From the NCBI GenBank assembly GCA_963792585.1, contig CAWBWI010000002.1, positions 64,001 to 128,000 on the forward strand: a stretch of 64,000 nt of DNA, in the 5' to 3' direction. A program made the position numbers and the translations under genes. Under the pieces are notes generated by a model. It did not search any database. It saw only the letters and a list, made by a program, of their open reading frames with translations, and was not told the DNA's origin. Below are positions 1 to 64,000 of the stretch, piece after piece (position 1 is the first letter of the stretch; each line of letters starts with the position of its first letter). Source of the DNA: Candidatus Eiseniibacteriota bacterium. Its GTDB lineage: Bacteria; Eisenbacteria; RBG-16-71-46; CAIMUX01; VGJL01.

Positions 1-2
1 CT

Positions 3-1379
3 CCCGGACTCCGCCGGTGGGAGGTCCAGTTGGTCGGGCTCGCCGATGCGGTGGCGGCGAATGATACCCGTTCGGTTGCCGTGCGGGTGATGGAGCGCAA
101 GAACCGGATCCTCGTCGTCGAGGGACGCCTCGACTGGGATTTCACGTTTCTGCGTCGCGCCCTGGAGCCGGACAGCACCTTCGGGTACCGCTTCCTTCTC
201 GCGGATCGCGAAGGACGATGGTTGCCGCCGCGGGCCGGCGCACCCGCGACGGGTCCAGGAGACCTTCGCGACTACGCCGCGATCGTGCTCGGAGAGGTCC
301 CGACGGGGGCGCTCGGAGGCGGCTTCTACGCCGACCTGGCCCGCTACGTGGAGCAAGGGGGAGGGGTCCTCGTTCTCGGCGGACAGCATGGGCTCATGCG
401 CCTGCGGGGAACGCCGCTCGAATCGAAGCTTCCCGCGACGATTCGGCCCGGCACGCCGGAGGATCAACCCACGCCGGTGCGGCTCGAGGCGGCCGGCCTG
501 AACCATCCCATCACGGCGCTGGAGGACAGTCCGGCACGTGGCGAGGTCGTATGGGCGGGCCTGCCTCCGATATGGCCGAGCCCCGACCGCCTCACCCCGC
601 AGCCGGGCTCCTCGGTTCTCCTCTCAGCCATGCGCCGCGGAGGCGTCGAGCCGATCTTGATCTCGGGCTTCGCGGGCCAAGGCAAGGTCGTCCTCCTCGA
701 CGCGCATGGATTCTGGCGATGGGAGTTTCTCGCGCATGCTTCGGCGCAGCCTTCGGCGGATGCGTTTCGAGATTTCGCGATGCGAACCGTTCGCTGGCTT
801 GCGGAACCGACCCTCCGCGATCGTTTCGTGGCGGAACCCGTGCGCGGCGTCTTCGAGAACGGCGAGCCGCCCGAGTTCACCGCACGGGTGTGGGACGAGG
901 GCTATGCGCCGATCCTCGACGCGCGCGTACGCATCCGCATCATGCCCGCAGACTCGGGACGCGCCGATGGCGTCCTCCGCGAGTTCGAACTTCGACCGAG
1001 CGCCGGGGACGGCACCTATGCGGGTCAAACCGAGGCATTTCCTCCCGGCGCGTACCGCTATGTCGCCGAGGCGCGTAAGGGGGATGGAGATTCGATGATC
1101 GGCCGGAGCGAGTCTCTCTTCTGGGTGGACGAGAACGGCCCCGAGGCAGTGCGCCTTCGCCCCGACATCGCGGTCTGCGAACAGATTGCGCAGGCGAGCG
1201 GTGGGCAGAGCGCGGGGCCCGAAGGACTCGACGACTTGCTCGCGCGACTGCCCGGCGCTCTCCGTCGCGTGGGGCGCGTGCGTGAGATCGAACTCTGGAA
1301 CCACATCGCCCTCTTCGTCTCCTTCGTTGCCCTGCTCGGACTCGAGTGGTGGCTCCGCCGTCGCAGCGGCCTCGCCTGA
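3..1379 (+). CDS. Membrane protein with glutamine amidotransferase-like domain, vWA-associated family (5' truncated)
   Basis: Frame open from window start; 'RYVEQGGGVLVLGG', 'G.GKVV..GFWRW', C-terminal TM helix ending 'EWWLRRRSGLA'. Confidence 0.7.
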   Translation, partial: PGLRRWEVQLVGLADAVAANDTRSVAVRVMERKNRILVVEGRLDWDFTFLRRALEPDSTFGYRFLLADREGRWLPPRAGAPATGPGDLRDYAAIVLGEVPTGALGGGFYADLARYVEQGGGVLVLGGQHGLMRLRGTPLESKLPATIRPGTPEDQPTPVRLEAAGLNHPITALEDSPARGEVVWAGLPPIWPSPDRLTPQPGSSVLLSAMRRGGVEPILISGFAGQGKVVLLDAHGFWRWEFLAHASAQPSADAFRDFAMRTVRWLAEPTLRDRFVAEPVRGVFENGEPPEFTARVWDEGYAPILDARVRIRIMPADSGRADGVLREFELRPSAGDGTYAGQTEAFPPGAYRYVAEARKGDGDSMIGRSESLFWVDENGPEAVRLRPDIAVCEQIAQASGGQSAGPEGLDDLLARLPGALRRVGRVREIELWNHIALFVSFVALLGLEWWLRRRSGLA

Positions 1380-1465
1380 TCCCTTCCTGACCGGCATCGA
1401 TCCTGCTTGCTCCTCGTTCCCGCGACGAGCCTCGTCGGCCGCTCGCCGCCCGCAAGGAGGAGACG

Positions 1466-3145
1466 GTGAGGATCGATTGCCATTCCCGCTATTCCACCAG
1501 CGCCGCCGCGATCGCGGCGGCGCTCGCAGTGATGATCGTGACGCCGGCTGGAGCGGCACTCGTCCTCAACGAGATCCTCTACGATCCCGATGGTCCCGAC
1601 GCGGGTCGCGAGTTCGTCGAGATCATCAATACGGGCCTCTACGCGGCGCCGCTCGAAGGTCTCGCGATCGAGGCCGGCAATGGATCGCGTCCTGACGACT
1701 GGAAGGTGGTCTGGAGTGGTCGCCGGGGCGTCGCCATCGCGCCGGGACAGCTCTATCGCGTCGGGTTGGAACGGCCGGGCGCGGGCGAGCCCGCGGAGCT
1801 CTCCCTTCAGAACGGCCCCGACGGCGTACGCCTCTCGAGACAAGGGTTCGTGCTCGACCGATGCGGGTGGGGCGACCTCGCCCATCCCGAATACTTCGAG
1901 GGACACCCCGCCCGCGCGGTTCGAGCCGGGATGAGCCTTGCGCGCGCCGACGACGGCGCGGATACCGACGACAACGCGGCCGACTTCGTTGAGGCCGTTC
2001 CAACGCCCGGGCGCGCGAACCGTCCACGAAACGACTGGGCGCTCCGTCTGATCCTCAACGGTGCGTGGCGACCGAGGCCCGGCGACACCGTTCCCGTCCG
2101 TGTCCAGGTCGCGAACCTCGGTCGCGAAGAACGGATCCCGCCGTCGGTCGCGATTGCGGATGCAGGTCGGATCATCTGGGCCGGTTGGAGCGAGAGCGCG
2201 GCCCCCGGCGCCGCCGTGGAGCAGTTGGTCACGCTCATCGCCCCGCCGGATACGGGCAGGTTCGTCTGGCGCGCGAAGATCGGCGCCGATGACGAGGTTC
2301 CGGAGAACGACGCCGATTCGCTCTCCCTACGGGCGGGACCCGGGTGTCTTCGGATCACCGAGATCATGGCCGACCCGGGCCCGGAGTCCTGTGAGTGGAT
2401 CGAGCTGCGGCTCGATCGCGAGGATGGCCGATCGATCTCAGGACGTGCGCTCGATGTCCGGGGCCATCGCGCGAATCTCGCGGTGCGCGCGAACTCGCTG
2501 CAGGGACGCTATGCCGTGGTTGCGGAGGACTCCATGAAGATGCGGCTTCGGTATCCGGATCTCCATGCGTCCGCGATATGGCCCTACGAAGGCAGCTGGC
2601 CGCGCCTGCGCAACGGGGATCGATCCGGAGGCATCTCGGACACCCTGCTTGTGCGCGGCCCGGATGGGATCGTCGAGGAGATCGCGCTTCCGGGACCTGC
2701 GCCTGCAGCCGGCGTCTCTCTGGAGCGGCTCGAGGCGGACATTCCCGAAGGACCCGCCGCATGGGTCCCATGCGCGGACGAAACCGGCGCAACGCCGGGC
2801 CGGGCGGGTCCCGGCGGAGGGATCGCCCCGATGGCGGGTGGTCTGCAAGTCCATCCGCGAATCGTGCGTCCGGGGTCGACTGCGTGTCTGATCGAGGGAA
2901 GCATCGGCAACACGCCGGGAGAGGTCCGCTTGAGCATTCACGACCTCAACGGCGGCTCGGTCCGTTGCCTGCTCCAGGGAGTCCTTGCGACCGGAACGAT
3001 CCTCGCGAGTTGGGACGGTCGGGACGAATCGGGGCGAACCGTCGATCCGGGAGTCTATGTGGCCGTGGTCGAGATCGAGCGCAAGGGGGGTGTGATCGAT
3101 CGGCTTCGCACTGCGCTCGCCGTGGAACCCGGAGAGTCGCCATGA
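1466..3145 (+). CDS. Secreted protein with lamin-tail domains and C-terminal FlgD-Ig-like domain
   Basis: Signal peptide; 'LNEILYDPDG..EFVEIIN' and 'ITEIMADP..EWIEL'; C-terminal 'WDGRDESGRTVDPGVY'. Confidence 0.75.
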   Translation: MRIDCHSRYSTSAAAIAAALAVMIVTPAGAALVLNEILYDPDGPDAGREFVEIINTGLYAAPLEGLAIEAGNGSRPDDWKVVWSGRRGVAIAPGQLYRVGLERPGAGEPAELSLQNGPDGVRLSRQGFVLDRCGWGDLAHPEYFEGHPARAVRAGMSLARADDGADTDDNAADFVEAVPTPGRANRPRNDWALRLILNGAWRPRPGDTVPVRVQVANLGREERIPPSVAIADAGRIIWAGWSESAAPGAAVEQLVTLIAPPDTGRFVWRAKIGADDEVPENDADSLSLRAGPGCLRITEIMADPGPESCEWIELRLDREDGRSISGRALDVRGHRANLAVRANSLQGRYAVVAEDSMKMRLRYPDLHASAIWPYEGSWPRLRNGDRSGGISDTLLVRGPDGIVEEIALPGPAPAAGVSLERLEADIPEGPAAWVPCADETGATPGRAGPGGGIAPMAGGLQVHPRIVRPGSTACLIEGSIGNTPGEVRLSIHDLNGGSVRCLLQGVLATGTILASWDGRDESGRTVDPGVYVAVVEIERKGGVIDRLRTALAVEPGESP

Positions 3146-3885
3146 AGATCGTGATCGCTCTCATGTTTTGCCTGGTGTCCGCGGGCGTGGTGCGGGCGGC
3201 GTTCGAGTCTCTCCCGGGACCCGCGCCCGGATGCGCTTCCGTCTGGGCCTGGCCACTCCGCGAGGCGAGGGCCGCTCCGTGGAGCGGTGGATTGTCGCTC
3301 GGTCACCCCGCCGCGGTGGACGATCTGGTCTGGACGCACGCATGGGGCGGTCGCAGGATCGCCAAGGTCGACTGCCTCGCCGAGCTCTTCAGCTTCGGGC
3401 TCGACGATATCTACCGTGAAGGGATCGCGGGTCTCTGGGTTTCGACGCGGGGAATCGGGGTCGGCCTCCGGCGCTGGCAGGTGACGTGGGCGGACGGTCT
3501 TCAACGCCATGGGTGGACCGCCTCGGCGGAGGTTCTGCTGCGTCGGGGTCGTACGAGCGGTCGGGTGGTGGCGCAGGACCTCGCGGTGAGCCAGTCGGAT
3601 CGCACGGCCCCCCGACCAACGCTCGCGGCCATCTGTAGTCGACCCATCGGCTCGACACTGGACGCGGCGGCAGCGGTCCGCCGAAGTCGACTCGGCGGCG
3701 CCTTCGTCTGGCGTCTTCGCTGGACCCCTGTTCCCTGTCTCGGGCTGACGGAGGAGTTTCTCACGCCGGGGACATTCACCTCCGGGGTCGAGTTGCGGAC
3801 GTCGCGGCTGCGGGCGGGGCTATGGTACGCCCCACTCGCCGCGATCGGCGCGCGCACGGGCGTTTCTCTCTCATGGGGCGCATAG
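3142..3885 (+). CDS. Putative outer-membrane beta-barrel protein (PorV-like position and size)
   Basis: ATG overlaps previous stop (ATGA); signal peptide MKIVIALMFC; beta-strand-like pattern; ends 'GVSLSWGA'. Confidence 0.45.
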   Translation: MKIVIALMFCLVSAGVVRAAFESLPGPAPGCASVWAWPLREARAAPWSGGLSLGHPAAVDDLVWTHAWGGRRIAKVDCLAELFSFGLDDIYREGIAGLWVSTRGIGVGLRRWQVTWADGLQRHGWTASAEVLLRRGRTSGRVVAQDLAVSQSDRTAPRPTLAAICSRPIGSTLDAAAAVRRSRLGGAFVWRLRWTPVPCLGLTEEFLTPGTFTSGVELRTSRLRAGLWYAPLAAIGARTGVSLSWGA

Positions 3886-5201
3886 GCCTGACGATTGTCC
3901 TCTGTCTGTGCGCCCCGCAGGTTCTCGCGTCGGCCCTGCTCGTGGATCTGAGCGAGCCCGACCCTGCCGGACTCGACGATCTCCCGGGGATCACCGATGA
4001 GGAGGCACGGCTGCTGCGCGAGGCCTCTGGGCCGAGCCCCGAGGATCTCGGGCGAAGACTCGCGTCAACGCGACTCGGGACCGACCGGCTCGCCGAGTGG
4101 GCGCCATACCTCACGGTGGGACCGACCGACGCGTCGTGGGACGTCGACGCGTCCGCCGGCGGCGAAGCGGACGTCGTCGGAACGGTACGCCAGCGCATCC
4201 GCATCGCCTCCAACGGCTGCCGCGTCGAAGCGGCGTGGAAGCGCACGGCCCGGTCCCCTCTCGGACAGGAGCATGCGTGGATCACCTGCCCGGGCGGAAT
4301 GAAGAGCGAGATCTCGGCCGGCGCGATCTCGGGCCGTTGGACGGGTCCCGCGCCCTGGGAGGACCCGGTCGCTCGCGGCCGTCTCGTGCAAGGGGACGAC
4401 TCCGATTGTGTCCCGGTCGGGCGGGCGGGGGCGAGAGGGCTTTCCATTCGAGCGCCGCGACTCCATCTCATGGGGTGGACCGATCGGGAATACGGCCGAG
4501 GATGGATGGGCCGCTCCGGCGGCACCCGACGTTGGATCTGGGCAGCGATCTCGCCGGGCCGTGGATCGGGCGGAGGTCTGGGGTTCGCGCTGGCTTCGGC
4601 CGGAGTCACATGTGCGGCGCACTTTCCGCAAGACCGCGGACGTTTCTTGCGGATCGGAATCCACGCCCGAGCCGGCTCGACGGCGCTGGTCCTGGCCGCG
4701 CCGATCGACGGTGACCGCGGTTCCGGGCTTGCGAGGATCGACGCGCGATCGAGGGCCGGCGCAGGTCCATTCACCATCCGCGCGGAGGGGGGTTGCACGC
4801 AGGGAGCCGGTCGAACTCCGCTTCGCCGCAACGGGACGATTTCTCTCGCGCGTAGCGCGCCGTTCAGCCGCGTGACGCTCACCGGCGCATGGACCGAGGC
4901 AGGAGGCCGTCTGTCCTGTCGCATGGAGCGGCAGATCGCTGCTTGGATCGCGAAGGGGTCGGTGGGATGCCCATTGGAGCGGGACGGCGGGGCCGTGGAC
5001 GCGCGACTGGGCTTTCTCCGCCCGGTGGGTCGCATCCGCGCGGAGTCGACGATCGCCGCGAGAGATCACGCATGGGAGGCGGGGGTGACCGCCTCCACGA
5101 TCGGAACCGGCGCGCGGGCGCGTGTGAGCCTCCGCATCCCGCTCACCCATCGGCCGCGATCTCCACGATGGGAGATCGCCGTCGGGGAGCGAGGCGGCTG
5201 A
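3873..5201 (+). CDS. Exported protein with degenerate helix-hairpin-helix N-terminus and possible beta-barrel
   Basis: Signal peptide; 'LDDLPGITDEEA' resembles ComEA-type HhH. Confidence 0.4.
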   Translation: MGRIGLTIVLCLCAPQVLASALLVDLSEPDPAGLDDLPGITDEEARLLREASGPSPEDLGRRLASTRLGTDRLAEWAPYLTVGPTDASWDVDASAGGEADVVGTVRQRIRIASNGCRVEAAWKRTARSPLGQEHAWITCPGGMKSEISAGAISGRWTGPAPWEDPVARGRLVQGDDSDCVPVGRAGARGLSIRAPRLHLMGWTDREYGRGWMGRSGGTRRWIWAAISPGRGSGGGLGFALASAGVTCAAHFPQDRGRFLRIGIHARAGSTALVLAAPIDGDRGSGLARIDARSRAGAGPFTIRAEGGCTQGAGRTPLRRNGTISLARSAPFSRVTLTGAWTEAGGRLSCRMERQIAAWIAKGSVGCPLERDGGAVDARLGFLRPVGRIRAESTIAARDHAWEAGVTASTIGTGARARVSLRIPLTHRPRSPRWEIAVGERGG

Positions 5202-5261
5202 CGGCGGAGGATCCGCCTGCTAGGCTCTCGAAAGCGAGGGGATCCGGTCAGGGGAGGGAAC

Positions 5262-7043
5262 ATGAACAAAGCCCGCACCGCCAAGCGTCCGAAAGGTCGT
5301 CGCGACCCGCGGGCTTTCACGCTCATCCTCATCACTCTTCCATGGCTCATCCTTGGGGGGATCGAGGGGATCCTGCGCGTGAGCGGGGTCGCGCGGCCGC
5401 CGTCGTTCTACCTTCACCGGGAGGTCGCGGGCCGCACCTGGCTCCAGATCCACCCGTCGCTCGGAGATCGCTTCTTCACCCCGGCGCTACGGGGAATCGT
5501 CCCGTCCCCGAATTTCCAGGTTCTGCCCGCCGAAAAACCGGCGGACACGAAACGGATCCTCTGTGTCGGCGAGTCGACGACAGCCGGATTCCCGTTCCCG
5601 GTGACCGGCGGATTCCCGGCTCTGCTCCAGGGAATCCTCCAGGAGGCGGATCCGTCGACCCGCTGGGAGGTGATCAACTGCGGCATGACCGGCATCAGCT
5701 CGAGTTCGGTTGCCGCTGTGATCGATGAAATGCTGGCCGCTCACCCCGACTACCTCGTGGTCTACCTCGGCCACAACGAGTTCTACGGAGCCGGAGGCGC
5801 TCGATCTCCGGGGCTGGGCCTACGCAATCTCCGCATCGTGCGGCTCATGGAACGCCTCTTCAGCCGGCGCGCTCAGGAGAAACAGCCGGGCACTCTGATG
5901 GAACGAATCGCCGCGCGCGCGGGCATCCCGGCGCGAAGCCCCCTGCGGAAGGCCGCGTGCCGTCGCTATGAGAGTCGAATCGATCGGATTCTGGATGCGG
6001 CGGAGCGCAAGGGGACCCGGGTCATTCTCTGCGAGCTGGTCTCGAACGAGAAGGATCTCTATCCATTCGGGACGCCGGGAGGGGATGCGGCGCGCGCGGT
6101 CCATGATCCTTCCCAGTGGACCGAGGATCGACCCTTGCCGAGCGCGGCGGGAGCGATCGCGACGGCCATCACGCAGCGGCTCGCCAAGGACTCCCTGAAT
6201 GCCGGGTTGTTCTATCTGCGGGGCGTCGCCCGCGTTGCGGCCGGCGACGCGGATGGAGCGAGGGATTTCGTGCAGGCGCGGAACCTCGATGCGGTCCCGT
6301 TCCGTGCGCCCGACCCGATCAACGCGATCCTCCGCAGGATCGCGGCGCGCAGGCATGTTCCTCTCGTGCCGACCGAGAAGCTCTTCCGCGCCGCATCGCC
6401 GACGGGAATCCCCGGTCGGGAGTCGTTCGTGGAGCACCTGCATCCCACATTTCTCGGGAATGCGCGGATCGCGGCAGCCGTATCCGGGGAGATCCTTGGC
6501 CGGCCGGCCTCGCCGGTTACCCTTGCGGACGCGGCCCGCTGGCTCAAGGGCTCGGCGCTCACGCGTCTCGACCTGTCGTTCGCGGATGCGCGCATCGCGC
6601 AGCTCCTGCGGCGATGGCCCTACGCGCGGGAGGGGGAGGACGCGCCGCCGTTCGCATATCGGGCACGCTCGGTCCGTGAGGAAGCGGTCACGATCCTCAG
6701 CGCGGCGGGCGACAGCGCGGGAGCGACGTACATGAGCGTTCGCGATCCGGAGGAGGAGTCCCTCGCTCAGGCCCTGCTCGCGAAGAAGATCGACTTGTTG
6801 GCCGCGCACACGAAGCTCGCCCGCTATCGGGAAGGACGGAATGAACTCTACCCTGCGGCGCGCGAATACGCGGCGGCAACGGCCCTCTATCCCGTCGACC
6901 CGGCCCTGTGGGTCGAGTACGGCGAGGTCCTGCTGCGGGTCGGAGATCGACGTGGTGCGGGTTCGGCCGCACAGCGGGCCCAGTTCTGGAGTCCCGGAGA
7001 TGGACACGCCGCCGACCTGCTCCACAGGGCGACCGGGCGATGA
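5262..7043 (+). CDS. Membrane-anchored SGNH/GDSL hydrolase with TPR repeats
   Basis: 'VGESTTAG' (block I), 'YLGHNEFYG' (block III), 'EHLHP' (block V); TPR-like C-terminus. Confidence 0.8.
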   Translation: MNKARTAKRPKGRRDPRAFTLILITLPWLILGGIEGILRVSGVARPPSFYLHREVAGRTWLQIHPSLGDRFFTPALRGIVPSPNFQVLPAEKPADTKRILCVGESTTAGFPFPVTGGFPALLQGILQEADPSTRWEVINCGMTGISSSSVAAVIDEMLAAHPDYLVVYLGHNEFYGAGGARSPGLGLRNLRIVRLMERLFSRRAQEKQPGTLMERIAARAGIPARSPLRKAACRRYESRIDRILDAAERKGTRVILCELVSNEKDLYPFGTPGGDAARAVHDPSQWTEDRPLPSAAGAIATAITQRLAKDSLNAGLFYLRGVARVAAGDADGARDFVQARNLDAVPFRAPDPINAILRRIAARRHVPLVPTEKLFRAASPTGIPGRESFVEHLHPTFLGNARIAAAVSGEILGRPASPVTLADAARWLKGSALTRLDLSFADARIAQLLRRWPYAREGEDAPPFAYRARSVREEAVTILSAAGDSAGATYMSVRDPEEESLAQALLAKKIDLLAAHTKLARYREGRNELYPAAREYAAATALYPVDPALWVEYGEVLLRVGDRRGAGSAAQRAQFWSPGDGHAADLLHRATGR

Positions 7044-7069
7044 TGGCCATCCGGACGCTCGACAACACG

Positions 7070-7102
7070 AAACGGGGAGATCCCCGAAGGATCCCCCCGT
7101 TT
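7070..7102 (+). terminator. Probable intrinsic terminator hairpin
   Basis: aaacggggagatcc / ggatccccccgttt imperfect inverted repeat right after stop at 7043. Confidence 0.5.
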
Positions 7103-7359
7103 CCAAATCGCAGGCTATCACACCGAGGTCACGGGCCTGCCCCGTCGGTCCCGATCCGGGCGCTCCTGCCCGGGGAGGTTTCTCGCGTCCCCTCGCTCCT
7201 CTTCGCTATGTGTCGCGGGTCGACGGGTGCACCGCACACGGCCGGTAGTCGAACGCTCCCAAGAAGACCGCGTCGGGTCATCCTCGGAAGCGAACTCCCG
7301 CATGGTAAGGGGGGCGGCTCACGGGCTCAACCGCAACTTGATACGACCCGGGGCGGCGT

Positions 7360-8736
7360 ATGAGCGGGCCCGCGGACCTTCGCGACCGGCTCCACCGGGA
7401 GATGCTTGCCTCGGACCGGGTCTGGTCCTCCGAGGAGATCGCCCGGGAGGTGCTCAAGATCGTCTCGGACGCGAGCCGGGCCGACCGCCTCGTCGGCGCG
7501 GTGCTCGGCGGGGACACCCGTTTCGTGCGGGATGGAGTTTCATGGCGGGCCCGCGCGGCGCGGGCTCCCAGCCTCGAATCGAGTGCGTTTCTGCTCTGCG
7601 ACTTGCCGCCTGCCAACACGGGCGGCACCGTGACCCCCCTCTGTCTGCGGGCCTGGGTGCCCGTCGGCGTCCGGACCGGGCCAATCGTCGAGATCGGGAT
7701 CGACGGGACGGGATTGGAAGCGGCAGAGGGAATCCTGGAAGGGCGCGTGGCGGTGAGCGCGACCGCGGCGGCGGCGCGGCGCCGGCTCCACAGCCTCGAG
7801 CGGACGCATGCCCTCCCGGCGGTTTCGGAGCGCATGCTCGATCTCGCGGCCGTGTTGCGCCTCGTGGGTGAGGCGTTGCCCGGGCCGTTGTCGAGCCCGG
7901 AGCCGGCATCGAGCGAGGAGCGACTCGGCGCGACCGCGGCGGCGCTCGAACGGGTGCTCGCCCTTTTCGGCACCCTGTCCCTCGACGAGATCGAGGCCAA
8001 GATCGAGGGTTCGATCCGGACGCGGCCCGTCGATTTCTCCCGCTACGCCTTCACGAGGAGCGATCTCGATAGGATTCCGGAGAGGCCCGGGGTCTATCGC
8101 TTCATCGGGGAGGGAGAAACGCTCCTCTATGTCGGCAAGTCGCGGGATCTGCGCCGGCGCATCGGCAGCTACTTCCGTCCTCTCGCCGCGGACCATCAAC
8201 GGCGGGGTCGACTCCTCGAGGCAATCCGGAGTTTGGAATGGGAAGCGGTCCCTTCGGAGCTGGAGGCCCTGCTGATCGAGGCCGAGACCATCCGTTTGGC
8301 GAATCCATCCTTCAACCAGCAGCTCGCGATCCACGCGGAGGTCGCTGAAAGCCCCGCCGCGGACGGTGATATTGGGTTCGTCCTGTGCGAGGGGGACCCG
8401 GAGTCGGTCTCGCTATTCCTGCTCCGCCGCAGGATCCCCTGGGCTCGAGGGCGCCTGCCGCGAACCTCGGCTTCGGCCGCCGTCGAGGCGGCGACCCGAT
8501 GTGTTCGTGCTTGGGAGGTAGGAGAGATCCGCCCGGCGGAGGGAATTCTGACCCCCATGGACCCGGAGGGGCGGACCCTCGTGAACCGGTACCTGCGCCT
8601 CCACCGCGATCGGATCGATCGACTTCGGGTATCGGACTTCCCCGATCCCGTGGCCGCCGCGGAGGCGCTCGCGGCATTGGCGGTGCGTCCGAGACCGGCG
8701 TGGGATGCATGGAGCTTGCGTTCTCCCACGTGCTAG
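7360..8736 (+). CDS. GIY-YIG (UvrC/Cho-like) nuclease with degenerate DnaQ-like N-terminal region
   Basis: 'PGVYRF..LYVGKSRDLRRRIGSYF', 'ELEALLIE', 'PSFN'. Confidence 0.75.
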   Translation: MSGPADLRDRLHREMLASDRVWSSEEIAREVLKIVSDASRADRLVGAVLGGDTRFVRDGVSWRARAARAPSLESSAFLLCDLPPANTGGTVTPLCLRAWVPVGVRTGPIVEIGIDGTGLEAAEGILEGRVAVSATAAAARRRLHSLERTHALPAVSERMLDLAAVLRLVGEALPGPLSSPEPASSEERLGATAAALERVLALFGTLSLDEIEAKIEGSIRTRPVDFSRYAFTRSDLDRIPERPGVYRFIGEGETLLYVGKSRDLRRRIGSYFRPLAADHQRRGRLLEAIRSLEWEAVPSELEALLIEAETIRLANPSFNQQLAIHAEVAESPAADGDIGFVLCEGDPESVSLFLLRRRIPWARGRLPRTSASAAVEAATRCVRAWEVGEIRPAEGILTPMDPEGRTLVNRYLRLHRDRIDRLRVSDFPDPVAAAEALAALAVRPRPAWDAWSLRSPTC

Positions 8737-8912
8737 AATCCCTCCTGGCCGGCGACCGCAGCCACGCGGGAGTTTTCGCCCCGCCGCCCGATCGATGACG
8801 ACAGGGGCCGGGCGGAGGCTTCACCGGAGCGGGTGAGGCGCCGACCGCGACGATGGGTAAATGGGGGGAGCTGCCCGGCGCACGCGGGAATGGCTCCGAG
8901 GGAGGAGGAGAG

Positions 8913-10073
8913 ATGTTCGCGAAGAGAATGTCCCGCCTGGGGACGGAAACCGCCTTCGAAGTCCTCGCCCGCGCGAGAGAGATCGAGCGCACCGGCCGCG
9001 AAGTCGTCCACCTCGAAATCGGCGAACCCGATTTCGCGACGCCGCGATTCATCTGCGACGCGGCGATCGACGCACTGAACGCCGGACACACGCACTACGG
9101 TCCCTCTGCGGGACAACCCGCAGTGCGCGAAACGATCGCGGAGGCCGTCGCGAAGAGCCGCGGCATTCCCGTCACGATGGAGAACGTCGTCGTCACTCCG
9201 GGCGCCAAGCCGATCATCTTCTTCTCGCTGTTCGCCTGTGTCGACGAGGGCGATGAGGTGATCTACCCGAATCCCGGGTTCCCGATCTACGAATCTGTCG
9301 TCAACTTCATCGGCGCGAAGCCAATTCCACTGCCCCTGCGCGAGGAGAAGGACTTCTCGGTCGACGTCGACGAACTCCGCTCGCTCGTGACCGACAAGAC
9401 CAAATTCATCATCCTCAATTCCCCCCAGAATCCGACCGGAGGAGTCCTTTCCCGCAAGGACCTGGAGGGGATCGCCGACATCGTCCGTGGCAGGAACATC
9501 TGGGTGCTGAGCGACGAGGTCTATAGCCGGATCATCTACGAAGGAGAGGCGCTCTCGCTCGCGTCGCTTCCCGGCATGGCCGACAGGACGATCATCCTCG
9601 ACGGGCACTCGAAGACCTACGCGATGACCGGTTGGCGGCTCGGCTACGGCGTCATGCAAAAGGAACTCGCCGCGCACGTGACGCGGCTCATGACGAACTC
9701 GAACTCCTGCACGAACATCGTCGTCCAGATGGCCGGCGCGAAGGCGCTCACGGGCCCGCAGGAGGAAGTCGTCGTGATGCGCGAGGAGTTCCGTCGCCGC
9801 CGCGATGTGATCGTGGACGGACTGAACAAGCTCCCGGGCATCACGTGCAAGAGGCCGAAGGGCGCCTTCTACGTCTTCCCGAACGTGAAGGGGGTCCCCG
9901 TCGATTCCCGCCAGCTCGCAAAGGATCTCCTCGAGAAGGCCGGAGTCGCGTGCCTCTCCGGGACGTCGTTCGGCGCGTATGGCGACGGATATCTGCGGTT
10001 TTCCTACGCGAACTCGGTCGAGAACATCCAGAAAGCGCTCGGCTGGATGGGTGCGTACCTGGCGAAGCTCTAG
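8913..10073 (+). CDS. PLP-dependent class I aminotransferase (aspartate aminotransferase family)
   Basis: 'IGEPDF', 'NSPQNPTG', 'SDEVY', 'SKTYAMTGWRLG'; RBS GGAGGAG. Confidence 0.93.
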   Translation: MFAKRMSRLGTETAFEVLARAREIERTGREVVHLEIGEPDFATPRFICDAAIDALNAGHTHYGPSAGQPAVRETIAEAVAKSRGIPVTMENVVVTPGAKPIIFFSLFACVDEGDEVIYPNPGFPIYESVVNFIGAKPIPLPLREEKDFSVDVDELRSLVTDKTKFIILNSPQNPTGGVLSRKDLEGIADIVRGRNIWVLSDEVYSRIIYEGEALSLASLPGMADRTIILDGHSKTYAMTGWRLGYGVMQKELAAHVTRLMTNSNSCTNIVVQMAGAKALTGPQEEVVVMREEFRRRRDVIVDGLNKLPGITCKRPKGAFYVFPNVKGVPVDSRQLAKDLLEKAGVACLSGTSFGAYGDGYLRFSYANSVENIQKALGWMGAYLAKL

Positions 10074-10183
10074 GGGCGGCCGCAACGAAATCTCAACCCG
10101 GAGGCCGTTCGGGTCGATGAGAAGAGTGGGGGTGGGGCGATCCACCCACCCCCGTCAGAGCCCAGACACGGATCCCTTCCCAA

Positions 10184-10210
10184 CCCATCCTACCCCCCGG
10201 GTAGGATGGG
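10184..10210. promoter_or_regulatory. Perfect 12-bp hairpin upstream of arcC
   Basis: cccatcctaccc-ccc-gggtaggatggg; no clear U-tract, so function uncertain. Confidence 0.4.
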
Positions 10211-10228
10211 CAATTTCAGGGAGGATTC

Positions 10229-11185
10229 ATGAAACGGTCCGTCGTTGTCTCCCTTGGAGGCAACGCCCTCCTTCCGGGTGGGAAGGCGACCATCGAAGAG
10301 CAGTTCCAGGTCACTCACGAGACGATGTGCGAATTCGTCGAGCTCGTGAGGGACACCCGTGTGGCCATCACGCACGGCAACGGTCCAATCGTCGGCAACA
10401 TCCTCATCCGCAACGAGGCGGCCCGTGAGCAGATCCCGCCGATGCCCCTCGACGTCTGCGGGGCCGACTCTCAGGGCGGACTGGGCTACATGATCCAGCA
10501 GACACTCCAGAACCTCCTGCGTGCGAATGGTATGCCCCAACAAGTCGCCACCGTGATCACGCAGGTCGTCGTCGACGGCAAGGACCCTCGCTTCCGCACG
10601 CCGACGAAACCGATCGGACCCTTCTACGCGGAGGATCAAGCCCGCGCCTTCGAGAAGTCCAAGGGGTGGAAGACGGTTCAGGACGCCGGCCGGGGATGGC
10701 GGCGCGTCGTTCCCTCCCCGATGCCCATGCGAATCGTCGAAATGCCCTTGATCCGAACCCTCTTCGAGGCGGGACATGTCGTCATCGCCGCCGGCGGCGG
10801 GGGGATTCCCGTGGTGGAGGGGCCCGATGGTGTTCTTCACGGTGTGGAGGCGGTGATCGACAAGGACCTCGCCTCGGTGGTCCTTGCGCTCGAGCTGGGA
10901 GCCGACTCGCTCATCATCGTCACGGCCGTCGATCAGGTCGCCGTCGATTTCGGAAAGCCGACGGAACGTTGGTGCGATCGAATGAGCGTGGCCGAAGCGA
11001 TGCGACATCTCAACGAGGGCCAATTCCCGGCGGGGAGTATGGGACCGAAGATCGAAGCCGCCATTTGGTTCCTGAAGGCGGGCGGACGCGAGGTTTGCAT
11101 CACTAGCCCCCGTCGGATTCGCGACGCTCTTGCCGGCCGCGCAGGGACATGGGTCACGCTGGCGGGCGGGCGCGTGGGAGTCTGA
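10229..11185 (+). CDS. arcC: Carbamate kinase
   Basis: 'SLGGNAL', 'THGNGP', 'PTKPIG', 'GWRRVVPSP', 'EAVIDKD', 'GSMGPKI'. Confidence 0.95.
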   Translation: MKRSVVVSLGGNALLPGGKATIEEQFQVTHETMCEFVELVRDTRVAITHGNGPIVGNILIRNEAAREQIPPMPLDVCGADSQGGLGYMIQQTLQNLLRANGMPQQVATVITQVVVDGKDPRFRTPTKPIGPFYAEDQARAFEKSKGWKTVQDAGRGWRRVVPSPMPMRIVEMPLIRTLFEAGHVVIAAGGGGIPVVEGPDGVLHGVEAVIDKDLASVVLALELGADSLIIVTAVDQVAVDFGKPTERWCDRMSVAEAMRHLNEGQFPAGSMGPKIEAAIWFLKAGGREVCITSPRRIRDALAGRAGTWVTLAGGRVGV

Positions 11186-11419
11186 TCGCCCCGATTCTTC
11201 GTCCCGATCCCTTATCAGGAGGCGTCGGATCGTACCCATTCGACAAGCGGGACGCGCCGATTCGATCTCCTTCTCCCTGGCCCTCTGGCACCCCGTCCGC
11301 GGTAGACGCATCCGCTCTCTCCATCCCATGCGTTCGGCCCGACGCTTGCTATCTCCCTCCTGCCCGCGCCGGCCATGGCGGACGGCGCAATCCGCGCCAA
11401 CGCGCGCAGGGGAGGATCG

Positions 11420-12043
11420 ATGCGACTGGTCATACTCACGATCGTCGGCTGCATCACGGCGGGAGTATCCGCGCAACCGGGGAGCTGTGGTCCCATTCTG
11501 AACGAGATCATGGCCGACCCGGCATCGGATTGGGACGGGAGCGGGGAGTACAGCTTCCGTGATGACGAGTGGATCGAGCTGTACAATCCGGGACCCGGGA
11601 GTCTGCCCCTCGACGGCTATCTGCTTGGGGACGAAACGCGGCAGCCGGTTTTTGGATTCAGCGGCACGCTCGACGCGGGCCGCCATCGGGTCGTCTATGG
11701 GGGCGAGGCGGTCGTCTACCAGCAGGGGCATGGCCTTGGTGTCTACGGGCTGAGGATGGGAAACGACGGTGATACCGTGACCCTGCTTCAAGTCGTAGGA
11801 GCCGACACGATTCTCGTCGACAGCTACACGTACAACACATATGAGGCCGAGGACGATCGGTCTACGGGGCGGCGCCCGGATGGATCTTCCACCTGGGAGA
11901 TCTTCGATCTTCTCAATCCCTACACCGGAACAACGCCGCCACTCGGCAATGGACTGGCGCCAACGCCGGGGCTTCCGAACGGCGGCGACCAGGTCGATGT
12001 CGTCGATTCGACGTGGGGCAAGGTCCGCGCGCTCTATCGGTAG
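11420..12043 (+). CDS. Secreted lamin-tail domain protein with C-terminal STWGKVRALYR tail
   Basis: RBS GGAGG; signal peptide; 'LNEIMADP..DEWIELYN'. Confidence 0.8.
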   Translation: MRLVILTIVGCITAGVSAQPGSCGPILNEIMADPASDWDGSGEYSFRDDEWIELYNPGPGSLPLDGYLLGDETRQPVFGFSGTLDAGRHRVVYGGEAVVYQQGHGLGVYGLRMGNDGDTVTLLQVVGADTILVDSYTYNTYEAEDDRSTGRRPDGSSTWEIFDLLNPYTGTTPPLGNGLAPTPGLPNGGDQVDVVDSTWGKVRALYR

Positions 12044-12064
12044 ATGGTTGCCGGAAAAGAGAAA

Positions 12065-12091
12065 CTCCGCCGGGGGAAACCCCCGGCGGAG
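12065..12091. terminator. Bidirectional terminator between convergent genes
   Basis: Perfect 12-bp stem ctccgccggggg-aaa-cccccggcggag between stops at 12043 and 12114. Confidence 0.7.
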
Positions 12092-12113
12092 CTTCAGAGG
12101 ACCTTCGTCCTGC

Positions 12114-12803
12114 CTACCGGTAGAGGCTCTTCACATTGCCCCAGGTCGAGTCCTTCGTGGGGACCGGGCCACCGCCGAGGCAGTAAGCCATGTCACCCGG
12201 GTACCCGAAGTAGGCCGAGTAGGGCGACCAACGAGGATAGCCCCAGTAGTCGCCAGCCCAGTACATCTCGCAACCAGCAACGACGTCACAGAAGGTGAGA
12301 CCGCAGTAGGGAGCGTTCTGTCCCCAGTTCTGACCAACGACGCCGCCAATCGACATCGTGCTGCCCAAGGTGACCGAGCCACCGAGGGGAATCAGAACCT
12401 CATAGACATACCAGCTTCCGTTGTACACCATCTGCGATGTGCACTGACCCCAGGGGATGTCGAAGTGCTGGTCGTAGTTGAACCCCGGGGGGCAGCTCGT
12501 GTTGTAGAAGTTGACGATCATGCTCTGCGGGTTGGTCCAGCTGCCGCCCCACTCGGCCACGTAGAACGTGACCTCTGTGACATTCTGGCCAGCCAAGCTC
12601 GCAGGGATATCGTCAGCCTCTTCGCTGGTGAAGCCCAACGAAGCGTTCCAGGCACCCCAGCCCGTCGAGGGCTGCTGACAGTAGAACGCATCCCGGACGG
12701 CCGGCAGATCGACCGCACCGGGCGTGTACACCATCGCCGAGTCCCATGCGTAGGCACCGCCGGCGACAGTCAGTAGCAAAAGAGCGATAGCGGCAATCCT
12801 CAT
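12114..12803 (-). CDS. Secreted hypothetical protein with C-terminal STWGNVKSLYR tail
   Basis: RBS GGGAGGG; signal peptide MRIAAIALLLL..AYA; aromatic/Cys-rich body. Confidence 0.8.
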   Translation of the reverse strand: MRIAAIALLLLTVAGGAYAWDSAMVYTPGAVDLPAVRDAFYCQQPSTGWGAWNASLGFTSEEADDIPASLAGQNVTEVTFYVAEWGGSWTNPQSMIVNFYNTSCPPGFNYDQHFDIPWGQCTSQMVYNGSWYVYEVLIPLGGSVTLGSTMSIGGVVGQNWGQNAPYCGLTFCDVVAGCEMYWAGDYWGYPRWSPYSAYFGYPGDMAYCLGGGPVPTKDSTWGNVKSLYR

Positions 12804-13128
12804 TGAGTGATCCCTCCCGCGATGAAATAAGACCCCGCAACCGCTCGAAACAACTGCGGCTGCGATACGAAACTTCCGGCGCTACAGCGAATCCGCTCAT
12901 CACGGCCGCCTCGAGCCGAAAATGACCCCCCCAAACGAGACCCTCGGAGACCTGACCGATTCCGATATTGACGGAAATCGTCCGCCTCGACGGTCACCAT
13001 TTGAGCGAAACTAACTCTACGCGACTTTCGGGTTGCTGTCAAGGTCGTTAAGACGCTGGCTAACCGTAGTGTCCACAGAGAATTGCAGCGACGATTCCGA
13101 TCGAATTCGCATTCCCCGGGGCGTCCCA

Positions 13129-13521
13129 CTATCGCGCCCTCCGTCGGAATTCAAGAGGCCAGGATCCCGCGTTGGTGGGCACCGGGGTGTGGCAGACGCG
13201 GCACGCGGCGTCCCGCGAGACATGCGCCCGGTGGATCGCGGCGGAAGGATAGCCCGAGCTGCCGGAACCGCTCTCCCCGAGGGCCGGGCCTCTGTGGCAC
13301 GCGCCACTGGCGCACAGAACCGGGGCGCTCGATACGAGGGGCGTTCCATGAACCTGGTCGTGATTGGTCAGGATGTCGGTGAAGGCGTCCGTGCCGTGGC
13401 ATCGCGCGCAGTTGATCTCATCGAATGTGGGCGCCGTTGCCCGAGTCTGGGCTACCACGACCGTGTCGTTCTTGATGGTCACCTCGATCGCCTGATATGG
13501 GTTCCGGACGCCCGCGTGCAC
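13129..13521 (-). pseudogene. Fragment of a multiheme c-type cytochrome
   Basis: Heme-type motifs CARCH, CASGACH, CRVCH in a short ORF with no signal peptide or good start. Confidence 0.6.
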
Positions 13522-13676
13522 CAGCCCGACGATTGGTGTGCCTGATCCCCTCGTCGAAACGGCGTACGGGCCGTCTCGAGCGGGCCTGCTTGACCTCCTT
13601 CCCTGCCCGACCTAGGCTCTCGCTGCGCTTTGTCGGTAGTTGACGATTGCCCGATCTGCCGGAGAAAGGACTCGCC

Positions 13677-16600
13677 ATGCGACGCACGGTTGCCCTGCTC
13701 TTGCTCGCCGTTCCCACGTTCGCCATTGCGGCGCCGCCGGGGACGGCCATCGAAGGGCTCGACTCGCTGGCATCGGTCACCCTGATGCGCTCGCTCGAGA
13801 TCCTGGACATCCGACCCGAAGAACTCGGCTTCGACAAGCTCTACATGGAGGACGACACGTTCCGACTCGGCATCGTCGAGCAGCTCCTGAATCATCCCCT
13901 GGAACTCCCCGGCTGGCAGGAGCGGTCCGTCGACGGCGTTCGCGACCGCGTCGATGATCCCGCCCAACTCGTCGCGTTTCTGGGGCTGACGTGCGAGGCG
14001 CCCGACCCCCGACCCGGGTCGGGAGCGGCCCCTTTGCGCCGGGTGAGGGAAGCCTTCCAGCGGGGGGGCGCGTCCGCACGGTCCCTGCAATCCTGCATCG
14101 ACCCGTTCGTCGCCGCATCGCGCATCGCCGATCAGTCTCTGCAGCAGGCCTTCGCGGAACTCGACGCGCGCGACCGTGCCGCGGTCCTGGTGCTCGCTCC
14201 CGCATTCTGGGGCGATTGGGAGGAGCCCGGTTCGACGGACATGAAGCGGAAAGGGCGGATCCATTTCGAGACCGGAGCGCCGGCCGATACCTCGATGAAA
14301 CTCACGGACCACCCCATCCTCGACGCGTCGGTGAAGGTCGATCGATCCGCACTGACCCAGGGATCGGACCAATTCCTGGCAGCCCTGGCGGACCTGTCCG
14401 CCGCGGTCGCGGAAACGCGTCTCCCGGAGGCGGCCACGGCATTGCCGGGCGTATCGGGTCCGGTCATCGGCTCGTTCGAGACTCCCTGGGGATTGCTCGT
14501 CATTGGAGGGCCGGGACCCAACGCCTACGAAGCGGACGCGCTCGCGCCTATCGCCTTCCTGATCGAGCCGGGAGGCGATGACGTCTACCGTGGACGCGCC
14601 GCCTCCGCGGTCGGCGGCCTGACCCGTACCCTTTCCGCGGTCGTGGACGCGGCGGGCAATGATCTCTACGACGCCTCGGATCGACCCTACGCGCTCGGAG
14701 GCGCGGTCCTCGGCGTCGCGGCGCTCCTCGACCTCGAAGGCAACGACGTCTACCGCGGCGAGGACGGATCGTGCGGCGCAGGATTCTTCGGCGCGGGGAT
14801 CCTCTACGATGGCGGCGGCGTCGACTTCTTCGAGGGACGCAACTTCTGCGAGGGCTCCGGCGCGTTCGGGATCGGCGCGCTCGTGTCCGACGCGGGAGCG
14901 ATTCCGCCTCCCGGACAGCGCCCCGAAGAGGACCGCGCCTTCACCCTCGGTTTCGTACCCGTGCCGGGGACGGGGGCAGCCCCCATCCGCTACGACGAGA
15001 ACGACACCTACCGTTGCGCCCGCCAATCTCAGGGATTCGCGTCGACCTTCGGCACGGGACTCCTCTTCGACCGAACCGGCAACGACGTCTACAGCGCGGG
15101 CGGCCACTACCTCCACCGTCCCCTGCGTCCGAACGACTTTCAGTCGCTCTCCCAGGGCTTCGCGATCGGTTTCCGGCCGCGTGCGGGAGGGGGAGTCGGG
15201 ATGCTTATCGACGACGAGGGAAATGACTTCTACGACGCGGAGATCTACGCCCAGGGCACCAGCTACTGGTACTCGGTGGGTTTGCTCGCCGATCGCGCGG
15301 GGAATGATCGATATCTCGCCGCGCAATACGCCCAAGGCGCAGGGGTCCATCTATCGATCGGAACGCTTTGGGACCGCGGCGGCGACGACCACTACGATTG
15401 CACCCTCGGCGTAACGCAGGGCACCGCGCACGATCTCTCGGTCGGGATGCAGATCGACGAGAGCGGCAACGACTTCTACATCGTGAGCGACGGCCAGGGT
15501 GTGAGCATCACAGACTCCTTCGCCCTGTTCATCGACGGGCAAGGGGACGATGTCTACGCAACACCGGGTGTCGGGCAGGGGACGGTCACTTGGAATCGCG
15601 GCTTCTGCGGCGCAGGGATCTTCCTCGATCTGGAGGGAAAGGACCTCTATCCCATCACGAGCACCGGCAAGGATGGCGCCGTCTGGTCTCATGATCTCAA
15701 CGCGCTGGGAATCGACCTCGATCGAAACCTCGAGCTTCCGGGGGAAGTGATTCCCGAGCCGGTCCTGACCGCGGCGGACTCGGCGCGGTCGGTCGAGGAT
15801 CTGTTCGAGGATGCGTCGACCTGGAACGTCGGCAGCGCGCGGGACAAAGTCGCGCGGGCCCGCAAGGCGCTTAAGACCAAAGGGTTGCCCGCGGTCGACT
15901 ATGTTTGCCGCGAGAAGCTCAACAGCGAGGACGGGCTCGAATACGAGGCGATGATCGATCTTGCGCGCGCCTATCCCGATGCGTTCACCGTACGGATCCT
16001 GGAGCGCCTTCTCGATCCCAAGGAGCAGGTCCAGCGCAATGTGATCGGGTTGCTGGGGGATCTCAAACGAGCGGACGCTCGGCAGCCGCTGACCTCGATG
16101 CTCGCGTCGCAGAAGCAGGAAGAACACTGGAATCGCGTGATCCAGGCTCTGGGGCGGATCGGCGATCCTGCTGCCTCGCCCGCGGTGAGGCCCTTCCTCC
16201 GGGACAAGATGGAGCGGCGCCGGATCGTCGCCTGCGTGGCCCTCGCGGCGCTCAAGGACACGGCATCGGTCGACGGGCTGTGCTCCGCGTTGGGTGATCC
16301 GTTGCTCACGGTCCGTGCGGCTGCGCATCAGGCGGTGCGCTCTTTCGGCGCGGCCGCGGTCGGGCCGCTTGCGGGGCGCTTGGCCGGCGAGACGTCGCAT
16401 CGGGACGTCATCGTCCAGACGCTAGGCCGCATTGTCGTCGATCTGAAGGGCAGGACCGATCCGGAGAGCCTTCGGGCGCGATCTCGTGGCCGGATGGCGC
16501 TCGCCTCCGAGTTGAGCCGAACCGATCCGGAAGATGCATTGACCCGATCATCGGCGGTCTCCGCGCTCCTGAAGCTCGGGGAACCGGAGATGCTCGAGCT

Positions 16601-16682
16601 CGTGAAGACACGCATGCTCGATGAATACGATCCGCTCGTGAAGAGGGCGTTCGAGAAGGGGCGCAGCGAGATTACTCAGTAG
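13677..16682 (+). CDS. Secreted protein with G(N/D)DxY repeats and C-terminal HEAT repeats
   Basis: RBS AAGGA; signal peptide; repeated 'D..GNDxY' and 'xQGxG' units; HEAT-like helical C-terminus. Confidence 0.75.
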   Translation: MRRTVALLLLAVPTFAIAAPPGTAIEGLDSLASVTLMRSLEILDIRPEELGFDKLYMEDDTFRLGIVEQLLNHPLELPGWQERSVDGVRDRVDDPAQLVAFLGLTCEAPDPRPGSGAAPLRRVREAFQRGGASARSLQSCIDPFVAASRIADQSLQQAFAELDARDRAAVLVLAPAFWGDWEEPGSTDMKRKGRIHFETGAPADTSMKLTDHPILDASVKVDRSALTQGSDQFLAALADLSAAVAETRLPEAATALPGVSGPVIGSFETPWGLLVIGGPGPNAYEADALAPIAFLIEPGGDDVYRGRAASAVGGLTRTLSAVVDAAGNDLYDASDRPYALGGAVLGVAALLDLEGNDVYRGEDGSCGAGFFGAGILYDGGGVDFFEGRNFCEGSGAFGIGALVSDAGAIPPPGQRPEEDRAFTLGFVPVPGTGAAPIRYDENDTYRCARQSQGFASTFGTGLLFDRTGNDVYSAGGHYLHRPLRPNDFQSLSQGFAIGFRPRAGGGVGMLIDDEGNDFYDAEIYAQGTSYWYSVGLLADRAGNDRYLAAQYAQGAGVHLSIGTLWDRGGDDHYDCTLGVTQGTAHDLSVGMQIDESGNDFYIVSDGQGVSITDSFALFIDGQGDDVYATPGVGQGTVTWNRGFCGAGIFLDLEGKDLYPITSTGKDGAVWSHDLNALGIDLDRNLELPGEVIPEPVLTAADSARSVEDLFEDASTWNVGSARDKVARARKALKTKGLPAVDYVCREKLNSEDGLEYEAMIDLARAYPDAFTVRILERLLDPKEQVQRNVIGLLGDLKRADARQPLTSMLASQKQEEHWNRVIQALGRIGDPAASPAVRPFLRDKMERRRIVACVALAALKDTASVDGLCSALGDPLLTVRAAAHQAVRSFGAAAVGPLAGRLAGETSHRDVIVQTLGRIVVDLKGRTDPESLRARSRGRMALASELSRTDPEDALTRSSAVSALLKLGEPEMLELVKTRMLDEYDPLVKRAFEKGRSEITQ

Positions 16683-16904
16683 ACAAAGCTCCTGCTCACG
16701 CAATCCCGCGCGCTGAATTCTTATCGCACGGAGTCCGTGCGTCATGTGCGCATGATCACAAGCGCCCTGCTCGTGAAACACACTTGTGTGTATTCGAATC
16801 GGCCTCACTCCGACTTGCTCTAAACTAGGAGCCGGTGGGCTGTAGGGCCTGCCGCTGTGCAAGCCTCGATCATCAACTTGAGTCATATGGATGAGGAGTC
16901 GGAT

Positions 16905-18368
16905 ATGAACCCGAACGGCAATTCGCTTGTAAACAAAGTGCGGTCACGCCGCCTCGCGCTCGCTTTGGGAGCGCTCGCGATCCTTGGGGCGTCTGCAGTC
17001 TTGAGCGTCCCCGAGGCTCGCGCCGATCAATACGTCTACGGTTGCATCCTCGGCCAGGGTCAGGAAGTCCCACCGACCGGCTCGCCGGCTGCCGGATGCG
17101 GGCAATTCTTCATCGATACCGCGGCGAACACGGTCACGTACCGGATTTGCTTCGGCGGTTTGGCGGCGGCGGAGACTGCCGCCCACATCCACGGACCGGC
17201 CGGTCCCGGCGCCAACGGTGGCGTGATGACCGCACTGCCCGCCGGCAATCCGAAGGTCGGTGTGTGGAACTACGCTGAAGGGATGGAGGCGGACATTCTC
17301 GCGGGTCGGACCTACGTGAACATCCACTCCGGCGCCTTCCCGGGTGGAGAAGTGAGGGGGCAGGTGGTTCCTCTCAACGCGAATCTCGACGGCGCACAGG
17401 AAGTCCCGGCCGTGCCGACGCCGGCCAACGGCTGGGCGGTCTTCACGATCGACACCAGCACGAACTCGCTGAACTACTACATCGTCTATGGCGGCCTGCT
17501 CGCCGCGGAGACAGCGGCCCACATCCATGGATCCGCACTCCACGGCAGCGCGGCGGGCGTCGTCTTTGCTCTTCCCGCCGGCAGTCCGAAGGTGGGCGTC
17601 TGGAACTACCCCGAACCGCTCGAGGCGACGATCCTCGAGGGTCGGACGTACGTGAACATCCACTCGGGCGCCTTCCCGGGCGGTGAGATCCGGGGACAGA
17701 TCGTCCCGCTCGTCCTTCCGCTCGACGATGAACAAGAGGTCCCGGTGACCGGCTCGCCTGCCATCGGAGTCGCGTTGGTCAGCTATGCTTCACCGACGAA
17801 TGAGCTCAGCTACGATCTCCAGTACTACGGTCTCACTGCTGCCGAGACTGCGGCGCACATCCACGGATTCGCGCCGTTCGGCGCCAACGCCGGCGTTCTC
17901 CTGGCTCTCCCGGCGGGACCCAGGAAGATCGGCACCTGGGCTTTCGGCGGTGCGGCGCGGGCGAATGTCTTTGCCGGACTGTCCTACTTCAACATCCACT
18001 CGGCCGCGTTCCCGGGCGGTGAGATCCGCGGGCAGATCCGCGGATTCCCGGCCATCCCGCCGGCAACGGTCGAGGATATCCGGGTGGGTCAGACCTTCCA
18101 GCTGGCGGCCAACGCGCCGAATCCGTTCCAGAGCTCGACCGCGATCGAGTTCAGTCTGGATGCGGCGATGCCGGTTCAGCTTTCGATCTACGATGTGCAG
18201 GGTCGTCTGGTTCGAACGCTGGTCCAGGCCGACGCTGCGGCCGGGACGAATCGCGTGGAGTGGAACGGTCGCGACAATGCGGGGCGGGACGTTCCAAGCG
18301 GCTCCTACGGGTATGTCCTCAAGACGCCCGAGGGAGAGGCCGCGCGGCGCCTCGTGCTGACGCGATAA
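16905..18368 (+). CDS. Triple CHRD-domain protein with C-terminal FlgD-Ig-like domain
   Basis: Three copies of 'QEVP..AAHIHG..Y(V/F)NIHS..FPGGE(V/I)RGQ'; 'PNPF..WNGRDNAG'. Confidence 0.88.
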   Translation: MNPNGNSLVNKVRSRRLALALGALAILGASAVLSVPEARADQYVYGCILGQGQEVPPTGSPAAGCGQFFIDTAANTVTYRICFGGLAAAETAAHIHGPAGPGANGGVMTALPAGNPKVGVWNYAEGMEADILAGRTYVNIHSGAFPGGEVRGQVVPLNANLDGAQEVPAVPTPANGWAVFTIDTSTNSLNYYIVYGGLLAAETAAHIHGSALHGSAAGVVFALPAGSPKVGVWNYPEPLEATILEGRTYVNIHSGAFPGGEIRGQIVPLVLPLDDEQEVPVTGSPAIGVALVSYASPTNELSYDLQYYGLTAAETAAHIHGFAPFGANAGVLLALPAGPRKIGTWAFGGAARANVFAGLSYFNIHSAAFPGGEIRGQIRGFPAIPPATVEDIRVGQTFQLAANAPNPFQSSTAIEFSLDAAMPVQLSIYDVQGRLVRTLVQADAAAGTNRVEWNGRDNAGRDVPSGSYGYVLKTPEGEAARRLVLTR

Positions 18369-18395
18369 GGCTCGACGAACAGCCTGCCAACGATG

Positions 18396-18434
18396 GACGG
18401 GCTCTCCACGGCTCCATGCCGTGGGGAGCCCGTC
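18396..18434 (+). terminator. Probable terminator hairpin
   Basis: gacgggctctccacggc / gccgtggggagcccgtc stem after stop at 18368. Confidence 0.55.
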
Positions 18435-18573
18435 TCTTGCCCGAGGGTGATTCCGGGCCGGCCGCTCTCCGGCGCCCCTCCGGATGCGGATCCACTGCGC
18501 GTCGGAGGAGCCCTGCGCCCTTCGGATCCGACGTCAACTCTGCTAGAATTCCTGGTCGTAGGTTGATCTTGCC

Positions 18574-20970
18574 ATGAATCCCGTCCAGGAGTCGGCTGCC
18601 ATGAGGTTTCGCATCCACGCCCTCTGGTTCTTCCTGTCGATGGGATCCGTCTATGCCGCATCCGCAGGCGCTGATGGGTTCGTCTCCAATCGCGGACAGC
18701 TCGAGCCGGCGATCCGTTACGCCGCTTCCTGCCGCGACTACTCGATCGGTTTTCGTGCCGATGGCCTCGTGGTCTGCCTGCGCGACCCGGGGAGCCCGCC
18801 ATTGTTCTCCCCGGGCGCGGACGAACGGGACGGCATCGTACCGTCGATTCCGGCGGGCTTCGTTCGTGCACATGCCGTCTGGATCGAGTTCGACGGAGCA
18901 TCCCCATCGTCTCGTGTCGTGGGGCGCGGTCGACGGCCCGAAGTCGCCGCGTTCATCCGGGGCAATCGCGCCGCGGATTGGATTTCGGGAGTCCCGGCCT
19001 TCGATGAGGTCGTCTATCACGATCTCTGGCCGGGGATCGCGCTCGTGTTTTCCATCGATGACGGCGCGCTCGTCTATCGCATCGAAGAGGGGCTGGGTGC
19101 CGATCCCGGAGCGGTGCGGTTTCACTATCGCGGCGCCGATCGAATCGAGGGAGAGACGGGGGGGATCGCGCGCATCCAGACGTCGGTCGGGGCGCTGATC
19201 GATGAGCGCACGTCTCGATCCGGCGGATGGATCCGACGCGAGGAGGCGGGCGATCCCGCGCCGCCGTACGGGCGCCCCCTTCGGGATGATCCATCGGCCC
19301 TGGGGTGGGGCGCGTACCTGGGTGGAACCCAGGGCGACTATGCGTACGGAGTCCTGCGTGGGGCCGCCGGGCGGCTGATCGTGACGGGAACCACTCTTTC
19401 ATCCGACTTTCCCGCGACGCCGGGCGCCTACGACATGTCGGCGAACGGAACTTGGGATGTCTTCGTCTCGGCGATCGATGCCGGGACGGGGGCGCTGCAA
19501 TGGAGCACCTTCCTCGGCGGAGGCGGCGCCGATCTGGCGCGCGCGATCGTGGAGGATGGCGCGGGAGACCTCCTGCTGACGGGCAAGACCGAGTCATTGG
19601 ACTTCCCCACGACCCCGGGGGCCTTCGACCGCACCTTCGGAGGAGCCGCGGATGTCTTCGTCGCCAAGCTCGACGCATCGGGCGACTCCCTCCGCTGGAG
19701 CACGCTTCTGGGCGCAGCCGACTACGAGATCGCCTTCGGGCTCGCAGCGGATCCGGCTGCGGGCGTGATCGTCGCCGGGTACACGCAGTCGTCGGGCTAT
19801 CCCACGACGCGCGGGGCCTTCGACGAGGTGTACAACGGGGGTTTCGATGTGTTCGTCACGAATCTCGACACCGCGGGGCACGCCCTGATCTGGAGCACGT
19901 TGCTCGGGGGCGGTAACGATGACCGCGCCTACGATCTCGCGCGCGATTCCGGTGGAAACCTCCTCCTGACCGCCTGGACCCAATCTCCCGATTTCCCCAC
20001 GACGGATGGCGCATACGACCAGACGTACAACGGCAGTTCCGACGTCTACGTCGCGAAGCTGAGCGGATCGGGCGACGCTCTGCTCTGGAGCACGTTCCTC
20101 GGTGGTGGGGATCTCGAGCGCGCCTACGGGGTCGCCATCGATCCTGCAGGCAATCCAACCGTCGCGGGGCTGGTCCACTCGTTCGATTTTCCCGTGACGC
20201 CCGGAGCGTTCGACGCCACCTACAACGGCGCCGGCGACGGCTTCGTGACGAAGCTCAGCAGTGACGGGGCCGCGCTGCTGTGGAGCACGTTCCTGGGCGG
20301 CCAGGGAGAGGATCAGCTCCACGACATCGGCCTCGACGGGGGCGGCCACCCCGTCGTGACCGGCAGTTCTATCTCCGCGGACTACCCGATCACGATCGGT
20401 TCGTTGGACGGTTCGGCGAACGGGGGCGGGGACGCGGTCGTGACGGTGCTGGAGCCGGGCGGAGGCACGCTACGTTCCAGCACCTATCTGGGGGGAGGTC
20501 TTTTCGACAACGGCAATGCCCTGGTTGCCGGTGAAGGCAATGACGTCTTCGTGGTCGGGGAGACGGAATCGCTCGACTTTCCGACGACACCCGGAGGCGC
20601 CGACTCATCAGCCAACGGCCAGCTGGATGGGTTCGCCGTCCGCTTGGGCATGATGGCCGTTTCCGGAATCGCGAACGAAGGTCCGCATCCCCGCCCCGCG
20701 TCGCTGCTGATTCACCCCAATCCGTTCCGCGTGGAGACCCGGATCTTCGCGCGCCTGCCGGTCGAATGCCGCGCGCGCGGGCAGGTGATCGACGCGGCGG
20801 GTCGCGTCGTTCGCGTCCTCGCCGTCGCCCGCCTTCAGGAAGCGGGTCTTCATCAGTGGATCTGGGACGGACGGGACGACTTCGGGAGACCGCTCCCCAC
20901 GGGGGTCTACTTCTTCCGTCCGGATGCCGGTCCGTGGCATCGGGGACGTTCGATCACGTTACTTCGATGA
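18574..20970 (+). CDS. SBBP beta-propeller repeat protein with C-terminal FlgD-Ig-like domain
   Basis: 'FVSNRGQ' N-terminal domain; repeated 'WSTFLGG..D..G.T.S.DFP.T.GA(F/Y)D..DVFV'; 'PNPF..WDGRDDFG'. Confidence 0.88.
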   Translation: MNPVQESAAMRFRIHALWFFLSMGSVYAASAGADGFVSNRGQLEPAIRYAASCRDYSIGFRADGLVVCLRDPGSPPLFSPGADERDGIVPSIPAGFVRAHAVWIEFDGASPSSRVVGRGRRPEVAAFIRGNRAADWISGVPAFDEVVYHDLWPGIALVFSIDDGALVYRIEEGLGADPGAVRFHYRGADRIEGETGGIARIQTSVGALIDERTSRSGGWIRREEAGDPAPPYGRPLRDDPSALGWGAYLGGTQGDYAYGVLRGAAGRLIVTGTTLSSDFPATPGAYDMSANGTWDVFVSAIDAGTGALQWSTFLGGGGADLARAIVEDGAGDLLLTGKTESLDFPTTPGAFDRTFGGAADVFVAKLDASGDSLRWSTLLGAADYEIAFGLAADPAAGVIVAGYTQSSGYPTTRGAFDEVYNGGFDVFVTNLDTAGHALIWSTLLGGGNDDRAYDLARDSGGNLLLTAWTQSPDFPTTDGAYDQTYNGSSDVYVAKLSGSGDALLWSTFLGGGDLERAYGVAIDPAGNPTVAGLVHSFDFPVTPGAFDATYNGAGDGFVTKLSSDGAALLWSTFLGGQGEDQLHDIGLDGGGHPVVTGSSISADYPITIGSLDGSANGGGDAVVTVLEPGGGTLRSSTYLGGGLFDNGNALVAGEGNDVFVVGETESLDFPTTPGGADSSANGQLDGFAVRLGMMAVSGIANEGPHPRPASLLIHPNPFRVETRIFARLPVECRARGQVIDAAGRVVRVLAVARLQEAGLHQWIWDGRDDFGRPLPTGVYFFRPDAGPWHRGRSITLLR

Positions 20971-21022
20971 AAGCGCGACATCCGTTCGCGCACTCTGTCC
21001 CGATGGAGTCTCGCCGCTCGGA

Positions 21023-21976
21023 CTAACCGCCGGCGGGTGTCGGGTGTCTGCTCGCCTCCGTCCGTGAGAGGGCCTCTCGGCACGCCGGCGCTTGCGGGTT
21101 GGCCGGCCACATGTCGAGAGCGCGGCGCAGGTGATCGGTTGCGGCCGTGTCTCCGAGTTGCTCCTCGATCAAGCCCAGTTGGCTCAGGATGCGCGCGATC
21201 GCCGGGTCCCGGTCGAGCTGTTGGCGGATCGACTCGATGTCATAGCGTGCGAGATCCTCAGCGGATGGTCCTCTCGCGAGCGTTGCCTCGATATCACGGA
21301 CAACCACGGGGTCCTCGGTGATCGACTCCTTCGACGCCACGAGCATGTTTCGATAGGAGGTCATCGGATCCTCCCAAGCGCGCAGCGCCGCGCGGAATTC
21401 TTCGCGCGCGCCGGACAGATCACCGGCGGCCTCCCGGATCTCCCCGAGGCGGGCGTGGATCACCTCCGCTTTGAATCCCGCGGCGAGGGCTTCGTTGTAG
21501 TAGCCGATCGCCGTCGACGGCTCTCCCTTCTTGAAGTGGATCTCGGCGATGTTGTAGAGGATCGTGCCGCGCTGGCGCGTCTCCGTGGTCAGAGCATCGC
21601 GGAGCAACCGTAGCCCTTCGTCGAATCGGCCCAACTGCCCGTAAACGACGGCCGCGTTGACCCGTGCCGGCACGTGGTCCGGATGAGCTCTCAGCGCCCG
21701 TTCGTACCAGCCGAGGGCCGCGGGGAAGTTCTTGTCCCGAACGCAAGCGTTTCCGCGATCCGCGTAGGAGATCGCCTCCGCCTTCGCGCCCGGATGAGAG
21801 AGGGCCTCGAGCCACGGCGGATCGAAGAGCGAGACGACGGCGAAAGCCATCAGGAAGGTCCAGATTCCCAGCAGGATCCACAGGACGAGATCTCGACCAC
21901 CGCCGGTGTGAGCGGGTGGGGCAGGGCCGCCGGCCGCGCGAGGGTCAGCAGGTGGTGTGGATGACGAAGAGGACAT
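21023..21976 (-). CDS. Membrane-anchored TPR protein
   Basis: N-terminal TM helix followed by several TPR-like repeats. Confidence 0.75.
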   Translation of the reverse strand: MSSSSSTPPADPRAAGGPAPPAHTGGGRDLVLWILLGIWTFLMAFAVVSLFDPPWLEALSHPGAKAEAISYADRGNACVRDKNFPAALGWYERALRAHPDHVPARVNAAVVYGQLGRFDEGLRLLRDALTTETRQRGTILYNIAEIHFKKGEPSTAIGYYNEALAAGFKAEVIHARLGEIREAAGDLSGAREEFRAALRAWEDPMTSYRNMLVASKESITEDPVVVRDIEATLARGPSAEDLARYDIESIRQQLDRDPAIARILSQLGLIEEQLGDTAATDHLRRALDMWPANPQAPACREALSRTEASRHPTPAGG

Positions 21977-23208
21977 TCTTTCCCTGCCGTTTGAGTTGAT
22001 TGTAGCGATCGCACGCTTCCGCAGTCGGGAGGATGATGACCTGGGTGCCGACCTTGGTGTACTTGTTGTAGACGAACTGGCTGCCTCTCTGCAGCTGAAA
22101 GCCCCTGCCCCCAAGTCCCTGATATCCCGAACCGATCAGAACGACGTCTGCGCGCTGGCGATTGAGGAATTCCTCGATCCCGCGCATTGAAGTAGTGTTT
22201 CTTGTCCACGAGACGGAAGCCGCCTTCCGGGAAGAGCATCACATCGAAGAACGGAATCGGTATCCCCTTGTAGACCGTGAGCCCATAGCGGTGCGCCGCA
22301 ATCCCGTCGTCGCGATGACGGAAGATCTGGATCGCTCCCGCGAGGACGCTGATGACGGCGAGCGCGAGCATTGCTCGTCCGATCAGGCGGAACTGGCTGA
22401 GGTGCAACAGCAGAAAGAAGGCGAGGGACGAGACGATGGTGAGCGCGAGGACGCCCCAGGTGTAGCCGACGTCGGCGAGTAGAGAACTGAATCCGAGAAG
22501 GAAGAGGGCGGAGGCGGTTATCAGGACCCAGACGCTCGGCGCGTGATCGAAGTATGCTCTCAGCGACGGTCGCCGGATCCGCCTCCACTTTCCGCCCGCA
22601 AGCTCCTTGTGCTCCTTCGCGATGAGGAGCGCGGTGATCCCCGTCAGCGCCCCCCAGGCATCCTTGCCGATGTCGCTCATGTCGAAGATCCGGCTCGTGA
22701 TCGCGAGCTGCAGACCTTCGTCGAACGCCGAGTAGAGAATGGCCAGACCGAATGTCGTGAGCAGAATGCGGGCGAGTGGGCGGCCCTTGGACGTCAGATC
22801 CCGGTATGCCAGGAGGGCGAAGATGCCATAGGCGATGTAGTGCCAGTTGACCTGCAGTTCATAGAACCTGTGCCCGAAGTAGAAATCCGTGATCTGTTGG
22901 GCCAGGGCGATCATGGCCACGGCGGCTGCGGCGGCGATCAGGCGCCGGCGGGTCAGCTTCGGCCGGAATGTCCACAGCAACGCGGCGACGAGGGCGGCCG
23001 CCACCGTCGGCACGATGGGGATCGCGAGACCCCCAACCGAGAATGTGGAGAGCGACAGCTTGCCGATCGCGCTCTGCAGGAAGTTGCGGAGCATGATGAA
23101 CGGCGTCGCGACGAGGAGGAGGCTGTAGAGCGTCAGCTGGACCCGCGGAGAGTGAATCCCGCGGGGCAGCGAGGGACGGCCCGATTGTCCGATCTTACGG
23201 CGACCCAT
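21945..23208 (-). CDS. VanZ-like multi-TM protein with C-terminal Mth938-like domain (frameshift near 22185)
   Basis: 'HYIAYG..DEGLQ..SRIFDMSDI' (VanZ-like); after 'KKHYFNARD' the -frame ORF 21945..22187 continues 'DVVLIGSG..TAEACDRYN..HTTC'. Confidence 0.65.
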
Positions 23209-23422
23209 CGTGCTCCATTAGGCAATGCAACACAGACAATTATACGCGCCGCGGGGACCGTGTTCAAGGCGCGCGCCCGATCTTCTGACAGGAGATGGGA
23301 GATGACCCCTGCCGTATGGATCGGACGGTGCAGGAATGATCGTGAATGAATCGCGACCTTGCGAACGAAGGAGCGGAAACAGCCGGGGCGGACCGCCGGT
23401 AGGCGCTCCGCCCCGTCATCTC

Positions 23423-23506
23423 TGCGGAAGGGGGGATTTGAACCCCCACGAGGGAACCCTCGCTGGACCCTGAACCCAGTGCGTCTACCAGTTCCGCCAC
23501 TTCCGC
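23423..23506 (-). tRNA. tRNA-Leu(CAG)
   Basis: GCGGAAG/CTTCCGC acceptor stem, anticodon arm CTGGG-TTCAGGG-TCCAG, long variable arm, GTTCAAATC T-loop; CCA not encoded. Confidence 0.93.
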
Positions 23507-23589
23507 GCATCGCGTCCCAAATGAATGGGTTTCGCGGACCGAAGTGCTATGCTATCCACTCGTTACCAGGGAGTCAAGCGGAGGTCTCG

Positions 23590-24078
23590 ATGCCCGTGCC
23601 GAGTTCCGGCGCCGCGCCGGAAGCGATCAAAAGCGTCGTCGTCAACCGCCGGGCGCGGTTCGACTACTTCATCCTCGACAAGGTCGAGGCGGGGATCGCC
23701 TTGCGCGGCACCGAGGTCAAGAGCATCCGCAACGGCAAGGTCAACCTGGGCGATGCGTATGCGCAGATCGAGGACGGCGAGGCCTGGCTGCTCCAGATGC
23801 ACGTGAGCCCCTACGAACAGGGGAACCGCAACAACCACGATCCCCTGCGGCGCCGCAAGCTCCTCATGCACCGACGTCAGATCCTGAAGCTCAAGCAGGC
23901 GACGCAGGAGAAGGGCTTGACCCTGATCCCCCTGGCCCTCTACTTCAAGGGGAGCCACCTCAAGGTAGAGCTAGGCCTGGCGAAGGGAAAGCGGCATCAT
24001 GACCGGCGGGAGGATGTGGCGCGCAGGGATGCGGAACGCGAAATCCAGAGGGCGCGGCGTGGCGATCGGGGCGATTAG
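23590..24078 (+). CDS. smpB: SsrA-binding protein
   Basis: 'NRRARFDY..EAGIALRGTEVKS', 'RKLLMH', 'AKGK..HDRR'. Confidence 0.97.
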   Translation: MPVPSSGAAPEAIKSVVVNRRARFDYFILDKVEAGIALRGTEVKSIRNGKVNLGDAYAQIEDGEAWLLQMHVSPYEQGNRNNHDPLRRRKLLMHRRQILKLKQATQEKGLTLIPLALYFKGSHLKVELGLAKGKRHHDRREDVARRDAEREIQRARRGDRGD

Positions 24079-25507
24079 GCGCTTCCTCATCGTTCTCTGT
24101 AGCTCCGCGCTCGGCATTGCGGTGGCGGGGGCTGCCGACTTCAACCCCGATTCGGTCCTCGTGGTCGTGCCGGGCGATGGTCGCCAGCAGCAGCCGGTCC
24201 CGGTCGTCGAGAGGGGAACGACTGCCTACGTTCCCCTCGGGGCGCTCGCCCGCGCGCTCGGGGTCCCCTTCGCGTGGGATCCCTTTGCGTACAGAGGTTG
24301 GATCGCGACCGACTCCGTCCGAACGACCTTCACCCTCGACAGCCCCGTTCTCACCCACGGTGGGGATCTGATCCAGCTCGCGGCCCCGCTCGGTTACGGG
24401 GAACGCGGCCTACTCATCCCGGTCGACTACCTGCAGGTGCTGACGGAGCGCTGGCATGGAAATCGGACCGTCGCTTGGCGTCCCCAGCGATCGATCTTCT
24501 ACTGGGGAGCCGATGCGCCGGCCACGAAGCAGGTCCGGTTGAGCGAGATCGGCCACCACACGGAACTCAGGCTGATGGCTCCGCGCGCGCCCGCGAGCGA
24601 CGTCTTCTGGTCGCCCGCCGCGGGGCTCGATGTGGTGATCACCGGACTGGCCCCCCATCCGGAGAGTCTCGACATCGGTCCGCCTCGGGGGGTCTTCGCG
24701 ATCCGCGAGGTGCGCGGCTGGCCGGGAGGGGGGCGCATCCTCGTCGATGTCGGGGCCCAGGCCCTCGGGGCGGATGTAGGTTACGACGCGGGGGAGCATG
24801 TTTGGGAACTGACCGGGACGACCTCCCGGGATGAGGTGGACAAGGGAGGATTCCGACCGCTTCAGCCAGCGGATCGTCCCGAGGCGGGCTCCCTGCAAGG
24901 GCCGATCCTCGTGACCTGTTTCGTCGATCCTGCAATCGACCCCGCGGAGGGGGTGACGGCCCTCTCGGATCTTGCCGATCGGATCGTCCGCACACTGTCC
25001 GACACGCTCATGGTGCCGGCCGAGTTCATACCTTCGGTCCGTCCGCTCGATGACGTGGCGCGCGCCAACGCCGCGCACGCCCGCTGTCTCATCGGGCTGC
25101 GGCTCGACCGCTACGGAACGGGCGTGGGCGCCCTGCAGATCTGGGCCGCGGCACCAAGGCTTCGATGGGAGCCCCTGGAGCGGGCCAATGCGACGACACG
25201 CCGGCCCATGCTCTGGAGCGAGGCGCCCGCGCTCTCGCGGGCCGAGTCGAACCGCATCGCCTCGAGCCTCGCATCCCACATCGAGTCGCTGCTCGGTAGC
25301 GGCAAGATCGACGTGGGGAGCCGGCCTTCGCGCTGGCTCGAAGGGACCACGATGCCCGCCCTCCTGATCTATCCCGCTCAACTGAACGACCCGATCTCGC
25401 TCGAACGGTTGATGAACTTCGGTCAACGGGCGGGACTTGCGCGCGCGATCAGCTTCGCGATCGCCGAGGCGCTCACTGCCAGCTCGTACATCGAGGCGAC
25501 GCCGTGA
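24059..25507 (+). CDS. N-acetylmuramoyl-L-alanine amidase-like protein, apparently inactive (start uncertain)
   Basis: Signal peptide, stalk-like N-terminus, Amidase_3-like C-terminus lacking Zn ligands; amidase-GerMN-murI context. Confidence 0.6.
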   Translation: MAIGAIRRFLIVLCSSALGIAVAGAADFNPDSVLVVVPGDGRQQQPVPVVERGTTAYVPLGALARALGVPFAWDPFAYRGWIATDSVRTTFTLDSPVLTHGGDLIQLAAPLGYGERGLLIPVDYLQVLTERWHGNRTVAWRPQRSIFYWGADAPATKQVRLSEIGHHTELRLMAPRAPASDVFWSPAAGLDVVITGLAPHPESLDIGPPRGVFAIREVRGWPGGGRILVDVGAQALGADVGYDAGEHVWELTGTTSRDEVDKGGFRPLQPADRPEAGSLQGPILVTCFVDPAIDPAEGVTALSDLADRIVRTLSDTLMVPAEFIPSVRPLDDVARANAAHARCLIGLRLDRYGTGVGALQIWAAAPRLRWEPLERANATTRRPMLWSEAPALSRAESNRIASSLASHIESLLGSGKIDVGSRPSRWLEGTTMPALLIYPAQLNDPISLERLMNFGQRAGLARAISFAIAEALTASSYIEATP

Positions 25508-26073
25508 GGCGCCTGCTCTGGATCGGGGCCGCGGTCGCCGTCCTCGTGGCGGGCTTCTTCATCGTACGCGGGCTGGGCATTCTCGCGGGCCAGCTGCCGG
25601 AGATCGGCGGCGGGAAAGGCCCGGCCCCTGGAGCGTCGATGCGGATGGTTCGTCTCTACTTCGGCGCGCGGGATCATGTCGCGCTGGTGGGCGAGGATCG
25701 CGCGATCCAGGATCCCGGAGCGGACGACCGACTCGTCGAGGCCATCGTTCGCGAGGTGTTCAAGGGGTCCGCGACCGGGGTCTGCGGGCTTTCCAGGGAG
25801 ACTCGCGTGCGCGCTTTCTACCGCGCGCCGGACGGAACGGGATACCTCGACCTCTCCTCGGAGTTCCTCTCCCGATGGCCGCAGGGGGACGGTTACGAGT
25901 GGGTGAGCCTCGCCGCCCTCGTCCGCTCGATCACGGAGAATGTGCCCTCGATTCGCTGCGTCCAGATCCTCGTGAACGGGCAGGTCGTCGATCGCACTCC
26001 CGGCTCGATCCCGCTCGATCTGCCCCTCGAGGCCGACGGCTTCGGCGCGATGACCCCGGAGGTGAGCCGATGA
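25504..26073 (+). CDS. GerMN domain protein
   Basis: TM anchor; 'RLYF', 'YLDLSSEF', 'LVRSITEN..VQILVNG'. Confidence 0.85.
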   Translation: MRRLLWIGAAVAVLVAGFFIVRGLGILAGQLPEIGGGKGPAPGASMRMVRLYFGARDHVALVGEDRAIQDPGADDRLVEAIVREVFKGSATGVCGLSRETRVRAFYRAPDGTGYLDLSSEFLSRWPQGDGYEWVSLAALVRSITENVPSIRCVQILVNGQVVDRTPGSIPLDLPLEADGFGAMTPEVSR

Positions 26074-26924
26074 CAGCGCCTGTGCCGCCGGCGGCCGTCG
26101 ATCCGCGCGAGCGGCCGATCGGCGTGTTCGACTCGGGGATCGGAGGGCTGACCGTCGTTCGTGAAATGCTCGCGCAGCTGCCCGCCGAGCACGTCCTCTA
26201 CTTTGGTGATTCGGCCCGCGTGCCGTACGGAAGCAAGTCGCCCGAGACGGTCACGCGCTTCTCGATCGAGAACACCCACTTCCTTCTGCGTCGCGGAATC
26301 AAGTTCCTGGTCGTCGCCTGCAACACGGCGAGCGCCATCGCCCTGCCGGTTCTCGCCCGCCGGTTCGAGATTCCCCTGATCGGCGTGATCGCCCCCGGGG
26401 CCCGCGAGGCCGTTCGGCTCACGCGCAACAAGAGGATCGGCGTCATTGGAACCACGGGCACGGTCGGCTCGAAGGCCTACGAGACGGCGATCGCCGGACT
26501 GGACCCCGCATGCACGGTCGATGCCGTCGCCTGTCCGCTCTTCGTTCCACTGGCGGAGGACGGGTGGACGGAGGGGGATGTGCCGCGCCGGATCGCGAAG
26601 ACCTATCTCGAACCATTGATTCAGAAGGGCGTCGACACGGTGATCCTGGGCTGCACGCACTATCCGATTCTGCGGCCCGTCATCGCCGAGGCGCTGGGTC
26701 CATCGATCACCCTGGTGGATACGGCACAGTCCACGGTCGGCGAAGCGCGGGAACGCCTCGAGGCCCTCGGCCTGCTCCGCGATGAGCCCGGCACGGGCGA
26801 GCGTCGATTCTTTCTGAGCGATGTTCCGGCCCGCTTCGCCGAGACCGGCGGGCGGTTCCTCGGCACGGCGATCGACGATCTGACGTGGGTCGAGCAGTCC
26901 GATCTTCCCTGGTACGAACGATAG
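26070..26924 (+). CDS. murI: Glutamate racemase
   Basis: 'IGVFDSGIGGLTV', 'PYG', 'VACNTAS', 'LGCTHYP'. Confidence 0.97.
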   Translation: MTAPVPPAAVDPRERPIGVFDSGIGGLTVVREMLAQLPAEHVLYFGDSARVPYGSKSPETVTRFSIENTHFLLRRGIKFLVVACNTASAIALPVLARRFEIPLIGVIAPGAREAVRLTRNKRIGVIGTTGTVGSKAYETAIAGLDPACTVDAVACPLFVPLAEDGWTEGDVPRRIAKTYLEPLIQKGVDTVILGCTHYPILRPVIAEALGPSITLVDTAQSTVGEARERLEALGLLRDEPGTGERRFFLSDVPARFAETGGRFLGTAIDDLTWVEQSDLPWYER

Positions 26925-26940
26925 GAAGGACCCTGAATCG

Positions 26941-27732
26941 ATGAGCGACGAGACGATTCCCGCCTCGGCGGGAGAGACGAAGCCTGCCGTGCGGCGCGCC
27001 GACGGGCGAACGCCGGCTGCCCTGCGAAAGGTTCAGATCGTGCGCGGGGTCGCGCGTCTGGCCGAAGGGTCCGCTTGGATCCGGCTCGGCAACACGCAGG
27101 TCCTCTGCACCGTCACCGTGGACGAGCGTCTCCCCAATTGGATGCGGGGGAGCAAGGGGCAGGGCTGGATCACGGCGGAGTACGGGATGCTCCCGCGGGC
27201 CGTGCCCGAGCGCGCGGCGCGGGGACGCGTGTCGGGCCGTTCCTTCGAGATCCAGCGATTGATCGGCCGCTGCCTTCGCGCCGCCGTCGATCTGCGCGCG
27301 ATGGGGGAGCGGATGATCACGGTCGACTGCGACGTCCTCGATGCGGACGGCGGGACCCGGGTCGCCTCGATCACCGCCGGCTGGGTCGCCCTCTATGACT
27401 GCTTCGAGCGGATGCGCGCGGCGAAGCAGATCAGTGGCAACCCCCTGAAGAACAGGATCGCCGCCGTGAGCGTCGGCCTGGTGGACGGTGCGGGCCTCCT
27501 CGATCTCTGTCACACGGAGGATTCGCGGGCCCAGGTGGATCTCAACATCGTCGGCACCCTGGATGGGAAGCTCGTCGAGATCCAGGGGGCGGCCGAAGGG
27601 GAGCCGTTCGAGGAGTCGGACGTCCGGCAGTTGATCCGGATCGCGCGGCGCGGTCTGGCGGGGATGTTCCGCGCGCAGGAGAAGGCGATCGCGCGGCCGG
27701 GTCGGCCGGGCATCGACCTGCCGGGGCGCTGA
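26941..27732 (+). CDS. rph: Ribonuclease PH
   Basis: 'AEGS..GNTQVLCT', 'WITAEYGMLP', 'EIQRLIGR', 'DCDVLDADGGTR'. Confidence 0.97.
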   Translation: MSDETIPASAGETKPAVRRADGRTPAALRKVQIVRGVARLAEGSAWIRLGNTQVLCTVTVDERLPNWMRGSKGQGWITAEYGMLPRAVPERAARGRVSGRSFEIQRLIGRCLRAAVDLRAMGERMITVDCDVLDADGGTRVASITAGWVALYDCFERMRAAKQISGNPLKNRIAAVSVGLVDGAGLLDLCHTEDSRAQVDLNIVGTLDGKLVEIQGAAEGEPFEESDVRQLIRIARRGLAGMFRAQEKAIARPGRPGIDLPGR

Positions 27733-28331
27733 TGAAGATCGTCCTGGCAACCGGCAACCTCGACAAGATACGCGAGCTGCGTCACGCCCTCGACGGTTTG
27801 GCCATCGAGATTCTGACGCGGGACGACTTCCCGGGCATTCCGGAGACGATCGAGGACGGGGCGACGCTGGACGCGAACGCCCTCAAGAAGGCGCGGGAAC
27901 TCTGCGAGGCGACCGGTCTGCCGGCGGTGGCCGACGACACCGGCCTCGAGGTCGACGCATTGAACGGGGAGCCCGGGGTCTATTCGAGCCGTTTCGCGGG
28001 GCCGGGCGCGACCTATGCGGACAACGTGAATCTGTTGTTGAAAAGGATGGAGGGGGTCCCCGAGAAAGCGCGGAGGGCGCAATTCCGTTGTGTGATCGCG
28101 CTTGTGGAGCCCGCCGGGGCGGAGATCCTGGTTGAAGGGGTCTGCGAGGGACGGATCCTGACGGAGGCGCGGGGAGACGAGGGCTTCGGCTACGACCCGA
28201 TCTTTCTGGTGCCGTCGTTCGGACGGACGTTCGCCGAGATGAGCGTGGCTGAAAAGGACGGGATCAGTCACCGCGGGCGCGCGATGGCGCGCATGCGACG
28301 CCTTCTGGAGGAACGCTTCCTGCTTTCGTAA
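27732..28331 (+). CDS. rdgB: dITP/XTP pyrophosphatase
   Basis: 'ATGN..K', 'DDTGLEVDALNGEPGVYS', 'GFGYDPIF', 'SHRG'. Confidence 0.96.
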   Translation: MKIVLATGNLDKIRELRHALDGLAIEILTRDDFPGIPETIEDGATLDANALKKARELCEATGLPAVADDTGLEVDALNGEPGVYSSRFAGPGATYADNVNLLLKRMEGVPEKARRAQFRCVIALVEPAGAEILVEGVCEGRILTEARGDEGFGYDPIFLVPSFGRTFAEMSVAEKDGISHRGRAMARMRRLLEERFLLS

Positions 28332-28333
28332 GG

Positions 28334-28410
28334 TGGCGCGCCCGGAGGGGATCGAACCCCCGACCCGCGGATTAGAAATCCGCTGCTCTATCCGACTGAG
28401 CTACGGGCGC
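28334..28410 (-). tRNA. tRNA-Arg(TCT)
   Basis: GCGCCCG acceptor, anticodon arm GCGGA-TTTCTAA-TCCGC, GTTCGATC T-loop, CCA encoded. Confidence 0.95.
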
Positions 28411-28440
28411 GCGAGCGCGGGCCGAAGAGGATGGAAAAGG

Positions 28441-28517
28441 TGGGGTGGGTAGCGGGGCTTGAACCCGCGACACCTGGAACCACAATCCAGTGCTCTACCA
28501 ACTGAGCTATACCCACC
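28441..28517 (-). tRNA. tRNA-His(GTG)
   Basis: G-1 plus GTGGGTA acceptor, anticodon loop TTGTGGT, CCA encoded. Confidence 0.95.
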
Positions 28518-28541
28518 GCCGATTCGTCCTGGGAGTGTCCG

Positions 28542-28615
<74 letters not shown>

Positions 28616-28723
28616 TTAATCTGTCTGCCAGGGGGCAGATGGGATCCTACGGTAGGTGGCTTCGCATTGACAAGGGGGTCGGAACCGGCTTTCCTGGGGG
28701 TCGCCGGAGAGGAAGGAAACCAA

Positions 28724-29188
28724 ATGAGTGGACTGAACAAGGTGATGCTGATCGGGAACCTGGGGGCCGACCCGGAGATGCGCCAAATGCCGTCCGGCGG
28801 CTCCGTCGCGAGCCTGCGTCTGGCGACGAACGCGCAGTGGACGGATCGGGAGGGCAACCGCCAAGAGCGGACCGAGTGGCACCGAGTCGTGGTATTCGGG
28901 AAGCAGGCGGAGATCGCCTCTCAGTATCTGCGCAAGGGGCGCCAGATCTACGTGGAAGGCCGCCTCCAGACGCGGCAGTGGCAGGACCAGCAGGGGCAGA
29001 CCAAGTACATGACGGAGGTCGTCGCCAACAGCTTCATGATGCTCGGCGGACGAGCGAATGGCGCGGAGGGTGTGGGACCAGGGCAGGGAGGCGGCGGCCG
29101 CTCGAGCGTCCCGGAGGACGCAGGCCCCGAATACTCCGAGGAGATCGGTCCGGTCGGGGATGGGGAAGACAGCGACGTTCCGTTCTAG
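28724..29188 (+). CDS. ssb: Single-stranded DNA-binding protein
   Basis: '[15 protein letters not shown]', 'TEWHRV', 'VEGRLQTR', acidic tail 'DVPF'. Confidence 0.97.
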
Positions 29189-29308
29189 AGCCGCGATTTC
29201 CGCGCGTTTCGTTGGATCGACGCCAAGCCGTTCCGCGACGATTTTGGTTGCGCGCAGAGGCTTGACCCTGCGCGCAACCTAGCCCTAGACTGCACGGGTG
29301 CTCTCTGC

Positions 29309-29381
<73 letters not shown>

Positions 29382-29395
29382 CATCCGATGAAACT

Positions 29396-29734
29396 GGGGG
29401 CGCCTGGTTTCGACGGGGAGAGGGGAGCCAGGACAGCGTGCCGAGCCGCCAGGGCCTCGTTAATCCCATGGCAAAACATAACTGCCAACACTGAATTGGC
29501 ATTGGCTGCTTAGGTAGCCCGTTCTCTGTGATTGTGCCCACTGGGTTGCAGAAGGACGCTGTTACAGCAGGCTAGTCGCGGGATCGCCTCGTTACCGCGA
29601 CGAAACACTTGAGGCTGGTCCCAAAAGGATCCTGACGATCGGAGCCTCAGGGACGAGAATCAAATGATCGGATACGCACGTAGACGGACTGGTCGATCTC
29701 TTTTCGGACGCGGGTTCGATTCCCGCCGCCTCCA
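29396..29734 (+). ncRNA. ssrA: tmRNA; tag peptide (A)ANTELALAA* at 29484-29513
   Basis: 5' GGGGGCG pairs with 3' CGCCTCC-A including G3:U wobble; 'GGTTTCGACGGG' 5' motif; T-arm GGGTTCGATTCCC; tag ORF ending LAA; smpB nearby. Confidence 0.95.
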
Positions 29735-29742
29735 CATTCTAA

Positions 29743-30876
29743 CTACTTGGGTCCCAACGAGTTGACTTTCGAAGGGACCCCCGTCTCCACGCCGTCTCCA
29801 CGGCAAGTTCCGACGGTGCGATCCTCGAGCAGCCGGATTCCCGCCTCGATCGCGGCCGGTGATAGGTGCATGTACCTTGCCGTCGTGCTCAGATCGCGGT
29901 GTCCGGCGAGTTCCTGGATCGCCCGGGCCGGTGCGCCGCGCATGGCGAGATGTGAGCAGAACGTGTGACGGAGCACATGGACGCCCGCGTTCCTGAGGTT
30001 CGCCAGCCGCGCCGAACGCTCGACGAGGACGCGGACGATCTTCTGCGAGATCCCCTCCCCGTCCCCACGCGTCAGCACGCGCGGACCCTTCAAGTGCCGG
30101 TGCGAACGAAGTGCGTCGGCAAGCCTCGAGGTGAGCGGCACAAGCCGAGCGCGGCCGCCCTTCGGCGCCGTGACCTGGCCCTTCCATTCACTCCGGCGCA
30201 CCCAGAGCTGGCGCTTCCCGAGATCTACGTCCGTCCATTCCAATGCCATCATCTCGCCACACCGCAGGCCCGCCTCGCCTCCGAGCAGCACGATGATGTG
30301 GGCGCGGGCATCAACGTGACGGGCCGAGTCAACCAACCGCTCGTACTCGTCGAAGTCATGGAACGCTGCCTCACACGGCGGCTGCGCCCTCACAAGCCGA
30401 ACGGTGCAGGGCATCATCGCGAGCACGTCCCACTCGACCGCGACTTTGAGCAGCGTCGAGAGGACCGAGAGCACGTTATTGACGGTCTTCGGTGACTTCC
30501 CAGCGAGTTTGCCCTTCAATCGCTGGACGTCCTCATTCGAGATCTCATCGAGCTTCTTCCGGCCGAGCCGAGGAACGAGGTGCACCCGGAGGATCGTCTC
30601 TTTGGCCGCGATCCCCGATGGCTTCTGACGGTTCGCCTGCGCGTAGCCTTCGAGGAAACGCGGAGCGAACGTCGCGAACGTCGGCACCTCCTTTCGTGGC
30701 TTCTGGATTCCCTGGACCAACATCTCGCGCTCACGCGCTTCGGCCCACCGGACGGCGCCTGAACGCGACGACACGGGAGCCCGGCGGCGTTCCCGTTGCT
30801 TCGTTCCGTCAGGCATTCGCACGGCGATGTCCACTTCCCAGCCTCCGCGCCGATAGGGTCGGATCTTTACGCTCAT
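29743..30876 (-). CDS. Tyrosine recombinase / phage-type integrase
   Basis: 'GLRCGE', 'HVLRHTF', 'LAGH..TT.RY'; N-terminal arm-binding-like region; RBS AAGGAG. Confidence 0.95.
   Translation of the reverse strand: MSVKIRPYRRGGWEVDIAVRMPDGTKQRERRRAPVSSRSGAVRWAEAREREMLVQGIQKPRKEVPTFATFAPRFLEGYAQANRQKPSGIAAKETILRVHLVPRLGRKKLDEISNEDVQRLKGKLAGKSPKTVNNVLSVLSTLLKVAVEWDVLAMMPCTVRLVRAQPPCEAAFHDFDEYERLVDSARHVDARAHIIVLLGGEAGLRCGEMMALEWTDVDLGKRQLWVRRSEWKGQVTAPKGGRARLVPLTSRLADALRSHRHLKGPRVLTRGDGEGISQKIVRVLVERSARLANLRNAGVHVLRHTFCSHLAMRGAPARAIQELAGHRDLSTTARYMHLSPAAIEAGIRLLEDRTVGTCRGDGVETGVPSKVNSLGPK
29781..29802. repeat. Tandem 11-bp direct repeat, candidate integrase arm-type sites
   Basis: ccgtctccacg x2, about 47 nt from the ssrA 3' end. 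Confidence 0.55.
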
Positions 30877-30892
30877 CGCTTGATAGTCTCCT

Positions 30893-31114
30893 TCAAGGCG
30901 ATGGCGCACGACTTCGGTCGAGCCAGTGTAGCAGATCGTCCCGGCGCACGAGGCGGCGCCTTCCGAGCTTCGTCAGCCCTGGTAGCTGGCCCCGTTCGGC
31001 CATGGCGTAAACAGCCTTTCTCGATGTGCGCAGAAGTGCCGCAACCTCAGGAATCGTAAGCAAGATAGCGAGGTCATTGACGACGTCACTGAACGGGGAA
31101 TCTTTGGTTCTCAT
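30893..31114 (-). CDS. Excisionase-like HTH protein
   Basis: 'LLTIPEVAALLRTSRKAVYAMAERGQLPG..KLGRR'; directly upstream of integrase. Confidence 0.88.
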   Translation of the reverse strand: MRTKDSPFSDVVNDLAILLTIPEVAALLRTSRKAVYAMAERGQLPGLTKLGRRRLVRRDDLLHWLDRSRAPSP

Positions 31115-31827
31115 GACGCCGCCTGCCCCGCCTGCGGTGCCCCAAAAGCGACAGCCGAAGGTCGGCGCGATCGGCGCGCCGATGGATGATCGTTTGCTGC
31201 CTCGCGTTTAAGCCGCATGGCCGCGACCTCGCAGTACCGTTCGTCTATCTCAATGCCGACAGCTCGGCGGCCCAGGCTCTGCGCGGCAAGAAGGGTTGAC
31301 CCTGAACCCATGAACGGATCGAGCACCAGATCGCCCGGGTCACTCGAGTTCCCGATGAGCGCGGATAGGACGGCGACCGGCTTCTCCGTCGGGTGCAGCT
31401 TCAGCGGCGGCGGCGCAAAGCGGAGAATGTTGCCGAGGCCGCCGTCCCGAAGCCGGTGATCGGGTTCCGGGCAATACGCGATCCACTCAAACATGCGGCG
31501 CCAAGCATCACCCTCGCCAATCCGTCCCTTGTCCCAGATGAGGACGTTGGTGGGATCGAGCGTCGGGAACAATCGGATGCCGGCTCGCACGTCCGTGAAG
31601 ACGTAAAGGGCACCATCGGTCGGAAGCAAGCGTCTCGCGTCGGCCAGGACCCGTTCCAATTCATCGTCCTCAAGTAGCCGGAACCACTCCAGGCTTGAAC
31701 GACGGTGATCACGCCAGAAGTAGGGCGGGTCTGTCACGATGAGCGCCACCTCACGAAGACGCGGAAAGATCTCCCGGCAATCGCCGTGGTAGATCCTGAT
31801 TCCGCCGTGGTCGTAGTACGGCTTCAC
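31111..31827 (-). CDS. DNA methyltransferase (N4/N6, beta class)
   Basis: 'TDPPY', 'HPTEKP', 'VLDPFMGSGST', 'GIEID'; GTG start at 'VKPYY'. Confidence 0.9.
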   Translation of the reverse strand: MKPYYDHGGIRIYHGDCREIFPRLREVALIVTDPPYFWRDHRRSSLEWFRLLEDDELERVLADARRLLPTDGALYVFTDVRAGIRLFPTLDPTNVLIWDKGRIGEGDAWRRMFEWIAYCPEPDHRLRDGGLGNILRFAPPPLKLHPTEKPVAVLSALIGNSSDPGDLVLDPFMGSGSTLLAAQSLGRRAVGIEIDERYCEVAAMRLKREAANDHPSARRSRRPSAVAFGAPQAGQAAS

Positions 31828-32088
31828 GGCTGGTCCCGCCGGACGGACAGACCACAGGAAGCTCCAGGGGTTCGACCAGGAGCAGGCCGACACGCCGAAG
31901 GAGCGCCTTGGTAGGAATCCATAGACTCGGTGGCATGGGGTGGCGATTGGAGCGCAGAGCGCGAATCAACACGAACCACCAGCCGGACACCCGCCGTGCG
32001 CATACCGAGAGAACAACAGCCCGCAGACCAAACAGCCCAGCTGCAGACCGACAGACGGCGGACATGTTCAACGACGCTACGCATTTTC

Positions 32089-32950
32089 CTAAGGCCGCCC
32101 TTCAGTCGGCCCGCGACCCACAGCAATTCCAGCAGTTACGGCCGGACCCCTCCCCTTGCGGTAAGGGGAGGACATAAGGGGAGGACGGAGCTCGTTCACC
32201 GCGCCCGTCAGGTGCGCCCGAAGCTCCTCGCGGTCTCGCCAAACCATCCACCAGCCGGACCAATGCCCCGCAATGCACGACTCGACGGATCGTCTTCTCG
32301 GAGCAGAGGCGCCGGGCACGAAGGCACACAGCCCGAACTCGGGCCAGCCGAAGAGCCCCCCGTTTTGACGCTGCCTCTCGTATGCCCCGATTTTCCGGGC
32401 GAGAACGGACAGCGCCTCCGTTCCAAGGTCCACTTCCAGGGCTAGGCGAATGGCGAGCGGGTCGTCACGACGTCCGATCGAAAGCTGAACCACGGCGTCC
32501 GGAATCACGGGGGATCCGACCGTGTCGGGATGTTCTCGAATCTCCCAGTCGGACCGAACCAGATCGAGTCGCAAGCCGTCAATTTCGGTCGGCCACGATG
32601 GCCAGATCAACCCAGGCGCGAACAATGGACAGGTGGTGCGCGACGCCGCCGCGTGGCGCCCGCAATGGCTGACCGCCATGTGCCTGGACCCAGGCGCGGC
32701 CGGCAGGGCCGAGGACGTAGCGGTTCTCCTCCGATCGGTCACCAGAACGGACGTCAAGAAACCCGGCATCGAAGAGCCGACGCAGTCGACAGGCAACCGT
32801 GTCCCGCCGGGTGTTGGGAAATGCGAAGCAAACTAGGTCGCTGGTTCGAGCCAGACGAAATCGGGCAAGCGCATCAAGAACGACCTGGTCCCGCTCAGAC
32901 AGGCGGACGCGTACTCCGCTGCGGCGGCGGTCTCGTGGCTGCCGACTCAT
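32089..32950 (-). CDS. Replication-relaxation (Replic_Relax-like) protein, frameshift near 32590
   Basis: wHTH 'LSERDQVVLDALARFR..RLRRL', 'HHLSI' in one frame; 'IPDA..LEVDLGTE..KIGAY' in the other. Confidence 0.75.
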
Positions 32951-33303
32951 GACGGATCCCGCATCAGGGGGTTGAGGATGGGGATTCCGCAATGCCTGCA
33001 CGGGGTCCAACCCGCTGACTGTTTGCAGACGCGGCAACGGGCGAAGACCCACCCTTCATGCAGGTGGGCCGGCGCCGCGCTCGAGCACTCGAACACACCA
33101 TAGGCCGGACTCTCATGGCCCCGGGGACAGATGAGAGTCTCAGAACGAAGCTCGGGCAGCATTCGGAGAAACCAGACGGTCCGACGGACGGTCTGAAGGC
33201 CCAGCCAGACGGTGGCGAGGATCCAGGACCCCGCTCGAAACACGGTGAGGACCATTCGCCCCGCCAATCCGAAATCCCCGTCCATGTCCGTTACCCCAGA
33301 CAC
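32947..33303 (-). CDS. Small membrane protein with Zn-ribbon
   Basis: Hydrophobic N-terminus; CPRGH, C..H, CRVC, CRHC; overlaps both neighbours. Confidence 0.65.
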   Translation of the reverse strand: MSGVTDMDGDFGLAGRMVLTVFRAGSWILATVWLGLQTVRRTVWFLRMLPELRSETLICPRGHESPAYGVFECSSAAPAHLHEGWVFARCRVCKQSAGWTPCRHCGIPILNPLMRDPS

Positions 33304-34850
33304 GGGAACGACTCGTCCCGCCCTTCCGCGTCCGTGTTCGTGAAGACCGGCTTGCCCCGTCTCGTAGCCTCAGGAGCGCACTCCAGGTCCGCTTCGACCC
33401 GTTCGCGGGGTAACGCCACGATCCCGCGCTCGAGAAACGCACGGATTTCGTCAGGCAGCCCTTCACCGGTTGCCCGAAGCCTTGCAAGATCAAGTCGGGG
33501 CGAGCGCACCTTCTGGGCACGAAACGGCCGGCTCTTCAGCCACAGGTAGAAGGTGCGATTCGGCAGTCTTGGAATCTCTTCCAAGAGTCGTTGGCGTTCG
33601 GCGTGCGCCTGCTTCGGGTCGGCGCCGAGCGGCAAGGCGTGGGTGATCGACTTGGCGTCCTCGAAATTGGACCGGAAGATCGCTTCCAGGTCGGCGTTCG
33701 TGCGCAGGAGCTTCACCAGGCCCGAATCGAGTTGCGCGATCTGCTGATTGATGAACGTGAGCCCCACTTTTTCGTGTCGCGCCAGCGCCAGGAGGCGGCT
33801 GAACTGCTCGGTCTGCTTGCCAGATACCGCTTCCTGGAATTCCTCGAAAAGTACCCAGGCTTGCCGGGACCGATCAGTCAGGCGCCGCGACAGAATCGCC
33901 CGGCTCAATCGTCCAACCAGGATGCCGGCCCAGAACCGCGCCGCCCGTTCCGCACCGGCCGGGGGGTCTCCGAGGTCGATCACCGTCACGCCCCGAGAGA
34001 GGCTGTCCGCGAACGAGACACATCCGGGAGTGGAAAGCGCGAGGCGCGTTTGTCGCAGGAAGAGAAATACGTCGAGCCGGGCAATGAGCGCATCAACCGA
34101 CGCCCGCGCTTCTCGGGCGAACGTGCCGGCGGCGTACTGCCGGATCACCGGGTCGGAAGAGTTCCGCGCCTCGTCTTCGAACGTGCGGGGCTGTTCCAAC
34201 CACTGCTGCAACGCGGTCAGAGGTAGATTGCGCTCGATGGCGAGCGAAACGAGCTTCAGAAACACGCGGTTCATGCGGATGCCGAGATCGTTCCCGATCG
34301 TGTCCTCGATGGCCGAGGCGATCGCGAAGGCCTGGACTTCACGCGGAACGCCCGGCTCGGGCAGGGTGATGCGAAGCTCGGGCACGTACCGCGCGTCAAA
34401 GGGCCGAATGATCCTAAGCCGTTCGAGTAGCCGGCACCCGCGATCGGTTTGGGCGAGCTGCGGCAAGGCCACCTGGGTGAGGAGCACCGAGAGTTCGCCC
34501 TTGAGGTCTACGAGTACCACCGGATGCCGGCCGGATCGAAGCACCTGAAGGAGCAGGGCGAGCACGAAGAAGCTCTTGCCCGCACCGGTGCTGCCGGTAA
34601 TCCAGCTGTGCATCGAGAGCAGCTCTCTGGCGGGAAGCCCAGCCCAGAACGCCTCTCCCTCGAGCGAGACAACTCTGGCCAGGCGGACCTTGCTACTCCG
34701 GCTGCCCACCGCCATCGCCTGCTCGAAGCTCCGCTGGTCGCGCCGGGCGTCGTGGTCCTTCTCCAAGGCGATTTGTCTCTGCCAGTGCCGGGCGCGCTCT
34801 TCCTCTCCGTGGACGAGCCGGGAGCGCAACGACAGGAATGATGAGTGCAT
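33291..34850 (-). CDS. VirD4/TraD-like coupling ATPase (HerA/FtsK superfamily)
   Basis: Walker A 'GSTGAGKS', 'VDLKGE', Walker B 'LFEEFQ', 'ARH..INQQIAQL'. Confidence 0.8.
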   Translation of the reverse strand: MHSSFLSLRSRLVHGEEERARHWQRQIALEKDHDARRDQRSFEQAMAVGSRSSKVRLARVVSLEGEAFWAGLPARELLSMHSWITGSTGAGKSFFVLALLLQVLRSGRHPVVLVDLKGELSVLLTQVALPQLAQTDRGCRLLERLRIIRPFDARYVPELRITLPEPGVPREVQAFAIASAIEDTIGNDLGIRMNRVFLKLVSLAIERNLPLTALQQWLEQPRTFEDEARNSSDPVIRQYAAGTFAREARASVDALIARLDVFLFLRQTRLALSTPGCVSFADSLSRGVTVIDLGDPPAGAERAARFWAGILVGRLSRAILSRRLTDRSRQAWVLFEEFQEAVSGKQTEQFSRLLALARHEKVGLTFINQQIAQLDSGLVKLLRTNADLEAIFRSNFEDAKSITHALPLGADPKQAHAERQRLLEEIPRLPNRTFYLWLKSRPFRAQKVRSPRLDLARLRATGEGLPDEIRAFLERGIVALPRERVEADLECAPEATRRGKPVFTNTDAEGRDESFPCLG

Positions 34851-34856
34851 GAATCG

Positions 34857-35210
34857 CTACTCCTCCTCGAAGGGGAGTTCAGGGTCATCGTCTTCAGGAA
34901 TCCTTGCTTGATCGTCGAAGGGGGCGTCGTCGGCCGGACGCCGGACCGTGGCTCTTTCTCGACGCTCCCACAGCTCTCGCTCCCGCGGGGTTCTGGCCGC
35001 ACCGGATTGAGTGAATCGATGAAGGCGCGCAAGCAGTCCGATGCCGAACAGAGCCCAGAAGAGTCCGCTGAGCGCCCATTCGAAGAACCCGCCGGAAGGC
35101 GCGCCGTGCGGCCTTGAGCCGATCAAGGTCTTCCCAAGCTCAGCGAGCGTGGTCGGCAGGACCATGACGATGAGCGCCAGGACGATGGCGCCTTTGGCCA
35201 GTCGTGACAT
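34857..35210 (-). CDS. Two-TM membrane protein
   Basis: Two hydrophobic helices, acidic tail; tightly packed in the gene string. Confidence 0.7.
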   Translation of the reverse strand: MSRLAKGAIVLALIVMVLPTTLAELGKTLIGSRPHGAPSGGFFEWALSGLFWALFGIGLLARLHRFTQSGAARTPRERELWERRERATVRRPADDAPFDDQARIPEDDDPELPFEEE

Positions 35211-35212
35211 GG

Positions 35213-35809
35213 CTACTCCAGGGCGAGGATGGTCCTGGACGGGACCTCACACCGGACACCGTCTGACAGGATCAGGATGGAGCGGGAACGGCCGCGCTTC
35301 TCAATCACGACCCGCTCGCCCGGCCGGATCACTCGATGGGTCGTCGCATCCTCAAAGAGCAGGCTGTCCACGACGATCCCCGGTCCATGCCACGGCTTGG
35401 TGTCTTTCCCCAAGAACCCACCCCAGACCCAGCCGCCATACTCCCCGGGAACGCGCACCTGATACCAGCCGTTCTCTGACTTCTCGATCCGGGCTTTGTC
35501 GCCTACGGTAAGAAGTCGGTACACCCGAGCAGAACTGTTCGGTGCGGCGCACAGAGGTACGTTCTCCGCCACGATCCGGCTATGAAACTGCCGCATGGAT
35601 GCTTCATGAACCTGATAGCCAGCCACACCGACGATCACCAATAGCAGGATCACCGCACAGGCAATGATCTCACCACTCACGCCGCTCGGAGCTGTTGCTT
35701 GCGGTGTTGGCCGGGGGACGCTTCGGGTTGCCGGGTTCGAGAGTGCTCGGGCCACCTCGGGTCGGAGGTTTCCGTATTCGTCGGCCAGCCAGTCCGTGTC
35801 AGAGTTCAT
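35213..35809 (-). CDS. Single-TM protein with bacterial SH3 domain(s)
   Basis: TM 'IIACAVILLLVIVGVAGY'; 'NVPL.AAP..LTVGD..NGWYQV..GWVWGGFL'. Confidence 0.75.
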   Translation of the reverse strand: MNSDTDWLADEYGNLRPEVARALSNPATRSVPRPTPQATAPSGVSGEIIACAVILLLVIVGVAGYQVHEASMRQFHSRIVAENVPLCAAPNSSARVYRLLTVGDKARIEKSENGWYQVRVPGEYGGWVWGGFLGKDTKPWHGPGIVVDSLLFEDATTHRVIRPGERVVIEKRGRSRSILILSDGVRCEVPSRTILALE

Positions 35810-36935
35810 TGCATCCCGCCTCGCTATCTGTCTTCCAGCCACACACCGGGCAGGGCTCCCGTCGGGCTACTCGGGCATGGATCAGGTCGAAGGGCATGTT
35901 GAATAGCTCGGCGAGTCCGCCTTGAGGAACACTGCCGCCGTGCAACAGCAGGAATTCGTGGCCGGAAGCAACAAGGTCTGCACGGCTTCCCATGGGATCC
36001 AGGAGAGCGAGGACGTGCGCGGTGGCAACAGCGGACAGGTACGCGATATCTGCTCCAAGGCCGGGTTCCGCTTCGAGGCGCTCAGTGTCGGCCGACTGGT
36101 AGGCTTGCCGACGTTCCTTGACCGACACTCCTTCGCCGAGGCCCAGCCGGAAACCAATCGCACAGAAGGCACAAGGTCCTTGGCCCGGCCGCACGACGAT
36201 GATCTCACCGCCTGAGGCGCGCTCGTAAGCTCCAATGAAGATGCCCGGAGTGTTGGTCCGATGCAGCTTTCGTTTGCCACGAAATTGCGCGGCCGGACTG
36301 TCGGTGGAGGCGACAACCACATCCGATGCTCCGATCAGCTTGTCCAGATCGGCCTCTGAAAGTGTCAGTAGATCGATGTCATGCCCGTCACCGTGGGCCA
36401 GGCGCCGCTTCAAGAGATCGGCCACGACACGGACCTTGGGTCGGGCGAGATCCATGAGGTCCCCCGCATGACGGGAGAGGTTGGCGGCGTCTAGCGTATC
36501 GTTGTCGACGATTCCGAATCGACCGACTCCGGCTTCCGCCAGCAGAAGGCCGACCTGCGACCCGACGCTACCGGCGCCGACGAGCAGGACTGAGCGCTCC
36601 GCCAGACTCATCCCCGTAGAGGGACGGATCCGTCGACTGTCCAGACCTTCCTCCACATCGACCAGATGGACCTCATTTGGTCTCGGTAGCCCGTGGCGAA
36701 GCTTCAGCGCGTACTCGTTTCCGTCCACGCTGAGAATCAGCGAGCCCGGATGAATTGGCTTCCTCGTTGCGATGCCGAGTTCCTCCAGTTGACCGTCTGG
36801 CCAGGGTTCGCTGCTCAGAATCTGGATAAGGCTTTCGCTCAGTCTTGCCAGGCCGTAGACGGGCGACGAGTCGCTTGAAGATGCTGCGGCCAGGATGGCC
36901 TGCCTGCTCGCTACGAGCCGAGGCGCGACACTCAT
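35799..36935 (-). CDS. ThiF/E1-like adenylating enzyme with ~105-aa N-terminal extension
   Basis: 'VGAGSVGS', 'DNDTL..NLSRH', 'PKV', 'STDS', Zn motifs CAFC and CPVC; RBS AAGGAG. Confidence 0.9.
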   Translation of the reverse strand: MSVAPRLVASRQAILAAASSSDSSPVYGLARLSESLIQILSSEPWPDGQLEELGIATRKPIHPGSLILSVDGNEYALKLRHGLPRPNEVHLVDVEEGLDSRRIRPSTGMSLAERSVLLVGAGSVGSQVGLLLAEAGVGRFGIVDNDTLDAANLSRHAGDLMDLARPKVRVVADLLKRRLAHGDGHDIDLLTLSEADLDKLIGASDVVVASTDSPAAQFRGKRKLHRTNTPGIFIGAYERASGGEIIVVRPGQGPCAFCAIGFRLGLGEGVSVKERRQAYQSADTERLEAEPGLGADIAYLSAVATAHVLALLDPMGSRADLVASGHEFLLLHGGSVPQGGLAELFNMPFDLIHARVARREPCPVCGWKTDSEAGCNEL

Positions 36936-37458
36936 GCGGGACCTTCTCCTTTCCTTTCGGCGGTTCATTCAGAAGAATCCTTCGAATCCGCGGGTCCGAA
37001 TCGGGCACGATTTCAATGGGGATCTCCACGAAATCGTCGGCCTCTCGTGTCATCAGGTAGGCGCGCAGATGGACCTCACCGTCTTGAAGCGTTGCGATCG
37101 GGAACGCAGCCATTTCCGTGTCCCAATCCGGACTCGTCACAATCTCTCGGGCTGTCTGCCAGTCACGGCGACTCGGATGGTCCATTCGACCTGGGTGGAG
37201 GTGGACATCCCCTTGGTAAGAGAGAGTGAAGCGCTTAAAGAGATAGTCGAGATAGTGCTGTTGCCAGGCACAATCCGGCTCGAAGCCCGTCAGCGAGCGT
37301 CCAGCATTCGGCCCCGCCGGCACGACAAAGGGCACGATCAGATCTTCGCCAAGTTTGCCGCCGACCAATATGGCGCCGGTCTCTGTTTGGCTGTACTCAA
37401 GGCAATCATTCACAAGCATGTCGTGCGCTCGATTGGACAGGACTAGAGTCGGAGGCAT
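36673..37458 (-). CDS. JAB/MPN metallopeptidase (3' end uncertain, overlaps E1)
   Basis: 'ETGAILVG', 'AGPNA', 'GDVHLHP..PSRRD' = E..HxH..S..D; ATG coupled to E2 stop (TGATG). Confidence 0.88.
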   Translation of the reverse strand: MPPTLVLSNRAHDMLVNDCLEYSQTETGAILVGGKLGEDLIVPFVVPAGPNAGRSLTGFEPDCAWQQHYLDYLFKRFTLSYQGDVHLHPGRMDHPSRRDWQTAREIVTSPDWDTEMAAFPIATLQDGEVHLRAYLMTREADDFVEIPIEIVPDSDPRIRRILLNEPPKGKEKVPHECRASARSEQAGHPGRSIFKRLVARLRPGKTERKPYPDSEQRTLARRSTGGTRHRNEEANSSGLADSQRGRKRVRAEASPRATETK

Positions 37459-37875
37459 CAAAACACCTCCCCGTTTTCGAGCCAGTTGAGATAGGCGATC
37501 AGCCAGGAGGCAGCGAGCCCGACACAGCTTGCGGCAGTCCCGGTCATCGGATCCCACGATGCCTTGTGCACGCAGATGCTGTGCGTCATCTGCATAGACA
37601 TGCGGCGCACCTGATTGAAGAGGCGGATGCTCGAGAAACAATTTGGGTTCGGAGTAGGGGAATTGCGTCGGATAACGCAGCGAGACAACGAAGGGATATC
37701 CTGGAACCGGCTCAAGGACCCCGACCCATCGGAGCCCGCCGTCCCCAGCCTGCGCAAGCTTGAAGCCTGGGAAGCGACTTCCCATGATTTCAGCCTCAGC
37801 CACCAACCGTGATCGCCACTTCGGGTCTTCCCACCACACGGTTTGGCATACCTCCCGGCGAGGGCGAGAAGGCAC
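37458..37875 (-). CDS. Prokaryotic E2 (UBC-like) enzyme, frameshift near 37580
   Basis: 'RFPGF..WVG.L..YP..FP..EP..APHVYAD' then shifted frame 'SICVH..WDP..WL..Y..W'. Confidence 0.8.
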
Positions 37876-37898
37876 CCGCCCCCGCCGTCTTGTGGGTT

Positions 37899-38538
37899 CT
37901 AGTTACGCCGAGTTGACTCGATCACCGAGAGGCTCTCCACCCCTCCTGCGACCTCGTCAGCGCGGATTGTGAACAGCCGTCCATTGATAGCCACCGCGAT
38001 GGCCTTCTGGCCTGCGGTGACGAGAAGCCGATCAGGAGAGGTCAGGATCGCTGCGTGCTCGCCATCGGTCGGAGGGTTGGGTAAGTACGACAGGACGACC
38101 TTGACGGGCTCGGGGCCGGTCGACCGGCCCTCGTCTACCCACCTCCCAGATCCGGGAATCGCAGTCACTCCGCCTGCGATTTCGAGGAGCGAGGTTTCGA
38201 GCGCGGCCGCACCGAGATCGGCAGGAAGTCGGTGACCGCTGCGGTCGTTCACAGGTGCAAAGACAACCAACTGGCGTGCGTTCTTCAGCGCATTCGCCAG
38301 CCCGGCCCGGTCGGTTCTGGGATCGGGCAAGTCCTCGCATCCACCGACGACAGCTAGCCCGCCGATTGAGAGGCCGAAGGTGCGCGGCACCAGCTTCGTT
38401 ACCTTCCTTGTGGGTAATCTGTCCGCCCGTTCGGCTTGTGGGGTCTGAGCCTCGCGGACATGGCCGATTTGGATCGACTTCGACCTCGCGATCGCGACGT
38501 ACGACGGCATCACGCAGCCGCCGCAGGTTCTCGTTCAT
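37899..38538 (-). CDS. 55-aa leader (..VEVDPNG..KVTKLVPRTFG) fused to PII/DUF3574-like domain; +1 indel near 38466
   Basis: Strong RBS AAGGAGGT before ATG 38538; removing one base joins 'MNENLRRLRDAVVRRDREVEVDPN' to 'GHVREAQ..'; C-terminal 'P..D.SG..GGVT..G.W..Q.AI'. Confidence 0.65.
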
Positions 38539-39134
38539 CGAACACCTCCTTTGAGTGTGTGGACCTGCGTCATCCCAATGTCACCGTGAATGGCGTCTCG
38601 TATACACCAGCCACGGCATCGTACGTTAAGAAACACATCGTGCTTCCATTTCGTGAGCCGTAGTTGTTCGCCACCTGAAAAACGCAGCCACGTGTAGTAA
38701 ATGCGATAGCGATGAGTATGAAGCGCCTGCCGTTCGGCTGGCGTCATTGCTCCAGGCCGAAGCTTGGCTGTCTTCTCTATGGCCACGCGCAGTCGAGGCG
38801 GCTCGATCGATTCGATGAAGCGCGCAAGCTCCGCTTCCGCCAAGGCATCCCAGGGAGTACGGTCGTCCTTTGCAGTCGGGTATGTGAGTGCTGTCGACCT
38901 GCTGTCTGATGCGAGAACGTGCTGGCGTTGGTATAGGGTCTCGCGGCGACAGACATTGAACATGCGCAGTTTCGCGATTCGCACGCTGCGCCCTTCGATC
39001 AGGGCGGCGATCAGTGCCGCACTGAGGCACTCGTCGGCCAGGTGGGAATCGCGGCCCGCAATCCGGCGCGCATAGCAGCGCAGGATCTGAACGATCTGGT
39101 CCTGGGTCAGCGGCCGAGGCGTGGATTTCGGCAC
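38535..39134 (-). CDS. Divergent ECF sigma factor-like protein
   Basis: 'LRCYARRIAGRDSHLADECL' resembles ECF region 2; RBS GGAGGG; stop overlaps next ATG. Confidence 0.45.
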   Translation of the reverse strand: MPKSTPRPLTQDQIVQILRCYARRIAGRDSHLADECLSAALIAALIEGRSVRIAKLRMFNVCRRETLYQRQHVLASDSRSTALTYPTAKDDRTPWDALAEAELARFIESIEPPRLRVAIEKTAKLRPGAMTPAERQALHTHRYRIYYTWLRFSGGEQLRLTKWKHDVFLNVRCRGWCIRDAIHGDIGMTQVHTLKGGVR

Positions 39135-39917
39135 GGATTGTCCCTCCGACGGCCTTCGGAGGGCGCCCAGTTATCCACAGGGTCGTCCCTTGCAAGATTC
39201 TGCCAGCCGTGCTATCGTGCCCGGCAGATAATCGAGGGGTTCTTACCTACGGCAACGTGGGGCGCCTCCGAAAAGCTGGTTTGCGAACGGCGTCCTTCTG
39301 GGATTGTTCGCAGGCCTGAGTCCAAAGCGTCGAGCCTCTAGATCCAGGCGGCAGTAGGTGAACACTACTCGCCGCCTTTTTCCTTTTGGCCAGCGCGGTT
39401 CTTGTTCTTCGAAAGAGACGTGAGAAACTCTGTCAGGTCGGCATATCGATCCTCCTTCAAAACGCCTCCGCCTTGCCGAGGGCGTGATTGCATCAAAAGT
39501 TCGCCTGTGATCGCCTTTACGATCCAATGTCCGTGCTCGCTCAACGCACGAAGCTCCGTCAGAGTCGCGGCCCGGAGAGCAGCGGCCCCATTTGCAGGAA
39601 CGCGAACCAAGATCTCTGCCGGCGACGTGGTGCCGTCGACGCGAATCCGAGGCTTGTCGGGCCGCTCGCGCCACAGAGACGAAAGCGTGGGACAAACACT
39701 CGGCGCTGGCGGCGTTATCTGTTGTCCTGCATCCGTTTCTCCCTCTGATCGTGTCGCCGTCCCGAACCAACCCGAGATTCGCGAGGCTCGGCTGCTTCTT
39801 GCGCCCGCTCTTGTCGACCCTGCATCCGGGCGGGGGACCCGCTATAATGTCTCGATAGTCCACGCCCTGAGGTGCGATTGTCGCCGAGGCACGACGTGAC
39901 AAGGTGTGACAAGATCA

Positions 39918-41522
39918 ATGCGCTCGAAAACACAGGTAGCCGACTGGAGTGGTCCCAGCGCCCTCGGCGAGATGCTTCATCGCCTCCGTCCCCAAGCCCG
40001 CTCTATCCTGGCCGTCCTCACGGCCGCCGCGAGATGGCCGGAGAGATACCCCGCGGGACTTGTTCCCATAAGAGAGCTATCCGAAAGCTCGCGCTTCATC
40101 ACCGACAACCCAACCAGTATTCGCCAGGCCGTTCATCGAGCCCGCCAACAATTCCGCGTCCTCCCCGGCGTTTCCACGACCGTGCAGGAGCGCATGCACC
40201 TGCGTTTCGAGACACCTCCGGACCAACACCTCGTGGATTGGTTGCATGAATCCGGTTGGCGGGATCTTCGACCGGAATTTTGGCGGGAGTTCCTGCGATC
40301 TGCTCCTGCCCCTGATTCTCCAAGTGATGCGATGCAAACGCTGGATGCAATCGTTGCGCGTCGCCTTGTTCTCCAAGGCGACTGCGCTGGAGCGCTGTCG
40401 CTGACCACGGCGGCGCTCCGACGTGAAACCGATCCGTATCACCGCGCGGGTCTAATTCTCGTTCGCGTTCTGGCCCTCAACGAGCGCGGATTAGCCAGTG
40501 ACTGGATCGCTGCCGAAAGGTTGCTTCGTGAGGCCTCCCGACTCGCGCGTTCGGGTTTGACGACGCGTGATCGTGTCGTTCTTTGCCGAGTGTGGGTTGA
40601 GCTGGCCTACACGCACCTGCTGGCCCTCGGTCGGGAACCTGCGAGTGCCACAGCCACTCTCCGGCATTTAGAGTCCGCAAGTGCCTGGCTGGATCGTTCT
40701 CGGCCCCTGGAGCCGGCTCTGGAGTCCTTGGACCGCGCCCGAATCCTTGAGGTCGGGGGCCTGCTCCGTGCATGGGAGGCGCGAAGCCCCACCGGGTCGA
40801 TACGGGACAAGCCTTACGACGAAGCTGAGGGCGACCTCCTGCGATCCCTTTCCCTTTACCGGGCTACCGGTGACGGCAACGGCGTACGAAACGTGATGTT
40901 CCAGCTGGGGGAGCTCTGCTATGACCGATCCCGCCTCCATCGCCTGCCTGCCTCCGAGGAGCCCATCGCTGAAGCGTTTACCTGGTACTATGCCAGCCTG
41001 CAATTGAGCACTCGCCTCGGTCTATCTGAAGGGTCGGCTTTGGTCCGAGCCCGCCTTGCTGAGCTTCTAGGTATCCTCGCGGAGATTCGATTCCGACTGA
41101 GTGCCTTCTCCCCCCATGCTGAGCGGGTTCGGATGACGCAGCTCGGACAGCTTAGGAGCTACGCAGCCCTCCCGCAGAAGCAGGCCCTCCAGGAGATGGA
41201 CGACTTCCTCAAGCCTCTGTGCGAACATGCGCATCTGCTCGAGAGCCTTCGACTGGCGTGGCGAGCCGACACCGTCCTGGCCGGAGTTGTCGGGAAAAAC
41301 CCAACGGAGTACCGCATCATCAAGGAAATCATGAACCGCCTTGCTCAGTTCGCCCGGTCCGCGGGCATCCTCCAGATCCGGGACGCTGCGACGCTCAAGC
41401 AACAGCACAGTGTATTCCTCCTGATGATTGGCGCGAAGAAGGAAGGGCTGTTGGACGTTGCCCTGCCCCCCGGCTGTCCGGATATTGGCCCCAACAAGAA
41501 AAGAGGCACCTACGATCTGTAG
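39918..41522 (+). CDS. Putative transcriptional regulator: winged-HTH plus TPR-like repeats
   Basis: 'SILAVL..GLVPIREL..SIRQAVHRARQQF' resembles OmpR/SARP wHTH; 'YDEAEGDLLRSLSLYRATGD..FQLGEL' TPR-like. Confidence 0.5.
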   Translation: MRSKTQVADWSGPSALGEMLHRLRPQARSILAVLTAAARWPERYPAGLVPIRELSESSRFITDNPTSIRQAVHRARQQFRVLPGVSTTVQERMHLRFETPPDQHLVDWLHESGWRDLRPEFWREFLRSAPAPDSPSDAMQTLDAIVARRLVLQGDCAGALSLTTAALRRETDPYHRAGLILVRVLALNERGLASDWIAAERLLREASRLARSGLTTRDRVVLCRVWVELAYTHLLALGREPASATATLRHLESASAWLDRSRPLEPALESLDRARILEVGGLLRAWEARSPTGSIRDKPYDEAEGDLLRSLSLYRATGDGNGVRNVMFQLGELCYDRSRLHRLPASEEPIAEAFTWYYASLQLSTRLGLSEGSALVRARLAELLGILAEIRFRLSAFSPHAERVRMTQLGQLRSYAALPQKQALQEMDDFLKPLCEHAHLLESLRLAWRADTVLAGVVGKNPTEYRIIKEIMNRLAQFARSAGILQIRDAATLKQQHSVFLLMIGAKKEGLLDVALPPGCPDIGPNKKRGTYDL

Positions 41523-42773
41523 GGCCTCGCCGCGCAATGATCAGCGACCGCTCGCAGCGTGGAGTGCTACGAAGAGCCCAGCTGCGAGTGCGGCCAATTT
41601 CCGAGCCTGATCCGAACGGGGTCCTGCGGGGAAGGACATTGTGTAGAGCGACTCGGGAACGCCTTCGCCGCGTACTCGGATAAGATAGCCGCCACTCTGC
41701 TTTGCAAACCGTCGGCATGCTCTTGCAAGCTCCGCCGGGTTCTGGAGCAACTCCAGGTAGTAGCGAAGGTCACCTGTCGGTGCCGCAGGAAGCCCGATCC
41801 AACCGCGAACAATAAAGGCTTCATCGCATCTCATGTGAACATGACATCGACCTTGAGGGTGGCGTCTAGCTCGCATAGGATCTCCGTTCTGGGGGCGTGT
41901 CCATTGACATGACTTCACCTCCTGGGCATCTCAGGCTGTACAAGTGCGGCCTGAGGTAGCAAGAGATGACAACGCCAGAACGGCACCTTGCGGCGCCAAG
42001 TGCGAAGCCCTGCAATATACCATATTGCTTGCCGCATGTCAAACATACTCAGTTGTCACGCGGCAAGGTCACGCACAGCTTGTGGATCATGAGATGAGAC
42101 TGCGCGCATGCCGGCAAAGTACGGAAGCACAGTGGTCGCGTGCATGCGTGCTCCGAAACTGCGGACGGGCAACCAACACCTCCTTGTACTTACTTGTGCT
42201 CCGCCGGAGAGTCCATCTGGACCCGCGGGCTCCGGACTTGCCGATCTCGATGAAGGCGTTGAGGAGAGAACCAAGCGTCCTGGACGAGGTTGGCAATGGA
42301 CGGCCTCGTCCGTGCTTCTTGATCACCGTTGGTTCTGGCCCGGGAGGACGCTCCATCAGGCTGGCGCAACGGAGGGCGGCCCTCGGCCACAATGTCGACT
42401 CGCCTCCGAGGACCTCTTCTGCCGGCGGGGCACAACGACAACATCATCCGTGCCCCGTGCCCGACTCGAACGCGGGGCGTCGGGCTTGCGGTCCCGATGC
42501 CATCAACCTGCGGGGTGTTGGCCCCGCGGACGAGCGGCACCTACTTGATCTTGCACCGGGCGATGCAGCTGGCCGCCACGCCATCGATTTGCGAAAATCC
42601 ACCGGCCACCACCAGCTCATCGCCGTAGACGATGACGTCACGAATCGGGGTCGTAGGCATCCGATGTGTTGTCGTCGGTTCGGCCGAGGGGCGCGGTGCG
42701 TCCATCCTCCTCCACCACCGCGATGGCCCCGCCCAGCTCCGGGGAGAGGATCGCGTCTGCTACGTAGAGCCGA

Positions 42774-43277
42774 TCATCGCAGATCCGAGGCAGGCGAAAC
42801 GTGCGCGAGCCGCACGCGGGTTCCCGGGCAGAAATCCTCGGTGCTGAGATAGACTCCGACATCGCGCTGGGTAGACCGTTGCGATCGTTCGAGCAGGGTG
42901 ACGCAGCAGTGCTTGATCTTGTACCCGCTCCCGCATAGGCATCGGGCATTGACTCCGACCCGTCGACCATCAAGCCATCGCAAGGACATGTCACACATGC
43001 TAATGCCGCCCAGCCCCAGACGGAAGCCGTGGAATGGAAGTTGCTGAACAGAAGCCGATCCTTGGTTCGGGATGGCCTCGTGAATCCGAGCGTAGCGGCG
43101 GATCTGGTCGCACACCTTACGCACCAACGATGTGTTCGGGGGTCTCAGCTCGAGCAACTGATGGTTGTGTTTCGGCGCGGGTGAGTAGTCCCGGACACGG
43201 ACCACGACGAATCGGTCACAGATGTCCGGGAGGACTTTGGGCCGCCAACAATTCCAAGTATGAGAGTCAGATGGCAT
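42774..43277 (-). pseudogene. Decayed ORF with SEC-C motif
   Basis: 'VGVNARCLCGSGYKIKHCC' matches SEC-C; no clean start. Confidence 0.45.
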
Positions 43278-43558
43278 TCAGGGCGATGGATTGTGTCCCA
43301 GCTCCACGCGCACGTGGGGCCGGACCCAGGCCCGATTGCGATACCCGGTGCGGCGCAGCCTTCAAATCCCCTTGGGGAAGTTTTCTTGCTTCCTCTCGCA
43401 CGCGGCGTAAGACTCAGCCGGCATTGGTCTTCCCGAAGGGCGTCGTTGCCAACGAGCCTTGAATCAGGACCAGCGAGTTTGGCGACGTCCAACGCCCGAG
43501 GCCGTCGTTGAGGTAAGTCCCGAGTGGCGAGAAGCCGACCGGAAGGAAAGTCCTCTCA

Positions 43559-44308
43559 ATGATGTCCACCGAGCTGCAAGCAGCCCTACGAACATCCCCT
43601 GACTCCGTCCATTTCCGCCGGAGCACCGACACTGGTCTGGGCGGTTCCGATGGAAGATTATCGGAGACCGTGGCGCGGTTGGATCGACGAGTGGCTCACC
43701 TTGAGGCCAGGGGTCTAGTGCCGGGGTTCGGCAGTTCAGCCTGGGCCACGCAGATAGGGTTGCCAGTCGGCATGTTTCTGCTCGGATTCGGCGCGAGCCA
43801 ATTCCAGAGATTCCTGGACCGTCGGCGCCGTCGTCGGAGCCTGCTTGCCGTGTTCGCTCCTGAGATTCAACAGAACTTCCGCCTGCTCACCTCATTGCGG
43901 GCGGAGGACAAAGTCCTCACCCCGGATGTCGTGGCACATACGCTCCCGTTCCTCGCCGATCAATTGCAGGCACGGTTCTATCGCCACTACATTGGAAGAC
44001 TTACGACCTTGTCCCCAGCGGACGCCGGGCGAGTTCGCTGGGCCTACGAGACTCTTTTGCGCTTCAAATCGGAAGCGTCCAGCATTCTGAATCTGGTGGA
44101 GCCTGAGGCCATCATGAGCAATGGAAGATCTCGCCTTGAGTACCAGTGCCACACTGCGATCGGAGTTCTCGACGGCGCGATTCGGGCGCATCAAGATGCC
44201 CTGGAAAAGACTCTGGGACTTTCCGCTTTTGTCAGGGAGCAGGAGCCCGATCGCGGCTCGACGATACGCCAGTTCCTCCACAGCATCGCTCCGCGCAAAG
44301 GTCGTTGA
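43559..44308 (+). CDS. Hypothetical single-TM protein
   Basis: TM segment followed by 'RRRRRRSLL..EIQQN'; long ORF. Confidence 0.55.
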   Translation: MMSTELQAALRTSPDSVHFRRSTDTGLGGSDGRLSETVARLDRRVAHLEARGLVPGFGSSAWATQIGLPVGMFLLGFGASQFQRFLDRRRRRRSLLAVFAPEIQQNFRLLTSLRAEDKVLTPDVVAHTLPFLADQLQARFYRHYIGRLTTLSPADAGRVRWAYETLLRFKSEASSILNLVEPEAIMSNGRSRLEYQCHTAIGVLDGAIRAHQDALEKTLGLSAFVREQEPDRGSTIRQFLHSIAPRKGR

Positions 44309-44376
44309 CCGAAATCCGTCAAGCTGCTCACTGGGTTCCAGCGACTCGCTGCAGGGCGCGTGTTCCAGGTCCATCC

Positions 44377-46155
44377 CTACGGCAATTGACCGTTTGGGGG
44401 CGCAACCGTCATGATGTCCGTGCACTTCGAGAGATCCCCGACGTTAGCCCAGGTTGTTCCCCCGTCCGTGGAAGTGAAAACCCCGTCGGTACCCACGGCG
44501 TAGATCTGCCCGGTCGTCGGATCGATATCCAGGTCCGCCAGTGCCCCGGCCGGGACCGTCCATCCCGACCAGGTCCGGCCGCCGTCTGTGGAACGATCCG
44601 AACCGATGTAGACGATGTCGGAGTCTCGGGGATCAAAGAGGATAGAACGCCACTCGGCGGCAGGAGAGACCTTGGACCAGGACGCCATGGCGTCCTCACT
44701 CATGTAGATCCCTTGATTCGTGCAGGCAAGGGACCGCTCATGGTGCTGGGGATCCACGGCGACCGTATGGATGTCGACCAGGGTTTGTCCGTCGGTGACA
44801 CCGATGGTCAGGGGCGCCCAGCTGGAGCCGCTGTCCGTGCTGACAAAGAGTCCGTTCTTCTCCGTTCCTTGATCAAGGTCTTCCATGCCGACGTAGAGCC
44901 TGCTTGAATCGTCAGGGTCCATAAGGATCGCGTGCACCGCCGAATGTTCCTCGGGATGGAGGGGCATGGCCGGCAGGCCTTGGGAGATGTCCGCCCAGGA
45001 GAGTCCTGCGTCCGTCGAGCGATAGACGCCTCCGGCCTGGCCGAGGCAGTCGTTGCATTCAGACTGCCGGCAGTGCCCCTTGGTTCCAACGACGAGCAGC
45101 CCCGGCACGGCCGGACTGACGGAGATCGACTGAATGCCAGTGCAAGCAAGCAGTGTCGGGCTGCTCACGAGTTGCCAGTTCCGGCCCCGGTCATCACTCC
45201 GGTAGATCCGCGTAAGTCCCTGCCCCGTCCAACCGGGAACGCCTGAGCAGGCGTAGGCGGCACTCGGATCGGTGGGGTCGCCCGCGAGCAACCCGATTTG
45301 GCTCCGAGAGTCTGAGAGCGTCGCCCGGTTCCAAGTGAGCCGGGCGTCGCTCGAGTACCAGATGCCCGTCTCCTTGGTCGCCACCAGAACCTGTGCGCCA
45401 GCCAAACGCGTCTCTCCAATCGCGGTATTTGAAGCGATCGACCAGTTGCCCGCCTGGTCGACGCTCTGGAGGCGAAAGGCGTAGGTGGTTCCGGACAGAA
45501 GGCCCGCCACCTGCATCGTTTGGGTCGTCCCGGCTGCCGACGCCGACGGTTCTCCAGCCGCCTGAGCGAGCGAATCCCAAGCGGCGCTGGGGGCCGTCCC
45601 ATATCGCAGATCGTAGCCACTTGCCTGGCCCGACGGGCCGCGGTCATGCGGCGCGGTCCACGCCAGCGTGATCGAGCTGGGACCGGCAATCGCGACCCGA
45701 AGATCGGAAATGGGATCGGGCGCCTCGGTGTCGCCTCCCGCGGAGCGGAAGAACCACTCCGTCTCATCGTAGTCTGCCCGGGACGGGTCGACGAAATCGC
45801 AGTGGGTGTCCAGGCGCAACCGACCGTCTGACTCGACGATCGCGGCTTGGGTCTTTAGGGCATAACCTTGGTCCCAAATCAGGGAGAGCTGACCGTCGTC
45901 CGCGTCTTCCCCCGAAACCTCGATCTCGCCCCAATCGCAATCCTCCGGATGGCAGCCTCCCCACATATGAACTGATAGGCCTGCATCCACTTTCCGAATC
46001 CACGCTCGGGTAATGCCGCCGGCATTGGCGCTCTCGTTGCGCCAATCAGCAACGAATTGCGTTCTCGCATCCGGCTTCGTCGATGCGCCGTCGCCACAAC
46101 CGGCGGCGCTCACTCCAAGGACTAAACCCAACAACCAAAGATCTCGAGTATTCAT
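44377..46155 (-). CDS. Lipoprotein with fibronectin type III and BNR/Asp-box beta-propeller domains
   Basis: Lipobox 'SAAGC'; 'LAWTAP..YDLRY..SN'; repeated 'S.D.G.(T/S)W'. Confidence 0.85.
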   Translation of the reverse strand: MNTRDLWLLGLVLGVSAAGCGDGASTKPDARTQFVADWRNESANAGGITRAWIRKVDAGLSVHMWGGCHPEDCDWGEIEVSGEDADDGQLSLIWDQGYALKTQAAIVESDGRLRLDTHCDFVDPSRADYDETEWFFRSAGGDTEAPDPISDLRVAIAGPSSITLAWTAPHDRGPSGQASGYDLRYGTAPSAAWDSLAQAAGEPSASAAGTTQTMQVAGLLSGTTYAFRLQSVDQAGNWSIASNTAIGETRLAGAQVLVATKETGIWYSSDARLTWNRATLSDSRSQIGLLAGDPTDPSAAYACSGVPGWTGQGLTRIYRSDDRGRNWQLVSSPTLLACTGIQSISVSPAVPGLLVVGTKGHCRQSECNDCLGQAGGVYRSTDAGLSWADISQGLPAMPLHPEEHSAVHAILMDPDDSSRLYVGMEDLDQGTEKNGLFVSTDSGSSWAPLTIGVTDGQTLVDIHTVAVDPQHHERSLACTNQGIYMSEDAMASWSKVSPAAEWRSILFDPRDSDIVYIGSDRSTDGGRTWSGWTVPAGALADLDIDPTTGQIYAVGTDGVFTSTDGGTTWANVGDLSKCTDIMTVAPPNGQLP

Positions 46156-46170
46156 GGCACGACCCCCTCT

Positions 46171-46812
46171 TCATGATTCGGAACGGCTGTCTTGGGTCGG
46201 AGAACCAGGCTGGACGATCCAGGGACTTGCCTCGAGCTGCCGGAAGAGCGCAGTTCGGTGCTGATCCGTAATCCGGGCGTAGATCGACGTGGACCGAATG
46301 GACTGATGCCCCAGGTGATCCTGGACGAACTCCAAGGACACCCCGGCATCAAGCAGATGTGTGGCAATCGAGTGGCGGAGCGAGTGCGCCGTGGCCGTGC
46401 GGGGAAGACCGGCGGCATCCCGATACCGTGAGAACAACGACTGGATCTGCCGCTTCCGGAGCGGACCACCATTCCCCGGGAAGAGCGGGCCGGCCGGTCC
46501 CGCGCCGTTCAGGCTTCGGACATGGATCGAGAGGATCCCCCGCGCCGACGAGAACAGCGGCCGCTCGGCCCATGCGCCGCCCTTGAGGCGCTTGACCACG
46601 ATGCGCCCGCGCTCAAGGTCGATGTCGCCGCGGGTGAGGAGGCCGACCTCGGAGACGCGCAGGCCGTAGAGGTAGACGAGTGTGAAGAGAGTTCGGTCGC
46701 GGGGATCCGCGATCACACCGAAGAACGCGCGGGTTTCCTCCTGCGTGAGGTAGCGGGGCAAGCGTTGGATCGGAGCATTGAAGGTGGGCATGGGGAGGGG
46801 ATGAAGGGGCAC
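46171..46812 (-). CDS. FimB/FimE-like tyrosine recombinase (catalytic domain only)
   Basis: ~210 aa; 'RYLT..E', 'GLRVSE', 'RLKGG', 'HSLRH', 'LGH..ST.IY'. Confidence 0.88.
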   Translation of the reverse strand: MPLHPLPMPTFNAPIQRLPRYLTQEETRAFFGVIADPRDRTLFTLVYLYGLRVSEVGLLTRGDIDLERGRIVVKRLKGGAWAERPLFSSARGILSIHVRSLNGAGPAGPLFPGNGGPLRKRQIQSLFSRYRDAAGLPRTATAHSLRHSIATHLLDAGVSLEFVQDHLGHQSIRSTSIYARITDQHRTALFRQLEASPWIVQPGSPTQDSRSES

Positions 46813-46816
46813 GGGG

Positions 46817-47019
46817 CTGCACCTTTTGGCGAAAGGGCGCGGTGCATTGGTAATCGCCTGAATCTAAAGGGGTTTGCGCGTGTCGAAGACCGACGGTATT
46901 CTATCTGTCGGGAACTGCTTGCGGATCACGGCAGTCCGCGAAGGCGCGTGTCTATTGGAGTCTAGAATGGCTGAGGCGAAGGATGGGGATGAACTGCACA
47001 GAATCGCCAAAGGATGCAG
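46817..47019. repeat. 16-bp inverted repeats (14/16) bracketing a 203-bp segment
   Basis: ctgcaccttttggcga (46817-46832) versus reverse complement of tcgccaaaggatgcag (47004-47019). Confidence 0.55.
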
Positions 47020-47511
47020 TCTCAATCCTTTGGGAGGATACCTCCCGGCTGCCGCTGCTGTCAACGACTCGACATGAGTTGTGGCTGCGGAACCTTAGGC
47101 AGGGCGCTGCATTGTTCTCACCCCGACCAAGTCCGCGGTCCCGCAGCGCGAGCGGTCTTTAGACCATCTCGCATCCCGCAATTACTTGCAGTATCGGCAG
47201 ATGGGCTTGACAGCGCGCTAACAGTGATAGAGCCTTGCCACGGCAATCGAAGACTTGGCGGGGAGAGTCGTCTATGTCAGTCAAAGAGCAGCGAAGAGAC
47301 CGCGCACCGGGGATCTGGGCCCGTCATGATCCGGCGCTGCCGCGACTACGGCCGCTCGGCGGATCGCGCGATCATCGAGGTGAACGTAGGCGCGCTGCGC
47401 GGAGCTTCCGTTGAGCCGCCGATCTATGCCGCCTGCGGCACCGACGCAAGCCGGGACGACTCTTCGGGTGCGGCGGCGGGGAAGTGAGCCAAGCAGACCG
47501 GTGAACGCATC

Positions 47512-50500
47512 GTGACGACGCTCCCGAAAGCTCGCGACCGATTTCTCACGCTGGTCCGCGCCGTGGAGTGCGGAACTACGGCGCGCAGTGAGAACGAGCT
47601 GTCCCGGCGCTTTGCCGATGTGCTCGAGGGCCTCGGTCTCGCGACGGTGGTAGACACGGGGCAGGCTGGGTCACGGAAGCGACCGGATATCCTCGCGTAC
47701 TGCGATCCGGTGGACGCGGACCTTGTGCTCCATGCCGACGTGGTCGTCGAGTCGAAGACACCAGATGAGGTCAAGGGCTACGCCGACCTCGGAGTAGCGC
47801 TCGCCGAAGGGCTCTGGCAGGGGAAGACCATCCCGTACATCCAGCAGAGTATTTCGCGCATCCGCTACTTCGTCCTCACTTCATTCGTGGAATTCGCTTT
47901 CCTCCGGGTCACGGAAGCACTCCGGGCGGAATTTTCCAGGCGTTCTCCCACGGACCTCGCCACGGATACCGCTCTTCAGGCGAAGGTTCGGTCGGAGGTG
48001 CATCTCGTCTCGCTCGCGAGCAGCAGCGGGGCGGGGAGACAAGCGGCAGAGCGGGCTTGGTCGGCGTGGCTCGACACGCACCTCCGGCCGGGGATCCTTG
48101 CCCCACTCGAACTGAGCGCGATGGCGAAGACGGCACCCCTGCGGACGCACAGCGACCTTGAGCTCTTCGCCACGCGGCTGGCCGAACTGGCCGCCGGCAC
48201 GCCGGAGAGTTCCTACGTTGCAGCGGCGCGGGCAGGGCTTTTCGGGAGCATCCGCGCCAGGCTCCCGGACAACTACAACCTGCTCGACGGCGAGACCAAG
48301 AAGGACCTACACCTCTTCGTCATGTCCCAGCAGCCGTCGGCGGATCTCGACACAGTCGGCAAGATCGTCTCAGAGGATCCGGACCGCTGGCTCGATGACT
48401 TTGTAGCCGCCAGCATTCACTCGCTCGTCAGCCGGCTGTTCGCACTCAGCGTCATCGAGGATCTCTTCTGTTTAGACGACACGAATCCCCTCATCGAGCG
48501 AGAACTGTTGGTTGTGAACGTGAAGGCATACGATGGACTCGACGCGGAGCGGCTCGTTGCGGCGGTGACGGCTGCCGTCCGGCGGCTCAAAGAGAGCGCG
48601 AATCCCGTCGCCAAGCGACTCGCGGTGTTCGGGGCCTTCTTCGATTGGATCGAACGATACCTCGATCCGGTGCTCTTCAGACCGTTGTTTGAGCTCTTTG
48701 TGACGCACGATTTCCGCCAGCTTGATCTTGATCTCCTCGGCCGCTTCTTCGAAATCTACGCGCAGCGCATCAACGCCACCCGGCGTCGGGCGCTCGGGCA
48801 GTATTACACGCCCCTTCCGGTCGTGCGCTACATGTGGCGGATCACCCTGGACGCACTCGCAGCGCGGAACGTCGAGCTGCCAGCGGTCACGGTGCTCGAC
48901 CCCGCGATGGGGTCTGGGACATTCTTGAAGGAGGGAGCGAACGCACTTGGGCGCGCGCATGTGCCATCCTTCTGGCAGAACCTCGTCGGATTTGACATCT
49001 CGCCCCAGGTTATGGGCATCGCCCAGGTGAACTTCTACATATCGGTACTCTCAAACGTCCCGCGAGAGGACGCTTTGCGCGTCGCCGACCTCCGCCTGTA
49101 CACGACCGACGCCCTAGATCCACGCAACGGCAGGTATCTCAAGCAGGTCCAGCCACTCTTCGACGACGCCACGCACCGAGAGTTCCTCCAGCGCGTCATC
49201 GAGGTGAGCTCGCGTATCAAGCGTCACGACCACTTCCCGGTCGTTGTCGGTAATCCGCCGTACAAGAACAACAGCGCCCTCACGCTCGCTCAGGTGGCTG
49301 AGCGCTTTCCCCGGTTGCTCTCCAGCTCGGTCGCTGGCGCACGTGCCCAGGTACGGAACATCCGCGACGATTACGCTTGGTTCTTCGCAGCAGCCGATGC
49401 GTACGTGAGCGACCGAGGCCACATCTGCTACATCACGTCTGATTCGTACACACGGACGTCGAGCTATCGGTTCCTTCGCGAAGAGCTGCTCAGGCATTAC
49501 GAGGTGCTTCAGCTTGTGCGGCTCGGGACGCACGTCTTTCCTGATGTCAGCCATCGGATCTCGTTCGTCATCATTCATCTCGCACGGCGGGAACAACCGC
49601 TTGGGAACGCAGAAGACGCTGCGCCATTCCCGTTTTACGATTTGCGCTCTCTGGCGGAGGAGACCGGGCCGGAGTTTCTTGCGACGCCGGACGATCCGCG
49701 TTTCCGGCTCCTTGAGGCCGTCACGGCGGGAACAGGCTCCCTCCCCGCGCCCCTCATGGTGCATCCGGCCAGGGCTCACGACTTCGTCCTGCTGCCGGTG
49801 TCCGAGAGCGTCGTGAACCGGGTGCAGACGGAGGGCGTGCCGGTCTTCGCGAAGCAGGGGAACCGGCTCTTCGTCGCGAAGTGGCCGGGCGTGATCACAG
49901 CGTTCGACGCCCTGCTCAAAGGTGAGGACCGAGGGGAACTCGTGGAGCGCTTGTCCTCTTATTTTGCCGTGGCGCACAGGCACCGGAGGAACGTGCGGGC
50001 GCTTGAGGATGCACTGGGGAAGTGGGCGGCCGGACACGGCATTCGCCAGGACGACACTCCGCGGCTCGTCTCGGTCGCGTTGGCCGCAGGCCAGAACGGA
50101 ATTGCTTTCGACGAAACCAAGATCAAGCGGAGCGCGTCGGGGTCGATCCCGAACGAACTGAGGTGGTATCCTCCCCCGAAGTTTCGACACTGGATCTACT
50201 ACGAGCCGGCCATCAACATCCCGCGCAACGTTAATCCCGGCAAGTTCGAGGGCTGGGGGTGGATGCAGCAGTGGCGGGAGCCCGCCTCCCATACGATCCG
50301 ACCGAAGCTCATCTTCACGACCACGACAAACCCGAAATCGGGCTACAAGGCATTTGTGGTGGACGACGAGTGGTACGTCAAGCTCCACGGCGGTACGAGC
50401 CAGCAATATAACTACACAGGCCTCGTCAACCCATTGATGCCGCTGACCACTTCCGGCGTGGAGAACAACCTCACGCCTTTCGGGGAGAGACTTCGAACGT

Positions 50501-50928
50501 TGCTCCTTGACGGAGGCGGAGTGGCGGAGGATTTGCTGCACTACATCGCGGCCATCTACAACTCAGCATTGGCACAGGAATTCCTCGAGGAGGAATCGAG
50601 CCACAACCTCCAGATACGCATTCCGAGTGGCCGACGCGCGGCAGAAAGGTCTCTGAACCTCGCGTCCGCAGGTCGCCGGCAGCGGGATTTGCATCGTCTG
50701 CTGTACGACTGCCCGAAGAACAGTCAGGTCGCAGCGAGCACGATGCTTGCATTGGCGCCGGAGGCTCTCCTCTCCGAATTGGGATTCGTATTGTCGGCAG
50801 AGCGGAGGGGGCGATATCGTCCAAGTAACACATACAGCCTACCGGGCGATATTGAGGAGATTCTGACGGCCGAGATAGCCCGTGGCCAGGAGACAGTGGA
50901 CGAAATGGTGGAGCTCCTCTACTCCTGA
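47512..50928 (+). CDS. Type IIG-like restriction-modification fusion (nuclease + N6-adenine MTase + TRD)
   Basis: 'RPDI..VVESK', 'GQYYTP', 'LDPAMGSGTF', 'GNPPY'; no helicase motifs seen. Confidence 0.85.
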   Translation: MTTLPKARDRFLTLVRAVECGTTARSENELSRRFADVLEGLGLATVVDTGQAGSRKRPDILAYCDPVDADLVLHADVVVESKTPDEVKGYADLGVALAEGLWQGKTIPYIQQSISRIRYFVLTSFVEFAFLRVTEALRAEFSRRSPTDLATDTALQAKVRSEVHLVSLASSSGAGRQAAERAWSAWLDTHLRPGILAPLELSAMAKTAPLRTHSDLELFATRLAELAAGTPESSYVAAARAGLFGSIRARLPDNYNLLDGETKKDLHLFVMSQQPSADLDTVGKIVSEDPDRWLDDFVAASIHSLVSRLFALSVIEDLFCLDDTNPLIERELLVVNVKAYDGLDAERLVAAVTAAVRRLKESANPVAKRLAVFGAFFDWIERYLDPVLFRPLFELFVTHDFRQLDLDLLGRFFEIYAQRINATRRRALGQYYTPLPVVRYMWRITLDALAARNVELPAVTVLDPAMGSGTFLKEGANALGRAHVPSFWQNLVGFDISPQVMGIAQVNFYISVLSNVPREDALRVADLRLYTTDALDPRNGRYLKQVQPLFDDATHREFLQRVIEVSSRIKRHDHFPVVVGNPPYKNNSALTLAQVAERFPRLLSSSVAGARAQVRNIRDDYAWFFAAADAYVSDRGHICYITSDSYTRTSSYRFLREELLRHYEVLQLVRLGTHVFPDVSHRISFVIIHLARREQPLGNAEDAAPFPFYDLRSLAEETGPEFLATPDDPRFRLLEAVTAGTGSLPAPLMVHPARAHDFVLLPVSESVVNRVQTEGVPVFAKQGNRLFVAKWPGVITAFDALLKGEDRGELVERLSSYFAVAHRHRRNVRALEDALGKWAAGHGIRQDDTPRLVSVALAAGQNGIAFDETKIKRSASGSIPNELRWYPPPKFRHWIYYEPAINIPRNVNPGKFEGWGWMQQWREPASHTIRPKLIFTTTTNPKSGYKAFVVDDEWYVKLHGGTSQQYNYTGLVNPLMPLTTSGVENNLTPFGERLRTLLLDGGGVAEDLLHYIAAIYNSALAQEFLEEESSHNLQIRIPSGRRAAERSLNLASAGRRQRDLHRLLYDCPKNSQVAASTMLALAPEALLSELGFVLSAERRGRYRPSNTYSLPGDIEEILTAEIARGQETVDEMVELLYS

Positions 50929-51026
50929 AATTCTCAACTTCCGGGAGAGTGGATTCTCGTCAATGAGACAGTCTACAGCTTCGTTGGAGACCTGCCACGC
51001 GGTTGTGAACGAACGACAACCCTACC

Positions 51027-52916
51027 TCAGCACATCCGGCCCTTCCCAGCCCGCCTCGGGACAAGGGAGAGAGCTGGCCAGATCAACGCGCGGGTCACGA
51101 ACACATCGACCTTCCGTTGCCCGGCGATGTGCGAGCCGTAGTGTCCACGGGCGGCATCGAGGAGCCGCATGGCCTCGGGAATGTCACCTTGATACATCGC
51201 CGCGATCCCCTTGGCGCAGATTGCGTTTCCGATGCCATGAGATGTTCCCGTCCAGCGGTAGTAGTCTTCCGGTTCGATCATGAGAGTCCGTGCAACCCGT
51301 CCGCGCGCCACCCTGCTGAGCGCTGCGGCGACTTCGCAGTACCGGGGGTGTACGAGCATCGTATAGTCAGGCAGTGGGTCTTCGGAGAGGCGCCGGGCAG
51401 ACCGCAGGTACCGCACATACGCGACACCTGCGCGGCGTAGCCACCGGTCGCGAAGTTTCCCGAGGAACGCCAGTACAACGCGGTCCGCAGCGGCAACCAG
51501 CCGCGGCATCGGACTGCGACCGCGCATTGCGATCCAAGCTGATGGCACCAAGACGTACTCTCCAAGAAAATGCCAGAAGTCTCCTCGCTGCCAGTGAGAT
51601 CGCAGGACGACCTCGGGAGCGAGATCACGCCGATGTCGAACGAGCGCGCGGCGCCATGTTAGATAGCAGTGAATGCGGGAGGGGCGGCGCTTCCACAGCC
51701 CAAGAGCCGCGGAGGCCAGACGAAGGTGCAGGACCGCGCGATCCTCCTCGGGGGCCAGACGCACTGCACGGCGCCATGCCCGGTAGGCATCGTTGACCTC
51801 TCCACCTCGTTCAAGGATGTGCGCCAACAGAGTCTCCTCTGCGGAGGGGATTCTCCCGGCCGCAGTGGGGAATCTCCTCCCGGCGGCCAACAGCTCCTTC
51901 GCGAGCTTCCGCTCCCCGACTTGGTCGGCCAATGCCGCGAGGATCAGGGACACCGACCGTGGCCGGGACGCATCGGTTCCAAGCAGTTCTGAGACGGCGT
52001 CCCTCAACTTGGCCAGACGATGGGATATCTCCTCGTCGCACATGCCATCCATGCGGCAGTTCATCATCCGCGCGACCGCTGGGGAGACGCTTCCGAGGAC
52101 ATCAGCGAATCCGTGTTCGCCCTCGCGGCGCCGGACAACGGCAGCCCGCCCACCGAGGCCCATCAATGCCTCGGCCACAGGGGGCGCGATCCTGCCATGG
52201 TGCGTATACCAGAAGATCCGCCGATTCGTCCTTCGGAGTATCGGGAATGTATCGATGTCGTGGTTGCTATACCCGGCACAGACGATGTCGTACTGCTCAA
52301 GGGCGTCCCGCAGAAGCGCGGCTCGCTCGGGCGCCAACCCTGTGCCGACCGTGCGAATGGTGGCGACGAGTGACGGTGCCACCCGGCCTTCCTCGATGGC
52401 TCCGTGAAGGTGCGCGACCACCGGGCGGTCCGCGGCCAGAGGGCGCCGCGACCGAAAGTCCGATCGTGCCTGAAGCGACAGGCCGTCGGTCCGCCCCAAC
52501 GCCTCGAGCGCTTTCTCGTGCAGGCGATCGAAGTTGAGTGTCACGACAAGCTTGGCCGGATGCAGGATTTGTGCCGCTGCGATCGCAAGGTGGTCTGCGT
52601 TCACCGTCGCGGTCGAGAAGCCGCTAAACACCCGGCCGACCGCATCTGGTGCGGCCCTCATCAACGCACTGAGAAAGACCTCCATTGGCGCCATGGACGC
52701 AATCCGAAACGCCTGGTCCAGCCTCGCACCGGAGAGATGCGTGCCCAGGGGCGCTCGGCCGGCCCTGGCCAGCGCGTCGACCGCCACCTCGATGATCTCG
52801 GCGCTGAGCGGTACGTTACTCGGAGCGGAACGCGAGATCCCGGCTCCGGTAAAGAACACGAGGCCCTGTTCCAGGCTTGCTCTGAGAGCGTCGCGGTTGG
52901 TATCCATCGGTGCCAT
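51027..52916 (-). CDS. SIR2-like domain fused to TPR-like helical region
   Basis: 'FFTGAGISR', 'VVTLNFD', 'HLHG', 'AGYS..D.D'; helical repeats C-terminally. Confidence 0.8.
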   Translation of the reverse strand: MAPMDTNRDALRASLEQGLVFFTGAGISRSAPSNVPLSAEIIEVAVDALARAGRAPLGTHLSGARLDQAFRIASMAPMEVFLSALMRAAPDAVGRVFSGFSTATVNADHLAIAAAQILHPAKLVVTLNFDRLHEKALEALGRTDGLSLQARSDFRSRRPLAADRPVVAHLHGAIEEGRVAPSLVATIRTVGTGLAPERAALLRDALEQYDIVCAGYSNHDIDTFPILRRTNRRIFWYTHHGRIAPPVAEALMGLGGRAAVVRRREGEHGFADVLGSVSPAVARMMNCRMDGMCDEEISHRLAKLRDAVSELLGTDASRPRSVSLILAALADQVGERKLAKELLAAGRRFPTAAGRIPSAEETLLAHILERGGEVNDAYRAWRRAVRLAPEEDRAVLHLRLASAALGLWKRRPSRIHCYLTWRRALVRHRRDLAPEVVLRSHWQRGDFWHFLGEYVLVPSAWIAMRGRSPMPRLVAAADRVVLAFLGKLRDRWLRRAGVAYVRYLRSARRLSEDPLPDYTMLVHPRYCEVAAALSRVARGRVARTLMIEPEDYYRWTGTSHGIGNAICAKGIAAMYQGDIPEAMRLLDAARGHYGSHIAGQRKVDVFVTRALIWPALSLVPRRAGKGRMC

Positions 52917-52998
52917 CTCAGGCCTCCAGGATACCAACGGCCACTCGCTGCGGAACAAAAAAGCACCACCCCGTGAAGTAGTGGCGCAGTGGGACCCG

Positions 52999-53295
52999 CT
53001 ATGAGGATGTCCCGATCCCCCGGTCTTCACGGGGCATTGGCCGCGTTGACCAGAAGTTGCCTAGGAATAGGGCGTGACCGCCCAGCGAACCGCTCCGCAC
53101 TTCCGGCTTGAGGAGGGGCCGGAGCCAACAGTCGCCATTTGCCTGGACGAGAAGCACGTACCGGGTATCTCCCTCTTGGAGGAAGCTCGCTGTGCTAATG
53201 GGCTGCAAGTGCCCTCCTTGTCCAAGCCCCACGCAGAGGACCCAGAAGATGAGGACGAGCAGCACGATGATGATGCCGAGTGCAGCCATGGTCAT
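52999..53295 (-). CDS. Small membrane protein
   Basis: RBS AAGGAGGT; N-terminal hydrophobic helix. Confidence 0.55.
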   Translation of the reverse strand: MTMAALGIIIVLLVLIFWVLCVGLGQGGHLQPISTASFLQEGDTRYVLLVQANGDCWLRPLLKPEVRSGSLGGHALFLGNFWSTRPMPREDRGIGTSS

Positions 53296-53595
53296 ACTCT
53301 TCACCTCCTTTGCTTCCGCACACCCGCGGGCGATGAGCGGAATGAGAAGGTGACGAGGGGACCGATGCTCCTTCTGCGGTCCACAGACTGGGGCTGGTGA
53401 ATGGTGCGGGGACGAGCGGGGGGTCGTTCGGCTCGAACCCGATGTAGCCTTCGTCGGCCCGCTTCTTCGCCTGACGGCTCGGGGTCGGGCAGCCCTTCGC
53501 AGCGCGGGCCACCCCGTCCTAGCAGCGGGAGGCGCGAGGGGCTGAATGAAGGTAGCGGAATGTCTGCCGAGCACAGGCAGGATGATCGCCTGAGG

Positions 53596-54093
53596 TCACG
53601 CTCCCGGCCCGTGGGGCAATGGCGGCGTTCCCGTCGTCTCGGCCAGGGCTTCTTTGATGCTGGGCCACCTGTCCTCCAGAACCTCAAGCCTGAGAATCGC
53701 CTCCGCAAGGGCCGGACAAGGATCGGCGCGACGCTCGAGACGGTCCGCCACTGTCCGTTCGTATTCAAGAAGATCGATCGTGATACCGTATTCGGCGATC
53801 CGGGAGAGGAAGAAAGACCGCAGCGCGGTGAAGTCCAGGCCGCGGGAGGCGCACTCCCTCCGCGAGATGGGCGGTCCGAACATCCGGTGGGTGTGGTCGG
53901 CGGCGAGACGCGCGGCCACAATCCCGTCAGTAAGGGAAGCGATCACGTGTAACGCGGCCGCGACCAGTTCGATATCCAAGGGCTTCGGGCTCTCGCCAAA
54001 TCGTGTGTGTCGGAGGAGATCCGGGAGCGGCCTCCTTGGCCGGCCAGTGCGCGTGCGGTCCTTTGCTGGGAGCGCATTCAAGAATTCCTGCAT
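53596..54093 (-). CDS. Hypothetical protein
   Basis: ORF with plausible composition; no recognised motif. Confidence 0.35.
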   Translation of the reverse strand: MQEFLNALPAKDRTRTGRPRRPLPDLLRHTRFGESPKPLDIELVAAALHVIASLTDGIVAARLAADHTHRMFGPPISRRECASRGLDFTALRSFFLSRIAEYGITIDLLEYERTVADRLERRADPCPALAEAILRLEVLEDRWPSIKEALAETTGTPPLPHGPGA

Positions 54094-54347
54094 GCGGCCC
54101 GGGTGTGTGTTTACGTGGGAGATCATGTAGGGGGGTTGATTGCTGAGTGCGGTCACTCTACCAAGATCGCGTCTGGGTGTCAACCCCACCCCGGGCCGTC
54201 GGGCGGCCTTCCCTGCCGGGTCCTGTCGCTACTCCGTTCAGGCTTACCGACTTGATTGGAGTGGTTTAGAGACGTCAGCATATCCGAGTACCATGATGGA
54301 CTCTCTTCGCAGCCATGGTTCTAGTACAATGCTTTGCGGAGGGCCGT

Positions 54348-55520
54348 ATGTTGGACCACATGCCAATCGAGAACATCGACCGGGCGAGATTACAGTTGCT
54401 CGTTGAGCACCGGATTCCCGAACAGCTCACCCTGGAATACAAGCGGGCACTGCCGGGTGGATCACTGAAGGAGCGAAAGGAATTCCTGGCGGACGTGACC
54501 GCGTTTGCCAACACCGCGGGCGGGCATATCGTTTACGGGATCGAAGAACTCCGCGAGTCCGGGAAGAAGACAGCGATTGCCAACACACTCAGGGGGCTAC
54601 CTGCGGTGGACGTCGAGGAGGCGATCCACCGGCTGGAGCAGATGATTCTGGCCGGGACGACCCCAGCGCTTCGCGGTTGCCGATTCCACCGAGTGCCCCT
54701 GGAGAACCACGAGGAATCTCTGGTCCTGCGCATCCCGCGCAGCTGGGCCGCGCCGCATGCGGTGACGCTTGAGGGAGGGTTTCGGTTCTGGGCTCGTCGC
54801 TCAAATGGAAAGGGCCAACTGAACGTGCCGGAGCTTCGCGCAGCATTCCTGCGCTCTGATGTGGTGGCGGAGAGAATCCGGCGGTTTCGCTTCGAACGAA
54901 TGGCGGAGATCCGCGCCCGTCAGACTCCGCTTCCGATCACCGAGGGTGGCGCCGCCGTCATTCACGTTGTGCCCTTCTCATCGTTTGACCTGGGGCGGTC
55001 AGTTTCCGGTGAAATGCTCTACAATTGTCGGGACCAGCTCGCCCCGACTTGGGGAGGGGCTGAAGGGCACTTCGTCACAGCGGAAGGGCTATTCGCCTAT
55101 GCGACGAATAATGACCGTGACCGGGCCATAAGCTATGCTCTCGCCTTTCGCGACGGGCCGATTGAATACGTTGATGCCGAGTGTTTTCGCCGCAGAATCG
55201 AAATCACCTGGATACAGATCGAAGCATTCCGCGCTCGAGCAATTCAGGCGGTGGAGCAGGCCTTGAAGTTGCTAGAGCGCGTCGACGTTCTCCCTCCGGT
55301 TTCCGTTACGATGAGCCTGTTGGACGTACGAGGGTGCCGGTACCAGGAGACCTCGGCTCATTACTTGCATCCACATGCCATCCACTGCGAGGAAGTTCAC
55401 TCTCCCGACCTCGTGCTCGATAGCTACGACATCGACCTGACCTCCGCGCTCAAACCTGCGTTTGACGTGCTCTGGAATGCGGGCGGATGGGTCGTGTCGC
55501 CGAGGCCGATCACCGCCTGA
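54348..55520 (+). CDS. Schlafen AlbA_2 domain protein
   Basis: 'E..TLEYK..EFLADVTAFANTAGGHIVYGI.E', 'PH..R'; ends 'WNAGG'. Confidence 0.85.
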   Translation: MLDHMPIENIDRARLQLLVEHRIPEQLTLEYKRALPGGSLKERKEFLADVTAFANTAGGHIVYGIEELRESGKKTAIANTLRGLPAVDVEEAIHRLEQMILAGTTPALRGCRFHRVPLENHEESLVLRIPRSWAAPHAVTLEGGFRFWARRSNGKGQLNVPELRAAFLRSDVVAERIRRFRFERMAEIRARQTPLPITEGGAAVIHVVPFSSFDLGRSVSGEMLYNCRDQLAPTWGGAEGHFVTAEGLFAYATNNDRDRAISYALAFRDGPIEYVDAECFRRRIEITWIQIEAFRARAIQAVEQALKLLERVDVLPPVSVTMSLLDVRGCRYQETSAHYLHPHAIHCEEVHSPDLVLDSYDIDLTSALKPAFDVLWNAGGWVVSPRPITA

Positions 55521-55559
55521 TTGCCGAAGAAGTCCGGCGACGGAAAGCTAGCCCTCTGA

Positions 55560-55819
55560 TGCCGCCCGACGGAAGTACCGGCGATACATCCCGCCAACCG
55601 TCGGCTCGTCGAGAATCCCCCCCCCACGCTGGGCCGCCCGCTACCCCGCGGAACGGGATAGCCCTTCTCCAACCCAAAGTAAGTTCGCGAACCGTGGTAG
55701 TCCTCAAGGTAGCCTCGAACCACGCGCCGGAGACGCCTCTCGCTGAAGAAGATCTCCATGGCAAGGGCAAGCTGCGAATGAAGGACGGAGATCAGGGTGC
55801 GGAAGAGGGTGAAAGGCAT
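55560..55819 (-). pseudogene. Internally deleted rve-type integrase/transposase remnant
   Basis: 'FSERRLRRVVRGYLEDYHGSRTYFGLEKG.P' resembles the C-terminus of integrase-core proteins; DDE core absent. Confidence 0.55.
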
Positions 55820-55937
55820 GACGGTGAGGCTAACGTGGGCCCAACGCCATCTTCACACTTCCCAACGCGGACGGGGTTCTTTTAAGGAACAGGTGATCAG
55901 TATTTTCTTGGAGTATGCAGACAAGGATTTGAGAACG

Positions 55938-56150
55938 TTATACCCTTGCATACCGATAGATGTTCTTAATGTTCTGAGCGAGGAATTGACCAGTTGAAGG
56001 AGCGACCTTCAATTCCTCAAAGACAATCTCAGGCACGTCGAAATACCGATAGCGTCCGCCATTCCTGAACTCGACGGTCAGGACTGAGCTTTCCGGGTCG
56101 TAGCCAAAACCGGAAATGTTAGATGAATTGGGTGTCGTAATCCAGTTCAT
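55938..56150 (-). CDS. KTSC domain protein
   Basis: 'SSNI..GYD..L.VEF..G..Y.YFDVP..F..L..APS.G.F..I'. Confidence 0.92.
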   Translation of the reverse strand: MNWITTPNSSNISGFGYDPESSVLTVEFRNGGRYRYFDVPEIVFEELKVAPSTGQFLAQNIKNIYRYARV

Positions 56151-58087
56151 GCGATTGCTCCTGGGGTGGGGGGTATATCCGGATTGTCTGAGGCGCTCTT
56201 CTTGTGTTCATAATGAGGACTTTGCTTGCGCCACTGTCCCATCACGATCGCGTAGTCCTCAGGATGCCTGGGTATCGCCCAACCACCCTCGCCTTCATAA
56301 CCGTCTTTCTTCGGATCGCCTGGAATGGACGGCACCATTCGAATAACGACGCGAGGATCGCTGCTGTCAGGTCGTCGGTGCCTCTCTGGTGGATCAATCA
56401 GTGTCCGGATCGGAAGACTCACAGCCTCACCAACGATGATTGCCTCCCCGGTCCGGAGTATCGGAAGCATGTCGAACAGACCTTTGAGGTTGTCTGAGGC
56501 CGCTCCCGCGACTTGTCCACGGTCGACGTCACTAGCCAGTCGCATTGAGACTATGGTGCCACATTGCGAGAGAATAGTGGGGTCGATTTCGGAAGGACGC
56601 TGGCTTACGATCATTACTCCGACGCCATACTTCCGCCCTTCCTTGGCAATTCTTCTCACCGCAGTCGCGGCTGGGCCCGAGTGCTCCTTAGCCAGATACG
56701 CGTGCGCCTCTTCAAGAACGAGCATCAAAGGACGCTCACGAGCACCTTCTGGGAGATTTCTGGCCCAGAACATCGCGTCGTAGAGAATGCGCAGCAGGGC
56801 GCCGATGAGGTCGTTCAGGACTGTTGAAGGGACGCCCGAGAGATCCAGAATTGCGATTGGCGCAGGCCTTCCAAGCCATCCCGCCAGCAGGGCATCGAGA
56901 TCCTTGGCTACTGTGCCGTCAAGTTTGGGTCGCCATTCGTCGGGGTTGAAGAGGAATGCGAGCTGCGGATCCCTGAGTTTTGATGCAAGAATTGCTAGTT
57001 GCTGGCGCATCCCTAGCGAGTCTGGACCCCACTGTACCCGCTCGGCGGCCGGACCTGTAGTCTTGACCGTGCGAAACTGTGGTGGGGTTACCGTCATGGC
57101 ATCGCCAAGCTGAAGTGGCTTGCCGTCCGGACCAAGGACGTAAGCAGACTCCACCTCATCGGCGGCGGCGCCAGGTTTCGGGATTACCGTGCGATGCTCA
57201 TGCTGGTGGAAGTCAAACCAGAGCTTGTGAATACAGAAGGGCACCGGCGAGTCCACAGTCACTCGATCCGAGGTGACTCCAGCACGGGGTTGTTTCCCAA
57301 GCGCCTCGCGCTTGAGCGCAACGATGGCATCGGCAACGGCTGCCAACGGTCGCTCCTGCAAATCGCCAAAGGCCAGCTTCCCGAGTTCGTCAAATCTGAG
57401 AGCCCAAAACGGTATCTGGAGCGGGTACTCGCCCTTGCTGGTATCCGCTGAGATTCTAAACACTGTGGATCGATCAGCCAGCGCGCTTGCGTATTCACCG
57501 TGAATGTCCAGTATGACAATGCGGGCGGAAGGATAACGACTCGGTTCCGAAAGCGCAGCCAATAGTCCGGCGACGGTAGTCGATTTACCCGAACCGGTTG
57601 TCCCCACGACGGCGCAGTGACGAGTGATTAGCCTGTTGATATTCACCAAAGCTGGAATAGATTCAGCACTGGCCAAGTGGCCAACGGCGACAAAATCTAC
57701 TGGGTCTCCCGGACCGTAGATCTCGCGGAGGTCCTCTTCGGTGACGATGTGGACCGCATCATTGATAGTAGGATGCTGCGAAACGCCTCGCTCGAATCTC
57801 CCCTCACGACCTCTCTCACCAACCAGTTGTACCCTGATCCACTGATTGCCCCACGGTCGTGTGCCCTCATCGGTCTGTGGTGCTGCACCCGCCCCGACCT
57901 GCGAGACGATCCCGAACAGGGAGGTATAACCCAGGGGGATCCGGACGAAGCTGCCAACCTGCCCGATTCTGTATGATTCACCCTTGAAGAAACTTAGACC
58001 TGTGACGCTCTCGCCGAAGAGTGACACACTGATTGACGTTCCCGCGACATCTTGGACGGTTCCAATCAGTGTTGGATCAGTGCGCAT
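56147..58087 (-). CDS. herA: HerA-family ATPase/helicase of a SIR2-HerA defence system
   Basis: HAS-like N-terminus; 'GTTGSGKS', 'DIHGEY', 'LEEAH', 'KEGRKYG', 'SQRPSE'. Confidence 0.9.
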   Translation of the reverse strand: MRTDPTLIGTVQDVAGTSISVSLFGESVTGLSFFKGESYRIGQVGSFVRIPLGYTSLFGIVSQVGAGAAPQTDEGTRPWGNQWIRVQLVGERGREGRFERGVSQHPTINDAVHIVTEEDLREIYGPGDPVDFVAVGHLASAESIPALVNINRLITRHCAVVGTTGSGKSTTVAGLLAALSEPSRYPSARIVILDIHGEYASALADRSTVFRISADTSKGEYPLQIPFWALRFDELGKLAFGDLQERPLAAVADAIVALKREALGKQPRAGVTSDRVTVDSPVPFCIHKLWFDFHQHEHRTVIPKPGAAADEVESAYVLGPDGKPLQLGDAMTVTPPQFRTVKTTGPAAERVQWGPDSLGMRQQLAILASKLRDPQLAFLFNPDEWRPKLDGTVAKDLDALLAGWLGRPAPIAILDLSGVPSTVLNDLIGALLRILYDAMFWARNLPEGARERPLMLVLEEAHAYLAKEHSGPAATAVRRIAKEGRKYGVGVMIVSQRPSEIDPTILSQCGTIVSMRLASDVDRGQVAGAASDNLKGLFDMLPILRTGEAIIVGEAVSLPIRTLIDPPERHRRPDSSDPRVVIRMVPSIPGDPKKDGYEGEGGWAIPRHPEDYAIVMGQWRKQSPHYEHKKSASDNPDIPPTPGAIA

Positions 58088-59297
58088 CAACAACATCCTG
58101 TTCGATGTCTCGATTTGAAAGTTGGTGAGTCAGAAAACGGGCGAAGGCAGCGAAGTCCCCGAGCAGCCATTTGCATCGGTCCGGAGGCGCTGCGGTGCGC
58201 GTCTTGGGCATGTCCTTTGTCACTGCGACGGAGTAGGCAGGGTTCGAGTCTTTGACGGTATTTCCCCAGTTGCGGTCGAGAGTCCCTACGATTCCGCCAT
58301 CCGCAGCCAACAGAGTCAAATTGGCATGTCGTCTAGCTAGTCCAATAGCCTTTGGGGCACTGACACGATCATTGAAGATCATCCCGAGACACGCAGCATT
58401 TGGATTACCTGAAAGGCCTTGCCCGATAAAGGCGTTGATGTGCTCATCGGCGAAGGAGTAGCCACATGTGAGCAGCACGCATTGGTCCGAGCGGAGAAAC
58501 ACGCGCAGTCGATCTAGCATCGCATAGTATGGCATCTGTCGACTCTGGTCGTACTTCAGGTGCGAGGGATAAACCAGGAGTTGCTCTCCCTCCACCTTGT
58601 CACGGCTACGGCGAATCTTCTTCTTGGCCGTCATCCACCAGTTGATAGATCCGTGTATCTTCCACAACCGTGTCCATCGCGCGGGCAGGTCGTCGGCGGC
58701 CATGGATTCGAGATCTAGGAAGGCACTGTCAGATCCGACAAAGCCGTCAAAATACGGAACACGTTGCTCTTCCAGAGCTTGTTCCAATGACAGGTCGTAG
58801 TTCGTTGTGAATATCTCGACGGGTTTGTCACGGGGAATGGCCTGAATCCATCGTGCGAGTGCATGATACGGCGTGTTAGTCGTTGGAAGAGGCTTATTGA
58901 CAATATCGCGGATCTTCGCGCAGATCGAGCCATCAAGCATGACAAGATCATCTGCGGAGAAGCCGTCGATGTCCCCGGTCTCGCACAGCGACTTGAGTGT
59001 ACGAATATGGCTAAGGACATCTTCGACTGTCGGCTCTGGAATGCCGCGCGCGATCACACGGTTCCACGCGATCTGGGCCGCCGACTTCAGGTCAGATTGG
59101 TTGTCCAGGAATGCCTTGACCTCTGCGGTGAGACCGGCAATATCCGGAATCGTCGGCCCTCCGTCGGCCTGTGAACAGCCCGCACCGATAAAGAAACCGA
59201 TGCGCATCTTACCTGGGGCAAGTCGTTGTAGGATGTCGGTGGCACGGCGATAAGGACAGTGCACCGGCCCGTTCGCTTCTGTTGGTGTAGGCGTCAT
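58077..59297 (-). CDS. SIR2-family NADase of a SIR2-HerA system
   Basis: 'FIGAGCS', 'TTNYD', 'KIHGSINW', 'GYSFADEHIN'; overlaps herA start. Confidence 0.9.
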   Translation of the reverse strand: MTPTPTEANGPVHCPYRRATDILQRLAPGKMRIGFFIGAGCSQADGGPTIPDIAGLTAEVKAFLDNQSDLKSAAQIAWNRVIARGIPEPTVEDVLSHIRTLKSLCETGDIDGFSADDLVMLDGSICAKIRDIVNKPLPTTNTPYHALARWIQAIPRDKPVEIFTTNYDLSLEQALEEQRVPYFDGFVGSDSAFLDLESMAADDLPARWTRLWKIHGSINWWMTAKKKIRRSRDKVEGEQLLVYPSHLKYDQSRQMPYYAMLDRLRVFLRSDQCVLLTCGYSFADEHINAFIGQGLSGNPNAACLGMIFNDRVSAPKAIGLARRHANLTLLAADGGIVGTLDRNWGNTVKDSNPAYSVAVTKDMPKTRTAAPPDRCKWLLGDFAAFARFLTHQLSNRDIEQDVVDAH

Positions 59298-59872
59298 AGG
59301 TCCTCTCTAGTGCGACCGCTGGATCGAACTCAGTGGTATCGCCGTACCGACACGGTCATCGCGGAGCATCTGCCACTCATGTGCTGGGAACCGGTTCGGG
59401 CCTCTTGCGCGATCGGTGTTGTGGGATAGTTGGGGGTGCGGCTGAGTCTTCTGCCGTGGGTAGGTGTGGACGCCCGCAAGCTGGACGCTTGTGCCGCCGA
59501 CCTACGCCTCCAAGTTGAGCCGACAGACCCCACCACCACCTCCTGGTGCCTTTCGTCCCGCCTAGATTGACCACAGCGAGTCTAGCCGAGCCATGGGGGT
59601 GGGTGCAAAGGTGTTTGAGGGGGTCCATCGGGCGACCTCCCCCTTTCGGCCCGACGGCGAGCCCGAGCTCGCAGGGTCCATCGAGATGGCGGCATCTATG
59701 AACGGCGTGGCGGTTGGGGCTGGGTCTCGCTGCAACGATCGCATCGATGCTGCGCTGTACAGTGGCTACGGCTTCATAGGGGATCAGAGCACACTAGATT
59801 TGGCGGGACGAGTCCATGTTGCCGTCTGAGAAGAAAGGCCGTCCCTTAAGTATGCGGCCTGTGACAGCAGAA

Positions 59873-60040
59873 TCATGGGAGCGCGAGCGCGCTCCGGAAG
59901 GTGCTGGAGAGCCGGAATCCAGAGTCCATCTGGACCATTGAACTTCGCGACTTGGTGACCTCGGTGAAGGCATTGAAGAGTGACCAGGCAGCGTCCGGAC
60001 GGAACTCCGATTGCCGCGGCCGATTCCAGGCCCCCATGAC
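59873..60040 (-). pseudogene. 3' remnant of a second DUF932-like gene
   Basis: 'AWSLFNAFTEVTKSRS..QMDSGFRLSSTFRSALAL' nearly matches the C-terminus of the gene ending at 61661. Confidence 0.8.
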
Positions 60041-60434
60041 GAGTGGCGGACTGCGAGGCTGGCAGTCTCTGCAATGTCTCACGACTGTCCACTGTGTCCT
60101 ATCTTCCTTCCAGGTGACCCCCGACAGAGGTCCCTGCCGTCAATCCCGTTCGCCACGGTGGTCTTGGGATTCCTTCCGTCTGCCTCCGGGTTCCACGCTG
60201 CGCCCTGGTGACGCGCGCCTCCGCCTCCAGCCCGAACGGTTCCCAGGCGGCGCCGGGCGGAACTCGCACACACAGAGAGTCGCCGCCCTGGCGCGGCGCA
60301 CAGTATCGGCAGATTACGCCCGATGGATCAGCCGTCCCGCCGGCCCCCACTTCGCAAGACGCTGACTTGCGAGCGGTCACGTTCGGCCGAGTATTGGCAC
60401 CGTACTGGGACAGGACAGCGACCTTACGACAAGC

Positions 60435-61244
60435 TCAGTATGTTGGAATCGGCCCCGGTACTGGACGCCAGCTCCACTCTACCTGCGTCAACTTTGCGCC
60501 TGTAAATGGTGCCGATGGATCATCGGGACGCGTGTACAGAACGCGCTGGGAGATGCGCAAGAGGTCGTAGAAGTTCCGTGCGTCTACCAGCTCCACAGGA
60601 GTTCCCAGAAGCGTCGCAAGCGACGCTTCCTCCGAGGCCCCTGGCTGGAACGATGACGTGGTCACGAAGACTCCTGAGGGATGACCCCTGAGGATCAAGG
60701 CCCCCACGAAGGCCCTAATGGCTTCCGCTCGAATCCGACGCTTGTAGCGCTTGACTTGGACACCAATCGTATCGCCAGTTGCACCCCGAAGGACGACGTC
60801 GATCCCGCCGTCGCCAGACCGGCCCGTGACAATAGTGCGATAACCACAGGAACCAAAGACACTCGCTACCGTCTTCTCAAGGAGGGTGGGAGACATGGAT
60901 AGGCGGTTTTCATACTTGGCCGCGAGGTACGCCCGCACTTCATTGAGAGGCGCCGTCTGGTTTGCGAGATCAAGGGGCTTGAGTACCCCCATTGCCCCAT
61001 TGATCTCGGTACTTGCACTGCCATGTCCTGTCTCCATGCGCTTGATCTTCTTTGTCCACCATCCGCATACAGGACAGACCCTGACTCGGCAGTGTTCCTC
61101 CTGCGGCCCGTGTCCTATGAAGACTCGCTCTTCCCGATCCTCGAGCGTCTGAAGGGGCTCATCACAGAACGCACAACAGACCCGATCGAGTGCGAGCTTC
61201 AAGATAGGGACGGTCACGGCACCGGGTTCATATTCCCAGATCAT
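60435..61244 (-). CDS. Mrr-like (type IV) restriction endonuclease with N-terminal Zn finger
   Basis: CAFC/CPVC; 'SGDGGIDVV..VQVKRY..IRAFVGAL..GVFVTTS.F'. Confidence 0.85.
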   Translation of the reverse strand: MIWEYEPGAVTVPILKLALDRVCCAFCDEPLQTLEDREERVFIGHGPQEEHCRVRVCPVCGWWTKKIKRMETGHGSASTEINGAMGVLKPLDLANQTAPLNEVRAYLAAKYENRLSMSPTLLEKTVASVFGSCGYRTIVTGRSGDGGIDVVLRGATGDTIGVQVKRYKRRIRAEAIRAFVGALILRGHPSGVFVTTSSFQPGASEEASLATLLGTPVELVDARNFYDLLRISQRVLYTRPDDPSAPFTGAKLTQVEWSWRPVPGPIPTY

Positions 61245-61630
61245 CTGTCTTTCCTCGAGTGATCCTTCAGAACCAGCAAGACACCACCACGAATCGAGCT
61301 GAGGTGTCCTCCGGACCCGCGGTTTAGCACCGATGGACCAACGAACGCAAGCGACCCCCAAAGTCCATACTCCCCGAGAAGCTCGTACCTATTCGGTCGC
61401 CAGGAGTAGTGGCGACTTGATAACACCCGACGGCACATGGCACAAGTCTCTGCGCGCGGATTCCGGCCATCGTGATCACAGAGATTCGAGGGCTGCAGGT
61501 CCTTGAGATCCTTCTCGTACGGATTAAACCTCGTCGTGCCCATTTCCGATCTCCGTGTCAATCGTTCCGCTGCCAGGTGGCGCCCTATTCTACGCTGGGT
61601 CTCGCCGAGAAGAAACATACCAGAAAGGAG

Positions 61631-61654
61631 AAGCCGCCTCGGGAGAGACGGCTT
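61631..61654 (-). terminator. Terminator downstream of the DUF932-like gene
   Basis: Minus strand AAGCCGTCTC-TCCC-GAGGCGGCTT followed by pyrimidine run. Confidence 0.55.
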
Positions 61655-61660
61655 GTGTGT

Positions 61661-62392
61661 TCAGAGCGCGAGCGTGCTCCGGAAGGTACTGGCGAGCCGG
61701 AGCCCCGCGTCCATCTGGACCCGTGGGCTTCGGGACTTGCTGACTTCGGTGAAGGCATTGTAGAGCGACCAGGCGGTCCGGGCCGCGAATGCCTCGTGCG
61801 CCGGTCTCTCCCACGCACCGATCACTTGCGGGAGTTGCGACGCGGGCAGGACGTTCCTTCGAACGGCCTCGACCATGAGATGGTCGGCCGTCTCGGGCGA
61901 GAGTTCCCGCGCCCTTCATCGCCGCGATCTCCGCGTGGATCCGGCCCTGCATTGAGGAGACCTTCGAGAGCATGCGGTAGATGAGGTCGGGCAGGTCCCG
62001 GAACACGTTGACCGTGTGCTTGCGGTTCGTGCCGGCCTCGCCGGAGAAGCTGAGGTTGTCGCAGCAGAAGACCCTGGCCCCCGCAACGATCCCGACGGAA
62101 AGGGAACGATCATAGAGCTCGAGCGAAGACCGATCGCGAGGGCGTAGTCCGCGTGCTCCCCGCCGTTCCGGCAGGTCAGCACTCCGAACATCTGCTGCCC
62201 CTCGCGGGCAAGCGCATAGCGAGCGTCGGTGATCTGCAGGCCAAACCGGGGAACATGGAGTTCGACCTCCTCGACGAACCGGCCATAGGGGACCGGAACG
62301 TAGGAGTCGGTTTCGGAAGGAACAGGCACGGAGGCCAGGTCGGCTTTGGTTGCCTCCCATCCCCCGCGGTGAAGAACCAACTGGCCAGGCAT
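61661..62392 (-). CDS. DUF932-like protein (frameshifts near 62120 and 61905)
   Basis: 'IGLRSS|YDRSLS..GARVFCCDNL..RKHT', 'AWSLYNAFTE'; RBS AAGGAGG. Confidence 0.75.
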
Positions 62393-62412
62393 GGTACGAA
62401 ACCTCCTTTCGG

Positions 62413-62845
62413 CTAGTGGAGCAGCCCCTTTTCCTGGAAGGAAAGGAACGAACCGTTCCCGCCCACGATGATGTGATCCAGGACCTCGATTCCGACGAGC
62501 CGACCACGTGTCTGACGAGCCGGTTCGTGATCTCTGATGTCGTCGTCTGAAGGGGAGATGTCTCCAGACGGGTGGTTGTGGGCCAGGATCATCGAGGCGG
62601 CGCTGGCGACGATGGCCGGCCGGAAGACCTCGCGGGGATGGACGATGGACGCGTTGAGGCTTCCCACCGAGATCGTCTCGATGCCGAGCACCGTGTGACG
62701 GCTGGTGAGGAGCACGACGATGAAGTGCTCCCGTTTCTCCTTCTTGAGCGAGGCCATGAGGAGCTGCGCGACATCGCTCGGGTTTCGTGACGACCGGGGG
62801 CTGCTTGCCCCGGTAGCGGCGGGTCCGCAGTTCGGCGACATACAT
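62413..62845 (-). CDS. radC: RadC-like JAB domain protein (indels near 62780 and 62510-62535)
   Basis: 'EHF..L..GSLNASIVHPREVF..AHNHPSGD..PS..D..LDHIIVG'. Confidence 0.85.
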
Positions 62846-62949
62846 AGGACTCTTTCCTCCTGGTTGCCGGGTGAGAAAGAAGAGGGGCCTTCAGGGATCT
62901 CCCGAAGGCCCGGCATTTGGTGGGAAACGAACGAAGAACGAAGCGCGGG

Positions 62950-63711
62950 CTACTCCCCACGCCATGACTGGCAGTGGGCGAAGTACTCGCACTCGGCGCA
63001 CCGCCAGGACGGGTTCGGGAAGAAGCAACCGGCCCGGATGGCGTGAGCGACCCGCTCGATGAGCCGAGCAGTCCAGGCGAGATCCTCGACCGTGCGGCTC
63101 GCGGGAAGCCTCTCGAGACGCGGGACTTTGGTCTTGAGGAGAGCGTCGATCCGAAGCGGTGGAACCTCCCCGGTTGCAATGAGACGGACGAGCGCGTACG
63201 TGGAGAGTTGGAGGTGCCGCTCAAGCGTGCCCGTGTCGAACGTCCGGGCGGCGGTCTTCAGTTCCACGAGGGTACCGTCGGCCTCGACGAGGTCGATGAT
63301 CCCCCGCAGACGCACGTCGAGCACTTCACCGGTTTCGGGATCAATGAGGTCGATCTCGAAGCGGTCCTCGATGAGCATGGGCAGCGTTTCGCCGATTTGC
63401 TCCACGTAGAGGGCGACGAGCTGGCGGCCTTTCTCCGCCAGGGAGTCCTTCGACTCCTTTTCTGGGAACACCACCGGCTCGAGGTTCTCCGCGAACCAGT
63501 CGGCGTCGAAGATCTTCGCGACGGTCTCCGGTTCCGGCCGGCGTCCGGCGAGCCGTTCCCGATGGAACCACTCGATGGCGGCGTGGACCGTAGAGCCGAA
63601 GACGAGAGCCGCGGGACGCCACGGCGGCGGGATCTGGTCGATGTAGCGGAAGCGGTACTGGAGGGAGCAGCCGAGGTACGTTTGGACGTGGCTAATGCTG
63701 AGGGGTTCCAT
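62950..63711 (-). CDS. PD-(D/E)XK nuclease (RecB/Cas4-like)
   Basis: 'SISH..C..Y', 'GSTVH', 'GIIDLV..ELKT', 'QL..Y', C-terminal 'CAECEY..C'. Confidence 0.85.
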   Translation of the reverse strand: MEPLSISHVQTYLGCSLQYRFRYIDQIPPPWRPAALVFGSTVHAAIEWFHRERLAGRRPEPETVAKIFDADWFAENLEPVVFPEKESKDSLAEKGRQLVALYVEQIGETLPMLIEDRFEIDLIDPETGEVLDVRLRGIIDLVEADGTLVELKTAARTFDTGTLERHLQLSTYALVRLIATGEVPPLRIDALLKTKVPRLERLPASRTVEDLAWTARLIERVAHAIRAGCFFPNPSWRCAECEYFAHCQSWRGE

Positions 63712-64000
63712 GCGGGACCTCCTCACCCCGAAGCAGCTCATCGATCGCGACCGTGGCCTGCGCCTTGCTGACTTGGGCAAGGGCCGCGACGCCGAAGTGG
63801 CTCTTCAGATACTCGTGGGCCGCCTCGTTCTCGAGGCCTTGGCCGGCGAGAATCCGGAAGAGGTACCGGCGCTGGGCTTCGGTCATGAGCGCCCCGTTGC
63901 CATTGCCGGCGGACGCGGTGGTGCCGGAAGCAGTTCGGCCGCTGCCGCGAGAACTGCGGGCCGGCGGGGGAGGAGCACCCGATCCGAGGTCCGATTCGCC
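63692..64000 (-). CDS. C-terminal part of a hypothetical element protein (5' outside window)
   Basis: Low-complexity linker then 'MTEAQRRYLFRI..SKAQATVAIDEL'. Confidence 0.5.
   Translation of the reverse strand, partial: GESDLGSGAPPPPARSSRGSGRTASGTTASAGNGNGALMTEAQRRYLFRILAGQGLENEAAHEYLKSHFGVAALAQVSKAQATVAIDELLRGEEVPHGTPQH

Follow-up and report, generated by a model that had tools for sequence, protein, structure and literature searches.

Which modifier is served by an operon that encodes E1, E2 and JAB enzymes together with no recognisable ubiquitin-like protein (Ubl)? The question is raised by a locus in a 64,000-nucleotide stretch of Candidatus Eiseniibacteriota DNA (the window). A first-pass annotation described contiguous minus-strand E2, JAB and ThiF/E1 genes behind a gene with a strong ribosome-binding site (RBS), and proposed that JAB frees from its product a peptide without beta-grasp fold for conjugation by E1 and E2. 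Coordinates and profile matches agree with these gene assignments (window E1 vs PF00899, 8.6e-22; E2 family vs PADLOC E2 profile, 5.8e-23). The order on the minus strand is RBS, ATG, peptide-PII fusion, E2, JAB and ThiF/E1, as follows.

38551-38545, minus strand: RBS, 5' of the ATG (38538) of the peptide precursor gene
38373..38538, minus strand: putative peptide modifier precursor, about 55 aa, with predicted helix, beta-hairpin and low-complexity linker, ending in TKLxxRTFG
38375-38373, minus strand: predicted reactive Gly, last residue of TFG (38381-38373)
37899..38372, minus strand: DUF3574/PII-fold, SAM-lyase-like domain, in the same frame as TFG and directly behind it
37458..37839, minus strand: E2 of UBC fold; PHxYxxGSxC contains the invariant Cys (codon 37574-37572)
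36673..37458, minus strand: JAB/JAMM metallopeptidase, E-HxH-S-D intact, its tail overlapping the E1 start in another frame
35799..36935, minus strand: ThiF/MoeB-fold E1, N-terminal domain of about 95 aa, two CxxC Zn motifs
35213..35809, minus strand: membrane protein with conserved N-terminal DxxGxLxPE motif, TM segment and SH3 domain

The best explanation, with a probability of about 0.7, is a ubiquitination-type pathway that uses a short peptide tag predicted to lack the ubiquitin fold, resides in the conserved core of a mobilizable element and would act in transfer or establishment, including counter-defence. Protein tagging by a short peptide is likely, because enzymes of E1/E2/JAB type adjoin a peptide of 55 residues that is conserved and, by prediction, does not adopt this fold. 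The window's own copy of the cassette may be mis-assembled or decaying, since indels occur in its peptide gene (frameshift near 38463), in E2 (frameshift/indel near 37590-37580, immediately ahead of the Cys codon) and in E1 (compensated pair near 36290-36255). No sigma-70 promoter was found, and terminator counts are close to chance level.

The leader is one member of a peptide family that is conserved and lacks annotation (155 matches), and the expected conservation next to E1, E2 and JAB is borne out: the peptide lies 5' of E2-JAB-E1 at 16/16 loci with upstream DNA, about 13 of them distinct. Peptide and E1 are both present in the same 8 of 206 phylum genomes; loci were gathered via E1, and peptides lacking E1 outside these genomes could escape. 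A ninth peptide match in the 206 genomes (G102, E 8.8e-4) was rejected as chance, being situated within a 1166-aa frame and without E1. Synonymous positions of conserved peptide residues vary among 11 loci, and peptide similarity is not significantly correlated with E1 similarity (Mantel r 0.21, p 0.19; 8 loci).

Among the matches listed, TK[LI]xxxx-F-G is present in 119/120 homologues, and the Gly is followed by 1–2 aa in 92, 3–18 aa in 23, 41–65 aa in 3 and none in 1. A relaxed motif occurs in 159/170 matches, with Gly (152), Ala (4) or Ser (3) as the final conserved residue; the position after that residue is unconstrained in these 159, where 17 different residues occur and 3 peptides stop. 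One genome has a peptide ending exactly on Gly (L046:8339). In its short variable tail beyond a conserved Gly, the family resembles ubiquitin-like precursors. Cleavage had been placed after TFG or a nearby GG. The former site has the conserved Gly and the variable tail, and the latter is rejected since the GG motifs (LSIGG, LAVVGG) are not conserved; judging from this pattern, cleavage would follow TFG.

The mature peptide has 49–63 aa, with a linker that is 5.7% hydrophobic. Its AF2 model contains a helix (2–13), a hairpin (19–29) and coil beyond, and no beta-grasp; the peptide is thus predicted to lack the ubiquitin fold, as had been proposed. In a structure search with the fusion model, matches were taken up by the C-terminal domain, none being informative on the peptide. 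The peptide has no match in NCBIfam, PADLOC, Pfam, PHROGs, IMG/VR or PLSDB plasmids, no usable match in the ESM Atlas and none among PDB sequences (best E 1.3), and no Ubl family match was obtained for it or for neighbouring genes. Kinship of its hairpin with the DxxGxLxPE motif was rejected (probability 0.1). No comparable peptide-tag system was found described in the literature searched, which was mostly without subscription journals and supplements. If the peptide acts as a tag, it is of a kind absent from the families and literature searched.

The peptide-PII fusion in the window is probably genuine, since five intact proteins elsewhere fuse the peptide to the same domain. As a general arrangement such a precursor does not hold: the peptide gene usually stands alone. 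Varied fusion partners had been suggested, but only the PII-like domain was observed, with no second domain type. It is present at 6/16 loci and is therefore optional to the cassette; its release would be a side effect of cleavage rather than the purpose.

The earlier label of this domain, PII/DUF3574-like, agrees with a DUF3574 match in 5/10 family members (best E 4.5e-4) and an Atlas structural match (TM 0.64), and can be narrowed to SAM-lyase-like. SAM lyases are a class of anti-restriction enzymes. The best structural match is the phage SAM lyase 6zm9 (Z 10.5, rmsd 3.6, 112 aligned, 13% identity), followed by one at Z 7.6. The window domain retains G76, W78, E88 and Q122, and has Lys behind the Gln, at an E105-like position where most homologues have Glu. 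In the SAM lyases Svi3-3/T3, G56, E69 and Q104 are strictly conserved (PMC7877911); they match the invariant G76, E88 and Q122 here, by residue type, motif and spacing and not by structural alignment. The PII-like fold with a conserved Gly/Glu/Gln triad, as in Svi3-3/T3 SAMases, is found here, and SAM cleavage to MTA is a candidate activity.

The JAB motif is intact, as first described, with E26, H86, H88, S96 and D99 invariant in 12/12 aligned JABs, window included. The E2 family also matches solved E2s, and its Cys, invariant in 11/11, aligns with the UbcH7-type catalytic Cys. E1 is a protein of 375 aa with one adenylation domain, and its model resembles BubCD (Z 21.3). Its crossover loop has no conserved Cys; Tyr280 is invariant in 65/65 (window Tyr279, codon 36101-36099). 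Another Cys, C159, is present in 60/65 and could be an alternative nucleophile. The first-pass annotation had overlooked that E1 carries Tyr in place of Cys, and likewise the mobilizable element described below. Descent of the E1 N-terminal domain from a dead JAB was rejected (hhalign probability 0.1), and E1 has no match in INPHARED phages.

In the proposed pathway, JAB would cut behind the Gly of TKLxxRTFG and remove the short tail or, in fused forms, the SAM-lyase-like domain. The ThiF-fold E1 would adenylate this Gly and, having no crossover Cys, would either form an oxyester on Tyr279, as in Bub E1, or pass the adenylate directly to E2. On E2 the peptide would be bound to the Cys as a thioester, from which it would be ligated onto a target protein; the DxxGxLxPE protein, a candidate recruiter or target, would probably place this step near the membrane, and JAB would undo the peptide-target link.

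Bub, Bil and type II CBASS share parts of this scheme. In the Bub report, BubCD cleaves the BubAB fusion behind Gly and the E1 uses a crossover Tyr (10.1101/2024.11.21.623953). As there, the E1 here is of homodimer type, without crossover Cys and with one invariant Tyr; Tyr279 and BubD Tyr370 are likened by loop, not residue for residue, and the loop is of low confidence in the model. A JAB-E1 fusion, found in Bub, occurs here in one case (locus L046). Bub modifiers are beta-grasp Ubls and BubB has Ser-His, whereas the peptide here is predicted otherwise and E2 has an invariant Cys. Bub operons are of 6E/DUF6527 type, and DUF6527 is absent from the neighbours scanned here. In Bil, BilC trims BilA to Gly (10.1101/2023.09.26.559546). 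Modifier, E2, JAB and E1 as separate genes, and few residues beyond the conserved modifier Gly, are features in common; however, BilA is described there as beta-grasp and BilD as IAD-AAD-CYS with a catalytic Cys, whereas the operon here has no beta-grasp gene and its E1 is a lone adenylation protein without that Cys. The intact catalytic residues required in Bil, Bub and CBASS are found in the JAB and the Cys-bearing E2 here.

In type II CBASS, a non-beta-grasp tail with Gly or Ala end is conjugated (10.1101/2022.03.31.486616, 10.1101/2022.05.25.493364, PMC12948482, PMC11153139). There, Cap2 E1 works on a disordered tail and its Cys is dispensable in vitro, while CdnG tails end in NTF[FY]G preceded by a helix and small sheet, structure being conserved rather than sequence. 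The peptide gave no signal above controls against CdnG tail profiles (11 and 10 tails). The CBASS tag is the tail of a CD-NTase, whereas the tag here would be a free peptide, in an operon without CD-NTase or effector. The GGGxH loop, present in 9/9 CBASS E2s examined, is absent from the E2 here. Pup/UBact are short, largely unstructured peptide tags ligated via the C-terminus, and pupylation employs PafA/Dop enzymes of glutamine-synthetase fold and a terminal Glu/Gln. The peptide would share with them a short, C-terminally ligated tag, with E1/E2/JAB and Gly instead.

The cassette is located on an island of 90,007 bp, flanked by two 29-bp repeats, and the following features lie 3' of the membrane protein gene.

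33291..34850, minus strand: VirD4/TrwB-like coupling ATPase
32089..33052, minus strand: Replic_Relax (PF13814, MobC) relaxase, split over two frames
31111..31893, minus strand: DNA methyltransferase (N6_N4_Mtase)
29743..31114, minus strand: excisionase-like small ORF and tyrosine integrase
29712..29740, plus strand: 29-bp attachment repeat at the tmRNA 3' end (other copy at G000:C2:183690-183718)

Integrase, attachment repeat, relaxase and coupling protein, the genes and sites of an integrative mobilizable element (IME), are all present. Across loci the order is fixed and co-directional (peptide-E2-JAB-E1-membrane protein-VirD4-MobC-integrase), the DxxGxLxPE protein gene being always immediately behind E1, and the upstream cargo differs. 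Among 10 long loci scanned, VirD4-like ATPase follows in 10/10, MobC in 8 and integrase in the 5 that extend far enough. The cassette is always on such an element wherever the DNA extends far enough, and is part of the conserved IME core, outside the variable defence cargo. IMEs with VirD4 and MobC (PMC5357655) have the same compact coupling protein-relaxase-excisionase-integrase module and, like the stretches scanned here, no VirB4 mating pore. They carry a serine integrase; the one here is a tyrosine integrase, and a peptide-conjugation cassette and membrane proteins lie in front.

The same chemistry could belong to a stand-alone Bil/Bub-like anti-phage system that tags phage proteins and for which the element is a mere carrier, a somewhat unlikely reading that differs from the preferred one in role alone. 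The characterised bacterial E1/E2/JAB systems are all antiphage or proposed so in the literature examined, and the closest profiles are those of CBASS E2, JAB and E1. The island is rich in defence genes (RM, Sir2-HerA, TIR, CBASS), which is also compatible with a role in defence. The fixed gene order through to the integrase beside variable cargo, the constant association with the element and the likeness of the optional partner domain to a phage SAM lyase argue against this reading. Most likely, the cassette would help the element itself to transfer or become established, counter-defence included.

An improbable alternative is a RiPP-like pathway, in which JAB, E1 and E2 would activate the Gly to yield, instead of a tagged protein, peptide that is self-cyclised, joined into a chain or linked to a small molecule, as with adenylases of MccB/PaaA type. 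MccB (Z 22.9) and PaaA (Z 21.7) are structural neighbours of E1, the helix-hairpin leader with its conserved C-terminal core resembles a precursor peptide, and all 91 close members share T46 and K47. In the wider set, however, Arg replaces Lys in 9/159 and Ser/Pro replace Thr in 8; neither residue is therefore a required nucleophile, which speaks against self-cyclisation through them. Transporter or tailoring genes are not conserved near the cassette, and we know of no ThiF-type RiPP cluster with a catalytic-Cys E2.

Neither a beta-grasp nor a CD-NTase gene is present in the operon, as the first reading had it, and no canonical Ubl or CD-NTase was found in homologous operons, nor a CD-NTase or effector between peptide and integrase at any locus; SMODS genes at L046 are 5.5 kb away on the opposite strand. 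A substrate encoded elsewhere, or a peptide acting as sulfur carrier rather than protein tag, is very improbable: three host ThiS-family genes with GG ends exist on other contigs, and a distinct E2-CBASS operon about 60 kb off on the island contains a CD-NTase whose tail is of NTFFG type, and its E2 is a homologue of the cassette's (hhalign E 7e-15). But that CD-NTase was found in only 2/8 system-bearing genomes (single query) and has its own E2, E1 is tracked by the peptide and not by ThiS or CD-NTase genes, and the neighbourhood has no conserved genes for sulfur transfer or biosynthesis.

The peptide-tagging pathway may, as a tentative possibility, form a class of its own, with a free peptide lacking the beta-grasp fold, a relay from Tyr oxyester (E1) to Cys thioester (E2) for its ligation to proteins, use by the element for counter-defence or transfer control, and a JAB that also releases a SAM-lyase anti-restriction enzyme. 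If the main reading is true, E1-E2-JAB chemistry would require neither a ubiquitin fold nor a large carrier, 55 residues being enough, and peptide tags of Pup type would be joined with ubiquitin-like enzymes. The system would be a natural test case for a Tyr-to-Cys acyl relay and, having four small genes and intact homologous loci, is testable in E. coli; it may also provide a compact orthogonal tool for protein ligation. Bacterial ubiquitination would then serve the spread of a mobile element, not host immunity.

Conjugation of a short peptide by its cognate E1, E2 and JAB is the probable reading of this cassette (about 0.72). E1 searches gave 74 matches, among which 69, the window's own included, are close relatives at 37–100% identity. 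The E1 alignment yielded seven genome loci (four titled Candidatus Eisenbacteria) and 19 metagenome loci, and no viral loci carrying E1 came from this search; three further stretches were taken from genome sequences. The proposal of the first-pass annotation turned on conservation of the leader beside E1/E2/JAB, and this was borne out by profile search of the leader and by a small peptide gene upstream of E2-JAB-E1 in all 16 loci with DNA beyond E2 (about 13 distinct). Two more loci end at the upstream side of E2; for one of them the genome has its peptide gene on a different contig. Across 206 phylum genomes, E1 is found in eight and the peptide in the identical eight (on separate contigs in one); some of these are among the collected loci, so the counts are not additive, and kin are not independent.

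The window, G000:C2:64001-128000, comes from an assembly of seven contigs, and the peptide gene reads there as follows:

38538, minus strand: RBS and ATG, start of the peptide/fusion ORF, with a frame shift near 38463
38399-38373, minus strand: TKLVPRTFG, read straight into a domain of 157 aa whose end lies at 37899

E2, JAB and ThiF follow the fusion gene without gaps on the minus strand. The window E2 is interrupted immediately ahead of its Cys codon and the E1 has a compensated indel pair; the analysis was based on intact homologues. At 36673-36935 the JAB frame overlaps the 5' part of E1, as in most loci, and the alternative frame thereby encodes a basic tail. Immediately upstream of the peptide lies an unannotated 199-aa ORF (38535-39134) with a weak paralogue on contig C6 (E 0.003); its position is occupied by sigma-70 region 4 proteins in loci L001 and L016 and by a sigma-54 activator in L004.

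A nine-sequence peptide profile matched 155 proteins; among the 120 matches listed, 119 have TK[LI]xxxx-F-G, and 92 have one or two residues after it. A 91-sequence profile gave 72 matches against 1.84 billion representatives. Over all peptide searches (n = 170) the motif is present in 159, the other 11 comprising repeat proteins and copies with a truncation or frameshift. The last conserved residue of the 159 is Gly (152), Ala (4) or Ser (3), and the next position is free. A sequence that is conserved as far as a small residue and free beyond it is typical of modifiers that are trimmed, BilA being one (10.1101/2023.09.26.559546). Peptide codons vary synonymously across loci. The mature peptide has 49-63 aa and a linker rich in Pro, Glu and Ala; AlphaFold of a natural fusion predicts a helix (2-13), a hairpin (19-29) and a coil tail (pLDDT 56-64), an order that is not beta-grasp. 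The peptide is unnamed in NCBIfam, PADLOC, Pfam and PHROGs, and likewise in PDB sequences and ESM Atlas. A subtype (L011:3210-3368, L018:5752-5919, L047:14123-14290) has no N-terminal helix, ends in TKLSPHTFG and keeps hairpin and tail, and distant peptides (P0230-P0238) have TWG, TWA, TFS or AFA ends. In a natural variant with a 570-aa JAB-E1 fusion (L046:8115-10396) the peptide terminates precisely at Gly, which suggests that JAB is retained for deconjugation too.

The JAB catalytic set, already called intact at first pass, is unchanged in 12/12 aligned JABs, the window's included. The E2 Cys is invariant (11/11) and, in alignments to solved E2s, falls on their catalytic Cys; this E2 is homologous to that of E2-CBASS. 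The E1 model (pLDDT 85) has a MoeB fold (Z 26.7; BubCD Z 21.3), with low confidence in the crossover loop (272-288). The loop is without conserved Cys (by regex count, Cys in 6/57 loops: four as the residue next after CxxC, one sporadic, one a mismatch), and Tyr280 is invariant in 65/65. As the sole invariant crossover-loop residue of Bub E1 is a Tyr forming an oxyester (bioRxiv 10.1101/2024.11.21.623953), a relay from E1 Tyr to E2 Cys is plausible. Direct passage of the adenylate to E2 would be an alternative, since the Cap2 E1 Cys was dispensable in vitro; C159 (60/65) would be a further one. The E1 N-terminal domain partially overlaps Atg7 and Cap2 in structural match ranges; their matching domain positions E2, and the modelled resemblance is a lead only.

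The fused domain had been described as PII/DUF3574-like. DUF3574 does match weakly (5/10 members). Among solved structures the best match is phage SAM lyase 6zm9 (Z 10.5, rmsd 3.6, 112 aligned), with PII/CutA proteins next (Z about 7). It also matches PHROG 3543 and phage-rich ESM Atlas clusters. Three columns of the 10-sequence alignment are invariant (G76, E88, Q122) and, together with W78, parallel in type and spacing the strictly conserved G56, E69, Q104 and Y58 of Svi3-3 (PMC7877911). The window's domain has Lys at the E105-like position. We infer a SAM-lyase-like enzyme. SAM-lyase-type enzymes counter SAM-dependent restriction. TFG is joined to the domain in five intact proteins (185-205 aa), one in a genome from the window's own family, so the window fusion is probably real; fused or as a separate gene, the domain is present in only 6/16 loci.

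Directly after E1, all 26 non-window loci with downstream DNA encode a DxxGxLxPE membrane protein (profile built on 15 of them). In the long loci scanned, a VirD4-like ATPase follows in 10/10, Replic_Relax occurs in eight and a tyrosine integrase in five; one further locus has all three. PF13814 corresponds to MobC, and IMEs with the layout VirD4-MobC-excisionase-integrase have been described (PMC5357655). The window element lies at tmRNA, where a 29-bp repeat bounds 90,007 bp; others are inserted at tmRNA, tRNA-Cys or tRNA-Ser. The mobility module often contains inserted genes for M23 peptidases or DNA methyltransferases, and DUF932 stands upstream of the cassette at L006:477-1199, L011:41-1218 and L047:18321-18695, once with a RadC-like JAB. 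Lys is missing from the N-terminal 40 residues of the DxxGxLxPE protein (window 35690-35809) in 16/16 sequences (0/640 residues vs about 1.5% in neighbouring proteins), which may avoid self-tagging; these sequences are related to one another.

Cargo upstream of the cassette differs between loci and is often defence-related. The window's island carries:

window 47512-63780: Eco57I-type RM, two SIR2 (one with HerA), Schlafen AlbA, Mrr, PD-(D/E)XK nuclease
L049:13873-17779 (an island stretch, = G000:C2:160873-164779), minus strand: E2-CBASS operon, same island

Past the window's defence genes, the island encodes TIR, CHAT and a second Mrr. A second tyrosine recombinase (window 46174-46812) and a serine recombinase (L048:8281-10266, a further stretch) suggest nested elements. 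The E2-CBASS operon, 60 kb from the cassette, has an HTH and peptidase-like regulator pair, an SMODS CD-NTase, E2 and an HNH-like/SAVED effector. The CD-NTase tail, NTFFG plus five extra residues, looks similar to the peptide end; profile tests detected no homology between them, and with one query that CD-NTase was found in only two of the eight system-bearing genomes.

The cassette would work like Bil, Bub and CBASS conjugation, yet misses a defining feature of each, and is absent from the five operon types (6a-6e) in section 14 of PMC1779556. Literature searches over openly accessible main texts gave no description of such a peptide system, and the peptide would be a new class of modifier within a known kind of E1/E2/JAB conjugation. 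If conjugation occurs, a role in phage defence, to which the neighbouring cargo might point, is possible but less likely. The cassette belongs to a fixed element core beside variable cargo, which favours transfer or establishment over stand-alone defence; given conjugation, the peptide would rather likely serve element transfer, establishment or counter-defence.
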